A program made the translations under genes and the position numbers. Below are positions 1 to 54,958 of a stretch of DNA of 54,958 bases, piece by piece (positions within the stretch are counted from its first letter, which is position 1; each line of letters starts with the position of its first letter). The stretch is taken from the IMG/VR virus record IMGVR_UViG_2671180568_000004, one strand, 5' to 3'. The DNA is from a virus. Its lineage: Duplodnaviria > Heunggongvirae > Uroviricota > Caudoviricetes. The notes under the pieces were generated by a model. That model made no database searches, was not told the origin of the DNA, and saw nothing but the letters and a program-made list of their open reading frames with translations.

Positions 1-171
1 TCAATAAATCCCATCATTGCGATCAACCTCATCCTTAACCATTGATGCGAGCAGTTCTTCCAGTTTCTGCGCTGACAGCTTTACCTGGTGATCTTCAGCA
101 TCTTCCCGGGCTATTGTGGTTCGCGCAGTGGCTGATTTTGCTGACATCACCACAGGGGGCAGACGGACCAT
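1..171 (-). CDS. hypothetical small protein (about 56 aa)
   Basis: ORF track 1..282 (-) ends with a stop codon at positions 1-3; most plausible start MVRLPP with GGAGG about 10 nt upstream; no recognisable domain. Confidence 0.3.
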   Translation of the reverse strand: MVRLPPVVMSAKSATARTTIAREDAEDHQVKLSAQKLEELLASMVKDEVDRNDGIY

Positions 172-240
172 TGAACCATGGCCTCCGGAACAAATAAGGG
201 CAAAAATAACAACCACTATCGAAAGCTCACAAACTAACCG

Positions 241-406
241 CAGCACGTTCCTGCATACGACGTGTCTGCGGCATAATCCCAATGATTACTCCCTGACAGG
301 ATTTGCAGGCCACTCAATATCAGGTACAGTTGATGTATCAACACGATTCAACAATACCCGATATTTATTCCATGCCTCCAGCAACGATCTTTCTTCCTCC
401 GTTGCG
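241..406. repeat. direct repeat copy A (tfa 3' end, about 165 bp), matches 1291..1455
   Basis: read directly: cagcacgttc...ggcataatcccaatgattactccctgacagg...ccactcaatatcagg...gttgatgtatcaacacg...ttcttcctccgttgc occurs at both loci, roughly 85-90% identical. Confidence 0.8.
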
Positions 407-555
407 ATTTCCAGATCTACAGCATCCTGCAGTGGCGCAATATACTCACTGAATTCCTGGATGTAGAACTGTGTGGTGACGGTCTTCCAGCCATTCGGCT
501 CCTGCTGTATCGAAGCATACCAGGCTATTTCAATATCGCTATGCTGCGGCAGCAT
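286..555 (-). CDS. tfa: tail fibre assembly protein-like (short, 89 aa, Tfa C-terminal domain)
   Basis: C-terminus [51 protein letters not shown] matches the conserved C-terminal region of lambda Tfa as recalled; ATG with AAGGGG RBS; N-terminal part unlike lambda Tfa. Confidence 0.7.
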
Positions 556-611
556 TTAACCCCTTGTAATTCATCGCCATAATTGATTTAATTCACAAAT
601 AAAACTATAAC

Positions 612-1280
612 ATGGTGAAATCAATGAAAAAAAACACAGATGATGGGGCTAAAATTTACACACCACTTACCCTAAAGCTTTATGACTGGTGGGTTTTGGG
701 AGTATCAAATCGGCTTGCATGGGGATGTCCTACAAAGGAACACCTTCTTCCACACTTTCTGGAACATGTAGGTAACAACCATCTGGATATTGGTGTTGGA
801 ACTGGGTTTTACCTTACTCACGTACCTGAGAGTAGTCTGATATCTTTAATGGATTTGAACGAAGCTAGCCTGAACGCGGCATCTACAAGGGCTGGGGAAT
901 CAAAAATTAAACATAAAATTAGCCATGATGTTTTTGAACCTTATCCCGCGGCGTTACATGGTCAATTTGATTCCATTTCCATGTTTTACCTTCTTCACTG
1001 CCTGCCTGGAAATATATCTACAAAAAGCTGTGTAATACGCAATGCGGCGCAGGCCTTAACTGACGATGGAACTCTATACGGAGCCACAATTCTTGGCGAT
1101 GGAGTTGTGCACAATAGCTTCGGTCAAAAACTGATGCGCATTTACAATCAGAAAGGCATCTTTTCAAACACAAAAGATTCCGAAGAAGGCTTAACACATA
1201 TACTCTCAGAGCATTTCGAGAATGTTAAAACCAAGGTTCAAGGTACTGTAGTAATGTTTTCCGCTTCAGGGAAAAAATAG
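612..1280 (+). CDS. class I SAM-dependent methyltransferase (not a DNA methyltransferase by motif)
   Basis: 222 aa; Rossmann motif I LDIGVGTGFY and acidic motif II MDLNE; no DPPY/NPPY or PCQ/ENV DNA-MTase motifs; AT-rich relative to flanks; opposite strand to tail genes. Confidence 0.7.
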   Translation: MVKSMKKNTDDGAKIYTPLTLKLYDWWVLGVSNRLAWGCPTKEHLLPHFLEHVGNNHLDIGVGTGFYLTHVPESSLISLMDLNEASLNAASTRAGESKIKHKISHDVFEPYPAALHGQFDSISMFYLLHCLPGNISTKSCVIRNAAQALTDDGTLYGATILGDGVVHNSFGQKLMRIYNQKGIFSNTKDSEEGLTHILSEHFENVKTKVQGTVVMFSASGKK

Positions 1281-1290
1281 CATCCAACCG

Positions 1291-1455
1291 CAGCACGTTC
1301 TTGCTTAAGACGTGCTGCGGCATAATCCCAATGATTACTCCCTGACAGGGTTCGTAGGCCACTCAATATCAGGTGCAGTTGATGTATCAACACGGTTCAG
1401 CAACACCCGATACTTCTTCCAGGCTTCCAGCAACGGAGTTTCTTCCTCCGTTGCA
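1291..1455. repeat. direct repeat copy B (tfa 3' end relic)
   Basis: second copy of the 241..406 sequence. Confidence 0.8.
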
Positions 1456-1470
1456 TATACAGCTCACCTT
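1335..1470 (-). pseudogene. tfa 3' remnant (encodes only the last ~45 codons of Tfa, no start)
   Basis: minus-strand translation gives [42 protein letters not shown] then stop; preceded in frame by the stop of the upstream ORF. Confidence 0.65.
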
Positions 1471-1473
1471 TTT

Positions 1474-1767
1474 TCACCCACGATTAACCAACAGCCAGAC
1501 CAGCAGACACGCCACCACCGGCACAGCAAAATCCATCAGGCTTGCCACATCCCACGCGCGCGGATCAAAACCGCCCCACCACGGCATATTCATTCGCTTG
1601 CCATGCCCGAACATTTCAATCCAGCGATATTCTGCCTGGGTGTGTTCACGCGCAATGAAGAACGTACAACCAGCTATCGCCCCGTAAGCCCAGTTCCCGG
1701 TAAAAAGACCAATCAGTAGCTGCGCAGCCACAGCACAAAGCGCATGAAGGAAAGGTGTTATATCCAT
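1474..1767 (-). CDS. hypothetical small membrane protein (97 aa, 2-3 predicted TM segments)
   Basis: ATG with AAGGAGG RBS directly downstream of the fibre gene; hydrophobic stretches ALCAVAAQLLIGLF and DFAVPVVACLLVWLLV. Confidence 0.5.
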   Translation of the reverse strand: MDITPFLHALCAVAAQLLIGLFTGNWAYGAIAGCTFFIAREHTQAEYRWIEMFGHGKRMNMPWWGGFDPRAWDVASLMDFAVPVVACLLVWLLVNRG

Positions 1768-1777
1768 TACTCCTCCT

Positions 1778-2482
1778 TTATCCGATATCGCTTCGGGAAA
1801 CGGATAACAACTTTAATTCTGACTCAAGTTCATCAACTCTTTCAGTCAGCTTCTGGATATGGTGAATCAGTGGAACAACCAGACGTTCGTACATTACACC
1901 TTCGGCAACAAGGCCATTGCTGGAAATAGCTTCCGGTGCATCATCTTCGTTAGCTGGTCGCCAGTGTACAAACTGAGGGGCAATTTCTCCTACTTCCTCG
2001 GCAATCAATCCGTAGAATCCCCAGTCACGCCTGTCATTTGCGCATTGTGACCTGTACCACACAGGGCGCATCCTGAAAATGAGATCGGCGTGCTCTGAAT
2101 CTATTGTCTCTACTGAATGTTTATAGCGGATAGACGATGTTGACCGCAGCACAGACGAAATTGCGGGGTCAGGATTAAGATAAAGGTTTGCCGCCGCTGT
2201 AGTCGTGCCCAATCCCCACAAATAAAACGCTTCACGGCCAGTCAACGGGTAAAAATCTCCACCATAACGACCGCTTTCCAGAGCGTTCACTTCCAGTTTG
2301 TTTTTCAGCTTATTATCAACTTCAGTTTTTGTGTATCTGGTGCTGATATCCTGCTTTGCACTGGTCATATCAGCCTGAAGCGTTGATACTTTTCCGTTAA
2401 TTGAGGAAATATCTTCCTTGGCTTTACTGACATCTCCCTTTAACGTGGTGATGTCTCCCGGAATTACTGTCGATGTAGCCAT
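1778..2482 (-). CDS. tail fibre-like protein with C-terminal peptidase S74 / intramolecular chaperone-like domain
   Basis: 234 aa; coiled-coil-like N-terminus; C-terminal WGFYGLIAEEVGEIAPQFV...GLVAEGVMYERLVVPLI resembles S74 chaperone domains of phage fibres (recollection). Confidence 0.6.
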   Translation of the reverse strand: MATSTVIPGDITTLKGDVSKAKEDISSINGKVSTLQADMTSAKQDISTRYTKTEVDNKLKNKLEVNALESGRYGGDFYPLTGREAFYLWGLGTTTAAANLYLNPDPAISSVLRSTSSIRYKHSVETIDSEHADLIFRMRPVWYRSQCANDRRDWGFYGLIAEEVGEIAPQFVHWRPANEDDAPEAISSNGLVAEGVMYERLVVPLIHHIQKLTERVDELESELKLLSVSRSDIG

Positions 2483-2491
2483 TTGTCTCCC

Positions 2492-2773
2492 TCACATCCA
2501 GCCACGAAGTTGATGTTCAACTACAACCGCGTATTCATCGAATATTGACGATTTTTTTGCATCATTAATGATGCGCACGTTTACAAAATATCCATCTTCC
2601 TTAACACATACCGGTTCGCCATCTTCAGTCAGTTCTCCGGTTTCTTTGTACACGTTACCTATCACGTCAATAAGAATATCATCCTGCATCGACTCGTCAT
2701 CATAATAGCCAATGCTATCCATAAAGGCCGAAAAGTCGGCCCTGTCTGCAAATTTGAGTGTTAAATCTTTCAT
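2492..2773 (-). CDS. hypothetical protein (93 aa) between the two fibre genes
   Basis: ORF track; acidic; no recognised domain. Confidence 0.45.
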   Translation of the reverse strand: MKDLTLKFADRADFSAFMDSIGYYDDESMQDDILIDVIGNVYKETGELTEDGEPVCVKEDGYFVNVRIINDAKKSSIFDEYAVVVEHQLRGWM

Positions 2774-5154
2774 TAGATTGACTCCCCCATCTGAGCATCA
2801 GTCAATGCCTTGTGCCATATTCTGAAATTCCTGACATGACCAAATAAATGACGCAACCCGGCTGTAGTCTGGCCTCCAATACGGATAATTGCGGAGTTCT
2901 GAATATAGGACCATGTGGCTTTCTTTTCGCTGGATATACGCCCGTTACTTACTGAGCACGTAGACTGATCTGACTTTACACGCATCCCCATAACCATTTT
3001 TTCAAGCGATGCGTTTTCGTTTACCCGTCTGTTAGCCAAACCTATATCACAATAAGGAAATCCGTCGTAATCTGTTGAACGACCGAAGCCAAGAATAATA
3101 GCCGCTCCGGTTTGATGACCGCCGGTATCAAAAACACGCGGTGCTGCATTTGGCGTTTTATACCAGTTCTTATGTACCTCACAAAGAACCGTAAAAGGAA
3201 GATTATAAAGATTATTCTTAATTGGAACTGTAACTATATCGCTTGCGCGGGTCGCCGCCGTCGCTCCTGATATAATAAAAGATGATACACAAGGCCCATC
3301 TTCTACTTGTGGGGTGGCCAGATAAATATAGTCACCAGATACGGTTGCCCCGCTCTGCTTAGGAGAATACTGTATCTGAGAGCCTATTTTTAACTCCCCA
3401 TCAATTGCCTGAATTGTTGCCTCTGCAAAAATCCATCCGGTAGCTTCGTCCTTTCTGACTCTCGCTGTAATTCTTGAGGCAGCACCGCCTGTCATATTAA
3501 TTTCAAGCGTTTGTGTATCAATATACGCATCACCAAGAAAAGTTGTTGCGCTACCGTCATATTTATCAAACCGGATACGCAACCTTACCTGCAGTTCTGT
3601 TTTAAAACGACATGAGGTTGTCACGTGTTTATTATCGCCTGAGACATCAACTGACTTTGTTGCAGCAATTGATGCCATATTAATGGCTGAGGTTTGCCCA
3701 ATCAGAGAATCGTTGCAGACAAACTTTCCATAGGTAAAACCAAAATTATCCGTCCCTGTTTCGGGCACATCCATATTTGACGATCGCCCCCAACTGGCAG
3801 GGCTTTCCGAATTGAGCATGTAGTTTGTTCTTTGCCCCTCAATAAGCAGGCCATCACGTTCAAATCGTGGCTCGTCAATGGCAGCCTCTGTCAGCACACC
3901 AGATTTGTTAATATAGGTTGCTTTCGATGCACGTTTAAACTTAACAATCTTGTCGCCAGGCATCGTTATTTCATCGTCACCAATAACAATTTTTTTATAT
4001 GATGGCGAAAAGCCCGTAATCATATCCAGCGAATCGTTAAATGGTATCCACACATCAGGCAGCGGCTGTAAGACATATTTATACGGCTCCGCAGCCTGGC
4101 TTGCGTACTCTCTGGCTGCATCTTCGCTTGCTTTAGCTGCCGTCTGGCTTGCTGCCGATGCTTTCGCTGAGTTCGCAGCCGCTGTTTCGCTCACCTTTGC
4201 GTTGGTTTCACTGGTTTTTGCTGCTTTTTGACTGTTAGCTGATGCAGTGGCAGAAGCAGCCGCCGCGCTTGCAGAACTGGCTGCGGCACTCTCGCTTTGG
4301 GCCGCTGCATCCTGACTGCTTTTCGCCGCAGTTTCACTGGCTTTGGCATTCGTTTCGCTGGTCTTCGCTGCCGCCTGGCTGGACTTTGCGTTAGTTTCAC
4401 TCGTCTTCGCAGCTTTCTGGCTGTTAGCCGCAGCAGTTGCTGATCCAGCTGCTGAAGTCGCAGAACCGGCTGCCGCGCTCTCGCTTTGGGCTGCTGCAAC
4501 CTGGCTGTTTTTTGCTGCAGTTTCACTGGCTTTAGCATTCGTTTCGCTGGTCTTCGCTGCCGTCTGGCTGGACTTTGCGTTGGTTTCGCTCGTCTTTGCG
4601 GCTGTCCCGCTATTTTTCGCGTTGGTTTCTGATTTTTTGGCTGCTGTCGCGGAGTTTGCCGATGCAGTCTTTGAGGTCGCTGCCGCCTGTGCGCTGTTAG
4701 CTGCATTCGTTTCTGAGGTTTTCGCCGCGTTCTTCGATGATGCCGCTGCAGTTTCGGATTTCTTTGCCGCCGCTGCGCTCTGAGAGGCGGCTTCAGCGTT
4801 GCGTGCCGCTTCTTCCACCATCTGCTCAAAGCGGCGCAGTGCCTCCGGTCGGACATCATCCTCCGTCATGGCACCGAGAAAATCATTCAGCGTACCTGGT
4901 CTGGAACCTTCATAGACGGTAATGGTCCCGGCATGTGAAGGCGGAAAACCTTCAACCAGCAGGGTGACGCTGTACTGACCATGCTCAACATCCATGCTGT
5001 AACGTCCGGCTTCATCCGGATTTTCAGAAGCCACCGTGTTCACCAGTACCGTGGTGCTGTTACGCTTTGCCTTCAGTTGAATAGTGCAGTTCTGTATTGG
5101 TTTTCCCGCACCATCTTTCAGCACACCTGAGATTTTTACTGCTGCCATATCCAC
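2773..5154 (-). CDS. stf: side tail fibre protein (Stf-like) with Ala/Ser/Thr-rich repeat region
   Basis: 793 aa; N-terminus AVKISGVLKDGAGKPIQNCTIQLKAKRNSTTV...GFPPSHAGTITVYEGSRPGTLNDFLGAMTEDD matches the lambda Stf N-terminal domain as recalled; true start may be the ATG two codons in (MAAVKISG). Confidence 0.85.
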   Translation of the reverse strand: MDMAAVKISGVLKDGAGKPIQNCTIQLKAKRNSTTVLVNTVASENPDEAGRYSMDVEHGQYSVTLLVEGFPPSHAGTITVYEGSRPGTLNDFLGAMTEDDVRPEALRRFEQMVEEAARNAEAASQSAAAAKKSETAAASSKNAAKTSETNAANSAQAAATSKTASANSATAAKKSETNAKNSGTAAKTSETNAKSSQTAAKTSETNAKASETAAKNSQVAAAQSESAAAGSATSAAGSATAAANSQKAAKTSETNAKSSQAAAKTSETNAKASETAAKSSQDAAAQSESAAASSASAAAASATASANSQKAAKTSETNAKVSETAAANSAKASAASQTAAKASEDAAREYASQAAEPYKYVLQPLPDVWIPFNDSLDMITGFSPSYKKIVIGDDEITMPGDKIVKFKRASKATYINKSGVLTEAAIDEPRFERDGLLIEGQRTNYMLNSESPASWGRSSNMDVPETGTDNFGFTYGKFVCNDSLIGQTSAINMASIAATKSVDVSGDNKHVTTSCRFKTELQVRLRIRFDKYDGSATTFLGDAYIDTQTLEINMTGGAASRITARVRKDEATGWIFAEATIQAIDGELKIGSQIQYSPKQSGATVSGDYIYLATPQVEDGPCVSSFIISGATAATRASDIVTVPIKNNLYNLPFTVLCEVHKNWYKTPNAAPRVFDTGGHQTGAAIILGFGRSTDYDGFPYCDIGLANRRVNENASLEKMVMGMRVKSDQSTCSVSNGRISSEKKATWSYIQNSAIIRIGGQTTAGLRHLFGHVRNFRIWHKALTDAQMGESI
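4130..4790. repeat. in-frame coding tandem repeats inside stf (KTSETNAK/SSQTAAK motifs)
   Basis: repeated gctggtcttcgctgcc...gcgtt.gtttc blocks; protein repeats AAKTSETNAKSSQ; the antisense ORFs here are artefacts of the repeat. Confidence 0.7.
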
Positions 5155-5156
5155 TC

Positions 5157-5186
5157 CACAAAAAAGCCCGCCTGAACCGGCGGGCT
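5157..5186 (-). terminator. rho-independent terminator downstream of lom
   Basis: hairpin GCCCGCC-TGAAC-GGCGGGC followed by a T-run on the minus strand. Confidence 0.6.
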
Positions 5187-5212
5187 GTCATAACACTGTG
5201 TTACCTGGCTAA

Positions 5213-5812
5213 TCAGAACTTATAACCGACACCCACGATGAAACCGTCAGTGCGCCAGTCGCCACTGCCGGAGCCTTCATAAGCAATATCAATGGCCACG
5301 GATTCGGTCGGGTTAAACTGCACGCCAGCTCCCCACGCCAGAGACGTGTTGCTGTGGCGATCGTCATCACTTCCGGTCAGCACATCGTGCGTTTTCCCCT
5401 TGTTGTCAGTTACGCGGAGATAATCCCCGGAGAACGTCGAAACACGGCTGTAAGCCACACCTGCCATCGCATAAGCACTGAACCATTCATTCACGCGTAC
5501 AGATGGCCCCGCCATCATGCTGAACCAGCGGTTACGCACTGAATCTTCATGCCAGCGGGTATCGCTGTAATGCGTTTTTTGCTCATCTTTGGCATTGGCA
5601 TAACTGAATGACGTCACCAGCCCCAGCGTGTCCGTAAATTCATAACGGTATTTCACGTTAATGCCCTTCAGGTCATCGTTGCCGGGCATATCAGTATGGG
5701 TCTGAAGATACCCGGCGCTTAGTGTGGACTGATGCTCTGCTGCGCTCGCTGGCGTACCAGCGGCGACCAGCCAGACTACTGTGGACAGAATAACAGCACA
5801 TAATTTACGCAT
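5213..5812 (-). CDS. lom: Lom/Ail-family outer membrane protein
   Basis: 199 aa; signal peptide, beta-barrel pattern ending GFIVGVGYKF; sits between J and stf as in lambda. Confidence 0.9.
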   Translation of the reverse strand: MRKLCAVILSTVVWLVAAGTPASAAEHQSTLSAGYLQTHTDMPGNDDLKGINVKYRYEFTDTLGLVTSFSYANAKDEQKTHYSDTRWHEDSVRNRWFSMMAGPSVRVNEWFSAYAMAGVAYSRVSTFSGDYLRVTDNKGKTHDVLTGSDDDRHSNTSLAWGAGVQFNPTESVAIDIAYEGSGSGDWRTDGFIVGVGYKF

Positions 5813-5833
5813 AATTACCTCTCGCTTTTCTGC

Positions 5834-5859
5834 AAAAAAAAGGCACCATTTCTGGTGCC
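5834..5859 (-). terminator. rho-independent terminator downstream of J
   Basis: hairpin GGCACCA-TTTC-TGGTGCC with an 8-nt T-run on the minus strand. Confidence 0.6.
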
Positions 5860-5878
5860 CGTATCTGGGTTATAAAAT

Positions 5879-8800
5879 TCAGCTAATCGTGATGCCTGCA
5901 GTGGCTTTCTTCATCACAACAACCAGCAAATCGCTGATACTTGCTGTGGGATACCAGCCATTTACCAGCCATGCTGACACCGAAAACTCCAGCGTCATGT
6001 GACCGTGACCGGCAGGCATATCAATAACGCCACTGTAAATCAGCGTATTATCCAGCGCGGTACGGTTATAAATTTCAGCACCGTTTTTCCGCACTATCAG
6101 ACGGCATGAGGAGTAAATATCAGTATGCTCTCTCTCATGCTTAGCGCCACTGAATGCCACAGCCGGAATAACAATTTGCCGGTCAAACGGCTGATCGTCA
6201 TAAACCCTGACGGTAATGGTCCCTGATGGCCACCGCTCCGGTGCCCGGGAGTCACGGGGGAAAGCTTTGCCCACTGTTTTAACGAGATCGCCTTCAATCT
6301 GGTTCGCGGACAGTTTTCCCAGAACCCGGCAGTTCTCGTTAATCGTGACGTTGTTGAGCGTCCCGGAGTTCGCATTCACGTTACCGCTGATATCGGCATT
6401 TTTCGCCGTCAGCCGCCCGTCCGGTGTCAGGGAAAATGCCGGAGGATTACCGCCGCTGGTAATGGTGGGGGCCGTCAGGCGCTTCAGGAACACGTCGTTC
6501 ATGAATATCTGGTTGCCCTGCGCCACAAACATCGGCGTTTCATTCCCGTTTGCCGGGTCAATAAACGCGATACGGTTAGCGGCAACCAGGAACTGGCTCA
6601 GTTTGCCTTCCTCCGTATCCTCCATGCTGAGGCCAAGCCCCGCGACATAATGTTTGCCGTCTTTGGTCTGCTCAATTTTGACGCCCCACATGGCATTCCA
6701 TTTATCGTTGGCGTCCTTCCACTCTTTCGAAAACTCCTCCAGTTTGCTGGCGTTATCTTCCGTCAGCTCAAAGTTTTCCAGCAGTTCCTTGCCGAGATGC
6801 GTTTTATTGATCAACCCTTTATAAAAATTCAGATAACCTTCCGCATCATCGCTCGCCCGACCAACGGCCTCCACAAATGCCGATTTACCAACGGTGTTCA
6901 CGCTGCGGATATAAAAGTAATAATCATAACCCGGCTTAATATTGCTACTGGCGGCTATCCAGTACAGCGCCGTACCAAGATAACGCGCGCTGGTTTCAAC
7001 CTGCCTGATATCCGCAATCCGCTTTTCCGAGAACCAGAACTCAAACTGTACCGTCGGGTCATAAACGGCAAGATGCGGCGTGGCGGTTATCTGAAAATAG
7101 CCCGGCGTCAGCTCAATCCGCGACGGTGCTGCCGGTGCGGCAATCCGGAAGGTGGTGGTGGCAGGTTCACCCTGCTGGCCATAGCTGTTTATCGCCCGCA
7201 CCGTCAGGGTGTATTCCCCGAGCGGCAGGCCGCTGAAACGGTGCTCCGTGTCTGCGGTGATGGCGGTGGTCACCAGTCTGGCATCCGTTCCCTTACCACT
7301 GGTCAGGCGCAGACTGAAGCGCACGCCCTTCACCACCCGCGGCGTGTCCCATTTAGCCTGCGCCAGATACTGGCCGTCAGCTGCGCTCACCTCCACCGTC
7401 AGGTGCTGTACTGCCGGTGGGATGACGCTGTTCAGGGAGCCTGACTGCGGCTCAAAGCGGGCACCGTTATCCACGATGGCTTCTTTTTCCGGTACGTGCT
7501 GCACCGCCGTGATGGCAAAGGTGCCGTCCGTGTTTTCCCGGATGGAGACACAGCGGAACAGGCGACGGCGCAGTGACGGCAGGGAGAGTCCCCACACCCC
7601 GTATGTCTCCACACCATCAGGCAGGGTACTGACCTGTATCCGGTCCGGCGCGGGGTGTTCGGTGATGTCCACACTCACTGGCTTACCGCTGCCGTTAATC
7701 AGGTTCACCGTGGCGGCACCGGTCTCCGGAAGTGTCACTTCACGGTCCAGCGTCAGGGTGCGGGTGGCAGCATCAATGGACAGGACACGTCCGCCGGTCA
7801 GGGTCCCGGCATAGTCGTTATCACAGATTTCAATGATGTCACCGGGTGTGTGCCGCAGCCCCTGAGACCCGAGCGTGAAATCCACCGTCTGCGTTTCCAG
7901 CAGTTCGGTCTTTATCACCCACAGTCCGGCACGGTGGGCCTGACCGCGGCTGGTACAGCCGAACGCGTCCATCTTCAGCAGGTTGCGTCCGTAGCGCAGT
8001 ATGGCTTCCGGGTCTTCCACCAGTTCCGTGGAGGTCTGCCAGCCGTTCTGCGGGTCGGTGTAATTCACCTCCACCGCCGTGTGCCGGTCCTTCAGGGCAC
8101 TGAAGCTGTAGCGGAATCCCACGCCGTTATCATCCACCACCACATCGCTGTTGGTGTACGGCCACACCACATCCGACGGGCGGTCCTGAACGAACGTCAG
8201 CGTCTGACCGTTCCATACCGGCATACAGCGCATCGCAGAGCAGAAATCACTGAGAACGTCCCACGCCTTACGCTGTTGTGCCAGGTACGCATTAAAGGTC
8301 ATCCGCGGCTCGGTCCCCCCGAAACCATCCGGGACCGTCTGATCGCAGTACTGCCCGATGGCATACAGCGCCCACTTGTCCACATCCGCCGCCTCCAGAC
8401 GTTTTCCCATGCCGTAGCGCGGGTGAGTCAGCATGTCCCACAGGCACCAGGCCGGGTTGTTGCTGTATGCCGGTTTCAGACTGCCGTCCCAGATACCACT
8501 GTACGTGCGTTTTTCCGGGTCATAGTTTGACGGCACCTGGATGATACGACCGCGGATATGGTAGTTCACCGTCATCTGCTGGCCGCCGAACTGCTCCGCA
8601 TCCACCTGCAGCCCCACAATGGCCGTGTTCGGGTAGCACTGTTTCACATCGATGATTTCGGTGTATGACGACCACAGCGTCTTATTCTGCAGCTGGTCCG
8701 TGGTGCTGTCCGCCGTCTCCCTGACCATCCGGATGTTAAAGGGCCGGGGAGGCAGATTATCCAGAATCACCGAGGCCAGGAACTGTGAGGTGGTCTTGCC

Positions 8801-9268
8801 GTTAATGGTGACGTCCTTTTCCGTCACCCAGCGGCCATTACGCTGTAACTGAATCAGAATCCGGACAGAGGAAGGATTACGGTCGCCCTTTGACGTGGTC
8901 TGCACCAGTGACTGCACCCCGAAGGTAACCCGCAGGCGGTCAATGTTCGCGGACGTAATGGTGCGCGTCACCGGTTTTGCCTTCGTCACTTCCACGCCCA
9001 GTCCGGTTTCAGCTCCGGAGGACTCAAAGCCTTCCGGTGGTGTCTGCTCCTGCTCCCCGGCGCGCCAGACCGCCGTCACACCGTGTATCACGGGATTGCC
9101 GTCCGTGTCCGTCAGTGGGGTTTTGTTCACCAGAATACTCTGCAGTCCCTTCACCGGACCTTCTATCGGTCCCTCACCAATCGCATCAATCACACTCATC
9201 ATCTGCGTGGATTTGAGATTATCCTTCGCCTCACGAGGCGTGTGTGCCTTACCGCCACCTTTTCCCAT
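5879..9268 (-). CDS. J: host specificity / tail tip protein J
   Basis: 1129 aa (lambda J is about 1130 aa); position after I and before lom; fibronectin-like central region. Confidence 0.9.
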
Positions 9269-9372
9269 ACAGCCTTCCCCTGAATAAATTAACCGCCACT
9301 TGCCATTCCGTACAGAAGTCGGATATCCTTCGCCCGAAAAGCATGAAACACATTTCTGCCATGCTAAAGAGA

Positions 9373-9408
9373 AACCCCGGTATCAGCAGATACCGGGGTT
9401 TTCTTTCA
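9373..9408. terminator. bidirectional hairpin terminator in the I-J intergenic region
   Basis: AACCCCGGTATC-AGCA-GATACCGGGGTT flanked by T-rich runs on both strands. Confidence 0.5.
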
Positions 9409-9507
9409 TGCCCACCGATAATCCTGTTGGTTAAAACCGGTAATGGCATAAAAATTCTGAATATCTTCACATTTTCACACACTGACTGTGGCGCTTATAA
9501 TTTCGCT

Positions 9508-9606
9508 GCGTTAGTGTTTTTTTGCCCGAGTAACAAAAACAACTCCTTAACATTGATCTTCATTTGTCTGTCCCCGCAGCTCCGCGATCACTGCGGGATT
9601 TTTTTA
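9508..9606 (+). ncRNA. candidate small transcript (sigma70-like promoter plus intrinsic terminator, no ORF)
   Basis: -35 TTCACA (9474..9479), 16-nt spacer, perfect -10 TATAAT (9496..9501); terminator CCCGCAG...CTGCGGG plus T7 at 9573..9606; CA-rich body; no ATG with RBS. Confidence 0.3.
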
Positions 9607-9610
9607 TGTT

Positions 9611-10291
9611 TTATCCCTGTCGCCCGATAACCACGACCGTTCCGCCCCCGCCTTCATCACGGGTGCTGATGTCCTGGGATATACGGCGGGAGCCAACCAG
9701 CATTTCCCCGTAAGGCACCGGCATCGGGTTCCCCTGGGCAATCATGTTATCCAGCGAGGAAAAGTACGTGTTCTGTCTGCCGTTATCCGTTGCGCGGTAA
9801 TCCGGTGTTTTTGCCTTCGGGGCCAGCATCTGGGCCACACCGCCCAGAATCATGCTGGCTCCAAGTGAAAACAGCATCGTGGTGGCAGAAAAACCACCGG
9901 CTGCCAGGGCTGAACCCCATAACGCCATTGATGCCCCGGCAGTGAAGAAAGAGCCCACGATGGCTGCCGCCCCCAGCACAATCTGCAGTCCACCCTTTCC
10001 GGCCCCGGCCAGTCGCGGCACAATATGGATGACCGTTCCCTCACCCAGCTGTTCGTGAAGACGGGCGTACACCGCCTCCGGTGCCGTGTCATAACCGGCA
10101 ATACGTATCTGGTACCAGCCTTCGTTCATCTGACGGCGAAAGCCCGGCACCTGTAACGACAGCGCCCGGATGGCTTCCGCTGCCGTGTTCACATACAGGC
10201 TGAGGCGGCGGCCAAATCGTTGTAAATCCCCGTGAAGGCAGATGCGTGCCAGTGGCGGTGACGCCAGACAGAATGCGTTCGTCGTTGCCAT
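9611..10291 (-). CDS. I: tail assembly protein I
   Basis: 226 aa; MATTNAFCLASPPLARICLHGDLQRFGRR...NTYFSSLDNM.AQGN resembles lambda I. Confidence 0.85.
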   Translation of the reverse strand: MATTNAFCLASPPLARICLHGDLQRFGRRLSLYVNTAAEAIRALSLQVPGFRRQMNEGWYQIRIAGYDTAPEAVYARLHEQLGEGTVIHIVPRLAGAGKGGLQIVLGAAAIVGSFFTAGASMALWGSALAAGGFSATTMLFSLGASMILGGVAQMLAPKAKTPDYRATDNGRQNTYFSSLDNMIAQGNPMPVPYGEMLVGSRRISQDISTRDEGGGGTVVVIGRQG

Positions 10292-10932
10292 TTTTCGGAA
10301 TACCTCTCCCGTTTACTCAGTTGTTCAGGCAGATGGTGAAGCAGCTCACCGTTGCCGCAGTAAATGGCGGCATGGTTCGGTACCGAAGCACCAAAGCAGC
10401 ACAGCAGAATATCGCCCGCCTGTGCAGAGGACAGGGGCACCCGGTAAAAGCCGGTGACCGCCATATTGTCCAGGTACAGGTTCTGGCCGTTGCGCCACCA
10501 GTCATCCTCGCGATGAAAATCCGGCATATCAATTCCCGCCAGATGGTATGCATCCCGGAACAGCGTGTAACAGTCCGTCACCCCGTGCTCAAAGCGCCGT
10601 CCTGTCAGATGTGGCACACAGCGGAATTTATGAATTTCCCCCCGGCAGACCAGCCACCAGGGTAGTGCGCTTTTTATCTGCAGCCGCCGGTCAGCCTCGC
10701 TCAGCCAGGGCAGCTCACCGGGATGACTGTGGACCAGTGCCACAATCTCCCCCTGCATCTCTGCCCGCAGCCAGTCTTCCGGTGCGATACGAAAATACGC
10801 CTCCGGCTCTGCGGAAATATTCACACAAGGGATATACCGCTCCCCCTCCGGCGTGCTTATCACGAAGCCGCACGACTCCGCAGGCGCACACCGCCGGGCA
10901 TGCGCCAGAATCGCTGATTCAGTCTGTGTCAT
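10189..10932 (-). CDS. K: tail tip assembly protein K (JAB/MPN plus NlpC/P60 domains)
   Basis: starts MTQTESAILAHARRCAPAESCGFV (ATG at 10930..10932); HSHPG...SEAD JAMM-like motif; C-terminal Cys/His NlpC-like region; overlaps I by 103 nt in another frame. Confidence 0.8.
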   Translation of the reverse strand: MTQTESAILAHARRCAPAESCGFVISTPEGERYIPCVNISAEPEAYFRIAPEDWLRAEMQGEIVALVHSHPGELPWLSEADRRLQIKSALPWWLVCRGEIHKFRCVPHLTGRRFEHGVTDCYTLFRDAYHLAGIDMPDFHREDDWWRNGQNLYLDNMAVTGFYRVPLSSAQAGDILLCCFGASVPNHAAIYCGNGELLHHLPEQLSKRERYSEKWQRRTHSVWRHRHWHASAFTGIYNDLAAASACM

Positions 10933-10942
10933 AAACCGGGAT

Positions 10943-11641
10943 TTACTGCGAAAGTTTATTAATGGAAAGGAAACCGCCAAAATTGCCGACATTCCTGCGC
11001 AGTTCACACCCGCGCATGCACTTGCTGCATCTGTCCTTACGGATATCCGTGGTGGGTTTATCGAACTCATCCGCCACAGCCCCGCCCGTGTAACCACACT
11101 CATCAGAGCGGTAGGTCCACATACAGGTGTTCGCCAGCATGATACGACCGGGAAACTGCGCTCCGTCCGTCTCGGTCGGTGTGGCCAGCACAAACGAGGC
11201 CGTCATGGCTGTCAGCTGCGACATCTGCTCCACCACCCAGCGGTCGCTCAGCTCCTGCTCCGGGTCCGCTTCCGGATTGCCCGCCACAAAATTCACCGCA
11301 TCCAGAAAACGGGCATACACCCGGCGGCGGACCACCGTGGCCCCCACCAGACTCTGCAGGTCTTCCGCCATCCCGGTGACAAGGCCGAACAGATTGGACA
11401 CCGTCAGCGACGGTCTGGCACTGCTGCCTTTCCCGTTCATTTCAAAGCCGCTGCCATCAATCGGGTACGCCTCATACTTACGCCCCTGCCAGGTGACCGG
11501 CTCCCCTTTTTCATTCAGCTCATTACAGAAAAAATACCGCTCACCGCCCTGTACCGTCAGGTCGATTTCCCAGAGTACCACCCGCGGTGACTGCTCTGAT
11601 TTAACCGACTCGTTCAGACTTTCTTCGTGAATATCCTGCAT
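10943..11641 (-). CDS. L: minor tail protein L
   Basis: 232 aa; ends NVGNFGGFLSINKLSQ as in lambda L. Confidence 0.9.
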   Translation of the reverse strand: MQDIHEESLNESVKSEQSPRVVLWEIDLTVQGGERYFFCNELNEKGEPVTWQGRKYEAYPIDGSGFEMNGKGSSARPSLTVSNLFGLVTGMAEDLQSLVGATVVRRRVYARFLDAVNFVAGNPEADPEQELSDRWVVEQMSQLTAMTASFVLATPTETDGAQFPGRIMLANTCMWTYRSDECGYTGGAVADEFDKPTTDIRKDRCSKCMRGCELRRNVGNFGGFLSINKLSQ

Positions 11642-11982
11642 CAGTTCACCACCTGCTCAATCGTACAACTGAAATCACTGTACCTGGCGTTATCTGTGAC
11701 GCTCCACTCCCGGCATACCACCCTCACCGTCCGGTTATGTTTCGGCGGTCGCCACAAAAAGGCACGGTAACCACCATGCCACGATAAAAACTCTTCCAGC
11801 CATCGCCGGGTCGCCTCATCCGTCACCCGGAACACCGCCTGAAACGTCTTCAGTCGGGCATTAAGTCCCGTCGGGCGGCGCTGTTCATAACCGTCACCAA
11901 ACCGTACCCTCGCCACCGACGGTTTCTCACTCACCTGCATCCCTTCACGCGGGACCAGATGCAGCGTTTTTATCTCAGCCAC
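11641..11982 (-). CDS. M: minor tail protein M
   Basis: 113 aa; VRFGDGYEQRRP...EFLSWHGGYRAFLW resembles lambda M. Confidence 0.85.
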   Translation of the reverse strand: MAEIKTLHLVPREGMQVSEKPSVARVRFGDGYEQRRPTGLNARLKTFQAVFRVTDEATRRWLEEFLSWHGGYRAFLWRPPKHNRTVRVVCREWSVTDNARYSDFSCTIEQVVN

Positions 11983-14900
11983 TCAGCATTCCTCCGTCAC
12001 GTCGCATGGACAGCATCACCGCCTGCACCCGCTGGTCAATCAGTTGCACAAGGCTGCCCGCAGCTTCCGGCCCTATCTGGCCATTAGTCCCGTCATTCTG
12101 AATGGCGATATGGTAGACCGGGGAATACACCAGACCTGCACTGCCGTTCATACTGCCCACCGCTCGCACACCCAGCGAGCCATCCGCCGCCCGGGTCAGG
12201 GGCATAATGGCTTCAGGACCGGCCTCCCCCATCAGTCCCGCCCCTTTTGCAAAGGCAAAGTACGTGGGCGTATCCACAATACTGTTGCTGTACGCACTCA
12301 GGTTTGCCGAGGTATACACCCCGCCTTTTGCATTGGCCACCGCACCGCCCAGCCAGCTACCAATACTGCCGATAAATCCTCCCGCTCCGGACATACTGTT
12401 TGCCGCCGTCTTGATCCCGTTGACAATCGCGGCATTCATAAGAACTTTTGATATTTCCTGCAGCACTGATGAGGCCCAGCTGCGCCATTCCACTTTATTT
12501 CCGTTCAGCATCTCCGTGATGTTATTCACCATCCCTGAGATACCCTCCGTCGCCAGCTGTGCTGCCTGTGAGGCGTAATCGGACGCATTATCCACCCAGT
12601 TACTGAATCCCTCCTGCAGCCCTTTCTGCCAGTCCGCACGCTGCACATCCGATTCGGCATAAAAGGCTTCCTGCTCTTTCAGACGTTCACTCAGATACTG
12701 CGCGTTCTGTGCCAGAGCCTGTCTGTAAAAATCCTCACTGATATCCCCGGTCTGATACTGAGACTGAAGGTCCGCATCCTTCTGGCGGAAACTGTCGCGG
12801 ATCTGCTGCAACTCCCGCATGCGTTCACGGAGCCGCTCTCCCTGCCCGTACCCCAGCAGTTCCGCTTCATTTGATGCACGCGCAGCCACATTATCATTCT
12901 TCAGGGTCTCTTCCCGGGACCGCAACTGCTCCCGGATTTTTTGCTGGTCAATCAGGGCCGCATTGCGCAGCAGTTCCTGCTTCTGCATCTCCGTCAGGGT
13001 TTTCAGTTCGCCCTGCGCAGTCTGGTATTTCAGCTTCGCCAGCTCTGTATTCTGCCCCGCAAGTGCCAATTGCTCTTTCTGCTGCTTCAGCAGCCGGGAA
13101 AAACTGTCTTCCGCTTTTTCCGTCTCTGATTTTCCACCCCGGGATTTGGGTTTATTCGCCTCGTTATTGCGCCAGGCTTCCAGGGCATTACTGATATAAC
13201 GTTGTCTCGCCTCCTGATACGGTTCACCCACAAAACCGAGGTCATCCGCCGCATACCCCAGTCGGACACGCTCTTTTTCTTCCCCTTTCAGTCTGGACAG
13301 GGCCAGCTCACGCTCTGTTTTTGTCAGGGCACTCTGCTGTTTATCATCCAGAGTGGCCTGTGGCAGCCGTAACGGCACATTCACCAGTCCCTGCCGCTGC
13401 TGAAGCAGTTCATTACCCAGCCCCAGCAGACGGTTGAATTCCGTATGCTGACCGTTCATAACCAGCATGGACTGGTACACCTTATTCTGCTCTGCCGCCT
13501 GCTGACGAATTAACGCCACACGACGGTCTTCCAGCCCGGCAAGCACATCCTGAATGGACTGCGCTTTTTCCTGCATCTGTGCCAGACGGGACTGCTCAAC
13601 GGCAAGCTGCTCTGTTGCCTGAGAAAGCCCTTCCGTCACGGTCTTCACCGATGTCAGATGGTTTATCATGAATCCGTCACCGGTTGTCCAGCCAGGGTTA
13701 GCCAGAACATACTGATATCCAGCGATTTTTTCCTGCAGGGATTTCACCCGGCTGGCCTGTTCATCAATCAGCCGGTTCTGCTCTGCCAGCGCCGCCCGTG
13801 TTCGTCCTTCATTATCTGAGGCTTCAGGCAAAGACATTGACGGCGTTTTATGCGCGATTTCATCTATCGTCAGTGCATACTGGCGCGCTGACTCCCTGGC
13901 CTGCTCCTGATTCTGGTACAGCGTATACCATGCTGCTGCCCCCAGCATCACCAGTCCGGGTACGCCACCAACCAGTCCCAACGCACCAGTCATCAGACGT
14001 GAGCCCACCGCCGTTGTACTGTTCAGCGCATTCTGGGCTGCGGTTCTGGCAGCAATATTTCTGTTCAGGCGTTCCTGTGTGGCCGCCAGACGGGCTTCTG
14101 CAGCAATCTGCATCTCCGTCCCGCGGGCTGCCGCCACAGCCTGCTGTGCACGGTACACGGCTGCCCTTGCCCGCGCCGTGGCAATCTGCGTCCCCCTGAG
14201 CTGTGCTTCCGCCAGTGCCACTTCATTACGTGCTGCCGTCACAAGTCCTGCCGTGGCAGACACCGCTCCGGAGGCCATATTGCCAAAGTACCGGGCAACC
14301 CCGACGGCAACCAGCGCCCCCGCGGCTGTTGCCACATTATCAATATTACCGGCAACACCGTTCAGCACGCCGGAGAGCGTTTTCGTCGCTCCGCTGGCTT
14401 CATTCGCGCCACCCACCCAGGCCATAAAGGCGTTTTCCACCTTTGTGATCCCGTCAGAGACCGTTTCCGGCATGGCGGCATATTCATCACGCAATACCCC
14501 CAGCTGGCTGATTAACGCAGGAACGACTTTATCCGCCGTCAGTTTGCCGTCGTCCGCCATCGCCTTAAGGTCTTTACGGGCCACGCCCATACCCGCAGCC
14601 AGTGCACGTACGATCCGGTCTCCGCTTTCATTGACCGAATTAAATTCCTCACCGCGTAACACACCCTGTGCCAGCGCCTGGCTGAACTGGGTGATCACCG
14701 AGCCCGCCTCTGCCGTACTGGCACCGGAGATTTTCAGCCCCGTGGAAATGGCCTCCGTCACCTTCAGCACATCATCAGCACTGTAACCATATTCACGCAT
14801 TGAGGCTGCCGAGCGGGCAAACAGGGCCGCATTATCTGAAAATGCCGTGCCCGTCCGCTGGCTGATATCCATCAGCACTTTCTGTGATGACGAAAATTCA

Positions 14901-15217
14901 TCGGATGACTGCGACGCCTGTTTCAGTCGGGCATTCACGGAACTCCATTCATCGGCCAGAGAAATCAGGTGTCCGGTGGCAAAGGCACCTGCAAATGCCC
15001 CCGCCGTTCCGGCAGCTGAAGCGCGGATTTCCGTCAACTGGCTGTTCAGCTCAGCCAGGGCGCGTCGCTGCTCCCGGGCGACTGCGGCAGCCTGACGCCC
15101 GCCATTCTGCAGGGTCCGGTAATATTCACTGCCCATGCGGGAAGCCCGCTGGATCTCCGACTGGAATGACTGCGAATTTGCCGAAATTTTGATAATCAGT
15201 TCACGTAACGTCGCCAT
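11975..15217 (-). CDS. H: tail tape measure protein
   Basis: 1080 aa; long coiled-coil; sits between G/GT and M. Confidence 0.9.
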   Translation of the reverse strand: MATLRELIIKISANSQSFQSEIQRASRMGSEYYRTLQNGGRQAAAVAREQRRALAELNSQLTEIRASAAGTAGAFAGAFATGHLISLADEWSSVNARLKQASQSSDEFSSSQKVLMDISQRTGTAFSDNAALFARSAASMREYGYSADDVLKVTEAISTGLKISGASTAEAGSVITQFSQALAQGVLRGEEFNSVNESGDRIVRALAAGMGVARKDLKAMADDGKLTADKVVPALISQLGVLRDEYAAMPETVSDGITKVENAFMAWVGGANEASGATKTLSGVLNGVAGNIDNVATAAGALVAVGVARYFGNMASGAVSATAGLVTAARNEVALAEAQLRGTQIATARARAAVYRAQQAVAAARGTEMQIAAEARLAATQERLNRNIAARTAAQNALNSTTAVGSRLMTGALGLVGGVPGLVMLGAAAWYTLYQNQEQARESARQYALTIDEIAHKTPSMSLPEASDNEGRTRAALAEQNRLIDEQASRVKSLQEKIAGYQYVLANPGWTTGDGFMINHLTSVKTVTEGLSQATEQLAVEQSRLAQMQEKAQSIQDVLAGLEDRRVALIRQQAAEQNKVYQSMLVMNGQHTEFNRLLGLGNELLQQRQGLVNVPLRLPQATLDDKQQSALTKTERELALSRLKGEEKERVRLGYAADDLGFVGEPYQEARQRYISNALEAWRNNEANKPKSRGGKSETEKAEDSFSRLLKQQKEQLALAGQNTELAKLKYQTAQGELKTLTEMQKQELLRNAALIDQQKIREQLRSREETLKNDNVAARASNEAELLGYGQGERLRERMRELQQIRDSFRQKDADLQSQYQTGDISEDFYRQALAQNAQYLSERLKEQEAFYAESDVQRADWQKGLQEGFSNWVDNASDYASQAAQLATEGISGMVNNITEMLNGNKVEWRSWASSVLQEISKVLMNAAIVNGIKTAANSMSGAGGFIGSIGSWLGGAVANAKGGVYTSANLSAYSNSIVDTPTYFAFAKGAGLMGEAGPEAIMPLTRAADGSLGVRAVGSMNGSAGLVYSPVYHIAIQNDGTNGQIGPEAAGSLVQLIDQRVQAVMLSMRRDGGMLSG

Positions 15218-15264
15218 TCACCTTTCTCCGGGCGTAAAAAAACCGCCTCAGCGGTTCTCATCAT

Positions 15265-15944
15265 TCATGACTGTGCTGCAAAGCTCAGCGCGTCTTCCAG
15301 CGCCGCAAACGGATCCACCTCCGGCTTATCCTCATCCTCGCCCCAGCAGAGCATGGCGTCCTTCAGTGCAACATTCATCCCCTGTGCCCCAAAAACCGCT
15401 TTCACGATCTGTGCATTACGGATATCCCCGCGCTCATCACCCAGCGGGGATACCCTGTCGAACTCCATCCACATCATCGCCTCGCTCACACTCAGGCTGT
15501 GCCGCAGTTCGGATAAGGTGCGCCCCAGACGGAGCGCAAGTCGCATCAGAAAGCGAATTTCCGGGCGGGCTACTTTTTTCTGGCCGACTCTGCATCAGCG
15601 ATCAGTTCCAGTGCCTGACGCAGCAACCGGGCATGTACCGGACCATAGACGGCCAGCACCTGCTCACGGTCGTCCGGAGCGAACACCCGCTGCAGATCCG
15701 TATCACACAGGACATCGCAGAACAGCGTCACATCCGCTTCCAGGTTACGGCGGGTTTTCGCCACCACCGACAGGGTATCGTCATCCTCTCCATCACCATT
15801 GAGCACTTCCTGCCACAGATACCAGGCCTCTGCCGAAGGCTCCCGCAGCACCACGCTGACATTACCCCATTCCGGCACCTTCACCGTTTTATGACGAAAC
15901 CCTGACAGTCTGGCCAGCGCCAGCGTTTTCAGATCCTTTTTCAT
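15265..15944 (-). CDS. GT: tail assembly chaperone G-T fusion made by programmed -1 frameshift
   Basis: G frame ends ...GCC AGA AAA AAG TAG; -1 slip at A_AAA_AAG continues in frame into ORF 15265..15546 (MRLALRLGRT...). Confidence 0.7.
15570..15944 (-). CDS. G: tail assembly chaperone G
   Basis: ATG (MKKDLKTL) with AAGGGGA RBS; lies between V and H. Confidence 0.75.
   Translation of the reverse strand: MKKDLKTLALARLSGFRHKTVKVPEWGNVSVVLREPSAEAWYLWQEVLNGDGEDDDTLSVVAKTRRNLEADVTLFCDVLCDTDLQRVFAPDDREQVLAVYGPVHARLLRQALELIADAESARKK
15573..15579 (-). promoter_or_regulatory. slippery heptamer A_AAA_AAG (programmed -1 frameshift site)
   Basis: read directly at the 3' end of G, immediately before its TAG. 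Confidence 0.7.
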
Positions 15945-15958
15945 GATGACCCATCCCC

Positions 15959-16675
15959 TTATCCGGCGGCTGCGCTCACTGTCACGGTGCATTCAACAGA
16001 CGTCACACTCTGTGCTTTCTCTGCCGAATCGGTCACCACGCAGGTATATTTCCCCGCATCAGCGGACTGCGCACCTGGCTTACTGAAGGTGTCTGTCGTC
16101 TGCCCGTCAACCGGCTGACCATCCTTCTTCCAGGCGTATTTATACGGCGGCGTTCCCCCGTTGGCACTGACTGACATTGTCAGCAGCGCACCTGTATTCA
16201 CGGTAAGTGTTTTATCCAGATTTTTCACAAACGCCAGCGGTACCACAAAGGACACCGGTTTGCCTTTCATACGCAGTGAAAACGTTGCTGCCACCACGCC
16301 GTTGGTACCGGATGACCAGGTGTGCTGACGCACTTCCGCCAGGAACTTAAAGCCCTTACCGGACGGAAACAGCACCTTAAACGCATACAACGCGTCATTG
16401 TCATAGGCATCACGCAGGGCGTTCTGGGCCTGATTCAGATAAAAATTACCCGACATGGAAATCTCAGACGACGCCCCCAGACCGTTGATGTTCTCCTGCT
16501 CGGTGGAGCAGAGCGTGGTCACATCAATATCCTGTTTCTGACCGGCGGTGAACTGGACTTCCTTGATGGTGCAATCCAGGCGCAGATATTCCGCCTTATC
16601 CATAGTTTCAGCAGTCGCCGGGGCAGATGAAATCATCACCTGCGTCAGCTGTGAGCGTTCATACAAAGCAGACAT
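15959..16675 (-). CDS. V: major tail protein with C-terminal Ig-like (Big_2-type) domain
   Basis: ATG at 16673..16675 (MSALYERSQ) with AGGAGG RBS; C-terminal GTPPYKYAWKKDG...GKYTCVVTD Ig-like motif. Confidence 0.85.
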   Translation of the reverse strand: MSALYERSQLTQVMISSAPATAETMDKAEYLRLDCTIKEVQFTAGQKQDIDVTTLCSTEQENINGLGASSEISMSGNFYLNQAQNALRDAYDNDALYAFKVLFPSGKGFKFLAEVRQHTWSSGTNGVVAATFSLRMKGKPVSFVVPLAFVKNLDKTLTVNTGALLTMSVSANGGTPPYKYAWKKDGQPVDGQTTDTFSKPGAQSADAGKYTCVVTDSAEKAQSVTSVECTVTVSAAAG

Positions 16676-16739
16676 TCTGCCTCCTGATAATAAAAAACCC
16701 GCACGCGGCGGGGTATGGTTTTGTAGAAAAAAGAAAAAG

Positions 16740-17084
16740 TCACACCGTGACCTGAAACTCCAGGGTTGCACGGTAACAGCGGTTTTCCGGAATATAGTCC
16801 TGCATTTCACTGACGGATCCCGGGGCCAGCAGCATTATGGCTTCACGGGCGTCCTGACGTATCTGACGCGCCTGCGTCACAGTCCCGGCATAAACGTCTA
16901 TCTGCACCGACACTGAGGACTCCGCCTGCCCGCCCATCACGTCCGCTGACACCGATGAAATCAGGCTGAAAACCACCCACGGAAGCGCCACCGACGGCCT
17001 GCCATCCAGCAGGGGGACCACATACGGGTACACCTGCCCGCCGGCAAGATGCGCCAGATGAGGATACAAATCCGCCTCCGTCAT
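16740..17084 (-). CDS. putative tail terminator / tail completion protein
   Basis: 114 aa; position between neck proteins and the major tail gene; family assignment uncertain. Confidence 0.45.
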   Translation of the reverse strand: MTEADLYPHLAHLAGGQVYPYVVPLLDGRPSVALPWVVFSLISSVSADVMGGQAESSVSVQIDVYAGTVTQARQIRQDAREAIMLLAPGSVSEMQDYIPENRCYRATLEFQVTV

Positions 17085-17527
17085 CGTCTCAGTACCTCAT
17101 CAATGGCCCGGTTCATCCGCGCAATCGCCACCTGAGCTGCCTGTTCACTGCGCACATCAAACGCCGGGCGCACAAACGGGTGCGGTGGCATATTCACAGT
17201 CCCCATTTCCACAAACCGCCAGTAGAAAGCATTGCGCGGGTTATCCGCCTTCATAGTGTTATCGCTGTTACCGGTGTCCGGATTAACACCACGGATATGG
17301 ACACCGGATTCCATCCCGCCATCGCGGGAGCGCCGGGAAAGGATCACCACATTGCGGCGCAGTTTTCCCCTGCGTACCGGTGCCCGTGACACCACTTCTT
17401 CTTTCAGCACATTCGCACCCGCACGGGTTGCCTCACGCAGCACCCGGTTATTTTCCGCACCACTCAGAAGCTGCAAATCGCGGCTGATGTCCTCCAGCCC
17501 CGAAAAATCCAGCAGGGTTTCGATCAT
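17081..17527 (-). CDS. HK97 gp10-family neck/tail component
   Basis: 148 aa; NAFYWRFVEMGT motif typical of the gp10 family (recollection). Confidence 0.6.
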   Translation of the reverse strand: MIETLLDFSGLEDISRDLQLLSGAENNRVLREATRAGANVLKEEVVSRAPVRRGKLRRNVVILSRRSRDGGMESGVHIRGVNPDTGNSDNTMKADNPRNAFYWRFVEMGTVNMPPHPFVRPAFDVRSEQAAQVAIARMNRAIDEVLRR

Positions 17528-17874
17528 TTTTCCCCTCCCAGCCGACAGAGAATTTCCAGACGCCCGCCGGTCGCATCCGGCACGGGCAGCCCGACAACGT
17601 TCAGGATCCGGTCACGCCATGGACCACTCAGCACATGAAGTCGTGACGCTGCCGTGATTTCCCGACCGGACTGACCGCGCACCCAGATGCGGATTTCCGC
17701 CTGCGCCATTTCCGCACCGGACTGCATCCGCTCCCGGCTGCTCCTGCCACGGATATCCGCATGAATTTTCCCGCATGACACCCATTCTTCCGTCATTTCT
17801 CCGGCAGCGTTACGGGTTAACACCGGATTCAGAACACTTATCATCTGTGTCAGACGACCTGCAGATATTGCCAT
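17524..17874 (-). CDS. head-tail adaptor / head closure protein
   Basis: 116 aa; position and size. Confidence 0.55.
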   Translation of the reverse strand: MAISAGRLTQMISVLNPVLTRNAAGEMTEEWVSCGKIHADIRGRSSRERMQSGAEMAQAEIRIWVRGQSGREITAASRLHVLSGPWRDRILNVVGLPVPDATGGRLEILCRLGGEK

Positions 17875-17883
17875 TCCCCCTCC

Positions 17884-18210
17884 TCATAACACCGTCGGAC
17901 AACGCAAATCGTAAATCAGCACGGAAACAGAAAACGGCAGCTCCCCCTGAAGCAGTTCTTCCCGCTCCGCAAGATCCGGATTCCGGTACAGCATCCCGGT
18001 CAGTCGCATGGCAGCCCCCTTCATCCGGGTTAATGCCTCGCCCGGGATCAGTTCACCGTCCTCACGGATCACTTTATCCCGGCTGCCCTGAATGTAGGCC
18101 AGCAGCACGGCGGTAGCCTGACAAACCTTGTCCATCAGCATGTCATCATCCGCGTCATGGTCGACACGCAGATGTGCCTTGATCTCTTCCAGTGTCAGTA
18201 ATGCCGTCAT
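17884..18210 (-). CDS. gp6-like head-tail connector
   Basis: 108 aa; immediately downstream of portal. Confidence 0.55.
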   Translation of the reverse strand: MTALLTLEEIKAHLRVDHDADDDMLMDKVCQATAVLLAYIQGSRDKVIREDGELIPGEALTRMKGAAMRLTGMLYRNPDLAEREELLQGELPFSVSVLIYDLRCPTVL

Positions 18211-27679: not shown

Positions 27680-28213
27680 TTATCTGTCGATTCCCCAGCA
27701 CGCCAGCGCGCTCTCCTGGTCACGACGGGATACCTGACCGTAACAGTTATTTGAGCGAATACGGCAGTCCCTGCCACCGTCCTTAATCCACCAGCGAATC
27801 GCCTCACACGCTCCCCTGCGATCACCTGCATTAATTCGTTTATAAAACGTCGACGGAAAACACTTACCGGGGCCAATGTTGTACGGACAGAATGACGCGA
27901 TCCCCGCTTTCTGGGGTTCACTCAATGGCACTCTGATGTTTTTCTCCACCCATGCCAGCGCCTTATCACGCTCAATGGCGTTAACCCGGTCGCATTTTTC
28001 CTTCGACAACTTCATGCCCGGAACGACAGGTTTGCCATCCACCAGGATGGCACCGCGGCAGATGGTCCAGATACCCGCGCCATCACGGTATGCCGTGGTG
28101 TGGTTACCTTCCTTTTCATCCAGAAACTGGTCGAGAATGTCAGGCGCAGGCGCACCAGCGGCAATCAGCGCCAGAACGGCAGCCGACAGGCCGTATCTGA
28201 TTTTTGCGTTCAT
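27680..28213 (-). CDS. R: SAR-type endolysin (T4-lysozyme-like)
   Basis: 177 aa; N-terminal signal-anchor-release-like segment MNAKIRYGLSAAVLALIAAGAPA; lysozyme catalytic region. Confidence 0.85.
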   Translation of the reverse strand: MNAKIRYGLSAAVLALIAAGAPAPDILDQFLDEKEGNHTTAYRDGAGIWTICRGAILVDGKPVVPGMKLSKEKCDRVNAIERDKALAWVEKNIRVPLSEPQKAGIASFCPYNIGPGKCFPSTFYKRINAGDRRGACEAIRWWIKDGGRDCRIRSNNCYGQVSRRDQESALACWGIDR

Positions 28214-28318
28214 GGATATTTATCAGGATTTATCGGTTTCTGAGCCCTGGATATGTTTATCAGTTCCAGCCTGTTGCCTCAGGCTGCTAACAGGTCAATA
28301 CAATCATGAGGATTATTT

Positions 28319-28591
28319 ATGGACAATAACACCATTTCTCTACAGGAGTTGCTCGACAGCATTTCCAGGCTTCGGGAAGACGTGAATACCCTTACCGTCG
28401 CCTTCTCATATCTGGCATTCTCAATTCCAAGGGAACAGATGCAATCAACGCTGGCATCAATCCAGTTTGAATCATGCAATCCCAAATGGTCTCAGGAACA
28501 ACAAGACTCTTTCAGGCGGCTTGCTGTATTACTGGATGAAAAATATGCTGGTAAAATTACCATTTCGGCGGACTCTTCAGAGAACCAGTAA
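28319..28591 (+). CDS. hypothetical protein (90 aa) on the opposite strand inside the lysis cassette
   Basis: ATG with GAGGA RBS; TACAAT -10-like element upstream; no recognised domain. Confidence 0.45.
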   Translation: MDNNTISLQELLDSISRLREDVNTLTVAFSYLAFSIPREQMQSTLASIQFESCNPKWSQEQQDSFRRLAVLLDEKYAGKITISADSSENQ

Positions 28592-28901
28592 TTATTCCCG
28601 GTAGTTTTCCTCTGTAGGTTATCAACACATCCTGCGCCTCTAAAATTACGGGGCGCTTTTCCGGCGACTGCTCATCCCCTTCACATAACCCGGCAGCAAC
28701 ATCCAGGAAGACCTGTCTGATGCTTCTTCTGGCTGCTGCCTCATAAAACTCCAGCGCGGCACCTTCAACACGGTCCAGCGAGATGTCCAGGTCAAAAATT
28801 TCACCGTCAAAGCGTTTTTTGTCCCGTAACGCTAAAGTTACCGTAACTTTATTCTCAAAATTGCGGATCCCTTTCACAATCAGTTCATAGTTTTGAGTCA
28901 T
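28557..28901 (-). CDS. YdfR-like protein directly downstream of holin
   Basis: 114 aa; ATG with GGGGAGAG RBS; start region overlaps holin stop; position matches ydfR in K-12 Qin. Confidence 0.5.
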   Translation of the reverse strand: MTQNYELIVKGIRNFENKVTVTLALRDKKRFDGEIFDLDISLDRVEGAALEFYEAAARRSIRQVFLDVAAGLCEGDEQSPEKRPVILEAQDVLITYRGKLPGIITGSLKSPPKW

Positions 28902-28905
28902 TGAA

Positions 28906-29121
28906 TTACTCTCCCCGTGCCGCCTTACGACGGTCCTCTCTGATTTTGAAATACAGGTTAGTCAGATATGTCAGCAGCCCAAACAGCAGACTCCCCAGCA
29001 CGCCTATTGCCGCCCACTGAGACGGGGAAACCCTGTCCAGCAACTGCAGGAACCAGTAGCCCGTTCCCACCGCTGACGTGGTGTATGACACACCTGTTGT
29101 GATTTTTTCCATCTGGTACAT
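28906..29121 (-). CDS. S: holin (dual-start motif MYQM)
   Basis: [73 protein letters not shown] segments plus charged C-terminus. Confidence 0.85.
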
Positions 29122-29271
29122 ACCCCGTCTCCCGTTATCCGGAAGCTGACAACAATAAAAAAAGCCACCAGTTAAGTACTGATGGCTCTGATAACTCATG
29201 CAGGCATCTCAGACGACCCACTGACACTACCGGTGAGTTTAACGATACCTTCCATTTGACTGGCTCACTTT

Positions 29272-32200
29272 TTATGATGATGCCGGTGCATTTATCTCCA
29301 GCACCAGGCTGCCGATATCGACGCCATACGCTGCATTTTTGGTAATATCCGTCAGCGTCAGCGCATTCAGCCCCAGTGTCAGACTGTCTTTTATGACCTG
29401 GAATGCCGGGCCAGCCACTCCATTCAGTTTCGGAGTAACCGTGGCACTGCCGGCGGTGAACACCAGCTCCAGCGTCTGCCAGTCGTTACTGTAATTCCCG
29501 AACTCGCCCAACTTTGTGTTTCCGGCTTTCTTGTGATGCATCAGATTCAGTTTGCCGTCTGTGGTCTGGGTGAAGAACGACATCAGGAACGGGTTACCAG
29601 TCCCGGTCATCGCCACGACGTCAGGTAACGCTACATCGGTATACAGATAAATTCCCAGACCGAACTGGTTGTTGGTCAGTGCGCCTGACAGTCGAAACTT
29701 ACAGCTCAGTCTGCCACCCCGTGTCAGCAGGGAGACTGCGTCATCCACCGGATGCATCAGGGACCAGGTTTTATTGCTCTGCTTGGTAACCTTAAACACA
29801 CCATCTTCCAGCGCAACACTGCCGCCGGTGATGGTCCAGCCCTGCGCAGCAGCCTCTCCGGCTGTCGGCAGCAGGGAGACTGTACGAACGGATGTGTCAC
29901 CATCAGACGGCCCCGATGGNNNNNNNNNNCGTCAGCGCATTCAGCCCCAGTGTCAGACTGTCTTTTATGACCTGGAATGCCGGGCCAGCCACTCCATTCA
30001 GTTTCGGAGTAACCGTGGCACTGCCGGCGGTGAACACCAGCTCCAGCGTCTGCCAGTCGTTACTGTAATTCCCGAACTCGCCCAACTTTGTGTTTCCGGC
30101 TTTCTTGTGATGCATCAGATTCAGTTTGCCGTCTGTGGTCTGGGTGAAGAACGACATCAGGAACGGGTTACCAGTCCCGGTCATCGCCACGACGTCAGGT
30201 AACGCTACATCGGTATACAGATAAATTCCCAGACCGAACTGGTTGTTGGTCAGTGCGCCTGACAGTCGAAACTTACAGCTCAGTCTGCCACCCCGTGTCA
30301 GCAGGGAGACTGCGTCATCCACCGGATGCATCAGGGACCAGGTTTTATTGCTCTGCTTGGTAACCTTAAACACACCATCTTCCAGCGCAACACTGCCGCC
30401 GGTGATGGTCCAGCCCTGCGCAGCAGCCTCTCCGGCTGTCGGCAGCAGGGAGACTGTACGAACGGATGTGTCACCATCAGACGGCCCCGATGGCGTGTCG
30501 CCGCCGGGTGAGGGTTTAATCTCCGGTGCGGTACCGCTGATGAAGGCGCTGGTTCGACCAACTGCGTTCAGAATAGCGGTTGCCAGGCGATCCGAAATAA
30601 TGCCCCTGCGCGCCCATGAACTGAAATGTGTCGGACGATTTGACGATACCCAATTACCATTACTACGGGATAGCGCGCCGTAATAACCTGCATCAGCAAT
30701 ATCCGGGTCTTCTGCCGGTAAGTTGGTGGGCGTGTTGTTGCCGTTACCGTCGGTCATGAACGGCACAAAGAAAACGTTGTCGCTCTCCCTGTTTTTGTAC
30801 GCGCCGTAGACGGAGTCATACTGTGTGCCGTATGTGTTTTTCCAGTAATACGTCGTGTCGCCACAAATCCACGGTACAACTGCAGCACTGCCGCCATGGC
30901 ACTGCGCGTTAAATCCGGAAAGGTCAGTACGGAACTGCTTCAGCATGGCCGTGAACAGGTCCGGTTGCTGTGCGTAGGTGGCAGCGCTCATGTCAAATTC
31001 GCCCTGCATCCAGCACACCGCCAGCAACACATTTTTCGGGTTCTTCTGTAATGCNNNNNNNNNNGAGGGTTTAATCTCCGGTGCGGTACCGCTGATGAAG
31101 GCGCTGGTTCGACCAACTGCGTTCAGAATAGCGGTTGCCAGGCGATCCGAAATAATGCCCCTGCGCGCCCATGAACTGAAATGTGTCGGACGATTTGACG
31201 ATACCCAATTACCATTACTACGGGATAGCGCGCCGTAATAACCTGCATCAGCAATATCCGGGTCTTCTGCCGGTAAGTTGGTGGGCGTGTTGTTGCCGTT
31301 ACCGTCGGTCATGAACGGCACAAAGAAAACGTTGTCGCTCTCCCTGTTTTTGTACGCGCCGTAGACGGAGTCATACTGTGTGCCGTATGTGTTTTTCCAG
31401 TAATACGTCGTGTCGCCACAAATCCACGGTACAACTGCAGCACTGCCGCCATGGCACTGCGCGTTAAATCCGGAAAGGTCAGTACGGAACTGCTTCAGCA
31501 TGGCCGTGAACAGGTCCGGTTGCTGTGCGTAGGTGGCAGCGCTCATGTCAAATTCGCCCTGCATCCAGCACACCGCCAGCAACACATTTTTCGGGTTCTT
31601 CTGTAATGCCGCTTTGGTGCGTGCGATCAGGTCCTGATATAACGGTTTACCCACACCCCAGCGTGCCGAATCCTGGCTGGCCCCCGTGTCCGCACTGAAT
31701 GTCCCCTCCGCGCCCTGGGTGAATGCCGAACCACCACGACAGCATGGTACCAGCAGGATCCCCGCGTTATTCGGGATATACGGAAGCAGTTTTTTGGCAA
31801 TATGTAAGCCCTGGCCGACACAGCCGTACTGCCCTTTGCTCAGGTCTGCCTTCGGATGATTCAGTGCGCTCATATCCTGAACATCATGCAGGCAGTGGTC
31901 TGCCGGAATGATGTCGTTAAATGCGCATGCTTTACCACCGGGAGTCACTGTGTTGCGACGGGCCAGTTGCTTAATGCGTGGGTGGGGCGCATCGTAAGAA
32001 TCCGGAAGCGGAAGCCCTTCACCGTAAGCCATGGCATTGGATTGCCCGGCCAGTACGATGACGTAGTACCACTCCGGCTCAGTTGCACCACTGACGACCA
32101 CATCACCTTCTGCTGCAATCGCCTGCATCAGGGTATAAGGGGTTATGGCCACCGGACTACCAAACGGCTGCCAGCCCTCTTTCATTTTATGTGTCAGCTT

Positions 32201-32272
32201 TTCCGCAAGATCTGACGGCGACGCCGCCCTGACAACATCATAGTGTTTAAATGCCATGGTTCTTTCCACCAT
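29272..32272 (-). CDS. prophage sialate O-acetylesterase-like protein (NanS-p-like); coordinates inflated by two scaffold duplications
   Basis: N-terminal MAFKHYDVVRAASPSDLAEKL...; esterase block VLAGQSNAMAYGEG; real length about 623 aa after collapsing the duplicated blocks; likely start ATG at 32257. Confidence 0.6.
29920..29929. other. N10 scaffold gap; 29356..29919 repeated verbatim at 29930..30493
   Basis: read directly. Confidence 0.9.
31055..31064. other. N10 scaffold gap; 30510..31054 repeated verbatim at 31065..31609
   Basis: read directly. Confidence 0.9.
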
Positions 32273-32517
32273 CTGAAAAATGATTCTTTAAAATACCTGA
32301 CATGTAATACAGAAAAAACACAAAACCATACCTTAAATAAAAACCTCATCATCAAGCAGATATGCATGGATAAACTACAAGACGAGATATAAACCACCCT
32401 GCATTTAAATAAACAATAAACAACATCAGAAAAATAATTCTGCTCTATGGTTTACAATCAAAAATATCATTTATACTTTTCAGAACATCACCAGCAAGGC
32501 ATAAACAAGGAAACTAA

Positions 32518-32853
32518 ATGAAGTGGATTGTGATTGATACAGTTATCCAGCCATCATGCGGAATATCTTTTTCAGTCATATGGAGTAAAATAAAATTAAT
32601 AATCTGGTATCAATCGGATGCTTTCTTACCTCCTGAAAGTATATTTACACTGACTCACACAGGCATCATGCTCAATAACAAAGTGCTACCTGTAACCATT
32701 TACAACGTAGTACCATTCAATAAAACATTATGGAATTTAATCAAAAACAGCCAGGAATGCCCTACAAATACAGATAACGTATTGAATGAATGCTTTAATA
32801 ACCGTTGCACTCTGCAAATATGTCCTTATGGGCTAAAACAACAAAGTCCATAA
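32518..32853 (+). CDS. hypothetical Cys-rich protein (111 aa) in an AT-rich island
   Basis: ATG with AAGGAAA RBS; candidate promoter TTTACA-15nt-TATACT about 50 nt upstream; opposite strand to the late operon; 7 Cys. Confidence 0.4.
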
Positions 32854-32888
32854 GCAGTTTACTCACATCTGACAAAATCAATATAAAC

Positions 32889-33069
32889 AGCCCCTCCGGA
32901 GAGGGGCTGGAGAGTGGCGCTATGTGCCATTGCATGGTGCCGGGTGCCTCCCGGTGAATTCAGTACCAGCACCTGAATCCGCGATTATCCCATATACCTA
33001 CTCGCTGATTACCCCTCCGCACAGGGGGATTCACCATGCGAAATTTTTTAACAAACTTCCCGCCGGCCA
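32889..33069. repeat. copy A of a ~180-bp element (hairpin AGCCCCTCCGGAGAGGGGCT plus conserved blocks)
   Basis: shares hairpin, GCATGGTGCC.GG.GCCTCCCGGT.AATTCAG, GGGGGATTCACCATGCGA and TTTTAACAAA...GCCAGACAAT.ATC with copy B. Confidence 0.7.
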
Positions 33070-33341
33070 GACAATAATCGCCAGCCTGAATTATGAGCAA
33101 CGTGGCATTTTACGGGAAAACTGTTTTCTGCAGTAAAAAGGCCCGCCGGAGCGAGCCTGGAAGGATAGCGGTCATGTGATGCCGGTTTCCCGGTAACTCA
33201 GCATCGGTATCTGAGTCAACGTTTTCTCTACTGGGTCATTTCCGATACGTTCCGCCTTCCGGCAGACTTTCATCACGTCAGAAAATATAGCACCCTGAGT
33301 AACAGGACAGTACTCAGAATTCAGGAAACTGTGACACATCC

Positions 33342-33539
33342 TGCACAGAAAAGCCCCTCCGGAGAGGGGCTGAAGTATAGCCTAATTTCTGTCTGTCGCA
33401 TGGTGCCAGGGGCCTCCCGGTAAATTCAGCCTGTCTACTGAATTTGCATGTTCTCTGGATCATACACTTTGCCAGATGCCCCGCCGCTGAGGGGGATTCA
33501 CCATGCGATGTAATTTTTAACAAATTCTCCGGCAGCCAG
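33342..33539. repeat. copy B of the same element, same orientation
   Basis: see copy A. Confidence 0.7.
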
Positions 33540-33739
33540 ACAATCATCAAGCTGTGGAATTGTGAGGTATTTAAAAATTTCAACGGGTAACTGATACCCT
33601 GCTAATCGCCTGATGCTTTCTTTTTCAGCAACGGGAAAGCAACAACCACACACCCGCCACCAAAACACCATCAGACAGCACCGACATTATCCGGCTGCTG
33701 AAGTCCACCATCACCACCAGAAACAACAGGAGTGCAACC

Positions 33740-33786
33740 ACAGCTGCTTAGAAGGCAATTGCTCTGTCCGGCTGAGCTAACAACGC
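33740..33786 (-). pseudogene. tRNA-Arg(UCU)-like 5' fragment (acceptor, D-arm and anticodon arm only)
   Basis: GCGTTGTTAGCTCAGCCGGACAGAGCAATTGCCTTCTAAGCAGCTG resembles argU up to the anticodon loop; no canonical T-arm or 3' acceptor strand. Confidence 0.35.
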
Positions 33787-33799
33787 ATGATGCAGATAA

Positions 33800-33876
33800 T
33801 GGACCGCCATCGGGGACTTGAACCCCGCGCAGCCAGCTTCGAAGGCTGGCGCTCTATCCCGATGAGCTAATGGCGG
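33800..33876 (-). tRNA. tRNA-Arg (anticodon UCG)
   Basis: cloverleaf by eye: acceptor CCGCCAT/ATGGCGG, D-arm TAGCTCATCGGGATAGAGC, anticodon loop CTTCGAA, T-arm GGGGTTCAAGTCCCC, CCA. Confidence 0.75.
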
Positions 33877-33883
33877 TATGTGA

Positions 33884-33959
33884 TGGTGGCCCTTGCTGGA
33901 TTTGAACCAGCGACCTGGCGATTATGAGTCGCTCGCTCTCACCACTGAGCTAAAGGGCC
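33884..33959 (-). tRNA. tRNA-Ile2/Met-type (anticodon CAU), ileX/ileZ-like
   Basis: GGCCCTTTAGCTCAGTGGTGAGAGCGAGCGACTCATAATCGCCAGGTCGCTGGTTCAAATCCAGCAAGGGCCACCA; near-identical in architecture to E. coli ileX as recalled. Confidence 0.85.
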
Positions 33960-34008
33960 GGGAGCAGAATAATAATGGTGCGTAATTAATTCTGCAATCT
34001 CATCCGTT

Positions 34009-35058
34009 TCAAACGATTAAATCCTGAACTTCCCTGACTGTCTGCTCAAAACGTCCGGTCTCCAGCTCAACACCAATCGCACGACGCCCCAGTGCCATCG
34101 CCGCTTTTACCGTTGAACCCGACCCCATGAAAAAATCCGCAACCAGATCACCAGGACGACTACTTGCGCTGATTATCTGCTGCAGCATTTCTGCCGGTTT
34201 TTCGCACGGATGTTTCCCTGGATAGTACTGCACTGGTTTATACGTCCACACATCGGTGTACGGCACCTGCACCGTCACACCGAAATACCGCCGCAAATTT
34301 TTATATTCACTCAGCAGTTCCATATACTGCCGGTTCAGCTCACTGTATGTGCTGACCAGCTGGTGGTGTGGCTTTTCCAGTTCCCCGCGCTGATGTTTCT
34401 CTTCTGCCACCCGGGCAAACAGCGACTGTAATTTCAGATAATCGCTTTCATTCGGCAACTGCCACTGACCGGCACTGAACCAGTGCGACACCATGTTTTT
34501 CTTTCCTGTGGCATCTGCAATCTGTTTTGCCGTTATCCCCAGGGCTGCGCGCGCATCACGAAAGTAAGAAATCAGCGGGGCCATCACATGCTGTTTCAGT
34601 GCACTGCCCTTCGCCGCATACCCGGCATCTTTCGGACGATACGGCCCCTGATAATGTTCCGCGAACAGAATGCGCTCTGTGGCGGGGAAATACGCCCGCA
34701 GGCTTTCCTTGTTGCATCCGTTCCAGCGTCCGGACGGCTTCGCCCAGATAATATGGTTCAGCACACTGAAGCGTTCACGCATCATGATTTCGATATCAGA
34801 TGCCAGGCGATGACCACAGAACAGGTAAAGACTTCCGGCAGGTTTCAGCACCCGCCAGAACTGCGCCAGACACTGGTCCAGCCACTTCAGGTAATCATCG
34901 TCGCCCTTCCACTGGTTATCCCAGCCCTCAGGCTTCACTTTAAAGTACGGCGGGTCCGTGACTATCAGGTCAACAGAATTTTCGGGTAACGACCGGATAA
35001 ATTCCAGGCAGTCGGCGTTGATTAACTCACAACTGGATATTTTTACAGTATTAAGCAT
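34009..35058 (-). CDS. DNA N6-adenine methyltransferase (Dam-like orphan)
   Basis: 349 aa; motif IV DPPY (VTDPPYF); C-terminal SAM-binding FFMGSGST. Confidence 0.85.
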   Translation of the reverse strand: MLNTVKISSCELINADCLEFIRSLPENSVDLIVTDPPYFKVKPEGWDNQWKGDDDYLKWLDQCLAQFWRVLKPAGSLYLFCGHRLASDIEIMMRERFSVLNHIIWAKPSGRWNGCNKESLRAYFPATERILFAEHYQGPYRPKDAGYAAKGSALKQHVMAPLISYFRDARAALGITAKQIADATGKKNMVSHWFSAGQWQLPNESDYLKLQSLFARVAEEKHQRGELEKPHHQLVSTYSELNRQYMELLSEYKNLRRYFGVTVQVPYTDVWTYKPVQYYPGKHPCEKPAEMLQQIISASSRPGDLVADFFMGSGSTVKAAMALGRRAIGVELETGRFEQTVREVQDLIV

Positions 35059-35194
35059 GGATCATTAAGCCTGTCTCTGATAGGCTCATTCTGCTTTTGC
35101 GCAAAGCAGTGGGCCTGAGGTTTGCTTGTGATCCGGACGCATGAGCAGATGGCTGGTGGGTGCCCCTAACACCCACCAGCCGCCCATTTACCAC

Positions 35195-35222
35195 AAATAA
35201 AAAAGCCTTCACTGCGGAAGGC
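35195..35222 (-). terminator. rho-independent terminator
   Basis: hairpin GCCTTC-CGCAGT-GAAGGC followed by TTTTTTATTT on the minus strand. Confidence 0.6.
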
Positions 35223-35406
35223 GTCTGTAACAACCGAACTGATAGTCTGCCAGACCCGCCATAACCAGCTGAGTCAGTATTAACTGGCAGCGTTCGCGTG
35301 AAAGGTAAGTATTCTGCGCTATCTCCCCGACTGTCGCCGGGTCGGTAACGCTTAATTCATTAAACACCACTCTGGCGGTTTCTGTCATATCCTGCTGTTT
35401 TAGCAT
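35209..35406 (-). CDS. hypothetical small protein (65 aa) immediately after tR'
   Basis: ATG with AGGAAAAG RBS; stop inside the terminator stem. Confidence 0.4.
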   Translation of the reverse strand: MLKQQDMTETARVVFNELSVTDPATVGEIAQNTYLSRERCQLILTQLVMAGLADYQFGCYRRLPQ

Positions 35407-35525
35407 GTCTTTTCCTTTTCCGGTTAACGTGACACACCAATAACTCTTGTCGAAAAAGCCAGCAAGCTGAAAGACAGGTATTCACCGCCACCAGCGCGTT
35501 TACTGTACTGACGCGATTTCAGTCA

Positions 35526-35625
35526 TAAAAAACCCGCCAGGCGGCGGGGTGTAAAAAATCTTCTAACGTCAGGCATAAAACGCCCATCGTTAGAGCAAAT
35601 TTACCACAGATTCGGGAAAAATCAA
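35526..35625 (-). promoter_or_regulatory. late promoter pR'-like element and tR' terminator downstream of Q
   Basis: -35 TTGATT, 16-nt spacer, -10 TAAATT just after the Q stop; then hairpin CCCCGCCGCCTGGCGGG plus T6. Confidence 0.6.
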
Positions 35626-35630
35626 CAACA

Positions 35631-36452
35631 CTATCGCGTTACCCTCTTTAACTGCCGCTCCGCCCATGCCTCTTCAATGTCAAACCGAACCACCAACGTA
35701 TCGTAAAAGCGTTTCACTGATTTTTTCCACGTATCAAGCGTGATAGCACTCGTCACTTTGCGTATGGCATTAAATGCCTCCGTTGATGGTAGTCTTTCAC
35801 AGCCACGACCACCACAACGCTGGCAGTCTCTGATAACAGGCATACCACGTTTTACCGACTCTTCACGATGAATGGCGACACCACGCCCACGGCAATCCTT
35901 ACAGGCGGTGGAAACCTCACCCTTTCCGCCACACTCCGGACAGGCAACTTTTACCACCTCCCTGACTTTTTTCCATTCTTCCCAGTAAGACGGATACACA
36001 CCTTTCGTACACTTTGCCCATACCGGCGGCTTACCATCCGGATACTGGACCTTGTTTGTAAAAACCTCGCTTTCAATAAATTTTTTTCCGTGACAGCAGG
36101 AGCACTGTTTTTTGCTCGCCGCGCTACGGGCATAATCTTCAAACGCATACGAAGCCATAATACGCATCACTGCCGGTTTTATTTCTGCCGGGAGTTTTCT
36201 TAACGCCGCCACGCGATCACACCGACTGAGTGCATATTCTGTCAGCAATTCTGTTGCCCGCTCTCTGTCATTCATACTAATGCCCATTTTCCCAAGGAAC
36301 GCAGAAAACCCCATCTCAGCCCGATTCTGTGTCATGCCCTGCGCGGCCATCACATCAGTGATACTCAGCGCATCTTTCGACGTTGAGGCCGATGCATCAG
36401 TCAGGCCGGGGGATTTTGGGGAGTAGTATTTCGGTAAATCTTCCAGTTTCAT
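35631..36452 (-). CDS. Q: late antiterminator Q (Cys-rich, zinc-binding type)
   Basis: 273 aa; multiple CxxC pairs; sits between rusA and the pR'/tR' element. Confidence 0.75.
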   Translation of the reverse strand: MKLEDLPKYYSPKSPGLTDASASTSKDALSITDVMAAQGMTQNRAEMGFSAFLGKMGISMNDRERATELLTEYALSRCDRVAALRKLPAEIKPAVMRIMASYAFEDYARSAASKKQCSCCHGKKFIESEVFTNKVQYPDGKPPVWAKCTKGVYPSYWEEWKKVREVVKVACPECGGKGEVSTACKDCRGRGVAIHREESVKRGMPVIRDCQRCGGRGCERLPSTEAFNAIRKVTSAITLDTWKKSVKRFYDTLVVRFDIEEAWAERQLKRVTR

Positions 36453-36829
36453 TTTTTGACCTGCTCTTCATGCATTATGGGGTAAATCTTCACCCCCATA
36501 CGTCCACCAGATACTGGCTGACCACGAACGATATTGATTTCATCAAACTGCTCATCGTCCATTAACACTCCCGCATGCGTCAGCGCATCCAGCGGTGCTT
36601 TCAGGATATTGTCCAGGTCGCGACGACGCTTATCCGGTGGCTCTGCAATCACCTTTATCGCCAGCCTTCCGGACAGGCTTAATTTCAGCCGCTGCTGGCG
36701 AACAATAAGCGCCACAGCCCGGCGATAACGCTTTCCCTCCTCCGAGATAAAATATGTGCTGCCACGGCGTCGCCAGTAAGTGTTCACCGTTGGCGGGTAA
36801 GGCAAAACAAATTCTATGCGTTCAGTCAT
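36449..36829 (-). CDS. rusA: Holliday junction resolvase RusA
   Basis: 126 aa; MTERIEFVLPYPPTVNTYWRRRG...DLDNILKAPLDALTHAGVLMDDEQ. Confidence 0.9.
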   Translation of the reverse strand: MTERIEFVLPYPPTVNTYWRRRGSTYFISEEGKRYRRAVALIVRQQRLKLSLSGRLAIKVIAEPPDKRRRDLDNILKAPLDALTHAGVLMDDEQFDEINIVRGQPVSGGRMGVKIYPIMHEEQVKK

Positions 36830-37885
36830 TTATGCTTTCCACTTCAGAACACCCGAATTTCTCGCGTGCATTAAAAAACGAATCAGCAACAACAGCTGGC
36901 TGCCGTGTTTTTCTTCAAAATCTTTTACCCCGGCGTGTAGTTCGCTATGGCATTTACGGCACAGCGGAATAACAAACAAATCATCAGCCTTTGTTCCCAT
37001 CCCTCCCAGTCCATGACCAATGATGTGATGCGGATCATCTGCCTGATTGCCACACGTCATGCATTTCTGCGTTTTTACCCAACGCGTGTATACAGGCATC
37101 TCTTCCCGTTGTGATTTCTGGCGCTGGAGATACTGAGCCGGTGACTCCGGATCAACGGCAATGCTGACCACCGTCTTTTCCTGTGGCGGGTTTTGCTGGT
37201 GAGCGTGAGGCAGCGGCGCAAGATTTTTTGTGCGCTGCTTCAGTATGCTGGTGGCGGTCTGCTCTCCCGGTACGATGTCGCTTTCACGGTACATTGAGCG
37301 GATTTTTTCCGCACGCAACCCCAGCGAACGACGTAATACCGCTTCCGGTAGCGCGTCCGCCACCTGATTGCGGACCGCCCACCAGGATAATTCAGCCAGC
37401 GATAATTCCCGTTCCTGCGAGCCATTCATTGCATGGCGTATGACGTCAATCATCCATGCAGACAGGTTTTGGTGAGCAAGTTGCCCGAGTGATTCGGAGG
37501 TCTGGTCGCGCAGTTGGTTGTCGCAGTGCCAGCACAACACCATTGCGCCGGTACCATAACGGTGAATGACGGTTTCACTGTGGTGATAATCGCCGTGTGG
37601 CCACTGGCAGGATTTAACATGGCGCAGTAACCAGTCAGACAATGCGCCAGCGCCACCAGCAGCACGAATCACTCGTTCGTCGCTGAAAAATGGCAGTAAT
37701 GATTTATCCTCCGCCAGCGGCTGGCGAACGGCAGGAACGACCCCGGACGGCAGATTACGCATGCTTTTCGGTTCCGGCTCCACCAGTACCCGGGTATTGT
37801 GGAATACCGGCATGGATTCACGGCCCGGCTTAACGATCACCAGCCCGAGTTCCGGTACCAGAACAGGTCGAAGTAATACCCGCAC
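36830..37885 (-). CDS. DUF968-like nin-region protein with C-terminal HNH-like Cys/His motif
   Basis: 351 aa; GTG start with GGAGGT RBS; CMTCGNQADDPHHI...CRKCHSELH. Confidence 0.65.
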   Translation of the reverse strand: MRVLLRPVLVPELGLVIVKPGRESMPVFHNTRVLVEPEPKSMRNLPSGVVPAVRQPLAEDKSLLPFFSDERVIRAAGGAGALSDWLLRHVKSCQWPHGDYHHSETVIHRYGTGAMVLCWHCDNQLRDQTSESLGQLAHQNLSAWMIDVIRHAMNGSQERELSLAELSWWAVRNQVADALPEAVLRRSLGLRAEKIRSMYRESDIVPGEQTATSILKQRTKNLAPLPHAHQQNPPQEKTVVSIAVDPESPAQYLQRQKSQREEMPVYTRWVKTQKCMTCGNQADDPHHIIGHGLGGMGTKADDLFVIPLCRKCHSELHAGVKDFEEKHGSQLLLLIRFLMHARNSGVLKWKA

Positions 37886-37886
37886 G

Positions 37887-38159
37887 TTACCTCCAGATGC
37901 GTTGCTGGAATGTGCGGGACGGACGCGGTGGGCGTTCAGAGTAAGGAAGCCTGACGGAGATTATCCAGTGACGATAATCGAGGCTGAGGGCTTTCTTAAT
38001 CTCGTATCCGCGTCTGCGGTAGTTATGAATTAGCCATTCGGCCTGTTCTTCAGTACATGGTGGGTGTTGGTACCAGTCGGTTTTAAATGCGTGTGAACGC
38101 CGCCCATGCCGGATGGCAAGGTCGGTATCAGAATTGTGAAATTTGGTTTTGTGCGCCAT
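37887..38159 (-). CDS. hypothetical nin-region protein (90 aa)
   Basis: ORF track; family uncertain. Confidence 0.45.
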   Translation of the reverse strand: MAHKTKFHNSDTDLAIRHGRRSHAFKTDWYQHPPCTEEQAEWLIHNYRRRGYEIKKALSLDYRHWIISVRLPYSERPPRPSRTFQQRIWR

Positions 38160-38229
38160 CTGTTTTCTCTGCTGGCGCAGCAGGTGTCAGGTGTTCAGGC
38201 TGACGTGCGAATTGTAAACCAGAATGCCA

Positions 38230-38258
38230 GAAAAAAACAAAACCCGCCGAAGCGGGTT
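38230..38258 (-). terminator. rho-independent terminator downstream of hok
   Basis: hairpin AACCCGC-TTCG-GCGGGTT followed by TTTTGTTTTTTT on the minus strand. Confidence 0.6.
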
Positions 38259-38326
38259 AAGTGCGGGTGCGTTGAGGATGCCTGACACATCAGAGGTGGC
38301 GAGGGATTTCTCCCCCGCCCGGTCTC

Positions 38327-38482
38327 TTACTCCTCAGGTTCGTAAGCTGTGAAGACAGCGACCTCCGTCTGGCCGGTTCGGATTCGTACCTCGCAGAGGT
38401 CTTTCCTCGTTACCAGTGCCGTCACTATGACGGTTAAACAGATGACGATCAGGGCGATTAGCATCGCCTTTTGCTGCTTCAT
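38327..38482 (-). CDS. hok: Hok/Gef-family type I toxin (51 aa)
   Basis: MKQQKAMLIALIVICLTVIVTALVTRKDLCEVRIRTGQTEVAVFTAYEPEE; in-frame upstream extension to 38539 may be a mok-like frame. Confidence 0.85.
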   Translation of the reverse strand: MKQQKAMLIALIVICLTVIVTALVTRKDLCEVRIRTGQTEVAVFTAYEPEE

Positions 38483-38773
38483 AGCCTGCTTCTCCTTGCC
38501 TTTCGGCACGTAAGAGGCTAACCTACGTGTGTAGAGCATAGATATGGCCTCAGATTAATGTTAAGCGTCTTGCCGGACGCGTAATGTTAACTGGGGCTTT
38601 TCTCTATCTGCCTTTTGGTGTTCATGCCTGAGACAGATAGCCTCAAGCACCCGCTGCAATTCTACTTAACTCTCCTTTTCCCGCAAACCGTTTTTATCCC
38701 CAGCGGCAAATCGAATACACCACCAGCGCCACCGCCATCGCAATTCCTACCGTTGTTAATGCTTCAGGCCAGC

Positions 38774-39676
38774 TCATTGATTCACCTCCTGCGGCGGTTC
38801 TGGTAGCGGCATCCAGTGTGACGGTTTCCACGACGCACCAGGAATTATCCACCCATCATTAGCGTCAGGATGCCCGGGGATGTAAGTAGCCCATTTCATT
38901 CGCCAGTCACCTTTCCTGTCAAACTCCACGGCAACAAGAACGGCTGTTTTGGTATTCGGCATTCGCTCACTACAGCTTATCCAACCATCCGGAGTTGCCG
39001 GAGAGTTGCCCGATAGTGCATTCTGCTCCAGTGATGCTTTTACAAACCACGCTGCCTGAACTATAACGCCATGAATCCAGCGCAAATCAGCATCGCGATC
39101 TTTCTTTTTCATCTTTTCGCCACTTAAGGCCTTGCTTATGTGGCTGCGTACCAGGTCTTCATGTAATTCCTTCGCCTCCTCAATGGTGAAACCACCAGGC
39201 AGAAGAGCCGGAGTTACCGGAGAGCTGGTTGACGCTTCCGGGATTTCCCGAAAATTATTGGTTGACGAATTCTTGCTTTCCCGAAAGTTTCCGGACTGAA
39301 GCATGGCGGTGCGGCAGGAGTTCCATATTTCGGCAGCAATATCGCGCTCGCTATCGGTTAATTTGTACGTGGAAACATAGCCAGAGAGCATTTCTACGTT
39401 TTCCGGAGTTGCTTCTTCCGGCACTACCGGCGCTGGCGGGGCGATGCGTCCAAGCAACTTATTTACCTCTTTCGCCATCGCGTCATATTTATCTAAATGG
39501 CGATTAGCTTCTAAGCAGACTCGGCGCATCTGATCTGAGTTAACTCGTTTAACTGGATCTGCTTCCAGCGATGCCAGCGCAATCCGTGCCAGTTCCATTT
39601 GTTCACCACGGGTAAGCCCGTTTTCAAGCGGATTTTTAATGAACAATTCAATACGTTCTTTGGTAATAGTGGTCAT
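38774..39676 (-). CDS. DUF551-like domain protein
   Basis: 300 aa; C-terminal WISCSERMPNTKTAVLVAVEF...WKPSHWMPLPEPP. Confidence 0.55.
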   Translation of the reverse strand: MTTITKERIELFIKNPLENGLTRGEQMELARIALASLEADPVKRVNSDQMRRVCLEANRHLDKYDAMAKEVNKLLGRIAPPAPVVPEEATPENVEMLSGYVSTYKLTDSERDIAAEIWNSCRTAMLQSGNFRESKNSSTNNFREIPEASTSSPVTPALLPGGFTIEEAKELHEDLVRSHISKALSGEKMKKKDRDADLRWIHGVIVQAAWFVKASLEQNALSGNSPATPDGWISCSERMPNTKTAVLVAVEFDRKGDWRMKWATYIPGHPDANDGWIIPGASWKPSHWMPLPEPPQEVNQ

Positions 39677-39686
39677 GTGTTACTCC

Positions 39687-39950
39687 TTAACCCGCAGTGC
39701 TTTCAACTGATGAGGGGAACAAAATCTTTTCATCAAACCCTGCATTCATATCATGAACAGCAACACACCAATCCATCGACGAACGATTATCAAGAGCCTC
39801 CATGATTTCATCCATGCGGCGCAGGTCATACAGGTAAATGCTTTTATCGCCAATGGTGTAAAAACCAATTTTTTTCGGTGATGGACAGCGATCAAGAACG
39901 TCCTGTAATTCGCTCAACCATGCTTGTTCTTTTTTTGTCAAAGTTGCCAT
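39687..39950 (-). CDS. hypothetical nin-region protein (87 aa)
   Basis: ATG with AAGGAGAG RBS embedded in a conserved junction sequence. Confidence 0.5.
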   Translation of the reverse strand: MATLTKKEQAWLSELQDVLDRCPSPKKIGFYTIGDKSIYLYDLRRMDEIMEALDNRSSMDWCVAVHDMNAGFDEKILFPSSVESTAG

Positions 39951-39951
39951 A

Positions 39952-40443
39952 TCACTCTCCTTTGATGCGAATGCCAGTGGTACTCATTCTCCTGATTTCC
40001 CAGAGCACACGAGGAACACCACCGTTTCCGACCGGATCGCGTTTACTCCGCAGGGCGACGCTTGATTCCGCCCAGCTTTTTCTTGGAGGAAGCTCTTTCA
40101 CACGAACAAAACCAGCTGCGCGGAGAGATGCTCCTGATTCATCTGCCTGGGTGTACGTAATACAACGTTGATAACCCATAGCCTTTGCTGCCCGCCAGAC
40201 AGCACCATAAAGCGCGCTGTTAGCGTTGCGTTCTCCTGTGGTACATGTGCGATTTACTTCAAGCGTTAATCCATCGTCCAAATGTCGTGCAACAGGTCTA
40301 CCGGCTGTCGCCACACCTATCAATTCTCCGGCATCATTTCTCAGACCAATGCTGAATTTATGCCCCACCGGGGGTTTATTGTGTCGGTGATGTCTGGATA
40401 TAAACGCCTTCGCAACACGAAGAGTAACCGGTGAAATTTGCAT
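39952..40443 (-). CDS. hypothetical protein with GNAT-like sequence pattern (163 aa)
   Basis: ATG (MQISPV) with AAGGAG RBS; ...GVATAGRPVARHLDDGLTLEVNR...YTQADESGASLRAAGF suggests an acetyltransferase-like fold (weak). Confidence 0.45.
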   Translation of the reverse strand: MQISPVTLRVAKAFISRHHRHNKPPVGHKFSIGLRNDAGELIGVATAGRPVARHLDDGLTLEVNRTCTTGERNANSALYGAVWRAAKAMGYQRCITYTQADESGASLRAAGFVRVKELPPRKSWAESSVALRSKRDPVGNGGVPRVLWEIRRMSTTGIRIKGE

Positions 40444-40445
40444 TC

Positions 40446-40805
40446 TCACTCTCCTTTGATGCCAATGTTTACAGACTGGCAAGCCTCTTTGAGCACCCAG
40501 TCAACAGCGTCTTTCCATGCTCCGGTTTCGACTGGCGGATTCTCACGCTTTACCTGTTCATAGAAACGCACTGCTTTAATCAATCCTTCTGGTGTCAGTG
40601 GCACAGGCGGGGCAGTGAATAACACCTGAATTTCATAGTTCGGTCCGTCGTTGCAATCCTCTTTTGTCGGTACATATTTCCAGTCACCAACCCACTGCTT
40701 CCCCTGAAAGTCTGTAACGCCTTTTTTCACGTAGCGATATCGCCATGCCACTGGTTTTGCCTGCCCTGCCTTTTCATGCCCTTCCTGATAATTAATCTCG
40801 CTCAT
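40446..40805 (-). CDS. hypothetical nin-region protein (119 aa)
   Basis: ORF track; ends IGIKGE at the junction sequence. Confidence 0.5.
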   Translation of the reverse strand: MSEINYQEGHEKAGQAKPVAWRYRYVKKGVTDFQGKQWVGDWKYVPTKEDCNDGPNYEIQVLFTAPPVPLTPEGLIKAVRFYEQVKRENPPVETGAWKDAVDWVLKEACQSVNIGIKGE

Positions 40806-40970
40806 TCATCGCCCCACTCATCACAATATGCTTCGACCGGTGTTTTCCCTGCTTCATAATCATCACGCCATGCTTCAGCATCAGCGGCACTTCCACCGCG
40901 TAACTCTGCATAATCCATTAACAGTTCATGCCATTCTTCAAAACTGGCGTTATATTTAGTTGAACCAAAA

Positions 40971-41153
40971 TCAGCCATTTTGTTCTTCCTCTTCGTCTTT
41001 TATTTCGTGGTATGAGTAATTGCAGTAGTTAAAGAAAATATCTTTAGCTTCATCCTGTATTTCATCTGGTGTTGCATCATCATCCACTTCGAATTCATCC
41101 TCGAAATCTCCACCGGCTATTCCCGTTTCAATAATTATTTTGAATTTTCGCAT
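40971..41153 (-). CDS. hypothetical small acidic protein (60 aa)
   Basis: ORF track; a further 57-aa ORF (about 40803..40977, MADFGSTKYNASFEEW...) lies just downstream. Confidence 0.35.
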   Translation of the reverse strand: MRKFKIIIETGIAGGDFEDEFEVDDDATPDEIQDEAKDIFFNYCNYSYHEIKDEEEEQNG

Positions 41154-41281
41154 TTCACTACCGCCCTTTCGGACGGCCTCCTGATGTTCTGAGGGTGCAG
41201 GAATCCCTCCGGTTAAGGATTTAATAAAAATCGTTTCTGATTTAAATCTTCAGTATTTAGTTGTTAGTCGGTTTATAGCCT

Positions 41282-41593
41282 TTATGCTTCGGCCTTATTT
41301 CTCAGCCATACACAAACCGGGCCATCTTCGGTGTCATGTATTGAACCAATAAACCATCCATTGTCCTCTGGTCGTTCCGGTTCCCATGCAGAAATATCAG
41401 CATCACACGCATCAAGGTCAGCACATCCTTCATCTCTGAAGCAGAGGACGTATTGAAGATTATTTTCCTCCATCCAGGCGTTAAACTCTTCCGTTGAAAT
41501 ATATTCCCGACCGTCACAGAATTTTTCATATTCAGGATGCGTCCAGTAGCCATATTCATCACGTACTACTGGTATTTCTTTAATTTCATTCAT
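41282..41593 (-). CDS. hypothetical protein (103 aa)
   Basis: ORF track. Confidence 0.45.
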   Translation of the reverse strand: MNEIKEIPVVRDEYGYWTHPEYEKFCDGREYISTEEFNAWMEENNLQYVLCFRDEGCADLDACDADISAWEPERPEDNGWFIGSIHDTEDGPVCVWLRNKAEA

Positions 41594-41840
41594 TTCTGTT
41601 CTCCCACGTTTTCAGACTTTCACCACAGAACGGACAAAATGAAACCCGAACTGGTAATTTAGAAAATTCACCGGAACGCAACATCACAAAATCAGGACCG
41701 CGAGTTAAACTCTCATTCCAGATTTTGTATATCAGCAGACCTTTTCGCATCGTGTATTCAGCATCACGCTCAAGGGACTTTGCCAGTGCTGCACATGGTT
41801 CTATCTTGTTGCCATTAACCTGGCATTTTGATTCACTCAC
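41586..41840 (-). CDS. hypothetical zinc-ribbon-like protein (84 aa)
   Basis: GTG start with GGAGG RBS; CxxC...FCPFCGE. Confidence 0.45.
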   Translation of the reverse strand: MSESKCQVNGNKIEPCAALAKSLERDAEYTMRKGLLIYKIWNESLTRGPDFVMLRSGEFSKLPVRVSFCPFCGESLKTWENRNE

Positions 41841-42102
41841 CGCACCACCTCCTCAAAATTCCCCTGATAAAACGTAAGCGTACAGCCTGAACCGTCTGGT
41901 CAGAATCTGACGAATTAGACAAAGTGGTGTCCACCAAATAAGTAGTGGGAACCAAAGTGTCAGATATGCAGAAAAATGTGACTCCCGGCAGGCGAAAAGG
42001 CTGCCCTAATTATCCTCCCGAATTTAAACAGCAGCTCGTTGCTGCCTCCTGTGAACCCGGGATATCCATCTCAAAACTTGCTCTTGAAAATGGCATTAAC
42101 GC

Positions 42103-42112
42103 NNNNNNNNNN
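42103..42112. other. N10 scaffold gap; 41874..42102 repeated verbatim at 42113..42341 (restart exactly at the IS end)
   Basis: read directly. Confidence 0.9.
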
Positions 42113-42183
42113 GTAAGCGTACAGCCTGAACCGTCTGGTCAGAATCTGACGAATTAGACAAAGTGGTGTCCACCAAATAAGTA

Positions 42184-42585
42184 GTGGGAACCAAAGTGTC
42201 AGATATGCAGAAAAATGTGACTCCCGGCAGGCGAAAAGGCTGCCCTAATTATCCTCCCGAATTTAAACAGCAGCTCGTTGCTGCCTCCTGTGAACCCGGG
42301 ATATCCATCTCAAAACTTGCTCTTGAAAATGGCATTAACGCCAATCTGTTGTTCAAATGGCGACAACAATGGCGCGAGGGAAAGCTGCTATTACCTTCTT
42401 CAGAGAGCCCCCAGCTACTTCCTGTGACTCTCGATGCAACTGCCGAACAGCCAGAATCGCTCGCAGAGGACCCGGAAACCCTCAGTATCAGCTGTGAGGT
42501 AACGTTCCGGCACGGGACGCTCCGCTTCAATGGCAATGTCAGCGAAAAGCTCCTGACTCTGCTGATACAGGAACTGAAGCGATGA
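42184..42585 (+). CDS. IS66-family accessory protein (first ORF)
   Basis: 133 aa; HTH-like N-terminus; a partial duplicate lies at 41945..42102 before the gap. Confidence 0.8.
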   Translation: MGTKVSDMQKNVTPGRRKGCPNYPPEFKQQLVAASCEPGISISKLALENGINANLLFKWRQQWREGKLLLPSSESPQLLPVTLDATAEQPESLAEDPETLSISCEVTFRHGTLRFNGNVSEKLLTLLIQELKR

Positions 42586-42929
42586 TCCCGTTACCTTCCG
42601 GGACCAAAATTTGGCTGGTTGCCGGTATCACCGATATGAGAAATGGCTTCAACGGCCTGGCTGCGAAAGTACAGACGGCGCTGAAAGACGATCCCATGTC
42701 CGGCCATGTTTTCATTTTCCGGGGCCGCAGCGGCAGTCAGGTTAAACTGCTGTGGTCCACCGGTGACGGGCTGTGCCTCCTGACCAAACGGCTGGAGCGT
42801 GGGCGCTTCGCCTGGCCGTCAGCCCGTGATGGCAAAGTGTTCCTTACGCAGGCGCAGCTGGCGATGCTGCTGGAAGGTATCGACTGGCGACAGCCCAAGC
42901 GGCTGCTGACCTCCCTGACCATGCTGTAA
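42582..42929 (+). CDS. IS66-family TnpB-like protein (second ORF)
   Basis: 115 aa; overlaps the first ORF by 4 nt. Confidence 0.8.
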   Translation: MIPLPSGTKIWLVAGITDMRNGFNGLAAKVQTALKDDPMSGHVFIFRGRSGSQVKLLWSTGDGLCLLTKRLERGRFAWPSARDGKVFLTQAQLAMLLEGIDWRQPKRLLTSLTML

Positions 42930-42978
42930 ATCTCTTTATCCTGGTTGTCACAGAATAAGCCCGGTAAAATACGGGCTT

Positions 42979-43841
42979 ATGAACGACATCTCTTCTGACG
43001 ACATCTTCCTGCTGAAACAGCGCCTGGCCGAACAGGAAGCGCTGATCCACGCCCTGCAGGAAAAGCTGAGCAACCGGGAGCGCGAAATAGACCATCTGCA
43101 GGCGCAGCTGGATAAACTCCGCCGGATGAACTTCGGCAGTCGTTCCGAAAAAGTCTCCCGCCGTATCGCACAAATGGAAGCCGATCTGAACCGGCTTCAG
43201 AAAGAGAGCGATACGCTGACTGGTAGGGTGTATGACCCGGCAGTACAGCGTCCGTTGCGTCAGACCCGCACCCGTAAGCCGTTCCCTGAATCACTACCCC
43301 GTGACGAAAAGCGACTGTTGCCTGCGGCGCCGTGCTGCCCGAACTGCGGCGGTTCACTGAGCTATCTGGGCGAGGATACCGCCGAACAGCTGGAGTTGAT
43401 GCGTAGCGCCTTCCGGGTTATCCGGACGGTACGGGAAAAACATGCCTGTACTCAGTGCGATGCCATCGTGCAGGCACCTGCACCTTCGCGGCCCATCGAG
43501 CGGGGTATCGCCGGACCGGGGCTGCTGGCCCGCGTGCTGACCTCGAAGTATGCAGAGCACACCCCGCTGTATCGCCAGTCAGAAATATACGGCCGGCAAG
43601 GTGTGGAGCTGAGCCGTTCACTGCTGTCGGGCTGGGTGGATGCATGCTGCCGGCTGCTGTCTCCGCTGGAAGAGGCGCTTCATGGCTATGTCATGACTGA
43701 CGGCAAACTCCATGCCGATGATACCCCGGTCCAGGTACTGCTGCCGGGTAATAAGAAGACGAAGACCGGGCGGTTGTGGGCGTATGTTCGTGATGACCGC
43801 AATGCCGGGTCAGCGTTGGCACCTGCAGTGTGGTTCGCTTA
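42979..43841 (+). CDS. IS66-family transposase, 5' part (continues at 45633 in this scaffold)
   Basis: zinc-finger CCPNCGG...CTQCD and coiled-coil N-terminus; sequence 43738..43841 reappears at 45633..45736. Confidence 0.75.
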
Positions 43842-43879
43842 GGGGTCTGACGCTCAGTGGAACGAAAACTCACGTTAAG
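43842..43879. repeat. Tn3-family 38-bp terminal inverted repeat
   Basis: GGGGTCTGACGCTCAGTGGAACGAAAACTCACGTTAAG read directly. Confidence 0.85.
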
Positions 43880-45177
43880 CAACGTTTTCTGCCTCTGACG
43901 CCTCTTTTAATGGTCTCAGATGTCCTTTGGTCACCAGTTCTGCCAGCGTGAAGGAATAATGGCCGAGCATATTGATATGTCCGTGGCAAAGCGGGGAGAG
44001 GCGTGCGATATCTTCATCATTCAGTGTTTCACCCTGCGCCCGGAGATGATCCAGGGCTGCCTGCATATAAATAGTGTTCCATAACACGACGGCGTTAGTG
44101 ACCAGCCCCAGTGTGCCCAGTTGATCTTCCTGACCGTCGGTATATCGTTTTCTTATCTCACCTTTTTGACCGTGACAGATGGCTCTGGCAACGGCATGGC
44201 GACTTTCTCCCCGATTAAGCTGGGTCAGAATGCGCCGGCGGTAATCTTCATCATCAATATAATTAAGCAGATACAGCGTTTTGTTGATGCGCCCCACTTC
44301 AATGATTGCCTGAGTCAGTCCGGAAGGACGTTCACTTTTCAGCAATGAACGGACCAGCACTGAAACCTGTACTTTGCCCAGCTTCAGGGAGCCAGCGGTC
44401 CGGATCATTTCGTCCCACTGAAGGACTATTTTTCGGGGATCTGATTGCCCTCTGGCAATATCATTCAGCACGCCATAGTCGGCATCATGGTCCATTCGCC
44501 AGAAAACCGAAGCACCGGCATCAGCCAGGCGTGGAGAAAACTGGTATCCCAGCAGCCAGAAAAGGCCAAAGACAAGTTCGCTGGCACCTGCTGTATCGGT
44601 CATAATTTCGGTTGGATTCAGCCCGGTCTCCTGTTCCAGAAGACCTTCCAGCACAAAGATAGAGTCCCTCAGCGTCCCCGGTATAACGATGCCATGAAAG
44701 CCGGAATACTGATCGGACACAAAGTTGTACCAGGTGATCCCTCTGTTATTACCAAAGTATTTGCGGTTCGGTCCGGCATTGATTGTTCTGACTGGCGTAA
44801 CAAAGCGCATTCCATCTGCAGATGCCACTTCTCCTCCACCCCATATCTGTGCCAGTGGCAGCGTTGCCTGAAAATCAACCAGTCTGGCATTAGCGCTGGT
44901 GATAGTTTCAGCCCGCAGATAGTTCGCTTTTGTCCAGTTCAGCCGGTGTCGGGTCAGTGCAGGAACATTTGATCTGATCAGTGGTTCCAGACCGATATTG
45001 CAGGCTTCAGCCATCAGCACGGCGCTGATGCTGACGGGCAGATCATCAACTCTGGCACTGGCTTCACTAGCATGGAAAAACTCATCAGCAAATCCGGTAT
45101 GGGCGTTAATTTCGAGCAGCAACTCCGTTAAATCCACCGGAGGGAGTAGATCACTGATCATTTTGCTCAGTCGTTTC
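43875..45177 (-). pseudogene. tnpA: Tn3-family transposase, C-terminal ~435 aa only (5'-truncated by IS26)
   Basis: stop lies within the IR as in Tn3; 5' end abuts the IS26 end. Confidence 0.8.
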
Positions 45178-45622
45178 GGCACTGTTGCAAATAGTCGGTG
45201 GTGATAAACTTATCATCCCCTTTTGCTGATGGAGCTGCACATGAACCCATTCAAAGGCCGGCATTTTCAGCGTGACATCATTCTGTGGGCCGTACGCTGG
45301 TACTGCAAATACGGCATCAGTTACCGTGAGCTGCAGGAGATGCTGGCTGAACGCGGAGTGAATGTCGATCACTCCACGATTTACCGCTGGGTTCAGCGTT
45401 ATGCGCCTGAAATGGAAAAACGGCTGCGCTGGTACTGGCGTAACCCTTCCGATCTTTGCCCGTGGCACATGGATGAAACCTACGTGAAGGTCAATGGCCG
45501 CTGGGCGTATCTGTACCGGGCCGTCGACAGCCGGGGCCGCACTGTCGATTTTTATCTCTCCTCCCGTCGTAACAGCAAAGCTGCATACCGGTTTCTGGGT
45601 AAAATCCTCAACAACGTGAAGA
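45178..45622 (+). mobile_element. IS26 left end and partial transposase (cut off by N10)
   Basis: IR GGCACTGTTGCAAA at 45178; MNPFKGRHFQRDIILWAVRWYCKYGISYRELQEM... matches IS26 transposase. Confidence 0.85.
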
Positions 45623-45632
45623 NNNNNNNNNN
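45623..45632. other. N10 scaffold gap; sequence after the gap restarts at the equivalent of 43738
   Basis: read directly. Confidence 0.9.
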
Positions 45633-46412
45633 CTGCTGCCGGGTAATAAGAAGACGAAGACCGGGCGGTTGTGGGCGTATGTTCGTGATGACCGCAATGC
45701 CGGGTCAGCGTTGGCACCTGCAGTGTGGTTCGCTTACAGCCCGGACAGGAAAGGCATCCATCCGCAGACTCATCTTGCTTGCTTCAGCGGTGTGCTGCAA
45801 GCGGATGCGTACGCCGGGTTCAACGAGCTGTATCGCAATGGTCGGATAACGGAAGCTGCCTGCTGGGCTCATGCCCGCCGAAAGATCCACGATGTGCACG
45901 TCCGCATCCCGTCAGCACTGACGGAAGAAGCCCTGGAGCAGATCGGTCAGTTGTACGCCATAGAGGCGGATATAAGGGGAATGCCGGCAGAGCAGCGGCT
46001 TGCTGAACGTCAGCGAAAAACGAAACCGCTGTTGAAATCCCTGGAAAGCTGGTTGCGTAAAAAGATGAAGACCCTGTCGCGACACTCAGAGTTGGCGAAG
46101 GCGTTCGCGTACGCACTTAACCAGTGGCCGGCACTGACGTACTATGCGAACGATGGCTGGGTGGAAATCGACAACAACATCGCTGAAAATGCCCTGCGAG
46201 CGGTCAGTCTGGGTCGTAAAAACTTCCTGTTCTTCGGCTCTGACCATGGTGGTGAGCGGGGAGCGCTACTGTACAGCCTGATCGGGACGTGCAAACTGAA
46301 TGACGTGGATCCAGAAAGCTACCTTCGCCATGTGCTTGGCGTCATAGCAGACTGGCCGGTCAACCGGGTCAGCGAACTGCTTCCGTGGCGCATAGCACTG
46401 CCAGCTGAATAA
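45633..46412 (+). CDS. IS66-family transposase, 3' part (DDE region)
   Basis: continuation of the 42979 frame once the overlap is collapsed. Confidence 0.75.
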
Positions 46413-46449
46413 CACATCCCCGTCAATACGGCCCTCGCTGTACGCTTAC

Positions 46450-46843
46450 GATAAAACGCCAGTACACGCTGCATAGCTTCACTCTTCCGGCACTCGCGAC
46501 AGATTATGTTTAGGCGCCTGTCGTAGCGACGTATTTCTCCGTCAGGTAATGACCAGATAAGGTCCGGATCAACCGCAGATGGTTTCTTCAGCTTTGCCCT
46601 TGAGAGCTTTTTACGGGCATTTTGCCAGTCCTTACGCGCCTGTTCAGACGGGAATAACCCGTAACCAGAGTTGTATACATCGCCACTGGCAACCAGCTCT
46701 CTGGCCAGAACGCTCATCAGATATCTTGTTGCCCCAGTTTTAGTTTCCAGTTGTCGTAACGTCTCGCGCCCACTCTGGCGTACGAGTTCAACAACCTGCC
46801 CTTTAATTTTTTCCCGCTCTTCTTGTGTAAAAACTTTTGCCAC
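46450..46843 (-). pseudogene. phage gene with its last 9 codons replaced by IS66 insertion (native 131 of ~140 aa retained)
   Basis: frame runs into the IS at 46449; removing IS plus one TSD restores ...VLAFYQGNFEEVVR then stop. Confidence 0.6.
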
Positions 46844-46883
46844 AAGCCCTCCTGAAAATTACCTCATGACCAGAAATTAACAC

Positions 46884-47861
46884 TTACCCCCTGAAGCCCG
46901 GCGGAATTTCAGTGTCCGGTTCAGAAATGTGATTCACGCAACGCTGCGCAGGCGAACGCCCCAGGCGGATAACCAGTTCATCCCATTTTTCCCGGAGTTT
47001 TGCCGGACTCATGATGTTTTTTACCCAGAACGAATCCCGCTGGAGACGCCCAAACATTTCACAAATTTGTCTGTGAGTTCTGCCATCCAGCATCCGCATT
47101 GTGCGAACGTCATTGGCCCATGCTGTCCAGTTGGGTTCTTTCGGTCTAGTGATCTCGCCATCATAGCTGGCCGCCTGCTCGTAAAGACTCACGATTCGTC
47201 CCCAGATCCACTGTGCGCACACCAAATCTTCCTGACTTCCCCACTGGCGTTTTTTCGCACTGAACACAACCGCGTCAGGGTGTCGGGTTAAAAAATCCTG
47301 TTCAGCCGTCTGCGGGTCCGGTTGCGAAGCGTCCGGACAAGAAGATCTTTTATCTGACGGATCAGGTTTTAATACTGACGGATCGGGGTCAATCATCGGC
47401 CCCCTAATCGGCAGTTTTTTATCAACAGTTGATCCATCAAAATTTGACGGGTCAACCGTTGAGGGGTCAATATTTGACGGGTCAACTGTTAACGGGTCAT
47501 TTTTTGCCGGGCTAATTTTTCTTTTCGGTTTATATGACTCACGCGCCGCCGCCGCAGCTGCTTCGAGTTTTTCCACATTAAGCCGATAGATATTGCTTAC
47601 ATTACGCCCACCGACCTTACGCTCTTCCTTCGTCAGCCAGCCCTCTTTCGCCAGTTCTGCAATAGCCGATTTCACTGTGGATTCACTTCTTGCACCGATC
47701 TGACGCCGGATAGTTTCAATGGCAGGCCATGACACGCCCTCGTCATTGCTGTAGTCTGCAAGACGGGCCATAACCGCCACCCTGGATAAGATCATGCCGG
47801 TGAAGGCGCACCCTTCCCAGACAAGACCATGAAGCTTGCTGCTCATAAAACCCCCGAACAC
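46884..47861 (-). CDS. replication initiator (O-like) containing the origin iterons
   Basis: 325 aa; HTH-like N-terminus; internal peptide repeats TVDPSNIDPSTVDPSNFDGSTVD encoded by DNA iterons; track start may be a non-ATG codon. Confidence 0.65.
   Translation of the reverse strand: MFGGFMSSKLHGLVWEGCAFTGMILSRVAVMARLADYSNDEGVSWPAIETIRRQIGARSESTVKSAIAELAKEGWLTKEERKVGGRNVSNIYRLNVEKLEAAAAAARESYKPKRKISPAKNDPLTVDPSNIDPSTVDPSNFDGSTVDKKLPIRGPMIDPDPSVLKPDPSDKRSSCPDASQPDPQTAEQDFLTRHPDAVVFSAKKRQWGSQEDLVCAQWIWGRIVSLYEQAASYDGEITRPKEPNWTAWANDVRTMRMLDGRTHRQICEMFGRLQRDSFWVKNIMSPAKLREKWDELVIRLGRSPAQRCVNHISEPDTEIPPGFRG
47429..47501. promoter_or_regulatory. origin-like iterons (4-5 copies of TTGACGGGTCAAC-like 13-mer at 15-bp spacing)
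   Basis: ttgatccatcaa 47429; ttgacgggtcaac 47444; ttgaggggtcaat 47459; ttgacgggtcaac 47474; ttaacgggtcatt 47489. Confidence 0.65.
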
Positions 47862-47868
47862 CGTGCTT

Positions 47869-48294
47869 TTAGTGCATCACCACAGCATTCCCTGCCGGGC
47901 CGCCGCGATTCATCTGGTCATACAAAACAACCGCTGACGCAACAAAATCATCGACATCCTTCACCAGCCGATCCCGCCGTTCGACGATCTCACGGTAATA
48001 TTCAGAACTGTGGCTGCGCATACGGGCCACCAGCAAAGGCGGCATCGCCTTTTCGATCGCCGGTAACAGAGCCTGCATTTTTTCAACAGCATCAGGGGTG
48101 TCTTTATCCAGCCAACGGAAAATTTTCTGGGTATTACGGGCCAGGGCTTCCGGATGGCTGTCGTCATACAGTTCCGGGAACGTCATTCCCAGCTCGAAAT
48201 ACGCTTTGGTAATTTTCGCAGCCGGCACTTTTTCGCCGTCCGGATGCGCCCAGACATTCATCGCCATGCGGATGTGTTCATGCTTGATTTTCAT
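47869..48294 (-). CDS. YdaT-like early regulator (cII position)
   Basis: 141 aa; follows the Cro-like gene. Confidence 0.55.
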   Translation of the reverse strand: MKIKHEHIRMAMNVWAHPDGEKVPAAKITKAYFELGMTFPELYDDSHPEALARNTQKIFRWLDKDTPDAVEKMQALLPAIEKAMPPLLVARMRSHSSEYYREIVERRDRLVKDVDDFVASAVVLYDQMNRGGPAGNAVVMH

Positions 48295-48559
48295 GAATCA
48301 AGCTCCTAGAAAGTGGTTGTGTTAACGTTTTGGTATCTTCCAGCTCGGGCCAAATATTCATCCAATCAAAAGGCCTTAGTTGCTGACGTGTAACTTCACC
48401 ATTACTGGCTCGCTCAATAAGGACACATAACGATGCCCCTAACACTTGACCTTTACTCAATGCCTTTCTTAGATAACCGATGCTGGTACCACACTCGCAT
48501 GCAAACATACGCTGTTCATCTGACGAAAGAGAATTGAGAAATATTCTTAATTCTTCCAT
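48278..48559 (-). CDS. Cro-like HTH repressor (YdaS-like)
   Basis: 93 aa; ATG with AAGGAG RBS; HTH around QRMFACECGTSIGYLRKALSKGQV; divergent from the CI-like gene. Confidence 0.6.
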   Translation of the reverse strand: MEELRIFLNSLSSDEQRMFACECGTSIGYLRKALSKGQVLGASLCVLIERASNGEVTRQQLRPFDWMNIWPELEDTKTLTQPLSRSLIHENQA

Positions 48560-48586
48560 AGCTACTCCTTAGTAAACACAGCAAAG

Positions 48587-48631
48587 AATACCCACAGGTA
48601 AACAAAAGTCAATACCCACAGGTTGTTTACC
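48587..48631. promoter_or_regulatory. operator region: two 13-bp direct repeats AATACCCACAGGT plus inverted repeat GGTAAACAA/TTGTTTACC
   Basis: repeats at 48587..48599 and 48611..48623 between the divergent repressor genes. Confidence 0.6.
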
Positions 48632-48659
48632 TTGCGGTAATCGCATCTATTATTTACCT

Positions 48660-49079
48660 ATGGACAAATATGAATTTAGACGACAGCAACTCATCAAAAT
48701 TCGTGATGAGAAATGCGATGGTAAAGCGGTTAACGTGGCCAGAAAGATCGGGCGCGAGCCTTCTTATGTATCAAGAATGTTGTACCCAGAGGGGAAAAAG
48801 GGAAAAAAACGGATCGCTGATGATATGGTGGAGATTATCGAAGAGTCCTTTGGGTTACCCCGGGGATGGATGGATGGTATCGTTTCATCATCAACGAACA
48901 CAGCCTCCAGTTATGAAACAAGGGTTCTAACGCCACGACAACGTATTTTTTTAGATCTCTTAGACGAACTGCCAGAAAGTGAAGCGGATAAATTATTAAA
49001 AACTCTTGAAGAGAAAAAACAGTATTACAATATGATCTACGAAGAAATCCGTAAAAAGAAAGCACAAAACGCATCATAG
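48660..49079 (+). CDS. CI-like prophage repressor (HTH only, no LexA-type peptidase domain)
   Basis: 139 aa; HTH around VNVARKIGREPSYVSRML; no Ser/Lys peptidase motifs. Confidence 0.55.
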   Translation: MDKYEFRRQQLIKIRDEKCDGKAVNVARKIGREPSYVSRMLYPEGKKGKKRIADDMVEIIEESFGLPRGWMDGIVSSSTNTASSYETRVLTPRQRIFLDLLDELPESEADKLLKTLEEKKQYYNMIYEEIRKKKAQNAS

Positions 49080-49344
49080 CTCACCAAACAACTAGTCACC
49101 AGTTAAGACACCGCAAAAATTTACCCATGGGTATTTACTTTTTAAATACCTATGGGTATCCTTCTTTTCATACCAACCCACCCCGCCCCACAGAATGCAG
49201 GGCAATACTTCGAGTTACCAGGCAGTGGTCAGGGGTTAAGTAGCCAGCCCGAGGCGTAAGAACATGACGGCAGGGTTCAACTTTAATAACTATGCAGCAG
49301 GTTTTTGTTCCGCTCCCCCGGCGTTAAGGGGAAATGAGGTCAGC

Positions 49345-49497
49345 ATGGATACTATCGATCTTGGCAACAGCGAATCTCTGGTATGTGGTGTGTTCCCAAA
49401 CCAGGACGGTACGTTCACCGCGATGACGTATACCAAAAGCAAAACGTTTAAAACCGCAGCTGGCGCGCGTCGCTGGTTAGCCAGAAACACTGACTGA
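49345..49497 (+). CDS. small left-operon protein (50 aa)
   Basis: ATG MDTIDLG with GAGGT RBS; stop overlaps next start (TGATG). Confidence 0.45.
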   Translation: MDTIDLGNSESLVCGVFPNQDGTFTAMTYTKSKTFKTAAGARRWLARNTD

Positions 49498-49847
49498 TGA
49501 GGTTGACGATGGAATTTAAAGATTTACCTCCTTCAATCCAGGAGATTGCAGCACACACACTTCGTCATCGTCTGAACGAACTTGAATTGGAATCGGTAAC
49601 AAAAAAAGACACTGATAATATGGCTCGTAATGTGCGCGATGCGTTTACTGGGCTGTTTTCAGATACAGCTTTAAATATCCATGGCACAGAGGATACAGCA
49701 AAACAATTTGCAGAAAAAGAAGTGGAAGATCCCAGTTCAAAGAGCCAGAAACAGCCAAACAACCATGAAATTAACGAACTGCTTCTGGCAACAGGCTTCA
49801 TAAATATTAACGAATATGAACGCCGTAAAAAAATGTTATCTGATTAA
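49497..49847 (+). CDS. hypothetical left-operon protein (116 aa)
   Basis: ATG coupled to the upstream stop. Confidence 0.45.
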   Translation: MRLTMEFKDLPPSIQEIAAHTLRHRLNELELESVTKKDTDNMARNVRDAFTGLFSDTALNIHGTEDTAKQFAEKEVEDPSSKSQKQPNNHEINELLLATGFININEYERRKKMLSD

Positions 49848-50030
49848 TCCATCAAGATATCTTTTTAGCATCAGCGTTTCTACGTTATTAAAACCATCAG
49901 ATTTTAACATAGCTTCGATTCGCTGATTTAAATTGCCAACTAACTGTTGATACTGAGTAGATGGAAGCATGTGTACCAGCTCCTTGAGAACACAATAACA
50001 TGCACCAAGTTTTAACTCCTGCTCTGACAT
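49836..50030 (-). CDS. hypothetical small protein (64 aa), convergent with the left operon
   Basis: ATG MSEQELKLG with GGAGGA RBS 5 nt upstream. Confidence 0.5.
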   Translation of the reverse strand: MSEQELKLGACYCVLKELVHMLPSTQYQQLVGNLNQRIEAMLKSDGFNNVETLMLKRYLDGLIR

Positions 50031-50369
50031 TTTATCCTCCATTGAGGTTACTGGTTGAGAATGGAGACCTCTCGTGACAGCGTGTGGTCGTGCGCCGGAC
50101 ACGGATAAGAATCCGGCACTGACAGTTTACTGAAAGGATATTTCCCTGAAAAGTCAGACCATAACGCGAAAGCGCACGGCGAGGTAGCTGGTTCATAGAT
50201 AGCCTGTCGTTAAATTTTCGTCGACCGTGCGCTTCCGGTTGTGGCAATCCGCGAAATGGCGCGGCGGTAAGTATGGCGGGGTTATTCCTTCCCCCGTTGA
50301 GGACACCGGGTTGTCAGGTTGACCATACGCTTAAGTGACAACCCCGCTGCAACGCCCTCTGTTATCAAT

Positions 50370-50427
50370 TTTCTGGTGACGTTTGGCGGTATCAGTTTTA
50401 CTCCGTGACTGCTCTGCCGCCCTTTTT
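50370..50427 (+). ncRNA. dicF: DicF small RNA (ftsZ-targeting), with intrinsic terminator
   Basis: TTTCTGGTGACGTTTGGCGGTATCAGTTTTACTCCGTGACTGCTCUGCCGCCC plus T-run matches E. coli DicF as recalled; about 170 nt upstream of dicB as in Qin. Confidence 0.85.
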
Positions 50428-50596
50428 AAAGTGAATTTTGTGATGTGGTGAATGCGGCTGAGCGCACGCGGAACAGTTAAAACCAAAAACAGTGTTATGG
50501 GTGGATTCTCTGTATCCGGCGTTAATTGTTAACTGGTTAACGTCACCTGGAGGCACCAGGCACCGCATCACAAAATTCATTGTTGAGGACGCGATA

Positions 50597-50785
50597 ATGG
50601 AAACGTTATTACCAAACGTTAATACGTCTGAAGGTTGTTTTGAAATTGGTGTCACTATCAGTAACCCTGTATTTACTGAAGATGCCATTAACAAGAGAAA
50701 ACACGAACGGGAGCTATTAAATAAAATATGCATTCTTTCAATGCTGGCCCGTTTACGTCCGATACAAAAAGGATGCTGGCAATGA
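50597..50785 (+). CDS. dicB: cell division inhibitor DicB
   Basis: METLLPNVNTSEGCFEIGVTISNPVFTEDAINKRKHERELLNKICILSMLARLRPIQKGCWQ; ATG with GAGGA RBS. Confidence 0.85.
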   Translation: METLLPNVNTSEGCFEIGVTISNPVFTEDAINKRKHERELLNKICILSMLARLRPIQKGCWQ

Positions 50786-50973
50786 ATACAGCATTTGCAC
50801 TTGTTCTGACAGTTTTTCTTGTTTCCGGAGAGCCAGTTGATATTGCAGTCAGTGTTCACAGGACAATGCAGGAGTGTGTGACTGCAGCAACCGAACAGAA
50901 AATTCCCGGTAACTGTTACCCGGTCGATAAAGTTATTCACCAGGATAATAACGAAATCCCGGCAGGTCTTTAA
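50782..50973 (+). CDS. ydfD: YdfD-like small lysis-associated protein
   Basis: MNTAFALVLTVFLVSGEPVDIAVSVHRTMQEC...; ATGA overlap with the dicB stop. Confidence 0.75.
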   Translation: MNTAFALVLTVFLVSGEPVDIAVSVHRTMQECVTAATEQKIPGNCYPVDKVIHQDNNEIPAGL

Positions 50974-51065
50974 AACAGTTCCGTAATAAATATCCGGTTT
51001 CATTCTTATATGCCAGCAATGGCAGGGATTTGTTCACCCTTAAATCTGTAATGAGGTAAAACAAA

Positions 51066-53537
51066 ATGAGTAAAGTCTTTATTTGCGCCGCCATTCCGGA
51101 CGAACAGGCAATAAAGGAAGAAGGTGCCGTCGCTGTAGCCACTGCCATTGAAGCCGGTGATGAACGTCGCGCCCGCGCAAAATTTCACTGGCAATTCCTG
51201 GAGCATTATCCGGCTGCTCAGGACTGCGCTTATAAATTTCTTGTCTGCGAGGATAAACCCGGTATACCCCGCCCTGCCCTCGATTCCTGGGATGCTGAAT
51301 ATATGCAGGAAAACCGCTGGGATGAGGAGTCTGCTTCCTTTGTCCCGGTTGAGACTGAATCCGATCCGATGAACGTCACTTTTGACAAGCTGGCCCCTGA
51401 AGTACAGAACGCTGTCATGGTTAAGTTCGACACATGTGAAAACATCACCGTTGATATGGTGATTAGCGCACAGGAATTGTTGCAGGAAGACATGGCAACA
51501 TTCGACGGACATATCGTTGAAGCGTTGATGAAAATGCCAGAAGTTAACGCCATGTATCCGGAGCTTAAGCTGCATGCCATCGGGTGGGTTAAGCATAAAT
51601 GTAAGCCTGGTGCCAAATGGCCCGAAATTCAGGCAGAGATGCGCATCTGGAAAAAACGTCGCGAAGGTGAACGCAAGGAAACCGGAAAATACACGTCTGT
51701 TGTTGATCTCGCCCGCGCCAGAACCAATCAACAGCACAGTGAAAATTCAACAGGAAAAATCAGCCCGGTCATTGCTGCCATTCATCGCGAATACAAGCAG
51801 ACATGGAAAACACTGGATGACGAACTGGCCTACGCTCTCTGGCTTGGTGATGTGGATGCCGGAAACATTGACGGCAGCATCCATCGCTGGGCAAAAAATG
51901 AAGTTATCGACAACGACCGCGAAGACTGGAAGCGTATCTCGGCATCAATGCGCAAACAGCCTGATGCCCTTCGCTACGACCGCCAGACTATTTTTGGCCT
52001 TGTCCGTGAACGTCCGATCGACATTCACAAAGACCCTGTGGCACTGAACAAATACATTACTGAATACCTGACTACAAAGGGCGTGTTTGAAGATGAAGGA
52101 AGAAATCAGAGCGCAACTGATACTCTCTCGTCGCCAGTACCAGAAACTGATGCAGTGGAAACGGCAATTCCGGGCAACGAAAAAACCGAATGCAAAGTGG
52201 AAGTCGAACCATCTGTAGAGCGTGAGGGGCCGTTCTACTTCCTCTTCACCGACAAGGATGGCGAAAAATACGGTCGCGCAAACAAACTTTCTGGTCTGGA
52301 AAAAGCACTAGCCTTGGGAGCTACGGAAATCACAAAAGAGGAATACTTCGCACGTAAAAACGGCACGTACTCAGGTTCACAACAAAATACTGGTGCATCT
52401 GACACGACCGCACAACCAGAGCCGGTAAAAGTTACCGCTGACGAAGTAAACAAAATTATGCAGGCAGCCAATATCAGCCAGCCTGACGCCGATAAGTTGC
52501 TTGCTGCCTCTCGCGGAGAATTTGTTGCAGGGATTAGCGACCCGAATGATCCGAAATGGGTAAAGGGGATTGAAACCCGCGATTCTGTAAACCAGAACCA
52601 GCAAGAATCGGAACAGAACGACCAGAAAGCGGAACAAAACAGCCCAAATACGCAACAAAACGAGCCAGAAACGAAACAACCTGAGCCAGTAGCGCAACAG
52701 GAACCGGAAAAAGTCTGCACCGCCTGCGGTCAAAGCGGTGGCGGCAACTGCCCTGATTGTGGCGCGGTGATGGGTGACGCAACATACCAGGAAACATTCG
52801 ATGAAGAGAATCAGGTTGAAGTTCAGGAAAATGATCCGAAGGAAATGGAAGGCGCTGAACATCCACACAAGGAGAATGCTGGTAGCACTCAGGATCACGC
52901 CAGCGATAGTGAAACTGGCGAGACGGCAGATCCCTTAATTACGATGAACGGTCATTACGTTATCACATCCACCAGCAGGACGTGTGACCATCTAATGATC
53001 GACCTTGAAACCATGGGAAAAAATCCTGATGCCCCGATTATCTCAATAGGTGCAATATTTTTCGATCCGCAAACCGGAGATATGGGACCGGAATTTAGTA
53101 AGACTATCGATCTGGAAACTGCTGGCGGAGTCATTGATCGTGACGTCATTAAAAGGTGGCTGAAGCAATCACGTGAAGCGCAGTCTGCCATTATGACCGA
53201 TGAAATCCCGTTAGATGATGCACTGTTACAATTGCGGGAATTTATCGACGAAAACTCCGGTGAATTTTTTGTTCAGGTCTGGGGAAATGGAGCCAACTTC
53301 GACAACACGATTTTGCGCCGTTCATACGAACGGCAGGGGATCCCCTGCCCGTGGCGTTACTACAACGATCGCGATGTACGCACAATCGTTGAGCTGGGGA
53401 AAGCCATAGACTTCGATGCCAGAACGGCTATTCCATTCGAAGGTGAGCGCCATAATGCACTTGATGACGCCCGTTACCAGGCAAAATACGTTTCAGTTAT
53501 CTGGCAAAAACTGATCCCGAATCAGGCTGATTTTTAA
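51066..53537 (+). CDS. RecE-like N-terminal/linker region fused to a C-terminal DnaQ-like (DEDDh) 3'-5' exonuclease domain
   Basis: 823 aa; central DADKLLAASRGEFVAGISDPNDPKWVKGIETRDSVNQNQ...CTACGQSGGGNCPDCGAVMGDATYQETF resembles Rac RecE; C-terminus has MIDLETMG, VWGNGANFDNTIL and HNALDDARYQA instead of the RecE nuclease domain. Confidence 0.7.
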   Translation: MSKVFICAAIPDEQAIKEEGAVAVATAIEAGDERRARAKFHWQFLEHYPAAQDCAYKFLVCEDKPGIPRPALDSWDAEYMQENRWDEESASFVPVETESDPMNVTFDKLAPEVQNAVMVKFDTCENITVDMVISAQELLQEDMATFDGHIVEALMKMPEVNAMYPELKLHAIGWVKHKCKPGAKWPEIQAEMRIWKKRREGERKETGKYTSVVDLARARTNQQHSENSTGKISPVIAAIHREYKQTWKTLDDELAYALWLGDVDAGNIDGSIHRWAKNEVIDNDREDWKRISASMRKQPDALRYDRQTIFGLVRERPIDIHKDPVALNKYITEYLTTKGVFEDEGRNQSATDTLSSPVPETDAVETAIPGNEKTECKVEVEPSVEREGPFYFLFTDKDGEKYGRANKLSGLEKALALGATEITKEEYFARKNGTYSGSQQNTGASDTTAQPEPVKVTADEVNKIMQAANISQPDADKLLAASRGEFVAGISDPNDPKWVKGIETRDSVNQNQQESEQNDQKAEQNSPNTQQNEPETKQPEPVAQQEPEKVCTACGQSGGGNCPDCGAVMGDATYQETFDEENQVEVQENDPKEMEGAEHPHKENAGSTQDHASDSETGETADPLITMNGHYVITSTSRTCDHLMIDLETMGKNPDAPIISIGAIFFDPQTGDMGPEFSKTIDLETAGGVIDRDVIKRWLKQSREAQSAIMTDEIPLDDALLQLREFIDENSGEFFVQVWGNGANFDNTILRRSYERQGIPCPWRYYNDRDVRTIVELGKAIDFDARTAIPFEGERHNALDDARYQAKYVSVIWQKLIPNQADF

Positions 53538-53601
53538 TGTTCAACCCCGGTCGTTGCCCACCAGCTATAGTGGCGGCGACCATGATTAGCGAACGACGCT
53601 C

Positions 53602-53850
53602 ATGGCAAGACTTATTCTGCTCACTGAGTGGGCAAAAGAGGAATTCAGTGAACCGGTCCCAACTCCGAGTACGTTAAGTAAATACGCTAAAGCCGGAATG
53701 ATATTTCCTCTCCCCAAAAAAGTTGGAAGACGCTGGCGAGTGGATCCGCAAGCTCGCTTTGTCGGAATGGTAAACAAGCCGGAGGTGATCGCCACAGATC
53801 ACCCTGCTTTGAAGAGGATACTGGAAGATGGCGCGCCCGCGAAAATATAA
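53602..53850 (+). CDS. xis: excisionase
   Basis: 82 aa; immediately upstream of and overlapping int. Confidence 0.65.
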   Translation: MARLILLTEWAKEEFSEPVPTPSTLSKYAKAGMIFPLPKKVGRRWRVDPQARFVGMVNKPEVIATDHPALKRILEDGAPAKI

Positions 53851-54958
53851 AACCAATGTTCCGGGATTATCTCCGTATTTTGACAAAAGAAATAACAAAG
53901 TTTACTGGCGTTACAGGCATCCCATAACAGGCAAAAATCACGGTCTCGGCAGTATTGACCAGAAACTGGCAGAAACTATTGCAGCAGAAGCGAACAGCCG
54001 TATTGCCCGGCAGCAAATGGAACAAATGCTCAGTCTGCAGGAGAAAATTATTAGTGATACCGGCGGTTCATCAACCGTTACCATTTTTCTGAATAATTAC
54101 AGAAAAATTCAACAGGAAAGATATGAAAACGGCGAGATCAAACTCAACACGCTGAAACAGAAAGCGGCCCCTCTCAGGGTATTTGATGAACGTTTTGGCA
54201 CCAGACCGTTAGATGCCATAACCGTAAAAGATGTGGTATCAGTACTGGAAGAGTACAAGGCCAGAGGACATAACAGAATGGGACAAATTTTCAGGAAGGT
54301 ACTGATCGATGTTTTCCGGGAAGCTCAGCAAACGGGCGATGTCCCGCCAGGCTTTAACCCTGCAGAATCGGCAAAAAAACCGCAGGTGCGGATATCAAGA
54401 CAGCGACTGACTTTTGATGAGTGGATGATGATTTATAACGCAGCGGAAAAGGATGGTTACTTTTTACAGCGCGGTATGCTGCTGGCACTGATGACAGGCC
54501 AGCGCCTTTCAGATATTTGCAAAATGCAATTTTCGGATATCCGGGATGGTTATCTTCATGTCGAACAGCAAAAAACAGGAACCCGGATTGCCATCCCTCT
54601 GGCTCTGCGTTGCGATAAATTAAATCTCACCCTGGATGATGTGGTGTCATCCTGCCGCGATTGCGTTCTTAGTCCGTGGCTATTGCACCACCATCACGCG
54701 AAAGGGACAGCTAAGCGCGGCGGGATGGTTAAGCCAGCAACATTAACCGTTGCATTTAAAAAAGCCCGGGATTCTGTGGATTACAACTGGCGTGCTAATG
54801 GCACCCCACCCTCTTTCCATGAGCAGAGATCTTTATCAGAGCGATTGTTCAGAGAGCAGGGGGTTGATACCAAAATTTTGCTGGGCCATTCGAATCAAAA
54901 AATGACCGATATTTACAACGACGCACGCGGTAAGGAATGGAAAAAACTGGTCATTTGA
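53828..54958 (+). CDS. int: tyrosine-type site-specific integrase
   Basis: 376 aa; catalytic-domain pattern R...HxxR...Y near the C-terminus; stop at the last three bases of the window. Confidence 0.9.
   Translation: MARPRKYKTNVPGLSPYFDKRNNKVYWRYRHPITGKNHGLGSIDQKLAETIAAEANSRIARQQMEQMLSLQEKIISDTGGSSTVTIFLNNYRKIQQERYENGEIKLNTLKQKAAPLRVFDERFGTRPLDAITVKDVVSVLEEYKARGHNRMGQIFRKVLIDVFREAQQTGDVPPGFNPAESAKKPQVRISRQRLTFDEWMMIYNAAEKDGYFLQRGMLLALMTGQRLSDICKMQFSDIRDGYLHVEQQKTGTRIAIPLALRCDKLNLTLDDVVSSCRDCVLSPWLLHHHHAKGTAKRGGMVKPATLTVAFKKARDSVDYNWRANGTPPSFHEQRSLSERLFREQGVDTKILLGHSNQKMTDIYNDARGKEWKKLVI

Follow-up and report, generated by a model that had tools for sequence, protein, structure and literature searches.

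In E. coli, prophages are commonly eroded or silenced by IS insertions. Classical polar IS insertions are known from the early-right operon of lambda, such as IS2 in lambda r32, and classical lambda IS-insertion mutants also show that the processive antitermination of lambdoid phages overrides IS polarity. The terminal repeats of IS66-family elements reportedly start with GTAA. A target duplication of 8 bp has been reported for IS66 (PMC6778807). ISEc8 inactivates nu1 of the Sakai prophage Sp4 (PMC2669165) as well as stx2A of the O157 strain 9000, for which function was restored by precise removal of the element (PMC6776261).

The window considered here is the whole analysed stretch of 54,958 nucleotides (IMG/VR record IMGVR_UViG_2671180568_000004), which is a draft scaffold of E. 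coli PCN033. The host element is a lambdoid prophage of the DicF/YdaT-type, integrated beside ompW. A preliminary description of this DNA placed an IS66-family insertion of 4.6 kb at the boundary of the replication and nin regions. Almost certainly, the underlying event is the transposition of a single intact 2442-bp ISEc8 into codon 132 of a DUF977 gene, while the 4.6-kb appearance is an assembly artefact. The family assignment holds, since the element is ISEc8, with its tnpA-tnpB-tnpC ORFs, IS66 domains and 8-bp duplication. The insertion is already known, being annotated in the closed PCN033 genome; it is a recent event, specific to this strain and of a familiar type.

The interrupted gene (46319..46843, minus strand) matches Pfam DUF977 and phrog_142; the names 'Ren-like' and 'LygF' are no more than labels from annotation. 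Its native product of 140 aa ends in AFYQGNFEEVVR directly before the stop codon, and the DUF977 domain spans residues 1-135. The window ORF encodes 174 aa, in which 131 native codons, ending in AFY, are followed by 43 codons from the antisense strand of the right end of the IS. Comparison of the translations thus bears out the proposed exchange of the last nine codons (QGNFEEVVR) for 43 IS-encoded ones, and RefSeq already marks the PCN033 gene as a pseudogene. A PDB sequence search with the DUF977 protein gave no match, and the sole paper found to mention DUF977 is unrelated. Intact DUF977 genes are present in isolated phages (Rac-SA53, mEp460, PhiR42_1, HannyBb; mosaic relatives at 88-95%), and the search of the phage collection returned mosaic relatives only, with no IS-free phage identical to the module.

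The displaced native 3' end of DUF977, encoding QGNFEEVVR followed by TGA, is located at 41837..41865 (minus strand). It runs into the GTG start of the following gene (GTGA), contains the GAGGAGG Shine-Dalgarno sequence of that gene (41848-41854), and corresponds to a 4-nt overlap between the DUF977 stop and the next start in the annotation of an IS-free genome. The insertion precedes the GTG start by 25 nt and the Shine-Dalgarno sequence by 11 nt, which replaces the earlier figure of 26 bp upstream of the ribosome-binding site. Its direct consequence is that the DUF977 C-terminus is replaced and the stop/start overlap is broken, so the first gene downstream of the IS (41586..41840, minus strand; 84 aa; phrog_4030, unknown function) is now uncoupled from DUF977 translation. 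A Pfam search with the 84-aa product gave no match. The downstream products of 84, 103, 60, 58 and 119 aa match only PHROGs of unknown function and give no homology to lambda Nin proteins. The region sits between the replication genes and Q and includes a Holliday-junction resolvase (RusA); the term 'nin' is therefore used as a positional label only.

The order of genes on the minus strand is Cro-like, CII/YdaT-like, O-like and DUF977/Ren-like, with DUF968/HNH, RusA and Q further downstream. Matches to phrog_35 (Cro-like), phrog_163 (CII-like), phrog_391 and phrog_127 on this one strand characterize a lambdoid early-right region, from which the repressor gene (phrog_5736) is divergent. Immediately upstream of DUF977 lies the O-like replication initiator (46884..47861, minus strand; phrog_391 'replication initiation O-like', E = 4e-115; Pfam HTH_36), and the Q-like antiterminator, which is annotated as an antitermination protein and matches phrog_127 and phrog_25523, is encoded at 35631..36452 (minus strand). 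A candidate early-right promoter, TTGACT-16-TATTCT, is located upstream of the Cro-like gene (48585..48612, minus strand) as a consensus match of a type not more numerous than in shuffled sequence. The IS is inserted ~5.4 kb upstream of Q with its genes antisense to phage early-right transcription. As proposed earlier, it stands between the replication module and the RusA/Q region: 2.44 kb of antisense IS DNA parts the Cro/CII/O/DUF977 block from ~15 genes further downstream, RusA and Q among them.

Because the IS lies between the early-right promoter and the delayed-early genes, polarity is expected unless antitermination acts. The fusion ORF is predicted to stop 131 nt into the IS, which would leave ~2.3 kb of untranslated RNA exposed to Rho-dependent termination, and Rho typically acts on long antisense RNA that is not translated. 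Since this RNA would be open to Rho, early-right expression of Q and of the delayed-early genes beyond the IS would probably fall, and lytic development would be impaired. A polar effect on Q and a poorly inducible prophage are plausible, and the chances that the IS has a substantial effect on Q/delayed-early expression and lytic development appear evenly balanced. If polarity does occur, the locus would be one further case of IS-mediated prophage domestication. Literature searches, which included the PCN033 genome paper, retrieved neither expression nor induction data on this prophage.

It is also quite possible that the insertion is near-neutral for the phage, with read-through of the IS or other promoters serving Q and the late genes and with the truncated DUF977 being dispensable; in that case the prophage would be inducible, or defective, to the same degree as relatives that lack the IS. 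This agrees with a DUF977 domain that is 131/135 complete, with a next gene that keeps its Shine-Dalgarno sequence and start, and with an antisense strand that has neither an excess of terminators nor a C-rich, G-poor stretch. Terminator-like sites on the antisense strand number 4 compared to 6.0 +/- 3.4 in shuffles (one weak hairpin, none convincing). The antisense IS RNA contains 29.0% C and 27.8% G, and there is no obvious Rho loading site, because no 100-nt window of this RNA has C exceeding G by at least 15. The suppression of IS polarity by processive antitermination in lambdoid phages points in the same direction, and RNA-based or unrecognised antitermination, or independent promoters upstream of Q, may act here. 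However, no N-like antiterminator is found among the early ORFs scanned (a scan that short or RNA-based systems would escape), a consensus scan of the closed-genome locus gave no outward promoter-like site in the IS, and the length of the untranslated antisense RNA itself argues for Rho action. Promoter and terminator scans are uninformative either way, because their counts are not above those of shuffles. A further reading regards ISEc8 as a 'lock' that disconnects early-right transcription from Q and the late genes, by which an otherwise intact ompW-site prophage would be stably retained. This is rather unlikely; if true, the retained prophage would keep DicF/DicB, Hok/Sok and other cargo.

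The interval between the two target octamers in the window is 4576 bp, which is too long for ISEc8, and this misfit arises because the scaffold is chimeric. The notion that the whole 4.6 kb is IS had to be abandoned: the 4592-bp interval contains two 10-N gaps and 1781 bp of Tn3/IS26 DNA on a misplaced plasmid contig, and it repeats 229 bp of an IS end and 103 bp of tnpC, whereas the true element measures 2442 bp. Nearly half of the interval, namely the repeated IS end, the two gaps and the plasmid DNA, is an assembly artefact. The true chromosomal left end, ISEc8 1-229 (41874..42102, plus strand), starts with GTAAGCGTACAGC and forms the end of contig B; it matches the chromosomal ISEc8 without mismatch and differs from the plasmid copy at 1 position. 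Behind a gap of 10 N (42103..42112), the misplaced middle contig (contig C) opens with ISEc8 1-1729 of the plasmid p3PCN033 copy (42113..43841, plus strand), recognizable by its plasmid SNP alleles. Its first 229 bp duplicate 41874-42102, and it carries tnpA (42205-42585; HTH_Tnp_1), tnpB (42582-42929; TnpB_IS66) and the 5' part of tnpC (from 42979). Next is a truncated Tn3-family end (43842..45177, minus strand) that interrupts this second ISEc8 copy at position 1729 and comprises a 38-bp inverted repeat, GGGGTCTGACGCTCAGTGGAACGAAAACTCACGTTAAG, and the 3' part of tnpA, corresponding to a Tn3-like transposase pseudogene in p3PCN033. The middle contig terminates with the left 445 bp of IS26 (45178..45622, plus strand), with the repeat GGCACTGTTGCAAA and the tnp26 start at 45241, annotated as IS26 transposase in p3PCN033. 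These 1781 bp (43842-45622) belong to plasmid p3PCN033, and the Tn3 segment is missing from the closed chromosome locus. After the second gap of 10 N (45623..45632), contig D starts with the true chromosomal right part, ISEc8 1626-2442 (45633..46449, plus strand; 0 mismatches to the chromosomal ISEc8). Within it, 45634-45736 duplicates the 103 bp at 43739-43841, position 1729/1730 of ISEc8 is crossed uninterrupted, tnpC extends to 46412 and the right terminal repeat to 46449.

Against the PCN033 chromosome, contig B shows 99.99% identity and contig D 100% over 9326 bp. The middle contig (42113-45622) is 99.65% identical to the chromosome, and matches NZ_CP006635.1 130742-134251 as a single piece at 99.9% (2 mismatches in 3510 bp), with the plasmid allele at 5/6 discriminating SNPs. 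This segment corresponds to the ISEc8::Tn3-IS26 junction of the ColV-type resistance plasmid p3PCN033, a different locus on a different replicon that entered the window through mis-scaffolding only; the same junction occurs on plasmids of 32 complete genomes. The draft scaffolder placed the p3PCN033 contig (ISEc8 1-1729, Tn3 end with delta-tnpA, IS26) into a repeat gap, so that the IS ends on both sides of the gap became duplicated and 1.8 kb of foreign DNA was brought in. It is very improbable that the scaffold is literally right and that a chromosomal IS66-family element is broken by a Tn3 fragment and IS26 into a 4.6-kb composite. The contig order in the window is all that speaks for it, but contig D runs unbroken over 1729/1730 where contig C turns into the Tn3 repeat, a single locus would require an unexplained 103-bp duplication, contig C has plasmid alleles and an end-to-end match to p3PCN033, and the closed PCN033 chromosome shows a plain 2442-bp ISEc8 here. 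The comparisons of the contigs to the chromosome and to p3PCN033 thus refute the composite, which would have falsely implied a resistance-plasmid fragment (Tn3/IS26) within a chromosomal prophage. The lesson is one of data quality: in this draft scaffold, repeat gaps were filled with whichever repeat contig aligned, so that chromosome and plasmid DNA are mixed in the flagged interval.

The insertion of ISEc8 into DUF977 duplicated the 8-bp target GATAAAAC. This octamer occurs only twice in the whole window, at 41866-41873 and 46450-46457, each copy directly outside an IS66-type terminus. The termini are GTAAGCGTACAGC, which starts at 41874, and the reverse complement of this sequence, which ends at 46449; together they form a perfect inverted repeat of 13 bp with partial matches beyond. 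An uninterrupted site with a single octamer is found in 136 complete E. coli genomes (at least 80% coverage), with 100% coverage and ~99.8-100% identity in the best 25 of these. Alignments of the window with an annotated IS-free relative join exactly on the octamer, with 99.9% identity over flanks of 8.1 kb and 8.5 kb. The proposed target duplication is thereby confirmed. A coincidental octamer repeat, with the IS brought in by recombination or within a mosaic phage module instead of by transposition, is practically excluded: two octamer copies alone are unremarkable, because ~0.8 are expected per strand in 55 kb, but both copies exactly abut the IS termini, other ISEc8 copies have 8-bp duplications of their own, and the one-copy sites and the flanks of more than 8 kb meeting on the octamer refute such an arrival.

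Once the scaffold duplicates and plasmid DNA are removed, ISEc8 measures 2442 bp, within the 2.4-2.7 kb range of the family and equal to its length in the closed PCN033 genome and two other strains. Other copies of this length are flanked by their own 8-bp duplications, ATTGCAGT and GTTTTTTG. The closed PCN033 chromosome carries a plain intact element at this locus in the RefSeq annotation, with tnpA, tnpB and tnpC as three consecutive intact ORFs and an intact transposase of 512 aa. Pfam assigns HTH_Tnp_1 to TnpA, PF05717 (TnpB_IS66; 1e-38) to TnpB, and PF03050 (DDE_Tnp_IS66) together with zf-IS66, LZ_Tnp_IS66 and IS66_C to TnpC (8e-107). The filled site is found in PCN033 only, among 5426 complete genomes (99.8% over 3650 bp, one piece). 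Eight more records cover at least 80% of the filled-site query. All four inspected carry the IS at other positions, namely in a DUF7167 gene, at another point in DUF977 or on its downstream side, and are not the same insertion; the other four are without the left flank of the query. Three independent IS66-family insertions lie inside DUF977 genes and two close by. As a weaker possibility, IS66-family elements might favour the DUF977-to-nin-like segment of lambdoid prophages as a target.

ISEc8 of PCN033 is 99.3% identical (16 mismatches) to an O157:H7 copy that PGAP names ISEc8 and that served as a proxy for the reference. It shares its length, tnpA-tnpB-tnpC organization, GTAAGCG... termini and 8-bp duplication with ISEc8 of E. 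coli O157:H7 and many other E. coli. Its structure is no different from known ISEc8, and the insertion site alone is particular to PCN033 among the 5426 complete genomes. With a single strain concerned, the biological weight of the insertion is small. As in lambda r32-type insertions, the IS separates the early-right promoter from the delayed-early genes that follow it; however, N/nut antitermination largely overcomes IS polarity in lambda, whereas the early ORFs scanned in the PCN033 prophage gave no N-like match. Sp4 nu1 and stx2A of strain 9000 are likewise lambdoid prophage genes that carry ISEc8. In contrast to these, the target in PCN033 is a small accessory gene at the replication/nin-like boundary, and any phenotype would arise mainly from polarity and less from the loss of a known essential function.

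The octamer GATAAAAC is found at 41866-41873 and again at 46450-46457, with no third occurrence in the window. GTAAGCGTACAGC starts at 41874, just inside the left copy, and its reverse complement ends at 46449, just inside the right copy; the terminal inverted repeat of ISEc8 consists of 13 perfectly matching bp followed by partial matches. This octamer pair with IS66-type ends confirms the junctions proposed in the preliminary description, which had also called for a comparison with IS-free relatives. A query made up of a single octamer copy with 1 kb of flank on either side recovered the uninterrupted site from 136 complete E. coli genomes (at least 80% query coverage), the best 25 of which showed full query coverage at about 99.8-100% identity. 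In the IS-free record NZ_CM136175.1, the site falls in the gene for a 140-aa 'DUF977 family protein', whose stop (TGA) and the start (GTG) of the 84-aa gene that follows lie in a four-base overlap. The window aligns with this record at 99.91% over 8130 bp of left flank and 99.99% over 8509 bp of right flank, and the two alignments join on the single octamer copy of the empty site, so that a chance repeat can be dismissed as the origin of the octamer pair. The insertion of ISEc8 at DUF977 is a transposition with an 8-bp target duplication, and a recent one, because the flanks are near-identical to those of IS-free relatives.

The interval 41866-46457 had been taken for a single IS of 4.6 kb, a reading that fails on its N gaps, duplicated ends and internal plasmid-derived contig. 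The window is a draft scaffold, and runs of ten Ns lie at 42103-42112 and 45623-45632. The 229 bases at 41874-42102 recur exactly at 42113-42341, across the first gap, and the 103 bases at 45634-45736, past the second, duplicate 43739-43841. Beyond 43841 the middle contig (42113-45622) exits the IS66-type transposase gene into a Tn3-type 38-bp inverted repeat, followed by an oppositely oriented, truncated Tn3 tnpA and the left 445 bp of IS26; in the contig starting at 45633, the transposase gene runs unbroken across this point of divergence. Compared with the finished E. coli PCN033 chromosome, identity is 100% for 1-29919, 99.99% for 31065-42102, 100% for 45633-54958 and 99.65% for 42113-43841, while 43842-45622 has no match at the ISEc8 locus. 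The entire middle contig instead matches plasmid p3PCN033 in one piece (NZ_CP006635.1 130742-134251; 3001-6510 of the extracted locus L006), differing from it at 42272 and 42439, with the chromosomal allele at one of these. This plasmid stretch is annotated with ISEc8 tnpA and tnpB, a truncated ISEc8 transposase, a truncated Tn3 transposase and IS26, and is flanked by colicin V genes and bleO/oqxA.

Within ISEc8 positions 1-1729, the copies of chromosome and plasmid can be told apart at six sites. The middle contig agrees with the plasmid at five of these, and the flanking contigs show no mismatch to the chromosomal copy. The chromosomal allele at one of the two positions where the middle contig departs from p3PCN033 suggests a consensus of reads collapsed from both copies. 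PCN033 was sequenced with 454 reads that gave 113 large contigs, with gaps later closed by PCR (PMC4578781), a draft history that fits a repeat contig dropped into the IS gap. The real chromosomal element is a plain 2442-bp ISEc8; the two N runs and two duplicated stretches of the interval are artefacts, as is its Tn3/IS26 segment.

The junction ISEc8(1-1729)::Tn3 repeat-delta-tnpA::IS26 of the middle contig is found in 32 complete E. coli genomes (at least 80% coverage). Among the matches listed, 17 are full-length at 99.8-99.9%, all in records of plasmid size (117-162 kb), and the carriers come from chickens, pigs, pets and humans. Resistance plasmids of one ColV-type lineage carry this junction as a conserved scar. 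A second scaffold artefact lies between the ten-N runs at 29920-29929 and 31055-31064: the contig 29930-31054 is fully redundant (29356-29919 equals 29930-30493, and 30510-31054 equals 31065-31609), and in the closed genome the contigs on either side of it share an 18-bp overlap. The duplication swells the DUF6645 gene from 618 aa in the closed genome to a 789-aa ORF with X residues.

Once freed of the duplicates and of Tn3/IS26 DNA, which leaves an IS of 2442 bp, the filled site matches in one piece in only one complete genome, PCN033 itself (99.8%). The insertion is strain-specific, being carried by one of the 137 complete genomes with this segment. At this site the RefSeq annotation has tnpA and tnpB, an 'IS66-like element ISEc8 family transposase' that is intact at 512 aa, and the DUF977 gene as a pseudogene lacking its C-terminus. 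Pfam assigns HTH_Tnp_1 to TnpA, TnpB_IS66 to TnpB, and DDE_Tnp_IS66 together with the IS66 zinc finger, leucine zipper and C-terminal element to TnpC. An 8-bp target duplication is the rule for IS66 elements (PMC6778807), and two further ISEc8 copies inspected, each of 2442 bp, have their own 8-bp duplications, ATTGCAGT and GTTTTTTG. The element shows all testable IS66-family features, and its family was correctly recognized from the start.

The native DUF977 protein ends in ...AFYQGNFEEVVR. As originally described, the C-terminus has been swapped: the fusion ORF (46319-46843) reads ...AFY followed by 43 residues that the IS encodes in antisense. The Pfam DUF977 model covers residues 1-135, of which 131 are kept in the fusion. 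The distance to the 84-aa gene needs correction: the insertion precedes GAGGAGG by 11 nt and the GTG by 25 nt, where 26 bp had been given for the ribosome-binding site. That site is kept and the DUF977 stop/start overlap is lost.

According to PHROG and Pfam matches, the phage genes in this region lie on the minus strand. A repressor-type regulator (48660-49079, plus strand) is followed by a Cro-like gene (48278-48559), a YdaT/CII-like gene (47869-48294) and an O-like replication initiator (46884-47861), all on the minus strand. Next comes the minus-strand DUF977 gene, a 'Ren-like exclusion protein' in PHROG and LygF in phage records, which directly follows the initiator in the replication module (46319-47861, minus strand). 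ISEc8 separates it from about ten small genes without assigned function, beyond which lie hokD/sok, a DUF968/HNH gene, rusA and a Q-like antiterminator (35631-36452, minus strand). The term replication/nin boundary is fair as a position, but the genes just downstream of ISEc8 lack lambda Nin homology in the PHROG comparison. In the stretch from O to the small genes, Pfam and PHROG recognized no helicase loader of the lambda P, DnaC or DnaB type, and a replication role for DUF977 may therefore be conceivable. At the Rfam gathering score, matches were obtained for DicF upstream of dicB (50371-50422, plus strand) and, on the minus strand, for sok beside hokD (38477-38652), two copies of STnc100 downstream of Q (32879-33067 and 33343-33536) and two tRNA genes (33803-33959). 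These RNAs identify a DicF/DicB-carrying lambdoid prophage with Qin-like immunity; it adjoins ompW, and its annotated head, tail and lysis modules are apparently complete.

ISEc8 is oriented antisense to the early-right operon. The fusion ORF stops 131 nt into the IS, leaving about 2.3 kb of untranslated RNA between the replication block and all genes down to Q. Rho-dependent termination typically acts on long untranslated RNA of this kind, and within the IS it would be expected to lower downstream expression from the early-right promoter, barring processive antitermination. None of the early ORFs scanned resembled an N gene. A consensus scan found no outward promoter-like site from the IS and terminator-like sites no commoner than in shuffles, and the antisense IS RNA has no C-over-G bias. 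The PCN033 genome paper gives no induction results for the ompW prophage (PMC4578781). The chances of a substantial polar effect on the downstream genes are about even, the computational checks neither favouring nor opposing it; the lowered Q expression and poor inducibility proposed in the preliminary description are possible effects.

IS66-family elements have also inserted independently into DUF977, or next to it, in other lambdoid prophages. ISEc8 lies within DUF977 in O157:H7 PV15-279 (L009 1501-3942; duplication GTTTTTTG) and in a nearby DUF7167 gene in 14EC047 (L003 4001-6442; duplication ATTGCAGT). An IS66-family element lies near codon 42 of DUF977 in AMSCJX03 (L007 1778-about 4218), and in WS3294A ISEc22 sits downstream of that gene, at a distance of about 240 bp (L008 1501-about 3950), coordinates being counted within each extracted locus. 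Being small in number and ascertained in one orientation only, these cases are mildly suggestive of a regional preference, or reflect chance. Prophage functions can be lost to ISEc8, as precedents illustrate: it knocks out nu1 of the Sakai prophage Sp4 (PMC2669165) and stx2A of strain 9000, where toxin production returned after precise removal by allelic exchange (PMC6776261). The closed PCN033 genome already annotates the present insertion, and the IS, its mode of insertion and the kind of consequence are all familiar; the chromosomal ISEc8 of PCN033 shows 16 differences over 2442 positions from a copy in O157:H7.

Follow-up and report, generated by a model that had tools for sequence, protein, structure and literature searches.

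A Tn3/IS26 block inside the ISEc8 transposase of an Escherichia coli prophage is very probably a scaffolding artefact that carries plasmid DNA

In draft scaffolds, contigs from collapsed repeats and joins with untrimmed overlaps are characterized by N runs of a fixed length flanked by exact duplications, by contigs that begin at the first base of one repeat and end inside another, and by non-matching overhangs that are carried along. The locus analysed here displays all of these traits, and its sole particularity is an overhang made of resistance-associated mobile elements that is placed inside a prophage. The closest described structures are those of E. coli PCN033, whose genome was sequenced by 454, assembled into Newbler contigs and finished by closing the gaps with PCR sequencing (PMC4578781). 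The finished genome has an intact ISEc8 on the chromosome (NZ_CP006632.1) and a truncated ISEc8, followed by a Tn3 tnpA remnant and IS26, on plasmid p3PCN033 (NZ_CP006635.1), which is named PCN033p3 in the publication and described there as a separate, multi-replicon ColV resistance plasmid of 161,511 bp (PMC4578781).

The window, by which we mean the whole stretch of 54,958 bp that was analysed, was scanned for N runs and consists of five contigs with four N10 runs between them, at 29920-29929, 31055-31064, 42103-42112 and 45623-45632. The joins, and the two linkers that bound the contig of main concern, are as follows.

29356-29919 (left copy) and 29930-30493 (right copy): overlap of contigs 1 and 2, 564 bp
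30510-31054 (left copy) and 31065-31609 (right copy): overlap of contigs 2 and 3, 545 bp
41874-42102 (left copy) and 42113-42341 (right copy): overlap of contigs 3 and 4, 229 bp
42103-42112, no strand: N10 scaffold linker between contigs 3 and 4
43738-43841 (left copy, plus strand, in ISEc8 tnpC) and 45633-45736 (right copy): overlap of contigs 4 and 5, 104 bp
45623-45632, no strand: N10 scaffold linker between contigs 4 and 5

An exact, untrimmed duplication is thus present at four joins out of four, and each join has the same make-up, namely a linker of fixed length with identical sequence on either side. The duplicated overlap of contigs 3 and 4 is the left end of the very ISEc8 that also bears the join of contigs 4 and 5. 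An exact repeat of 104 bp cannot be of chance origin, and the restart at the beginning of contig 5 is one case of a window-wide pattern, in which whole contigs have been concatenated without trimming.

Contig 4 occupies 42113-45622 (3510 bp) and begins at the first base of the IS66-family element ISEc8, with GTAAGCGTACAGC... as its opening bases. It contains the following features.

42113-43841, plus strand: first part of contig 4, ISEc8 nt 1-1729 (NCBIfam profiles and copy comparison)
42205-42585, plus strand: ISEc8 tnpA (NCBIfam IS66 TnpA, 96.9 bits, cut-off 74)
42582-42929, plus strand: ISEc8 tnpB (NCBIfam IS66_TnpB, 120 bits, cut-off 50)
from 42979, plus strand: ISEc8 tnpC, first 287 codons (IS66 transposase profile, positions 4-185 of 387)
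43842-43879, no strand: 38-bp terminal inverted repeat of a Tn3-family blaTEM transposon, tnpA end, GGGGTCTGACGCTCAGTGGAACGAAAACTCACGTTAAG
43875-45177, minus strand: 3' part of a Tn3-family tnpA, truncated on its 5' side by IS26 (NF033527, E = 4.5e-182)
45178-45622, plus strand: first 445 bp of IS26, with its 14-bp left inverted repeat GGCACTGTTGCAAA at 45178 (IS6-family profile)

The tnpC frame is open from 42979 until it meets the 38-bp Tn3 inverted repeat at 43842, where the join creates a TAG stop (43840-43842) in the place of the TAC (Tyr288) of the intact element. Beyond this point contig 4 continues with the inverted repeat, the 3' part of the Tn3 tnpA and 445 bp of IS26, and there it ends. 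The transposase of this IS26 starts at 45241 and covers positions 1-120 of the 202 of the IS6-family transposase profile; its right half is missing because contig 4 stops at 45622, and a complete IS26 of 820 bp is found in the plasmid. A previous sequence-only reading had described this succession, from the IS66 transposase frame through the Tn3 repeat, the truncated tnpA and IS26 to an N10 run, followed by a restart 104 bp before the Tn3 junction and a continuation as IS66 transposase. Every element of the succession lies where that reading had placed it, and the restart is an exact copy.

The explanation that we favour, with a probability of about 95%, is that the Tn3/IS26 block is in the prophage by a scaffolding artefact, that it belongs to the ColV plasmid and that the prophage ISEc8 is intact, as judged from comparisons of sequence. 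It is founded on what can be read off directly, i.e., on the sequence identities, on a target duplication, on a balance of lengths and on the finished genome, where the two structures are found apart from each other.

Consider first the prophage side, where the true chromosomal copy of ISEc8 is represented by the end of contig 3 and the start of contig 5.

41866-41873, no strand: left copy of the 8-bp target site duplication, GATAAAAC, recurring at the right flank
41874-42102, plus strand: ISEc8 nt 1-229, end of contig 3, true chromosomal copy, left inverted repeat GTAAGCGTACAGC...
45633-46449, plus strand: ISEc8 nt 1626-2442, start of contig 5, true chromosomal copy, right inverted repeat ...GCTGTACGCTTAC
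46450-46457, no strand: right copy of the target site duplication, GATAAAAC, recurring at the left flank

When the duplicated overlaps and the tail are removed, so that 41874-42102, 42342-43841 and 45737-46449 are joined, the result is an ISEc8 of 2442 bp with tnpA, tnpB and tnpC intact and a perfect 8-bp target duplication, GATAAAAC. Both ends of the reconstructed element begin with GTAAGCGTACAGC (13/13 bases, with partial matching beyond). Three consecutive genes, terminal inverted repeats with an 8-bp duplication and a length of about 2.4-2.5 kb place the element in the IS66 family, for which a target duplication of 8 bp is expected, and RefSeq labels it as ISEc8 family. The 3' part of tnpC in contig 5 covers positions 173-384 of the 387 of the IS66 transposase profile and has its stop at 46412; past the right end of ISEc8 at 46449 the contig is prophage DNA. 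An empty site was constructed from both flanks and a single GATAAAAC; at least 12 complete E. coli chromosomes match it with 100% identity over 600 bp, and it lies there in the DUF977 gene of related prophages. From the duplication, together with the empty sites elsewhere, follows that contigs 3 and 5 flank a single, simple insertion of ISEc8.

The reconstructed element with its flanks, used as a query of 3442 bp, has a full-length, one-piece match in the PCN033 chromosome, and with this query no other complete genome has ISEc8 at the site. The annotation of NZ_CP006632.1 has an intact ISEc8 here, at about 1393.7-1396.2 kb, in a lambdoid prophage adjoining ompW. The chromosomal copy agrees with the trimmed window in length (2442 bp), in the order tnpA-tnpB-tnpC, in the GTAAGCGTACAGC ends, in the GATAAAAC duplication and in its position in the DUF977 gene; it differs in that the interior of the window copy, 42342-43737, comes from contig 4, with five plasmid-type sites plus position 42439. 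In a database search contig 1 is 100% identical to the PCN033 chromosome over 20.3 kb; for contig 3 the identity is 11037/11038 bases (99.99%), and for contig 5 it is 100% over 9326 bp. The corresponding finished span, 1385224-1436918, has 51695 bp, so that the 54958 bp of the window are in excess by 3263 bp. This excess is fully explained by 40 N, 1442 bp of duplicated overlap and 1781 bp of Tn3/IS26 tail, where it should be kept in mind that the same assembly project later produced the finished genome, which is thereby not a fully independent data set.

These results also decide against a nested insertion, in which the prophage ISEc8 would really be interrupted by Tn3 and IS26, and the 3' part of tnpC in contig 5 would stem from another copy. 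In its favour, the last 229 bp of contig 3 recur at the beginning of contig 4, and the chromosomal allele at 42272 is among these bases. However, contig 5 passes from ISEc8 directly into a right flank that starts with GATAAAAC, the same octamer as on the left, the finished chromosome has an intact ISEc8 at this place, and the length accounting leaves no space for extra sequence. Since, furthermore, none of the 34 records with the ISEc8/Tn3 junction described below is a chromosome, we regard real interruption of the prophage element as extremely unlikely.

The plasmid side accounts for contig 4 from end to end. Over its full length the contig agrees with p3PCN033 in 3508/3510 bases, the remaining two being mismatches. 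In the plasmid, the block lies between cvaB, cvaC and cvi (colicin V) on one side and an IS26-bounded region with bleO and oqxAB on the other. Both junctions, ISEc8/Tn3 and Tn3/IS26, occur in p3PCN033 and about 14 sister plasmids at bases identical to those in contig 4. The window differs from these plasmids by having only 445 of the 820 bp of IS26 and by lacking the plasmid flanks; in the plasmids the cva operon and a flavin monooxygenase gene precede the block, and bleO and oqxAB follow it. A block of 2281 bp with both junctions is 100% identical in 14-15 finished plasmids. The ISEc8/Tn3 junction alone, searched for with a 400-bp query, was recovered from 34 of the 5426 complete E. coli genomes, in every case in a record of 106-174 kb, i.e., of plasmid size. 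In EC931 and WP2-W18-CRE-03 the prophage target site is empty and the junction is on a plasmid, which means that the plasmid block exists independently of the prophage ISEc8.

With two junctions between three elements in one contig, it may be asked whether contig 4 itself is chimeric, so that one of the junctions exists nowhere in the cell. ISEc8, Tn3 and IS26 are all multicopy repeats, and such repeats are often mis-joined by assemblers. Against this stand the 2281-bp block in independently finished plasmids, that of the strain itself among them, and the recurrence of the ISEc8/Tn3 junction in the plasmid-sized records, and a chimeric contig must be considered exceedingly improbable. The sequence-only reading had attributed the block to another IS66 copy, for instance in a plasmid resistance region, and this attribution is borne out by the match to p3PCN033 and by diagnostic single-base differences.

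These differences can be located exactly. Within the shared 1729 bp, the chromosomal and the plasmid ISEc8 differ at six sites; at five of these (42858, 42896, 43107, 43362 and 43480) contig 4 agrees with the plasmid copy, at the sixth (42272) with the chromosomal one. Its ISEc8 part accordingly has six mismatches to the chromosomal copy and two to p3PCN033, and on these alleles the contig is assigned mainly to the plasmid copy. At 42439, contig 4 has a base found in neither of the two finished ISEc8 copies. A sequencing error is the less likely cause, since the TnpA encoded by this allele (Q23/T79) is a widespread natural variant of ISEc8, and more likely a third ISEc8 copy has contributed to a collapsed consensus at this position. 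From the chromosomal base at 42272 and the natural allele at 42439 follows that the ISEc8 part of contig 4 is probably a consensus of several copies. It follows also that the foreign part of the window is wider than the tail at 43842-45622: the interior 42342-43737 is contig 4 sequence as well, with plasmid-type alleles, and is not the sequence of the prophage ISEc8.

The change of alleles along the contig may also be read as the trace of recombination. If the ColV plasmid had entered the prophage by homologous recombination in the 5' part of ISEc8, be it in all cells or in a part of them, both paths would be on the same molecule, with a distance of about 160 kb between them instead of 10 N. 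The two copies share 1729 bp, are about 99.7% identical and could act as direct repeats; moreover, contig 4 has the chromosomal allele at IS nt 160 and plasmid alleles from nt 746 on, a switch that would be expected of a crossover product. In a variant of this idea the cointegrate would be real and transient, and the switch between nt 160 and nt 746 would mark the crossover itself. However, the finished, PCR-verified genome has a separate circular plasmid of 161.5 kb together with an intact chromosomal ISEc8. Furthermore, the allele at IS nt 327 (42439) fits neither parent and is better accommodated by a collapsed multi-copy consensus, and assemblers ordinarily produce collapsed repeat contigs that start precisely where an IS starts. 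Integration of the plasmid is therefore very unlikely, and the transient variant has an equally small chance of being right. That the two paths cannot both be true on one molecule at this join, as had been proposed from the sequence, agrees with their location on separate replicons in finished PCN033.

The artefact probably arose in the following way. The window is very probably a draft scaffold of a lambdoid prophage from E. coli PCN033, or from a clonally identical isolate, in which entire contigs follow one another, separated by N10 spacers and with untrimmed overlaps. The prophage has one intact ISEc8 of 2442 bp in the DUF977 gene, with its 8-bp target duplication, and the ColV/IncF plasmid has a second ISEc8, which a Tn3-family blaTEM transposon has interrupted at nt 1729; the tnpA of this transposon was probably cut by IS26 later. 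How assembler and scaffolder made and placed contig 4 is inferred. Contig 4 would be the repeat contig for the 5' part that the two ISEc8 copies share, extended by the assembler into the plasmid path. The match of its first 1729 bp to the prophage ISEc8 would have led to its placement between contigs 3 and 5, by which its 1781-bp tail, 43842-45622, would have been brought into the prophage.

The mobile elements that make up the feature (ISEc8, IS26 and the remnant of a Tn3-family transposon) are all well known; the feature is without biological novelty, and its significance is one of quality control only. Taken at face value, the window presents a prophage with a resistance-associated Tn3 and IS26 and with a disrupted ISEc8 transposase, and both are false; 1442 bp of the window are duplicated artificially, and 1781 bp are of plasmid origin. 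Prophage catalogues and scans that are built from N-joined drafts can inherit false links of this kind between phages and resistance elements.

The Tn3-family part of the plasmid block is itself incomplete. The minus-strand open reading frame at 43875-45182 covers the Tn3-family transposase profile only at positions 546-954 of 954, from which follows that the 5' part of tnpA is missing; 1303 of 3006 nt are retained, and a complete tnpA of about 1000 aa is not found in the window. RefSeq annotates the tnpA of the matching plasmid as a Tn3-like element Tn3 family transposase, incomplete. A tnpR resolvase gene and a res site are absent from the window, IS26 having replaced everything beyond tnpA nt 1303, and the 38-mer at 43842-43879 occurs there once, with no second Tn3 inverted repeat; of the two ends at which a 5-bp target duplication would lie, the window has one. 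By its sequence, the window tnpA is a remnant and not part of a functional transposon.

The identity of the remnant and its likely history become clear from plasmid p13P460A-2 (NZ_CP021087.1). This plasmid has the ISEc8/Tn3 junction at the same base as contig 4, but differs in that its transposon is complete (4950 bp, with tnpA, tnpR, blaTEM-1 and two 38-bp repeats) and its tnpA is uncut by IS26. The 38-mer of the window and its exact reverse complement enclose this 4950-bp tnpA-tnpR-blaTEM-1 unit, which identifies 43842-43879 as the tnpA-side terminal repeat of a Tn3-family transposon. It is likely that the complete transposon of the p13P460A-2 type represents the precursor state of the PCN033 plasmid block. 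Since a complete blaTEM-1 transposon is found elsewhere at the same junction, the Tn3-family insertion into the plasmid ISEc8 probably came first, and the truncation of tnpA by IS26 later.

Contig 2, the second of the five pieces that make up the window, occupies 29930-31054 (1125 bp), between the N10 runs at 29920-29929 and 31055-31064; the prophage gene in which it falls encodes a DUF6645 domain. It shares 564 bp with contig 1 and 545 bp with contig 3, and from this follows that it contributes only 16 bases of its own (30494-30509). The two N10 runs are false gaps, and contig 2 has the look of a sequence made to bridge or close a gap. In the same region the window differs from the finished PCN033 chromosome by single bases, with T instead of C at 30509 and A instead of T at 30672 (duplicated at 31227). 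One of these differences falls exactly at an overlap edge. Both may reflect mistakes in the draft or changes made when the genome was corrected later.

In contig 4, which carries the 5' part of the IS66-family element ISEc8, the sites checked in that part (42272, 42439, 42858, 42896, 43107, 43362 and 43480) form a mosaic of alleles, where five are of plasmid type, one is of chromosomal type and one is absent from both finished copies. The base at 42439 produces the TnpA variant T79, which is common in public genomes. Together, the mosaic and the frequent occurrence of this variant suggest that the ISEc8 part of contig 4 is a collapsed consensus to which a third ISEc8 copy contributed.

The window appears to be the predicted interval of a prophage integrated in ompW, since its right end (54958) coincides with the end of the integrase gene, which adjoins ompW, and since the finished genome has an OmpW fragment past the left end (position 1). 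The interval contains the following features.

32879-33067 and 33343-33536, minus strand: STnc100 sRNA in two copies, both full-length (Rfam RF02076, 132 and 138 bits) and spaced by about 460 bp
33800-33876 and 33884-33959, minus strand: two prophage tRNA genes
38477-38652, minus strand: sok antitoxin RNA, adjoining hokD
46319-46843, minus strand: DUF977 family gene, its 3' end truncated by the ISEc8 insertion
47422-47511: five overlapping 30-nt repeats (TCAAnnnTTGAcGGG-like) with 15 bp spacing
50371-50422, plus strand: DicF antisense RNA, upstream of dicB

One of the tRNAs is tRNA-Arg (TCG), while the other, with anticodon CAT, is called Met by ARAGORN but tRNA-Ile in the RefSeq annotation of PCN033. 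The sok and DicF RNAs are usual cargo of Qin/Rac-like lambdoid prophages. The truncated DUF977 family gene is annotated as a pseudogene in PCN033 (RefSeq), and its uninterrupted form is found in many related prophages. The 30-nt repeats, which lie within a minus-strand reading frame (46884-47861) annotated as a helix-turn-helix protein, resemble iterons of an origin nested within a lambdoid replication-initiator gene.

Follow-up and report, generated by a model that had tools for sequence, protein, structure and literature searches.

An intact YdfE-type prophage protein with a predicted DEDDh 3'-5' exonuclease domain in place of the RecE nuclease

RecE (exonuclease VIII, b1350) of the Rac prophage of Escherichia coli K-12 carries a 5'-3' nuclease of the PD-(D/E)XK type at its C terminus, and its N-terminal ~600 residues make the full-length protein much better at linear-linear recombination, a property exploited in direct cloning. 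The function of these residues is still described as unknown (PMC11611040). In bacteriophage T4, the 3'-5' DNA exonuclease DexA (exonuclease A) serves in the scavenging of host DNA and in intron homing initiated by double-strand breaks, and E. coli has a DexA-family DEDDh exonuclease in the EcD/HREX defence system (PMC12153337). Among lambdoid phages, stand-alone DnaQ-like exonucleases of 182-190 aa are encoded by mEpX2 (gp31), Salmonella g341c (gp29), phages of the epsilon34 type, LLS (gp34), and mEp460 (gp26). DnaQ-like nuclease genes beside int were already noted in lambdoid phages in a 2025 survey, whose authors explicitly left int-proximal DnaQ-type genes uncounted as recombination genes (PMC12315714). 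Finally, Pectobacterium phage ZF40 gp07 and Yersinia P0291, probably the "RecE-2" proteins of PMC12315714, join a YdfE-type scaffold to a predicted Rad52-like C terminus.

Here, we describe a gene at positions 51066..53537 (plus strand) of a 54,958-nucleotide stretch of Caudoviricetes DNA (IMG/VR record IMGVR_UViG_2671180568_000004), referred to as a whole as the window. In the list of open reading frames, the gene starts with ATG and encodes 823 aa plus a stop, and direct reading of the sequence places a Shine-Dalgarno GAGG at 51053..51056 (plus strand), spaced 9 nt from the ATG. PHROG 2082 covers the protein end to end (1-823 of 823), and an "exonuclease" of E. coli PCN033 (WP_000048521.1) is 100% identical to it; the PGAP name is "3'-5' exonuclease." Judged by its sequence, the gene is an intact version of ydfE, the IS2-truncated pseudogene of the K-12 Qin prophage, which is 95% identical over aa 1-256 and has the same synteny. 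All parts of the protein are under purifying selection (dN/dS of 0.14-0.45 in four of four regions of the gene); on this ground, and because isolated phages carry intact copies, gene decay was rejected. We also discarded an internal start giving the DEDDh domain by itself, M627 having no preceding Shine-Dalgarno sequence. Literature searches found no functional study of the 823-aa YdfE-type protein.

The protein is predicted to consist of three parts: a scaffold (aa 1-340), an acidic linker with a four-cysteine motif, and a DEDDh exonuclease domain (aa 627-823). The scaffold would comprise D1 (aa 2-94, alpha/beta) and D2 (aa 104-199, helical), both of the YdfE_N type and encoded at 51069..51662 (plus strand), followed by D3 (aa 244-340, helical; 51795..52085, plus strand), which is common to RecE-family proteins. 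D1 and D2 were assigned from identity with ydfE, and the limits of D1 to D3 were transferred from the AF2 model of the homologue P0291; AF2 of the window protein itself, run without an alignment, gave a mean pLDDT of 34.7. D3 was assigned through matches to P0291 D3 (42% identical), to RecE (residues 295-368, weakly), and to the PRK09709 profile. Membership in the YdfE Pfam families was drawn from homology to K-12 YdfE and from PF27430 (YdfE_N) and PF27432 (YdfE_C), precomputed on cluster relatives 90-98% identical to the window protein. Structure searches with the P0291 model found no structural analogue of the scaffold.

The linker (aa 341-626; 52086..52943, plus strand), defined by BLASTP, composition, and P0291 pLDDT, is acidic and Q/N-rich and is predicted to be disordered in the homologue model, where the residues aligned to it (345-424) have pLDDT values below 50. 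Its distal part (aa 474-626; 52485..52943, plus strand) is without a counterpart in the P0291 model and is 74% identical to RecE of Rac-SA53 (BLASTP). Within this part lies a CxxC-x7-CxxC motif (C551, C554, C562, and C565; 52716..52760, plus strand), zinc-ribbon-like and putatively zinc binding, whose cysteines are kept in both RecE proteins compared (K-12 and Rac-SA53).

A preliminary description of this DNA had presented the gene as a RecE-like one with a swapped nuclease, and our searches agree. K-12 RecE residues 278-592 aligned with aa 262-626 (tblastn on the window, 39% identity, E value = 1.5e-60), and the RecE nuclease domain (K-12 RecE about 564/606-866) had no match anywhere in the window (tblastn, six frames). 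The likeness claimed between the central region and the noncatalytic part of Rac RecE holds for aa ~262-626, being strong (74%) only at aa 474-626; it does not hold for the first ~245 aa, which form a separate module, YdfE_N, unlike the PF06630 N terminus of RecE. PRK09709, the NCBIfam ExoVIII equivalog, matches only aa 246-626, equivalent to profile positions 271-603 of 877, with a score of 283 bits that falls short of the curated cutoff of 1269 for a RecE equivalog; the end of this match at position 603 bears out the earlier claim that the C terminus is not a RecE-type nuclease. A Pfam search gave no match to PF06630 (Exonuc_VIII) in the 823-aa protein. PF06630 maps to the N terminus in relatives and represents the N-terminal domain of RecE, so its absence is uninformative with regard to the nuclease. 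In RecE and the window protein alike, a homologous central and linker region including the four cysteines precedes a C-terminal catalytic domain that begins after the same junction.

The catalytic domain (aa 627-823; 52944..53534, plus strand) was identified by Pfam, a match to DexA, and alignment as a predicted DEDDh 3'-5' exonuclease of the Rv2179c/T4 DexA type. PF16473 (Rv2179c-like) matches aa 642-813 above the gathering threshold (E value = 3.1e-63, 213 bits against a cutoff of 27), spanning profile positions 2-177 of 177, and RNase_T is also matched, weakly. PF16473 is named for the 3'-5' exoribonuclease Rv2179c of M. tuberculosis, and this exoribonuclease name counts against the role that we propose below. 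The three motifs previously quoted as DEDDh motifs are all present (MIDLETMG at aa 644-651, FDNTIL at 745-750, and HNALDDA at 796-802), as are the five DEDDh residues D646, E648, D746, H796, and D801, which align with DexA D7, E9, D119, H186, and D191. DEDDh enzymes are 3'-5' exonucleases, and the profile and alignment evidence places such an enzyme where RecE has its 5'-3' nuclease.

T4 DexA (8KEL/8KEN) was the only PDB sequence match to the DEDDh domain. It belongs to the same DEDDh subfamily; unlike the window protein, to which it is only 25% identical, it is a 227-aa stand-alone enzyme with extra loops. Moreover, DexA W152 and D169, the pair reported to be needed on DNA containing 5hmC, are Y766 and A780 in the alignment, so this feature of HREX is absent from the window protein (residue roles from PMC12153337); because aromatic character is retained at the first position, the difference is not decisive with regard to function. 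The stand-alone lambdoid exonucleases are 55-60% identical to aa 627-823 and lack the scaffold, and the catalytic residues are all kept in an alignment of the domain with DexA and these phage versions. Like the window gene, they belong to the early-left operon, near the integrase end in LLS and mEp460 and directly before xis-int in LLS, whose gp34 "DnaQ-like exonuclease" is 56% identical to the domain. In mEpX2 and g341c, the stand-alone versions (55-57% identical) lie between ssb and abc2, next to erf, inside erf-ssb-exo-abc2 recombination modules, whereas the window prophage is without such a module. Another stand-alone version, in Klebsiella phage SBP, adjoins SSB and DNA polymerase. That stand-alone versions adjoin DNA-metabolism genes suggests a DNA rather than an RNA context for the exonuclease family.

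The prophage is of the lambdoid Qin/PPompW type, integrated at ompW, and the gene is the last of its repressor-controlled early-left (dicBF) operon, directly before xis-int; RecE occupies a slot in the early-left operon of its lambdoid prophage as well. Upstream in the same operon are the DicF small RNA (50371..50422, plus strand; Rfam RF00039, 76.7 bits, E value = 4.5e-16) and, immediately before the gene, the pair dicB and ydfD (50597..50973, plus strand; positions taken from PGAP of PCN033, whose locus is identical, after a shift of 42065). The excisionase gene (53602-53850) and the integrase gene (53828-54958), both on the plus strand in the list of open reading frames and in PGAP, follow; the xis-like frame starts 64 nt past the stop of the exonuclease gene, close downstream as had been described. 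No promoter-like site was found directly upstream of the exonuclease gene on its strand. Because it is, in addition, distal in a repressed operon, the gene should be silent in the lysogen.

Unlike recE, the gene is not followed by recT. RecT of K-12 and of Rac-SA53 had no match in the window in six frames (best E value = 0.4), in keeping with the preliminary description. Likewise, no annealase was found among the ten early-region open reading frames (PHROG scan), among the genes that PGAP annotates in the PCN033 prophage, which is 100% identical, or between the exonuclease gene and xis/int. The survey of homologous prophages that had been suggested as a check for a linked recT gave the same answer, with a linked annealase absent at six of the six loci examined. 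Since the gene lacks a linked annealase and its catalytic domain is of the DEDDh type, we do not regard the locus as a RecET-type pair, and the earlier view that it is not a simple RecET substitute stands.

No RecBCD inhibitor was found in the prophage. There are 11 Chi sites where 2.66 ± 1.75 were expected, and 8 are in the active orientation, so placed as to act on a RecBCD enzyme that enters from the right cos end. Eight active Chi sites and the lack of a recombination module of the phage's own make reliance on host RecBCD probable, and host RecBCD and RecA most likely supply the homologous recombination that the phage needs. The prophage fits the class of Chi-rich phages without a Rec module described in PMC12315714, and LLS, the phage used for testing in that study, encodes a DnaQ-like homologue in the corresponding position.

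We then assessed how widely the gene and its scaffold occur. With at least 80% query coverage, the gene was present in 3533 of 5426 complete E. coli genomes (about two thirds), with a median of two matching places each; E. coli genomes often have several lambdoid prophages. It also occurs in prophages of EHEC and in isolated phages. The ydfE-type exonuclease gene is among the commonest E. coli prophage genes and is already catalogued, as PHROG 2082, so its rarity had been overrated.

Scaffold reuse was traced by phmmer domain mapping of representatives of 50%-identity clusters. In relatives, the N-terminal scaffold bears three C-terminal types: a RecE 5'-3' nuclease, a 3'-5' exonuclease, and a Rad52-fold annealase. 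The nuclease swap appears plainer in the sequence of a sister protein of phage vB_EcoS-640R1, which is 59% identical to K-12 RecE 52-588 and then continues with the same DEDDh domain. The third type, found in ZF40 gp07 and P0291, is predicted to have a Rad52-like fold. Its AF2 model (mean pLDDT = 73.8) had human RAD52 as the top 14 Foldseek matches in PDB (E values of 3e-5 to 6e-4), and matches in BFVD were labelled Rad52, Erf, or annealing protein. A profile search against PDB sequences found nothing, hhalign with human RAD52 gave a collinear 115-column alignment at 2.5% probability, and the match to Pfam Rad52_Rad22 was subthreshold (E value = 0.004); the Rad52 assignment thus rests on structure-based searches. 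ZF40 gp07 and P0291 resemble the window protein in D1-D3 (~29% identity over some 390 residues, 419 columns), in their Pfam families YdfE_N and YdfE_C, and in an operon slot after a ydfD-like gene and near xis-int, with one Gp157 gene intervening. They differ in having the predicted Rad52 fold rather than a nuclease and in being followed by the Sipho_Gp157 gene. This three-way picture of the scaffold appears to us to be new. We suggest, as an idea that we hold to be somewhat unlikely, that the RecE/YdfE scaffold may be a general adaptor by which lambdoid phages direct exchangeable DNA-end effectors to a single shared partner or substrate.

For the window protein, we tentatively propose a role whose probability we put at a little short of even, namely, that of an accessory 3'-end trimming exonuclease in the intact-ydfE/dicBF setting, rather than the resection half of a two-component recombinase. 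Upon prophage induction, the protein would be coexpressed with DicB, YdfD, Xis, and Int. Its scaffold would bring the nuclease to a target or partner recognised by RecE's own N-terminal region, probably DNA ends, intermediates of recombination or replication, or a host factor that works on these. The DEDDh domain would then strip nucleotides from DNA 3' ends in the manner of DexA, with tails, flaps, or oligonucleotides as substrates, and host RecBCD and RecA would carry out the homologous recombination of the phage. In this scheme, the polarity, the DNA or RNA substrate, and the partner are what we infer. Against the trimming role counts the remark in PMC12315714 that the usual effect of host DnaQ-type 3'-5' exonucleases is to inhibit recombination and not to promote it, as does the decision of its authors to leave int-proximal DnaQ-type genes out of their recombination genes. 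A different role is suggested by EcD, a DexA homologue of E. coli for which nuclease-based defence against T4 has been reported (PMC12153337).

That different role, immunity, would make the protein a prophage defence nuclease of the EcD/HREX or TONDO kind, in which the DEDDh domain attacks the 5hmC DNA of superinfecting phages or the 3' ends of RNA phages and the N-terminal part is an auxiliary domain. We consider it unlikely. The neighbouring gene dicB has been reported to be protective against some phages, and PADLOC gave a weak DEDDh match (E value = 1.5e-5), but the model matched describes a Cas-associated DEDDh domain and not a stand-alone system. EcD degrades T4 DNA and protects cells, and the 5615 DexA homologues counted in Escherichia RefSeq in the same study (PMC12153337) probably include the family of the window protein. 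However, the residues reported for 5hmC recognition by DexA are replaced here. The published experiments on EcD (HAK9828821.1), compared by description only, used plasmid-borne expression, and the protein appears to be short and stand-alone. TONDO exonucleases reside in prophages and usually require an auxiliary domain (PMC13344964); the likeness to these ISG20-like enzymes is limited to the DEDDh fold and the prophage location. The expected silence of the gene in the lysogen also argues against defence, and because the scaffold is common to RecE and to fusions with Rad52-like annealases, it indicates recombination rather than immunity.

We regard it as still less probable that the protein is a true recombination exonuclease served by an annealase in trans (RecT, Bet, or Erf of another prophage, or host RecA), its processive 3'-5' digestion yielding single strands that are annealed at replication forks. 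The slot just before xis-int, the RecE scaffold, and the homologous stand-alone domains within erf-ssb-abc2 modules are consistent with such a function, as is the module of phiC725A, where a different DnaQ-type exonuclease (RNase_T family) accompanies a Rad52-like protein, SSB, and RdgC; the multiple matching places and lambdoid prophages per E. coli genome also favour it. This reading is opposed by the lack of a linked annealase at all six loci, by reports of DexA-family enzymes as oligonucleotide- or end-trimming rather than processively resecting, and by the Chi enrichment, which argues for a phage leaning on RecBCD. An exoribonuclease trimming the 3' ends of phage or host RNA, for instance in processing or turnover of the DicF-yielding operon transcript, would suit the naming of PF16473, a frequent PGAP name ("3'-5' exoribonuclease"), and the origin of DicF from the same transcript, but it is very unlikely given that the only sequence-matched relative with a solved structure is a DNA exonuclease, that the stand-alone versions are encoded next to genes of DNA metabolism, and that the scaffold to which the domain is fused is one of DNA recombination proteins.

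The architecture of a protein encoded in so large a share of complete E. coli genomes offers a handle on the gap in knowledge about the N-terminal region of RecE. The pairing of one scaffold with nucleases of either polarity or with a Rad52-like annealase suggests a targeting module amenable to domain swaps, and this reuse predicts new reagents for recombineering. If the adaptor reading is true, the N-terminal region of RecE would have a definable targeting function, and the DEDDh version would represent annealase-independent end processing that cooperates with host RecBCD and Chi. These findings bear on the recombination-dependent growth of lambdoid phages without a recombination module of their own and on whether the abundant DEDDh nucleases of prophages act in recombination or in defence.

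The exonuclease gene is a single long open reading frame in the ORF list (51066-53537, plus strand), with an ATG start and a GAGG ribosome-binding site 9 nt upstream, and encodes 823 amino acids. In a Pfam search, aa 642-813 matched the Rv2179c-like 3'-5' exonuclease domain in full (E = 3.1e-63, 213 bits versus a cutoff of 27), with the general RNase_T/DEDDh family as a weak second match. The DEDDh motifs that the preliminary description had read in the C terminus were located at aa 644-651, 745-750, and 796-802, and the catalytic residues D646, E648, D746, H796, and D801 aligned with their equivalents in T4 DexA, the sole solved structure reached by sequence search with the window protein (8KEL/8KEN). 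All four regions of the gene were under purifying selection (dN/dS, 0.14 to 0.45).

While profile searching assigned the C terminus to the Rv2179c-like exonucleases, the NCBIfam exonuclease VIII equivalog ended at aa 626: it covered aa 246-626 only (profile positions 271-603 of 877) and scored the window protein at 283 bits, versus a cutoff of 1269. As had been claimed of the central region, K-12 RecE residues 278-592 aligned with aa 262-626 (tblastn, 39% identity, E = 1.5e-60), and the RecE nuclease domain had no match anywhere in the window. Similarity to RecE peaked at aa 474-626 (74% identity to RecE of Rac-SA53), an acidic, Q/N-rich stretch that includes CxxC-x7-CxxC (C551, C554, C562, C565). 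An 813-aa protein of phage vB_EcoS-640R1, which occupies the same dicB-ydfD-gene-xis-int slot, showed 59% identity to K-12 RecE residues 52-588 and then ended in the same DEDDh domain. Judged by sequence, the exchange of domains on the RecE scaffold is genuine and is one among several.

The window protein was 100% identical to WP_000048521.1 of E. coli strain PCN033, named "exonuclease" by PGAP and elsewhere "3'-5' exonuclease," and matched PHROG 2082 ("exonuclease") across 823/823 positions. Clusters 90-98% identical to it carry precomputed Pfam matches to PF27430 (YdfE_N), PF16473, and PF27432 (YdfE_C), and the IS2-cut K-12 Qin pseudogene ydfE (b1577) had 95% identity to its first 256 residues. 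The Qin order (dicA, ydfABC, dicF, dicB, ydfD, ydfE, integrase) is the same as that of the window, where the DicF small RNA (50371-50422, plus strand; Rfam RF00039, 76.7 bits) lies upstream of dicB (50597-50785, plus strand), followed by ydfD, the exonuclease gene, xis (53602), and int. Because of the ydfE identity and the matching DicF-dicB-ydfD-xis-int order, the gene is identified by sequence as an intact ydfE standing last in a dicBF-type early-left operon, within a lambdoid prophage at ompW. With both DicF and dicB in the window, this operon is a complete dicBF operon, like that of K-12 Qin. The isolated phages Tritos, PhiR42_1, and mEp460_ev081 retain the identical arrangement, and a DNA match covering at least 80% of the gene was present in 3533 of 5426 complete E. 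coli genomes, with a median of 2 matching places per genome having any. A defense role resembling that of the E. coli DexA homologue EcD/HREX or of the ISG20-like TONDO exonucleases is unlikely: the gene sits in a repressed operon, no promoter-like site was found nearby on its strand, and DexA residues W152 and D169 are not conserved (Y766 and A780 in the window protein).

The immunity region is of a Rac/Qin-like type and not a lambda cI/cro pair, with a DicA-like repressor (48660-49079, plus strand) and YdaS/YdaT (Cro-like plus "toxin YdaT family"; 47869-48559, minus strand) opposite. Directly after the cI-like repressor gene, an inverted repeat with a 16-bp stem and then a T-run (49122-49158, plus strand) may be either a strong terminator or a palindrome resembling an operator, heading the early-left operon. 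The replication/nin region contains nested insertion sequences (42184-45717), including IS66-type tnpA, tnpB, and a transposase whose ORF (42979-43842) retains 287 aa, having been interrupted by a second transposase ORF running the other way (43875-45182); the equivalent place in PCN033 has the IS66 element only. An ORF at 39955-40482 (minus strand) matched PHROG 1384, "Mom-like DNA modification protein," and is an XF1762 family protein in the PGAP annotation of the identical prophage.

The preliminary description had also reported the lack of a recT partner. RecT of K-12 and of Rac-SA53 was unmatched in all six frames of the window (best E, 0.4), and among ten early-region ORFs scanned against PHROG there were replication, Ren-like, Mom-like, and transposase proteins and no annealase. 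In the PGAP annotation, the identical prophage as a whole has RusA and none of RecT, Bet, Erf, Sak, Gam, and Abc2, and a linked annealase occurred in none of six homologous loci (PCN033, mEp460_ev081, vB_EcoS-640R1, the enterobacterial chromosome encoding the homologue P0261, Tritos, and PhiR42_1). The earlier observation was thus confirmed in each detail, and we judge its interpretation, that the protein is no simple RecET substitute, to be correct as well. That the protein is a resection nuclease partnered by an annealase supplied in trans seems quite unlikely.

The window contains 11 Chi octamers, versus 2.66 ± 1.75 in shuffles, and 0 of 100 shuffles reached 11. Three are on the plus strand (34359, 35152, 37247) and eight on the minus strand (27788, 35173, 35488, 37653, 38720, 48027, 52969, 53558), the latter confined to the stretch from the lysis genes to int; the structural-gene half (1-27000) has none. 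Two Chi sites flank or sit within the exonuclease gene. Because the late genes, such as terS (24666-25226) and the lysozyme gene (27683-28213), are on the minus strand, that strand is the top strand by lambda convention, and from sequence the eight minus-strand sites have the orientation that is active when RecBCD enters at the right cos end. According to a survey from 2025 that covered 325 lambdoid phages (PMC12315714), those lacking a recombination module are Chi rich and grow better with host RecBCD, with LLS as the test phage; given the eight Chi in RecBCD-active orientation, the prophage fits this class.

The same survey found DnaQ-like 3'-5' nucleases in lambdoid recombination modules, together with "sporadic" DnaQ-type genes very near int that its authors did not count as recombination genes. 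Homologues of the window exonuclease domain occurred in 711 phage records, with stand-alone versions 55-60% identical to it. In mEpX2 and Salmonella phage g341c they lie within recombination modules ordered kil, erf, ssb, exonuclease, abc2, and in Klebsiella phage SBP they adjoin SSB and DNA polymerase genes; LLS gp34 ("DnaQ-like exonuclease," 56% identity) is immediately upstream of xis-int. The early module in Pseudomonas phage phiC725A (3483-7454 of its locus, L013) combines a Rad52-like protein that stands alone with a DUF1351 protein, an exonuclease of a different DnaQ type (RNase_T family), SSB, and RdgC, and so offers another annealase-linked 3'-5' exonuclease. The characterized relative T4 DexA is a 3'-5' DNA exonuclease with roles in scavenging DNA of the host and in the homing of introns (PMC12153337). 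Because of this role and the neighbors of the stand-alone versions, we favor by analogy DNA over RNA as the substrate, notwithstanding the Pfam name, and consider an RNA-directed role very improbable. We found no paper on a RecE/YdfE scaffold fused to a DEDDh domain; the window gene itself is common, already bears an annotation, and had been anticipated in part by literature of 2025.

When aa 1-626 were searched exhaustively against clusters at 50% identity, each represented by one sequence, 245 clusters matched; their domains were mapped with phmmer. Their N termini are of the YdfE_N or RecE_N type, followed by a common middle domain and linker. Homologues P0002, P0121, P0122, P0128, P0141, P0142, and P0261 end in a DEDDh exonuclease; others end in a RecE nuclease, among them P0132, P0191, and P0226, which have a YdfE_N-type N terminus; and 15 clusters, with Pectobacterium phage ZF40 gp07 and PHROG 2489 as examples, end in a domain of ~270 aa without a Pfam match. 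At least one further type, that of P0125 and relatives (PHROG 26058), adds ~250 aa to the same scaffold; this segment has neither a Pfam nor a PHROG function and does not resemble the other three. PF06630 was rejected as the RecE nuclease; it maps to the RecE N-terminal domain.

The ~270-aa domain carries conserved motifs (ATExFGPxGxGW and KKSLTDAxKKALSxLGF) resembling the Rad52 core. Pfam Rad52_Rad22 matched it below threshold (E = 0.004), hhalign gave a collinear alignment with human RAD52 at low probability, and a PDB profile search gave no match. We modeled the Yersinia homologue P0291 (715 aa) from a 40-sequence alignment that included the window protein's N-terminal region (mean pLDDT, 73.8); three domains at the N terminus and one at the C terminus were modeled with confidence, and the linker was disordered. 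The N-terminal domains correspond to aa 2-94, 104-199, and 244-340 of the window protein, and no structural analogue of them was found. All top 14 Foldseek PDB hits were the human RAD52 N-terminal domain (E, 3e-5 to 6e-4; probability, 1.0; ~183 aligned columns), and matches in a viral structure library were labeled Rad52, Erf, or single-strand annealing protein (best E, 1e-13). On this model, the third C-terminal type is a predicted Rad52-fold annealase. Downstream of the scaffold-annealase genes, among them ZF40 gp07 (L012:3151-5316) and P0291 (L015:5001-7148), come a Sipho_Gp157 gene and then xis-int. ZF40 gp07 and P0291 are annotated "exonuclease" or "exodeoxyribonuclease VIII-like," yet end in a Rad52-fold domain and not a nuclease; judging from the model, the database names are probably wrong. 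Such proteins may be the "RecE-2" proteins of PMC12315714, distant RecE relatives without a nuclease domain whose role is unknown according to that survey; we found no paper naming a Rad52 fold in nuclease-less RecE relatives.

We take as established the domain identities, a catalytic site with its residues intact, selection acting on every part, the Chi enrichment, the lack of an annealase or RecBCD inhibitor, and the scaffold's reuse with effectors of three types. Our preferred reading, tentative and a little short of evenly likely, is an induced, scaffold-targeted enzyme: upon induction, the protein would be made from the early-left promoter, the scaffold would take it to a partner or substrate recognized by the RecE N-terminal region, and the DEDDh domain would trim DNA 3' ends, with most recombination left to host RecBCD and RecA. 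The remaining interest lies in two points, the RecE/YdfE scaffold's combinatorial use and the Rad52-fold relatives, possibly the "RecE-2" proteins.
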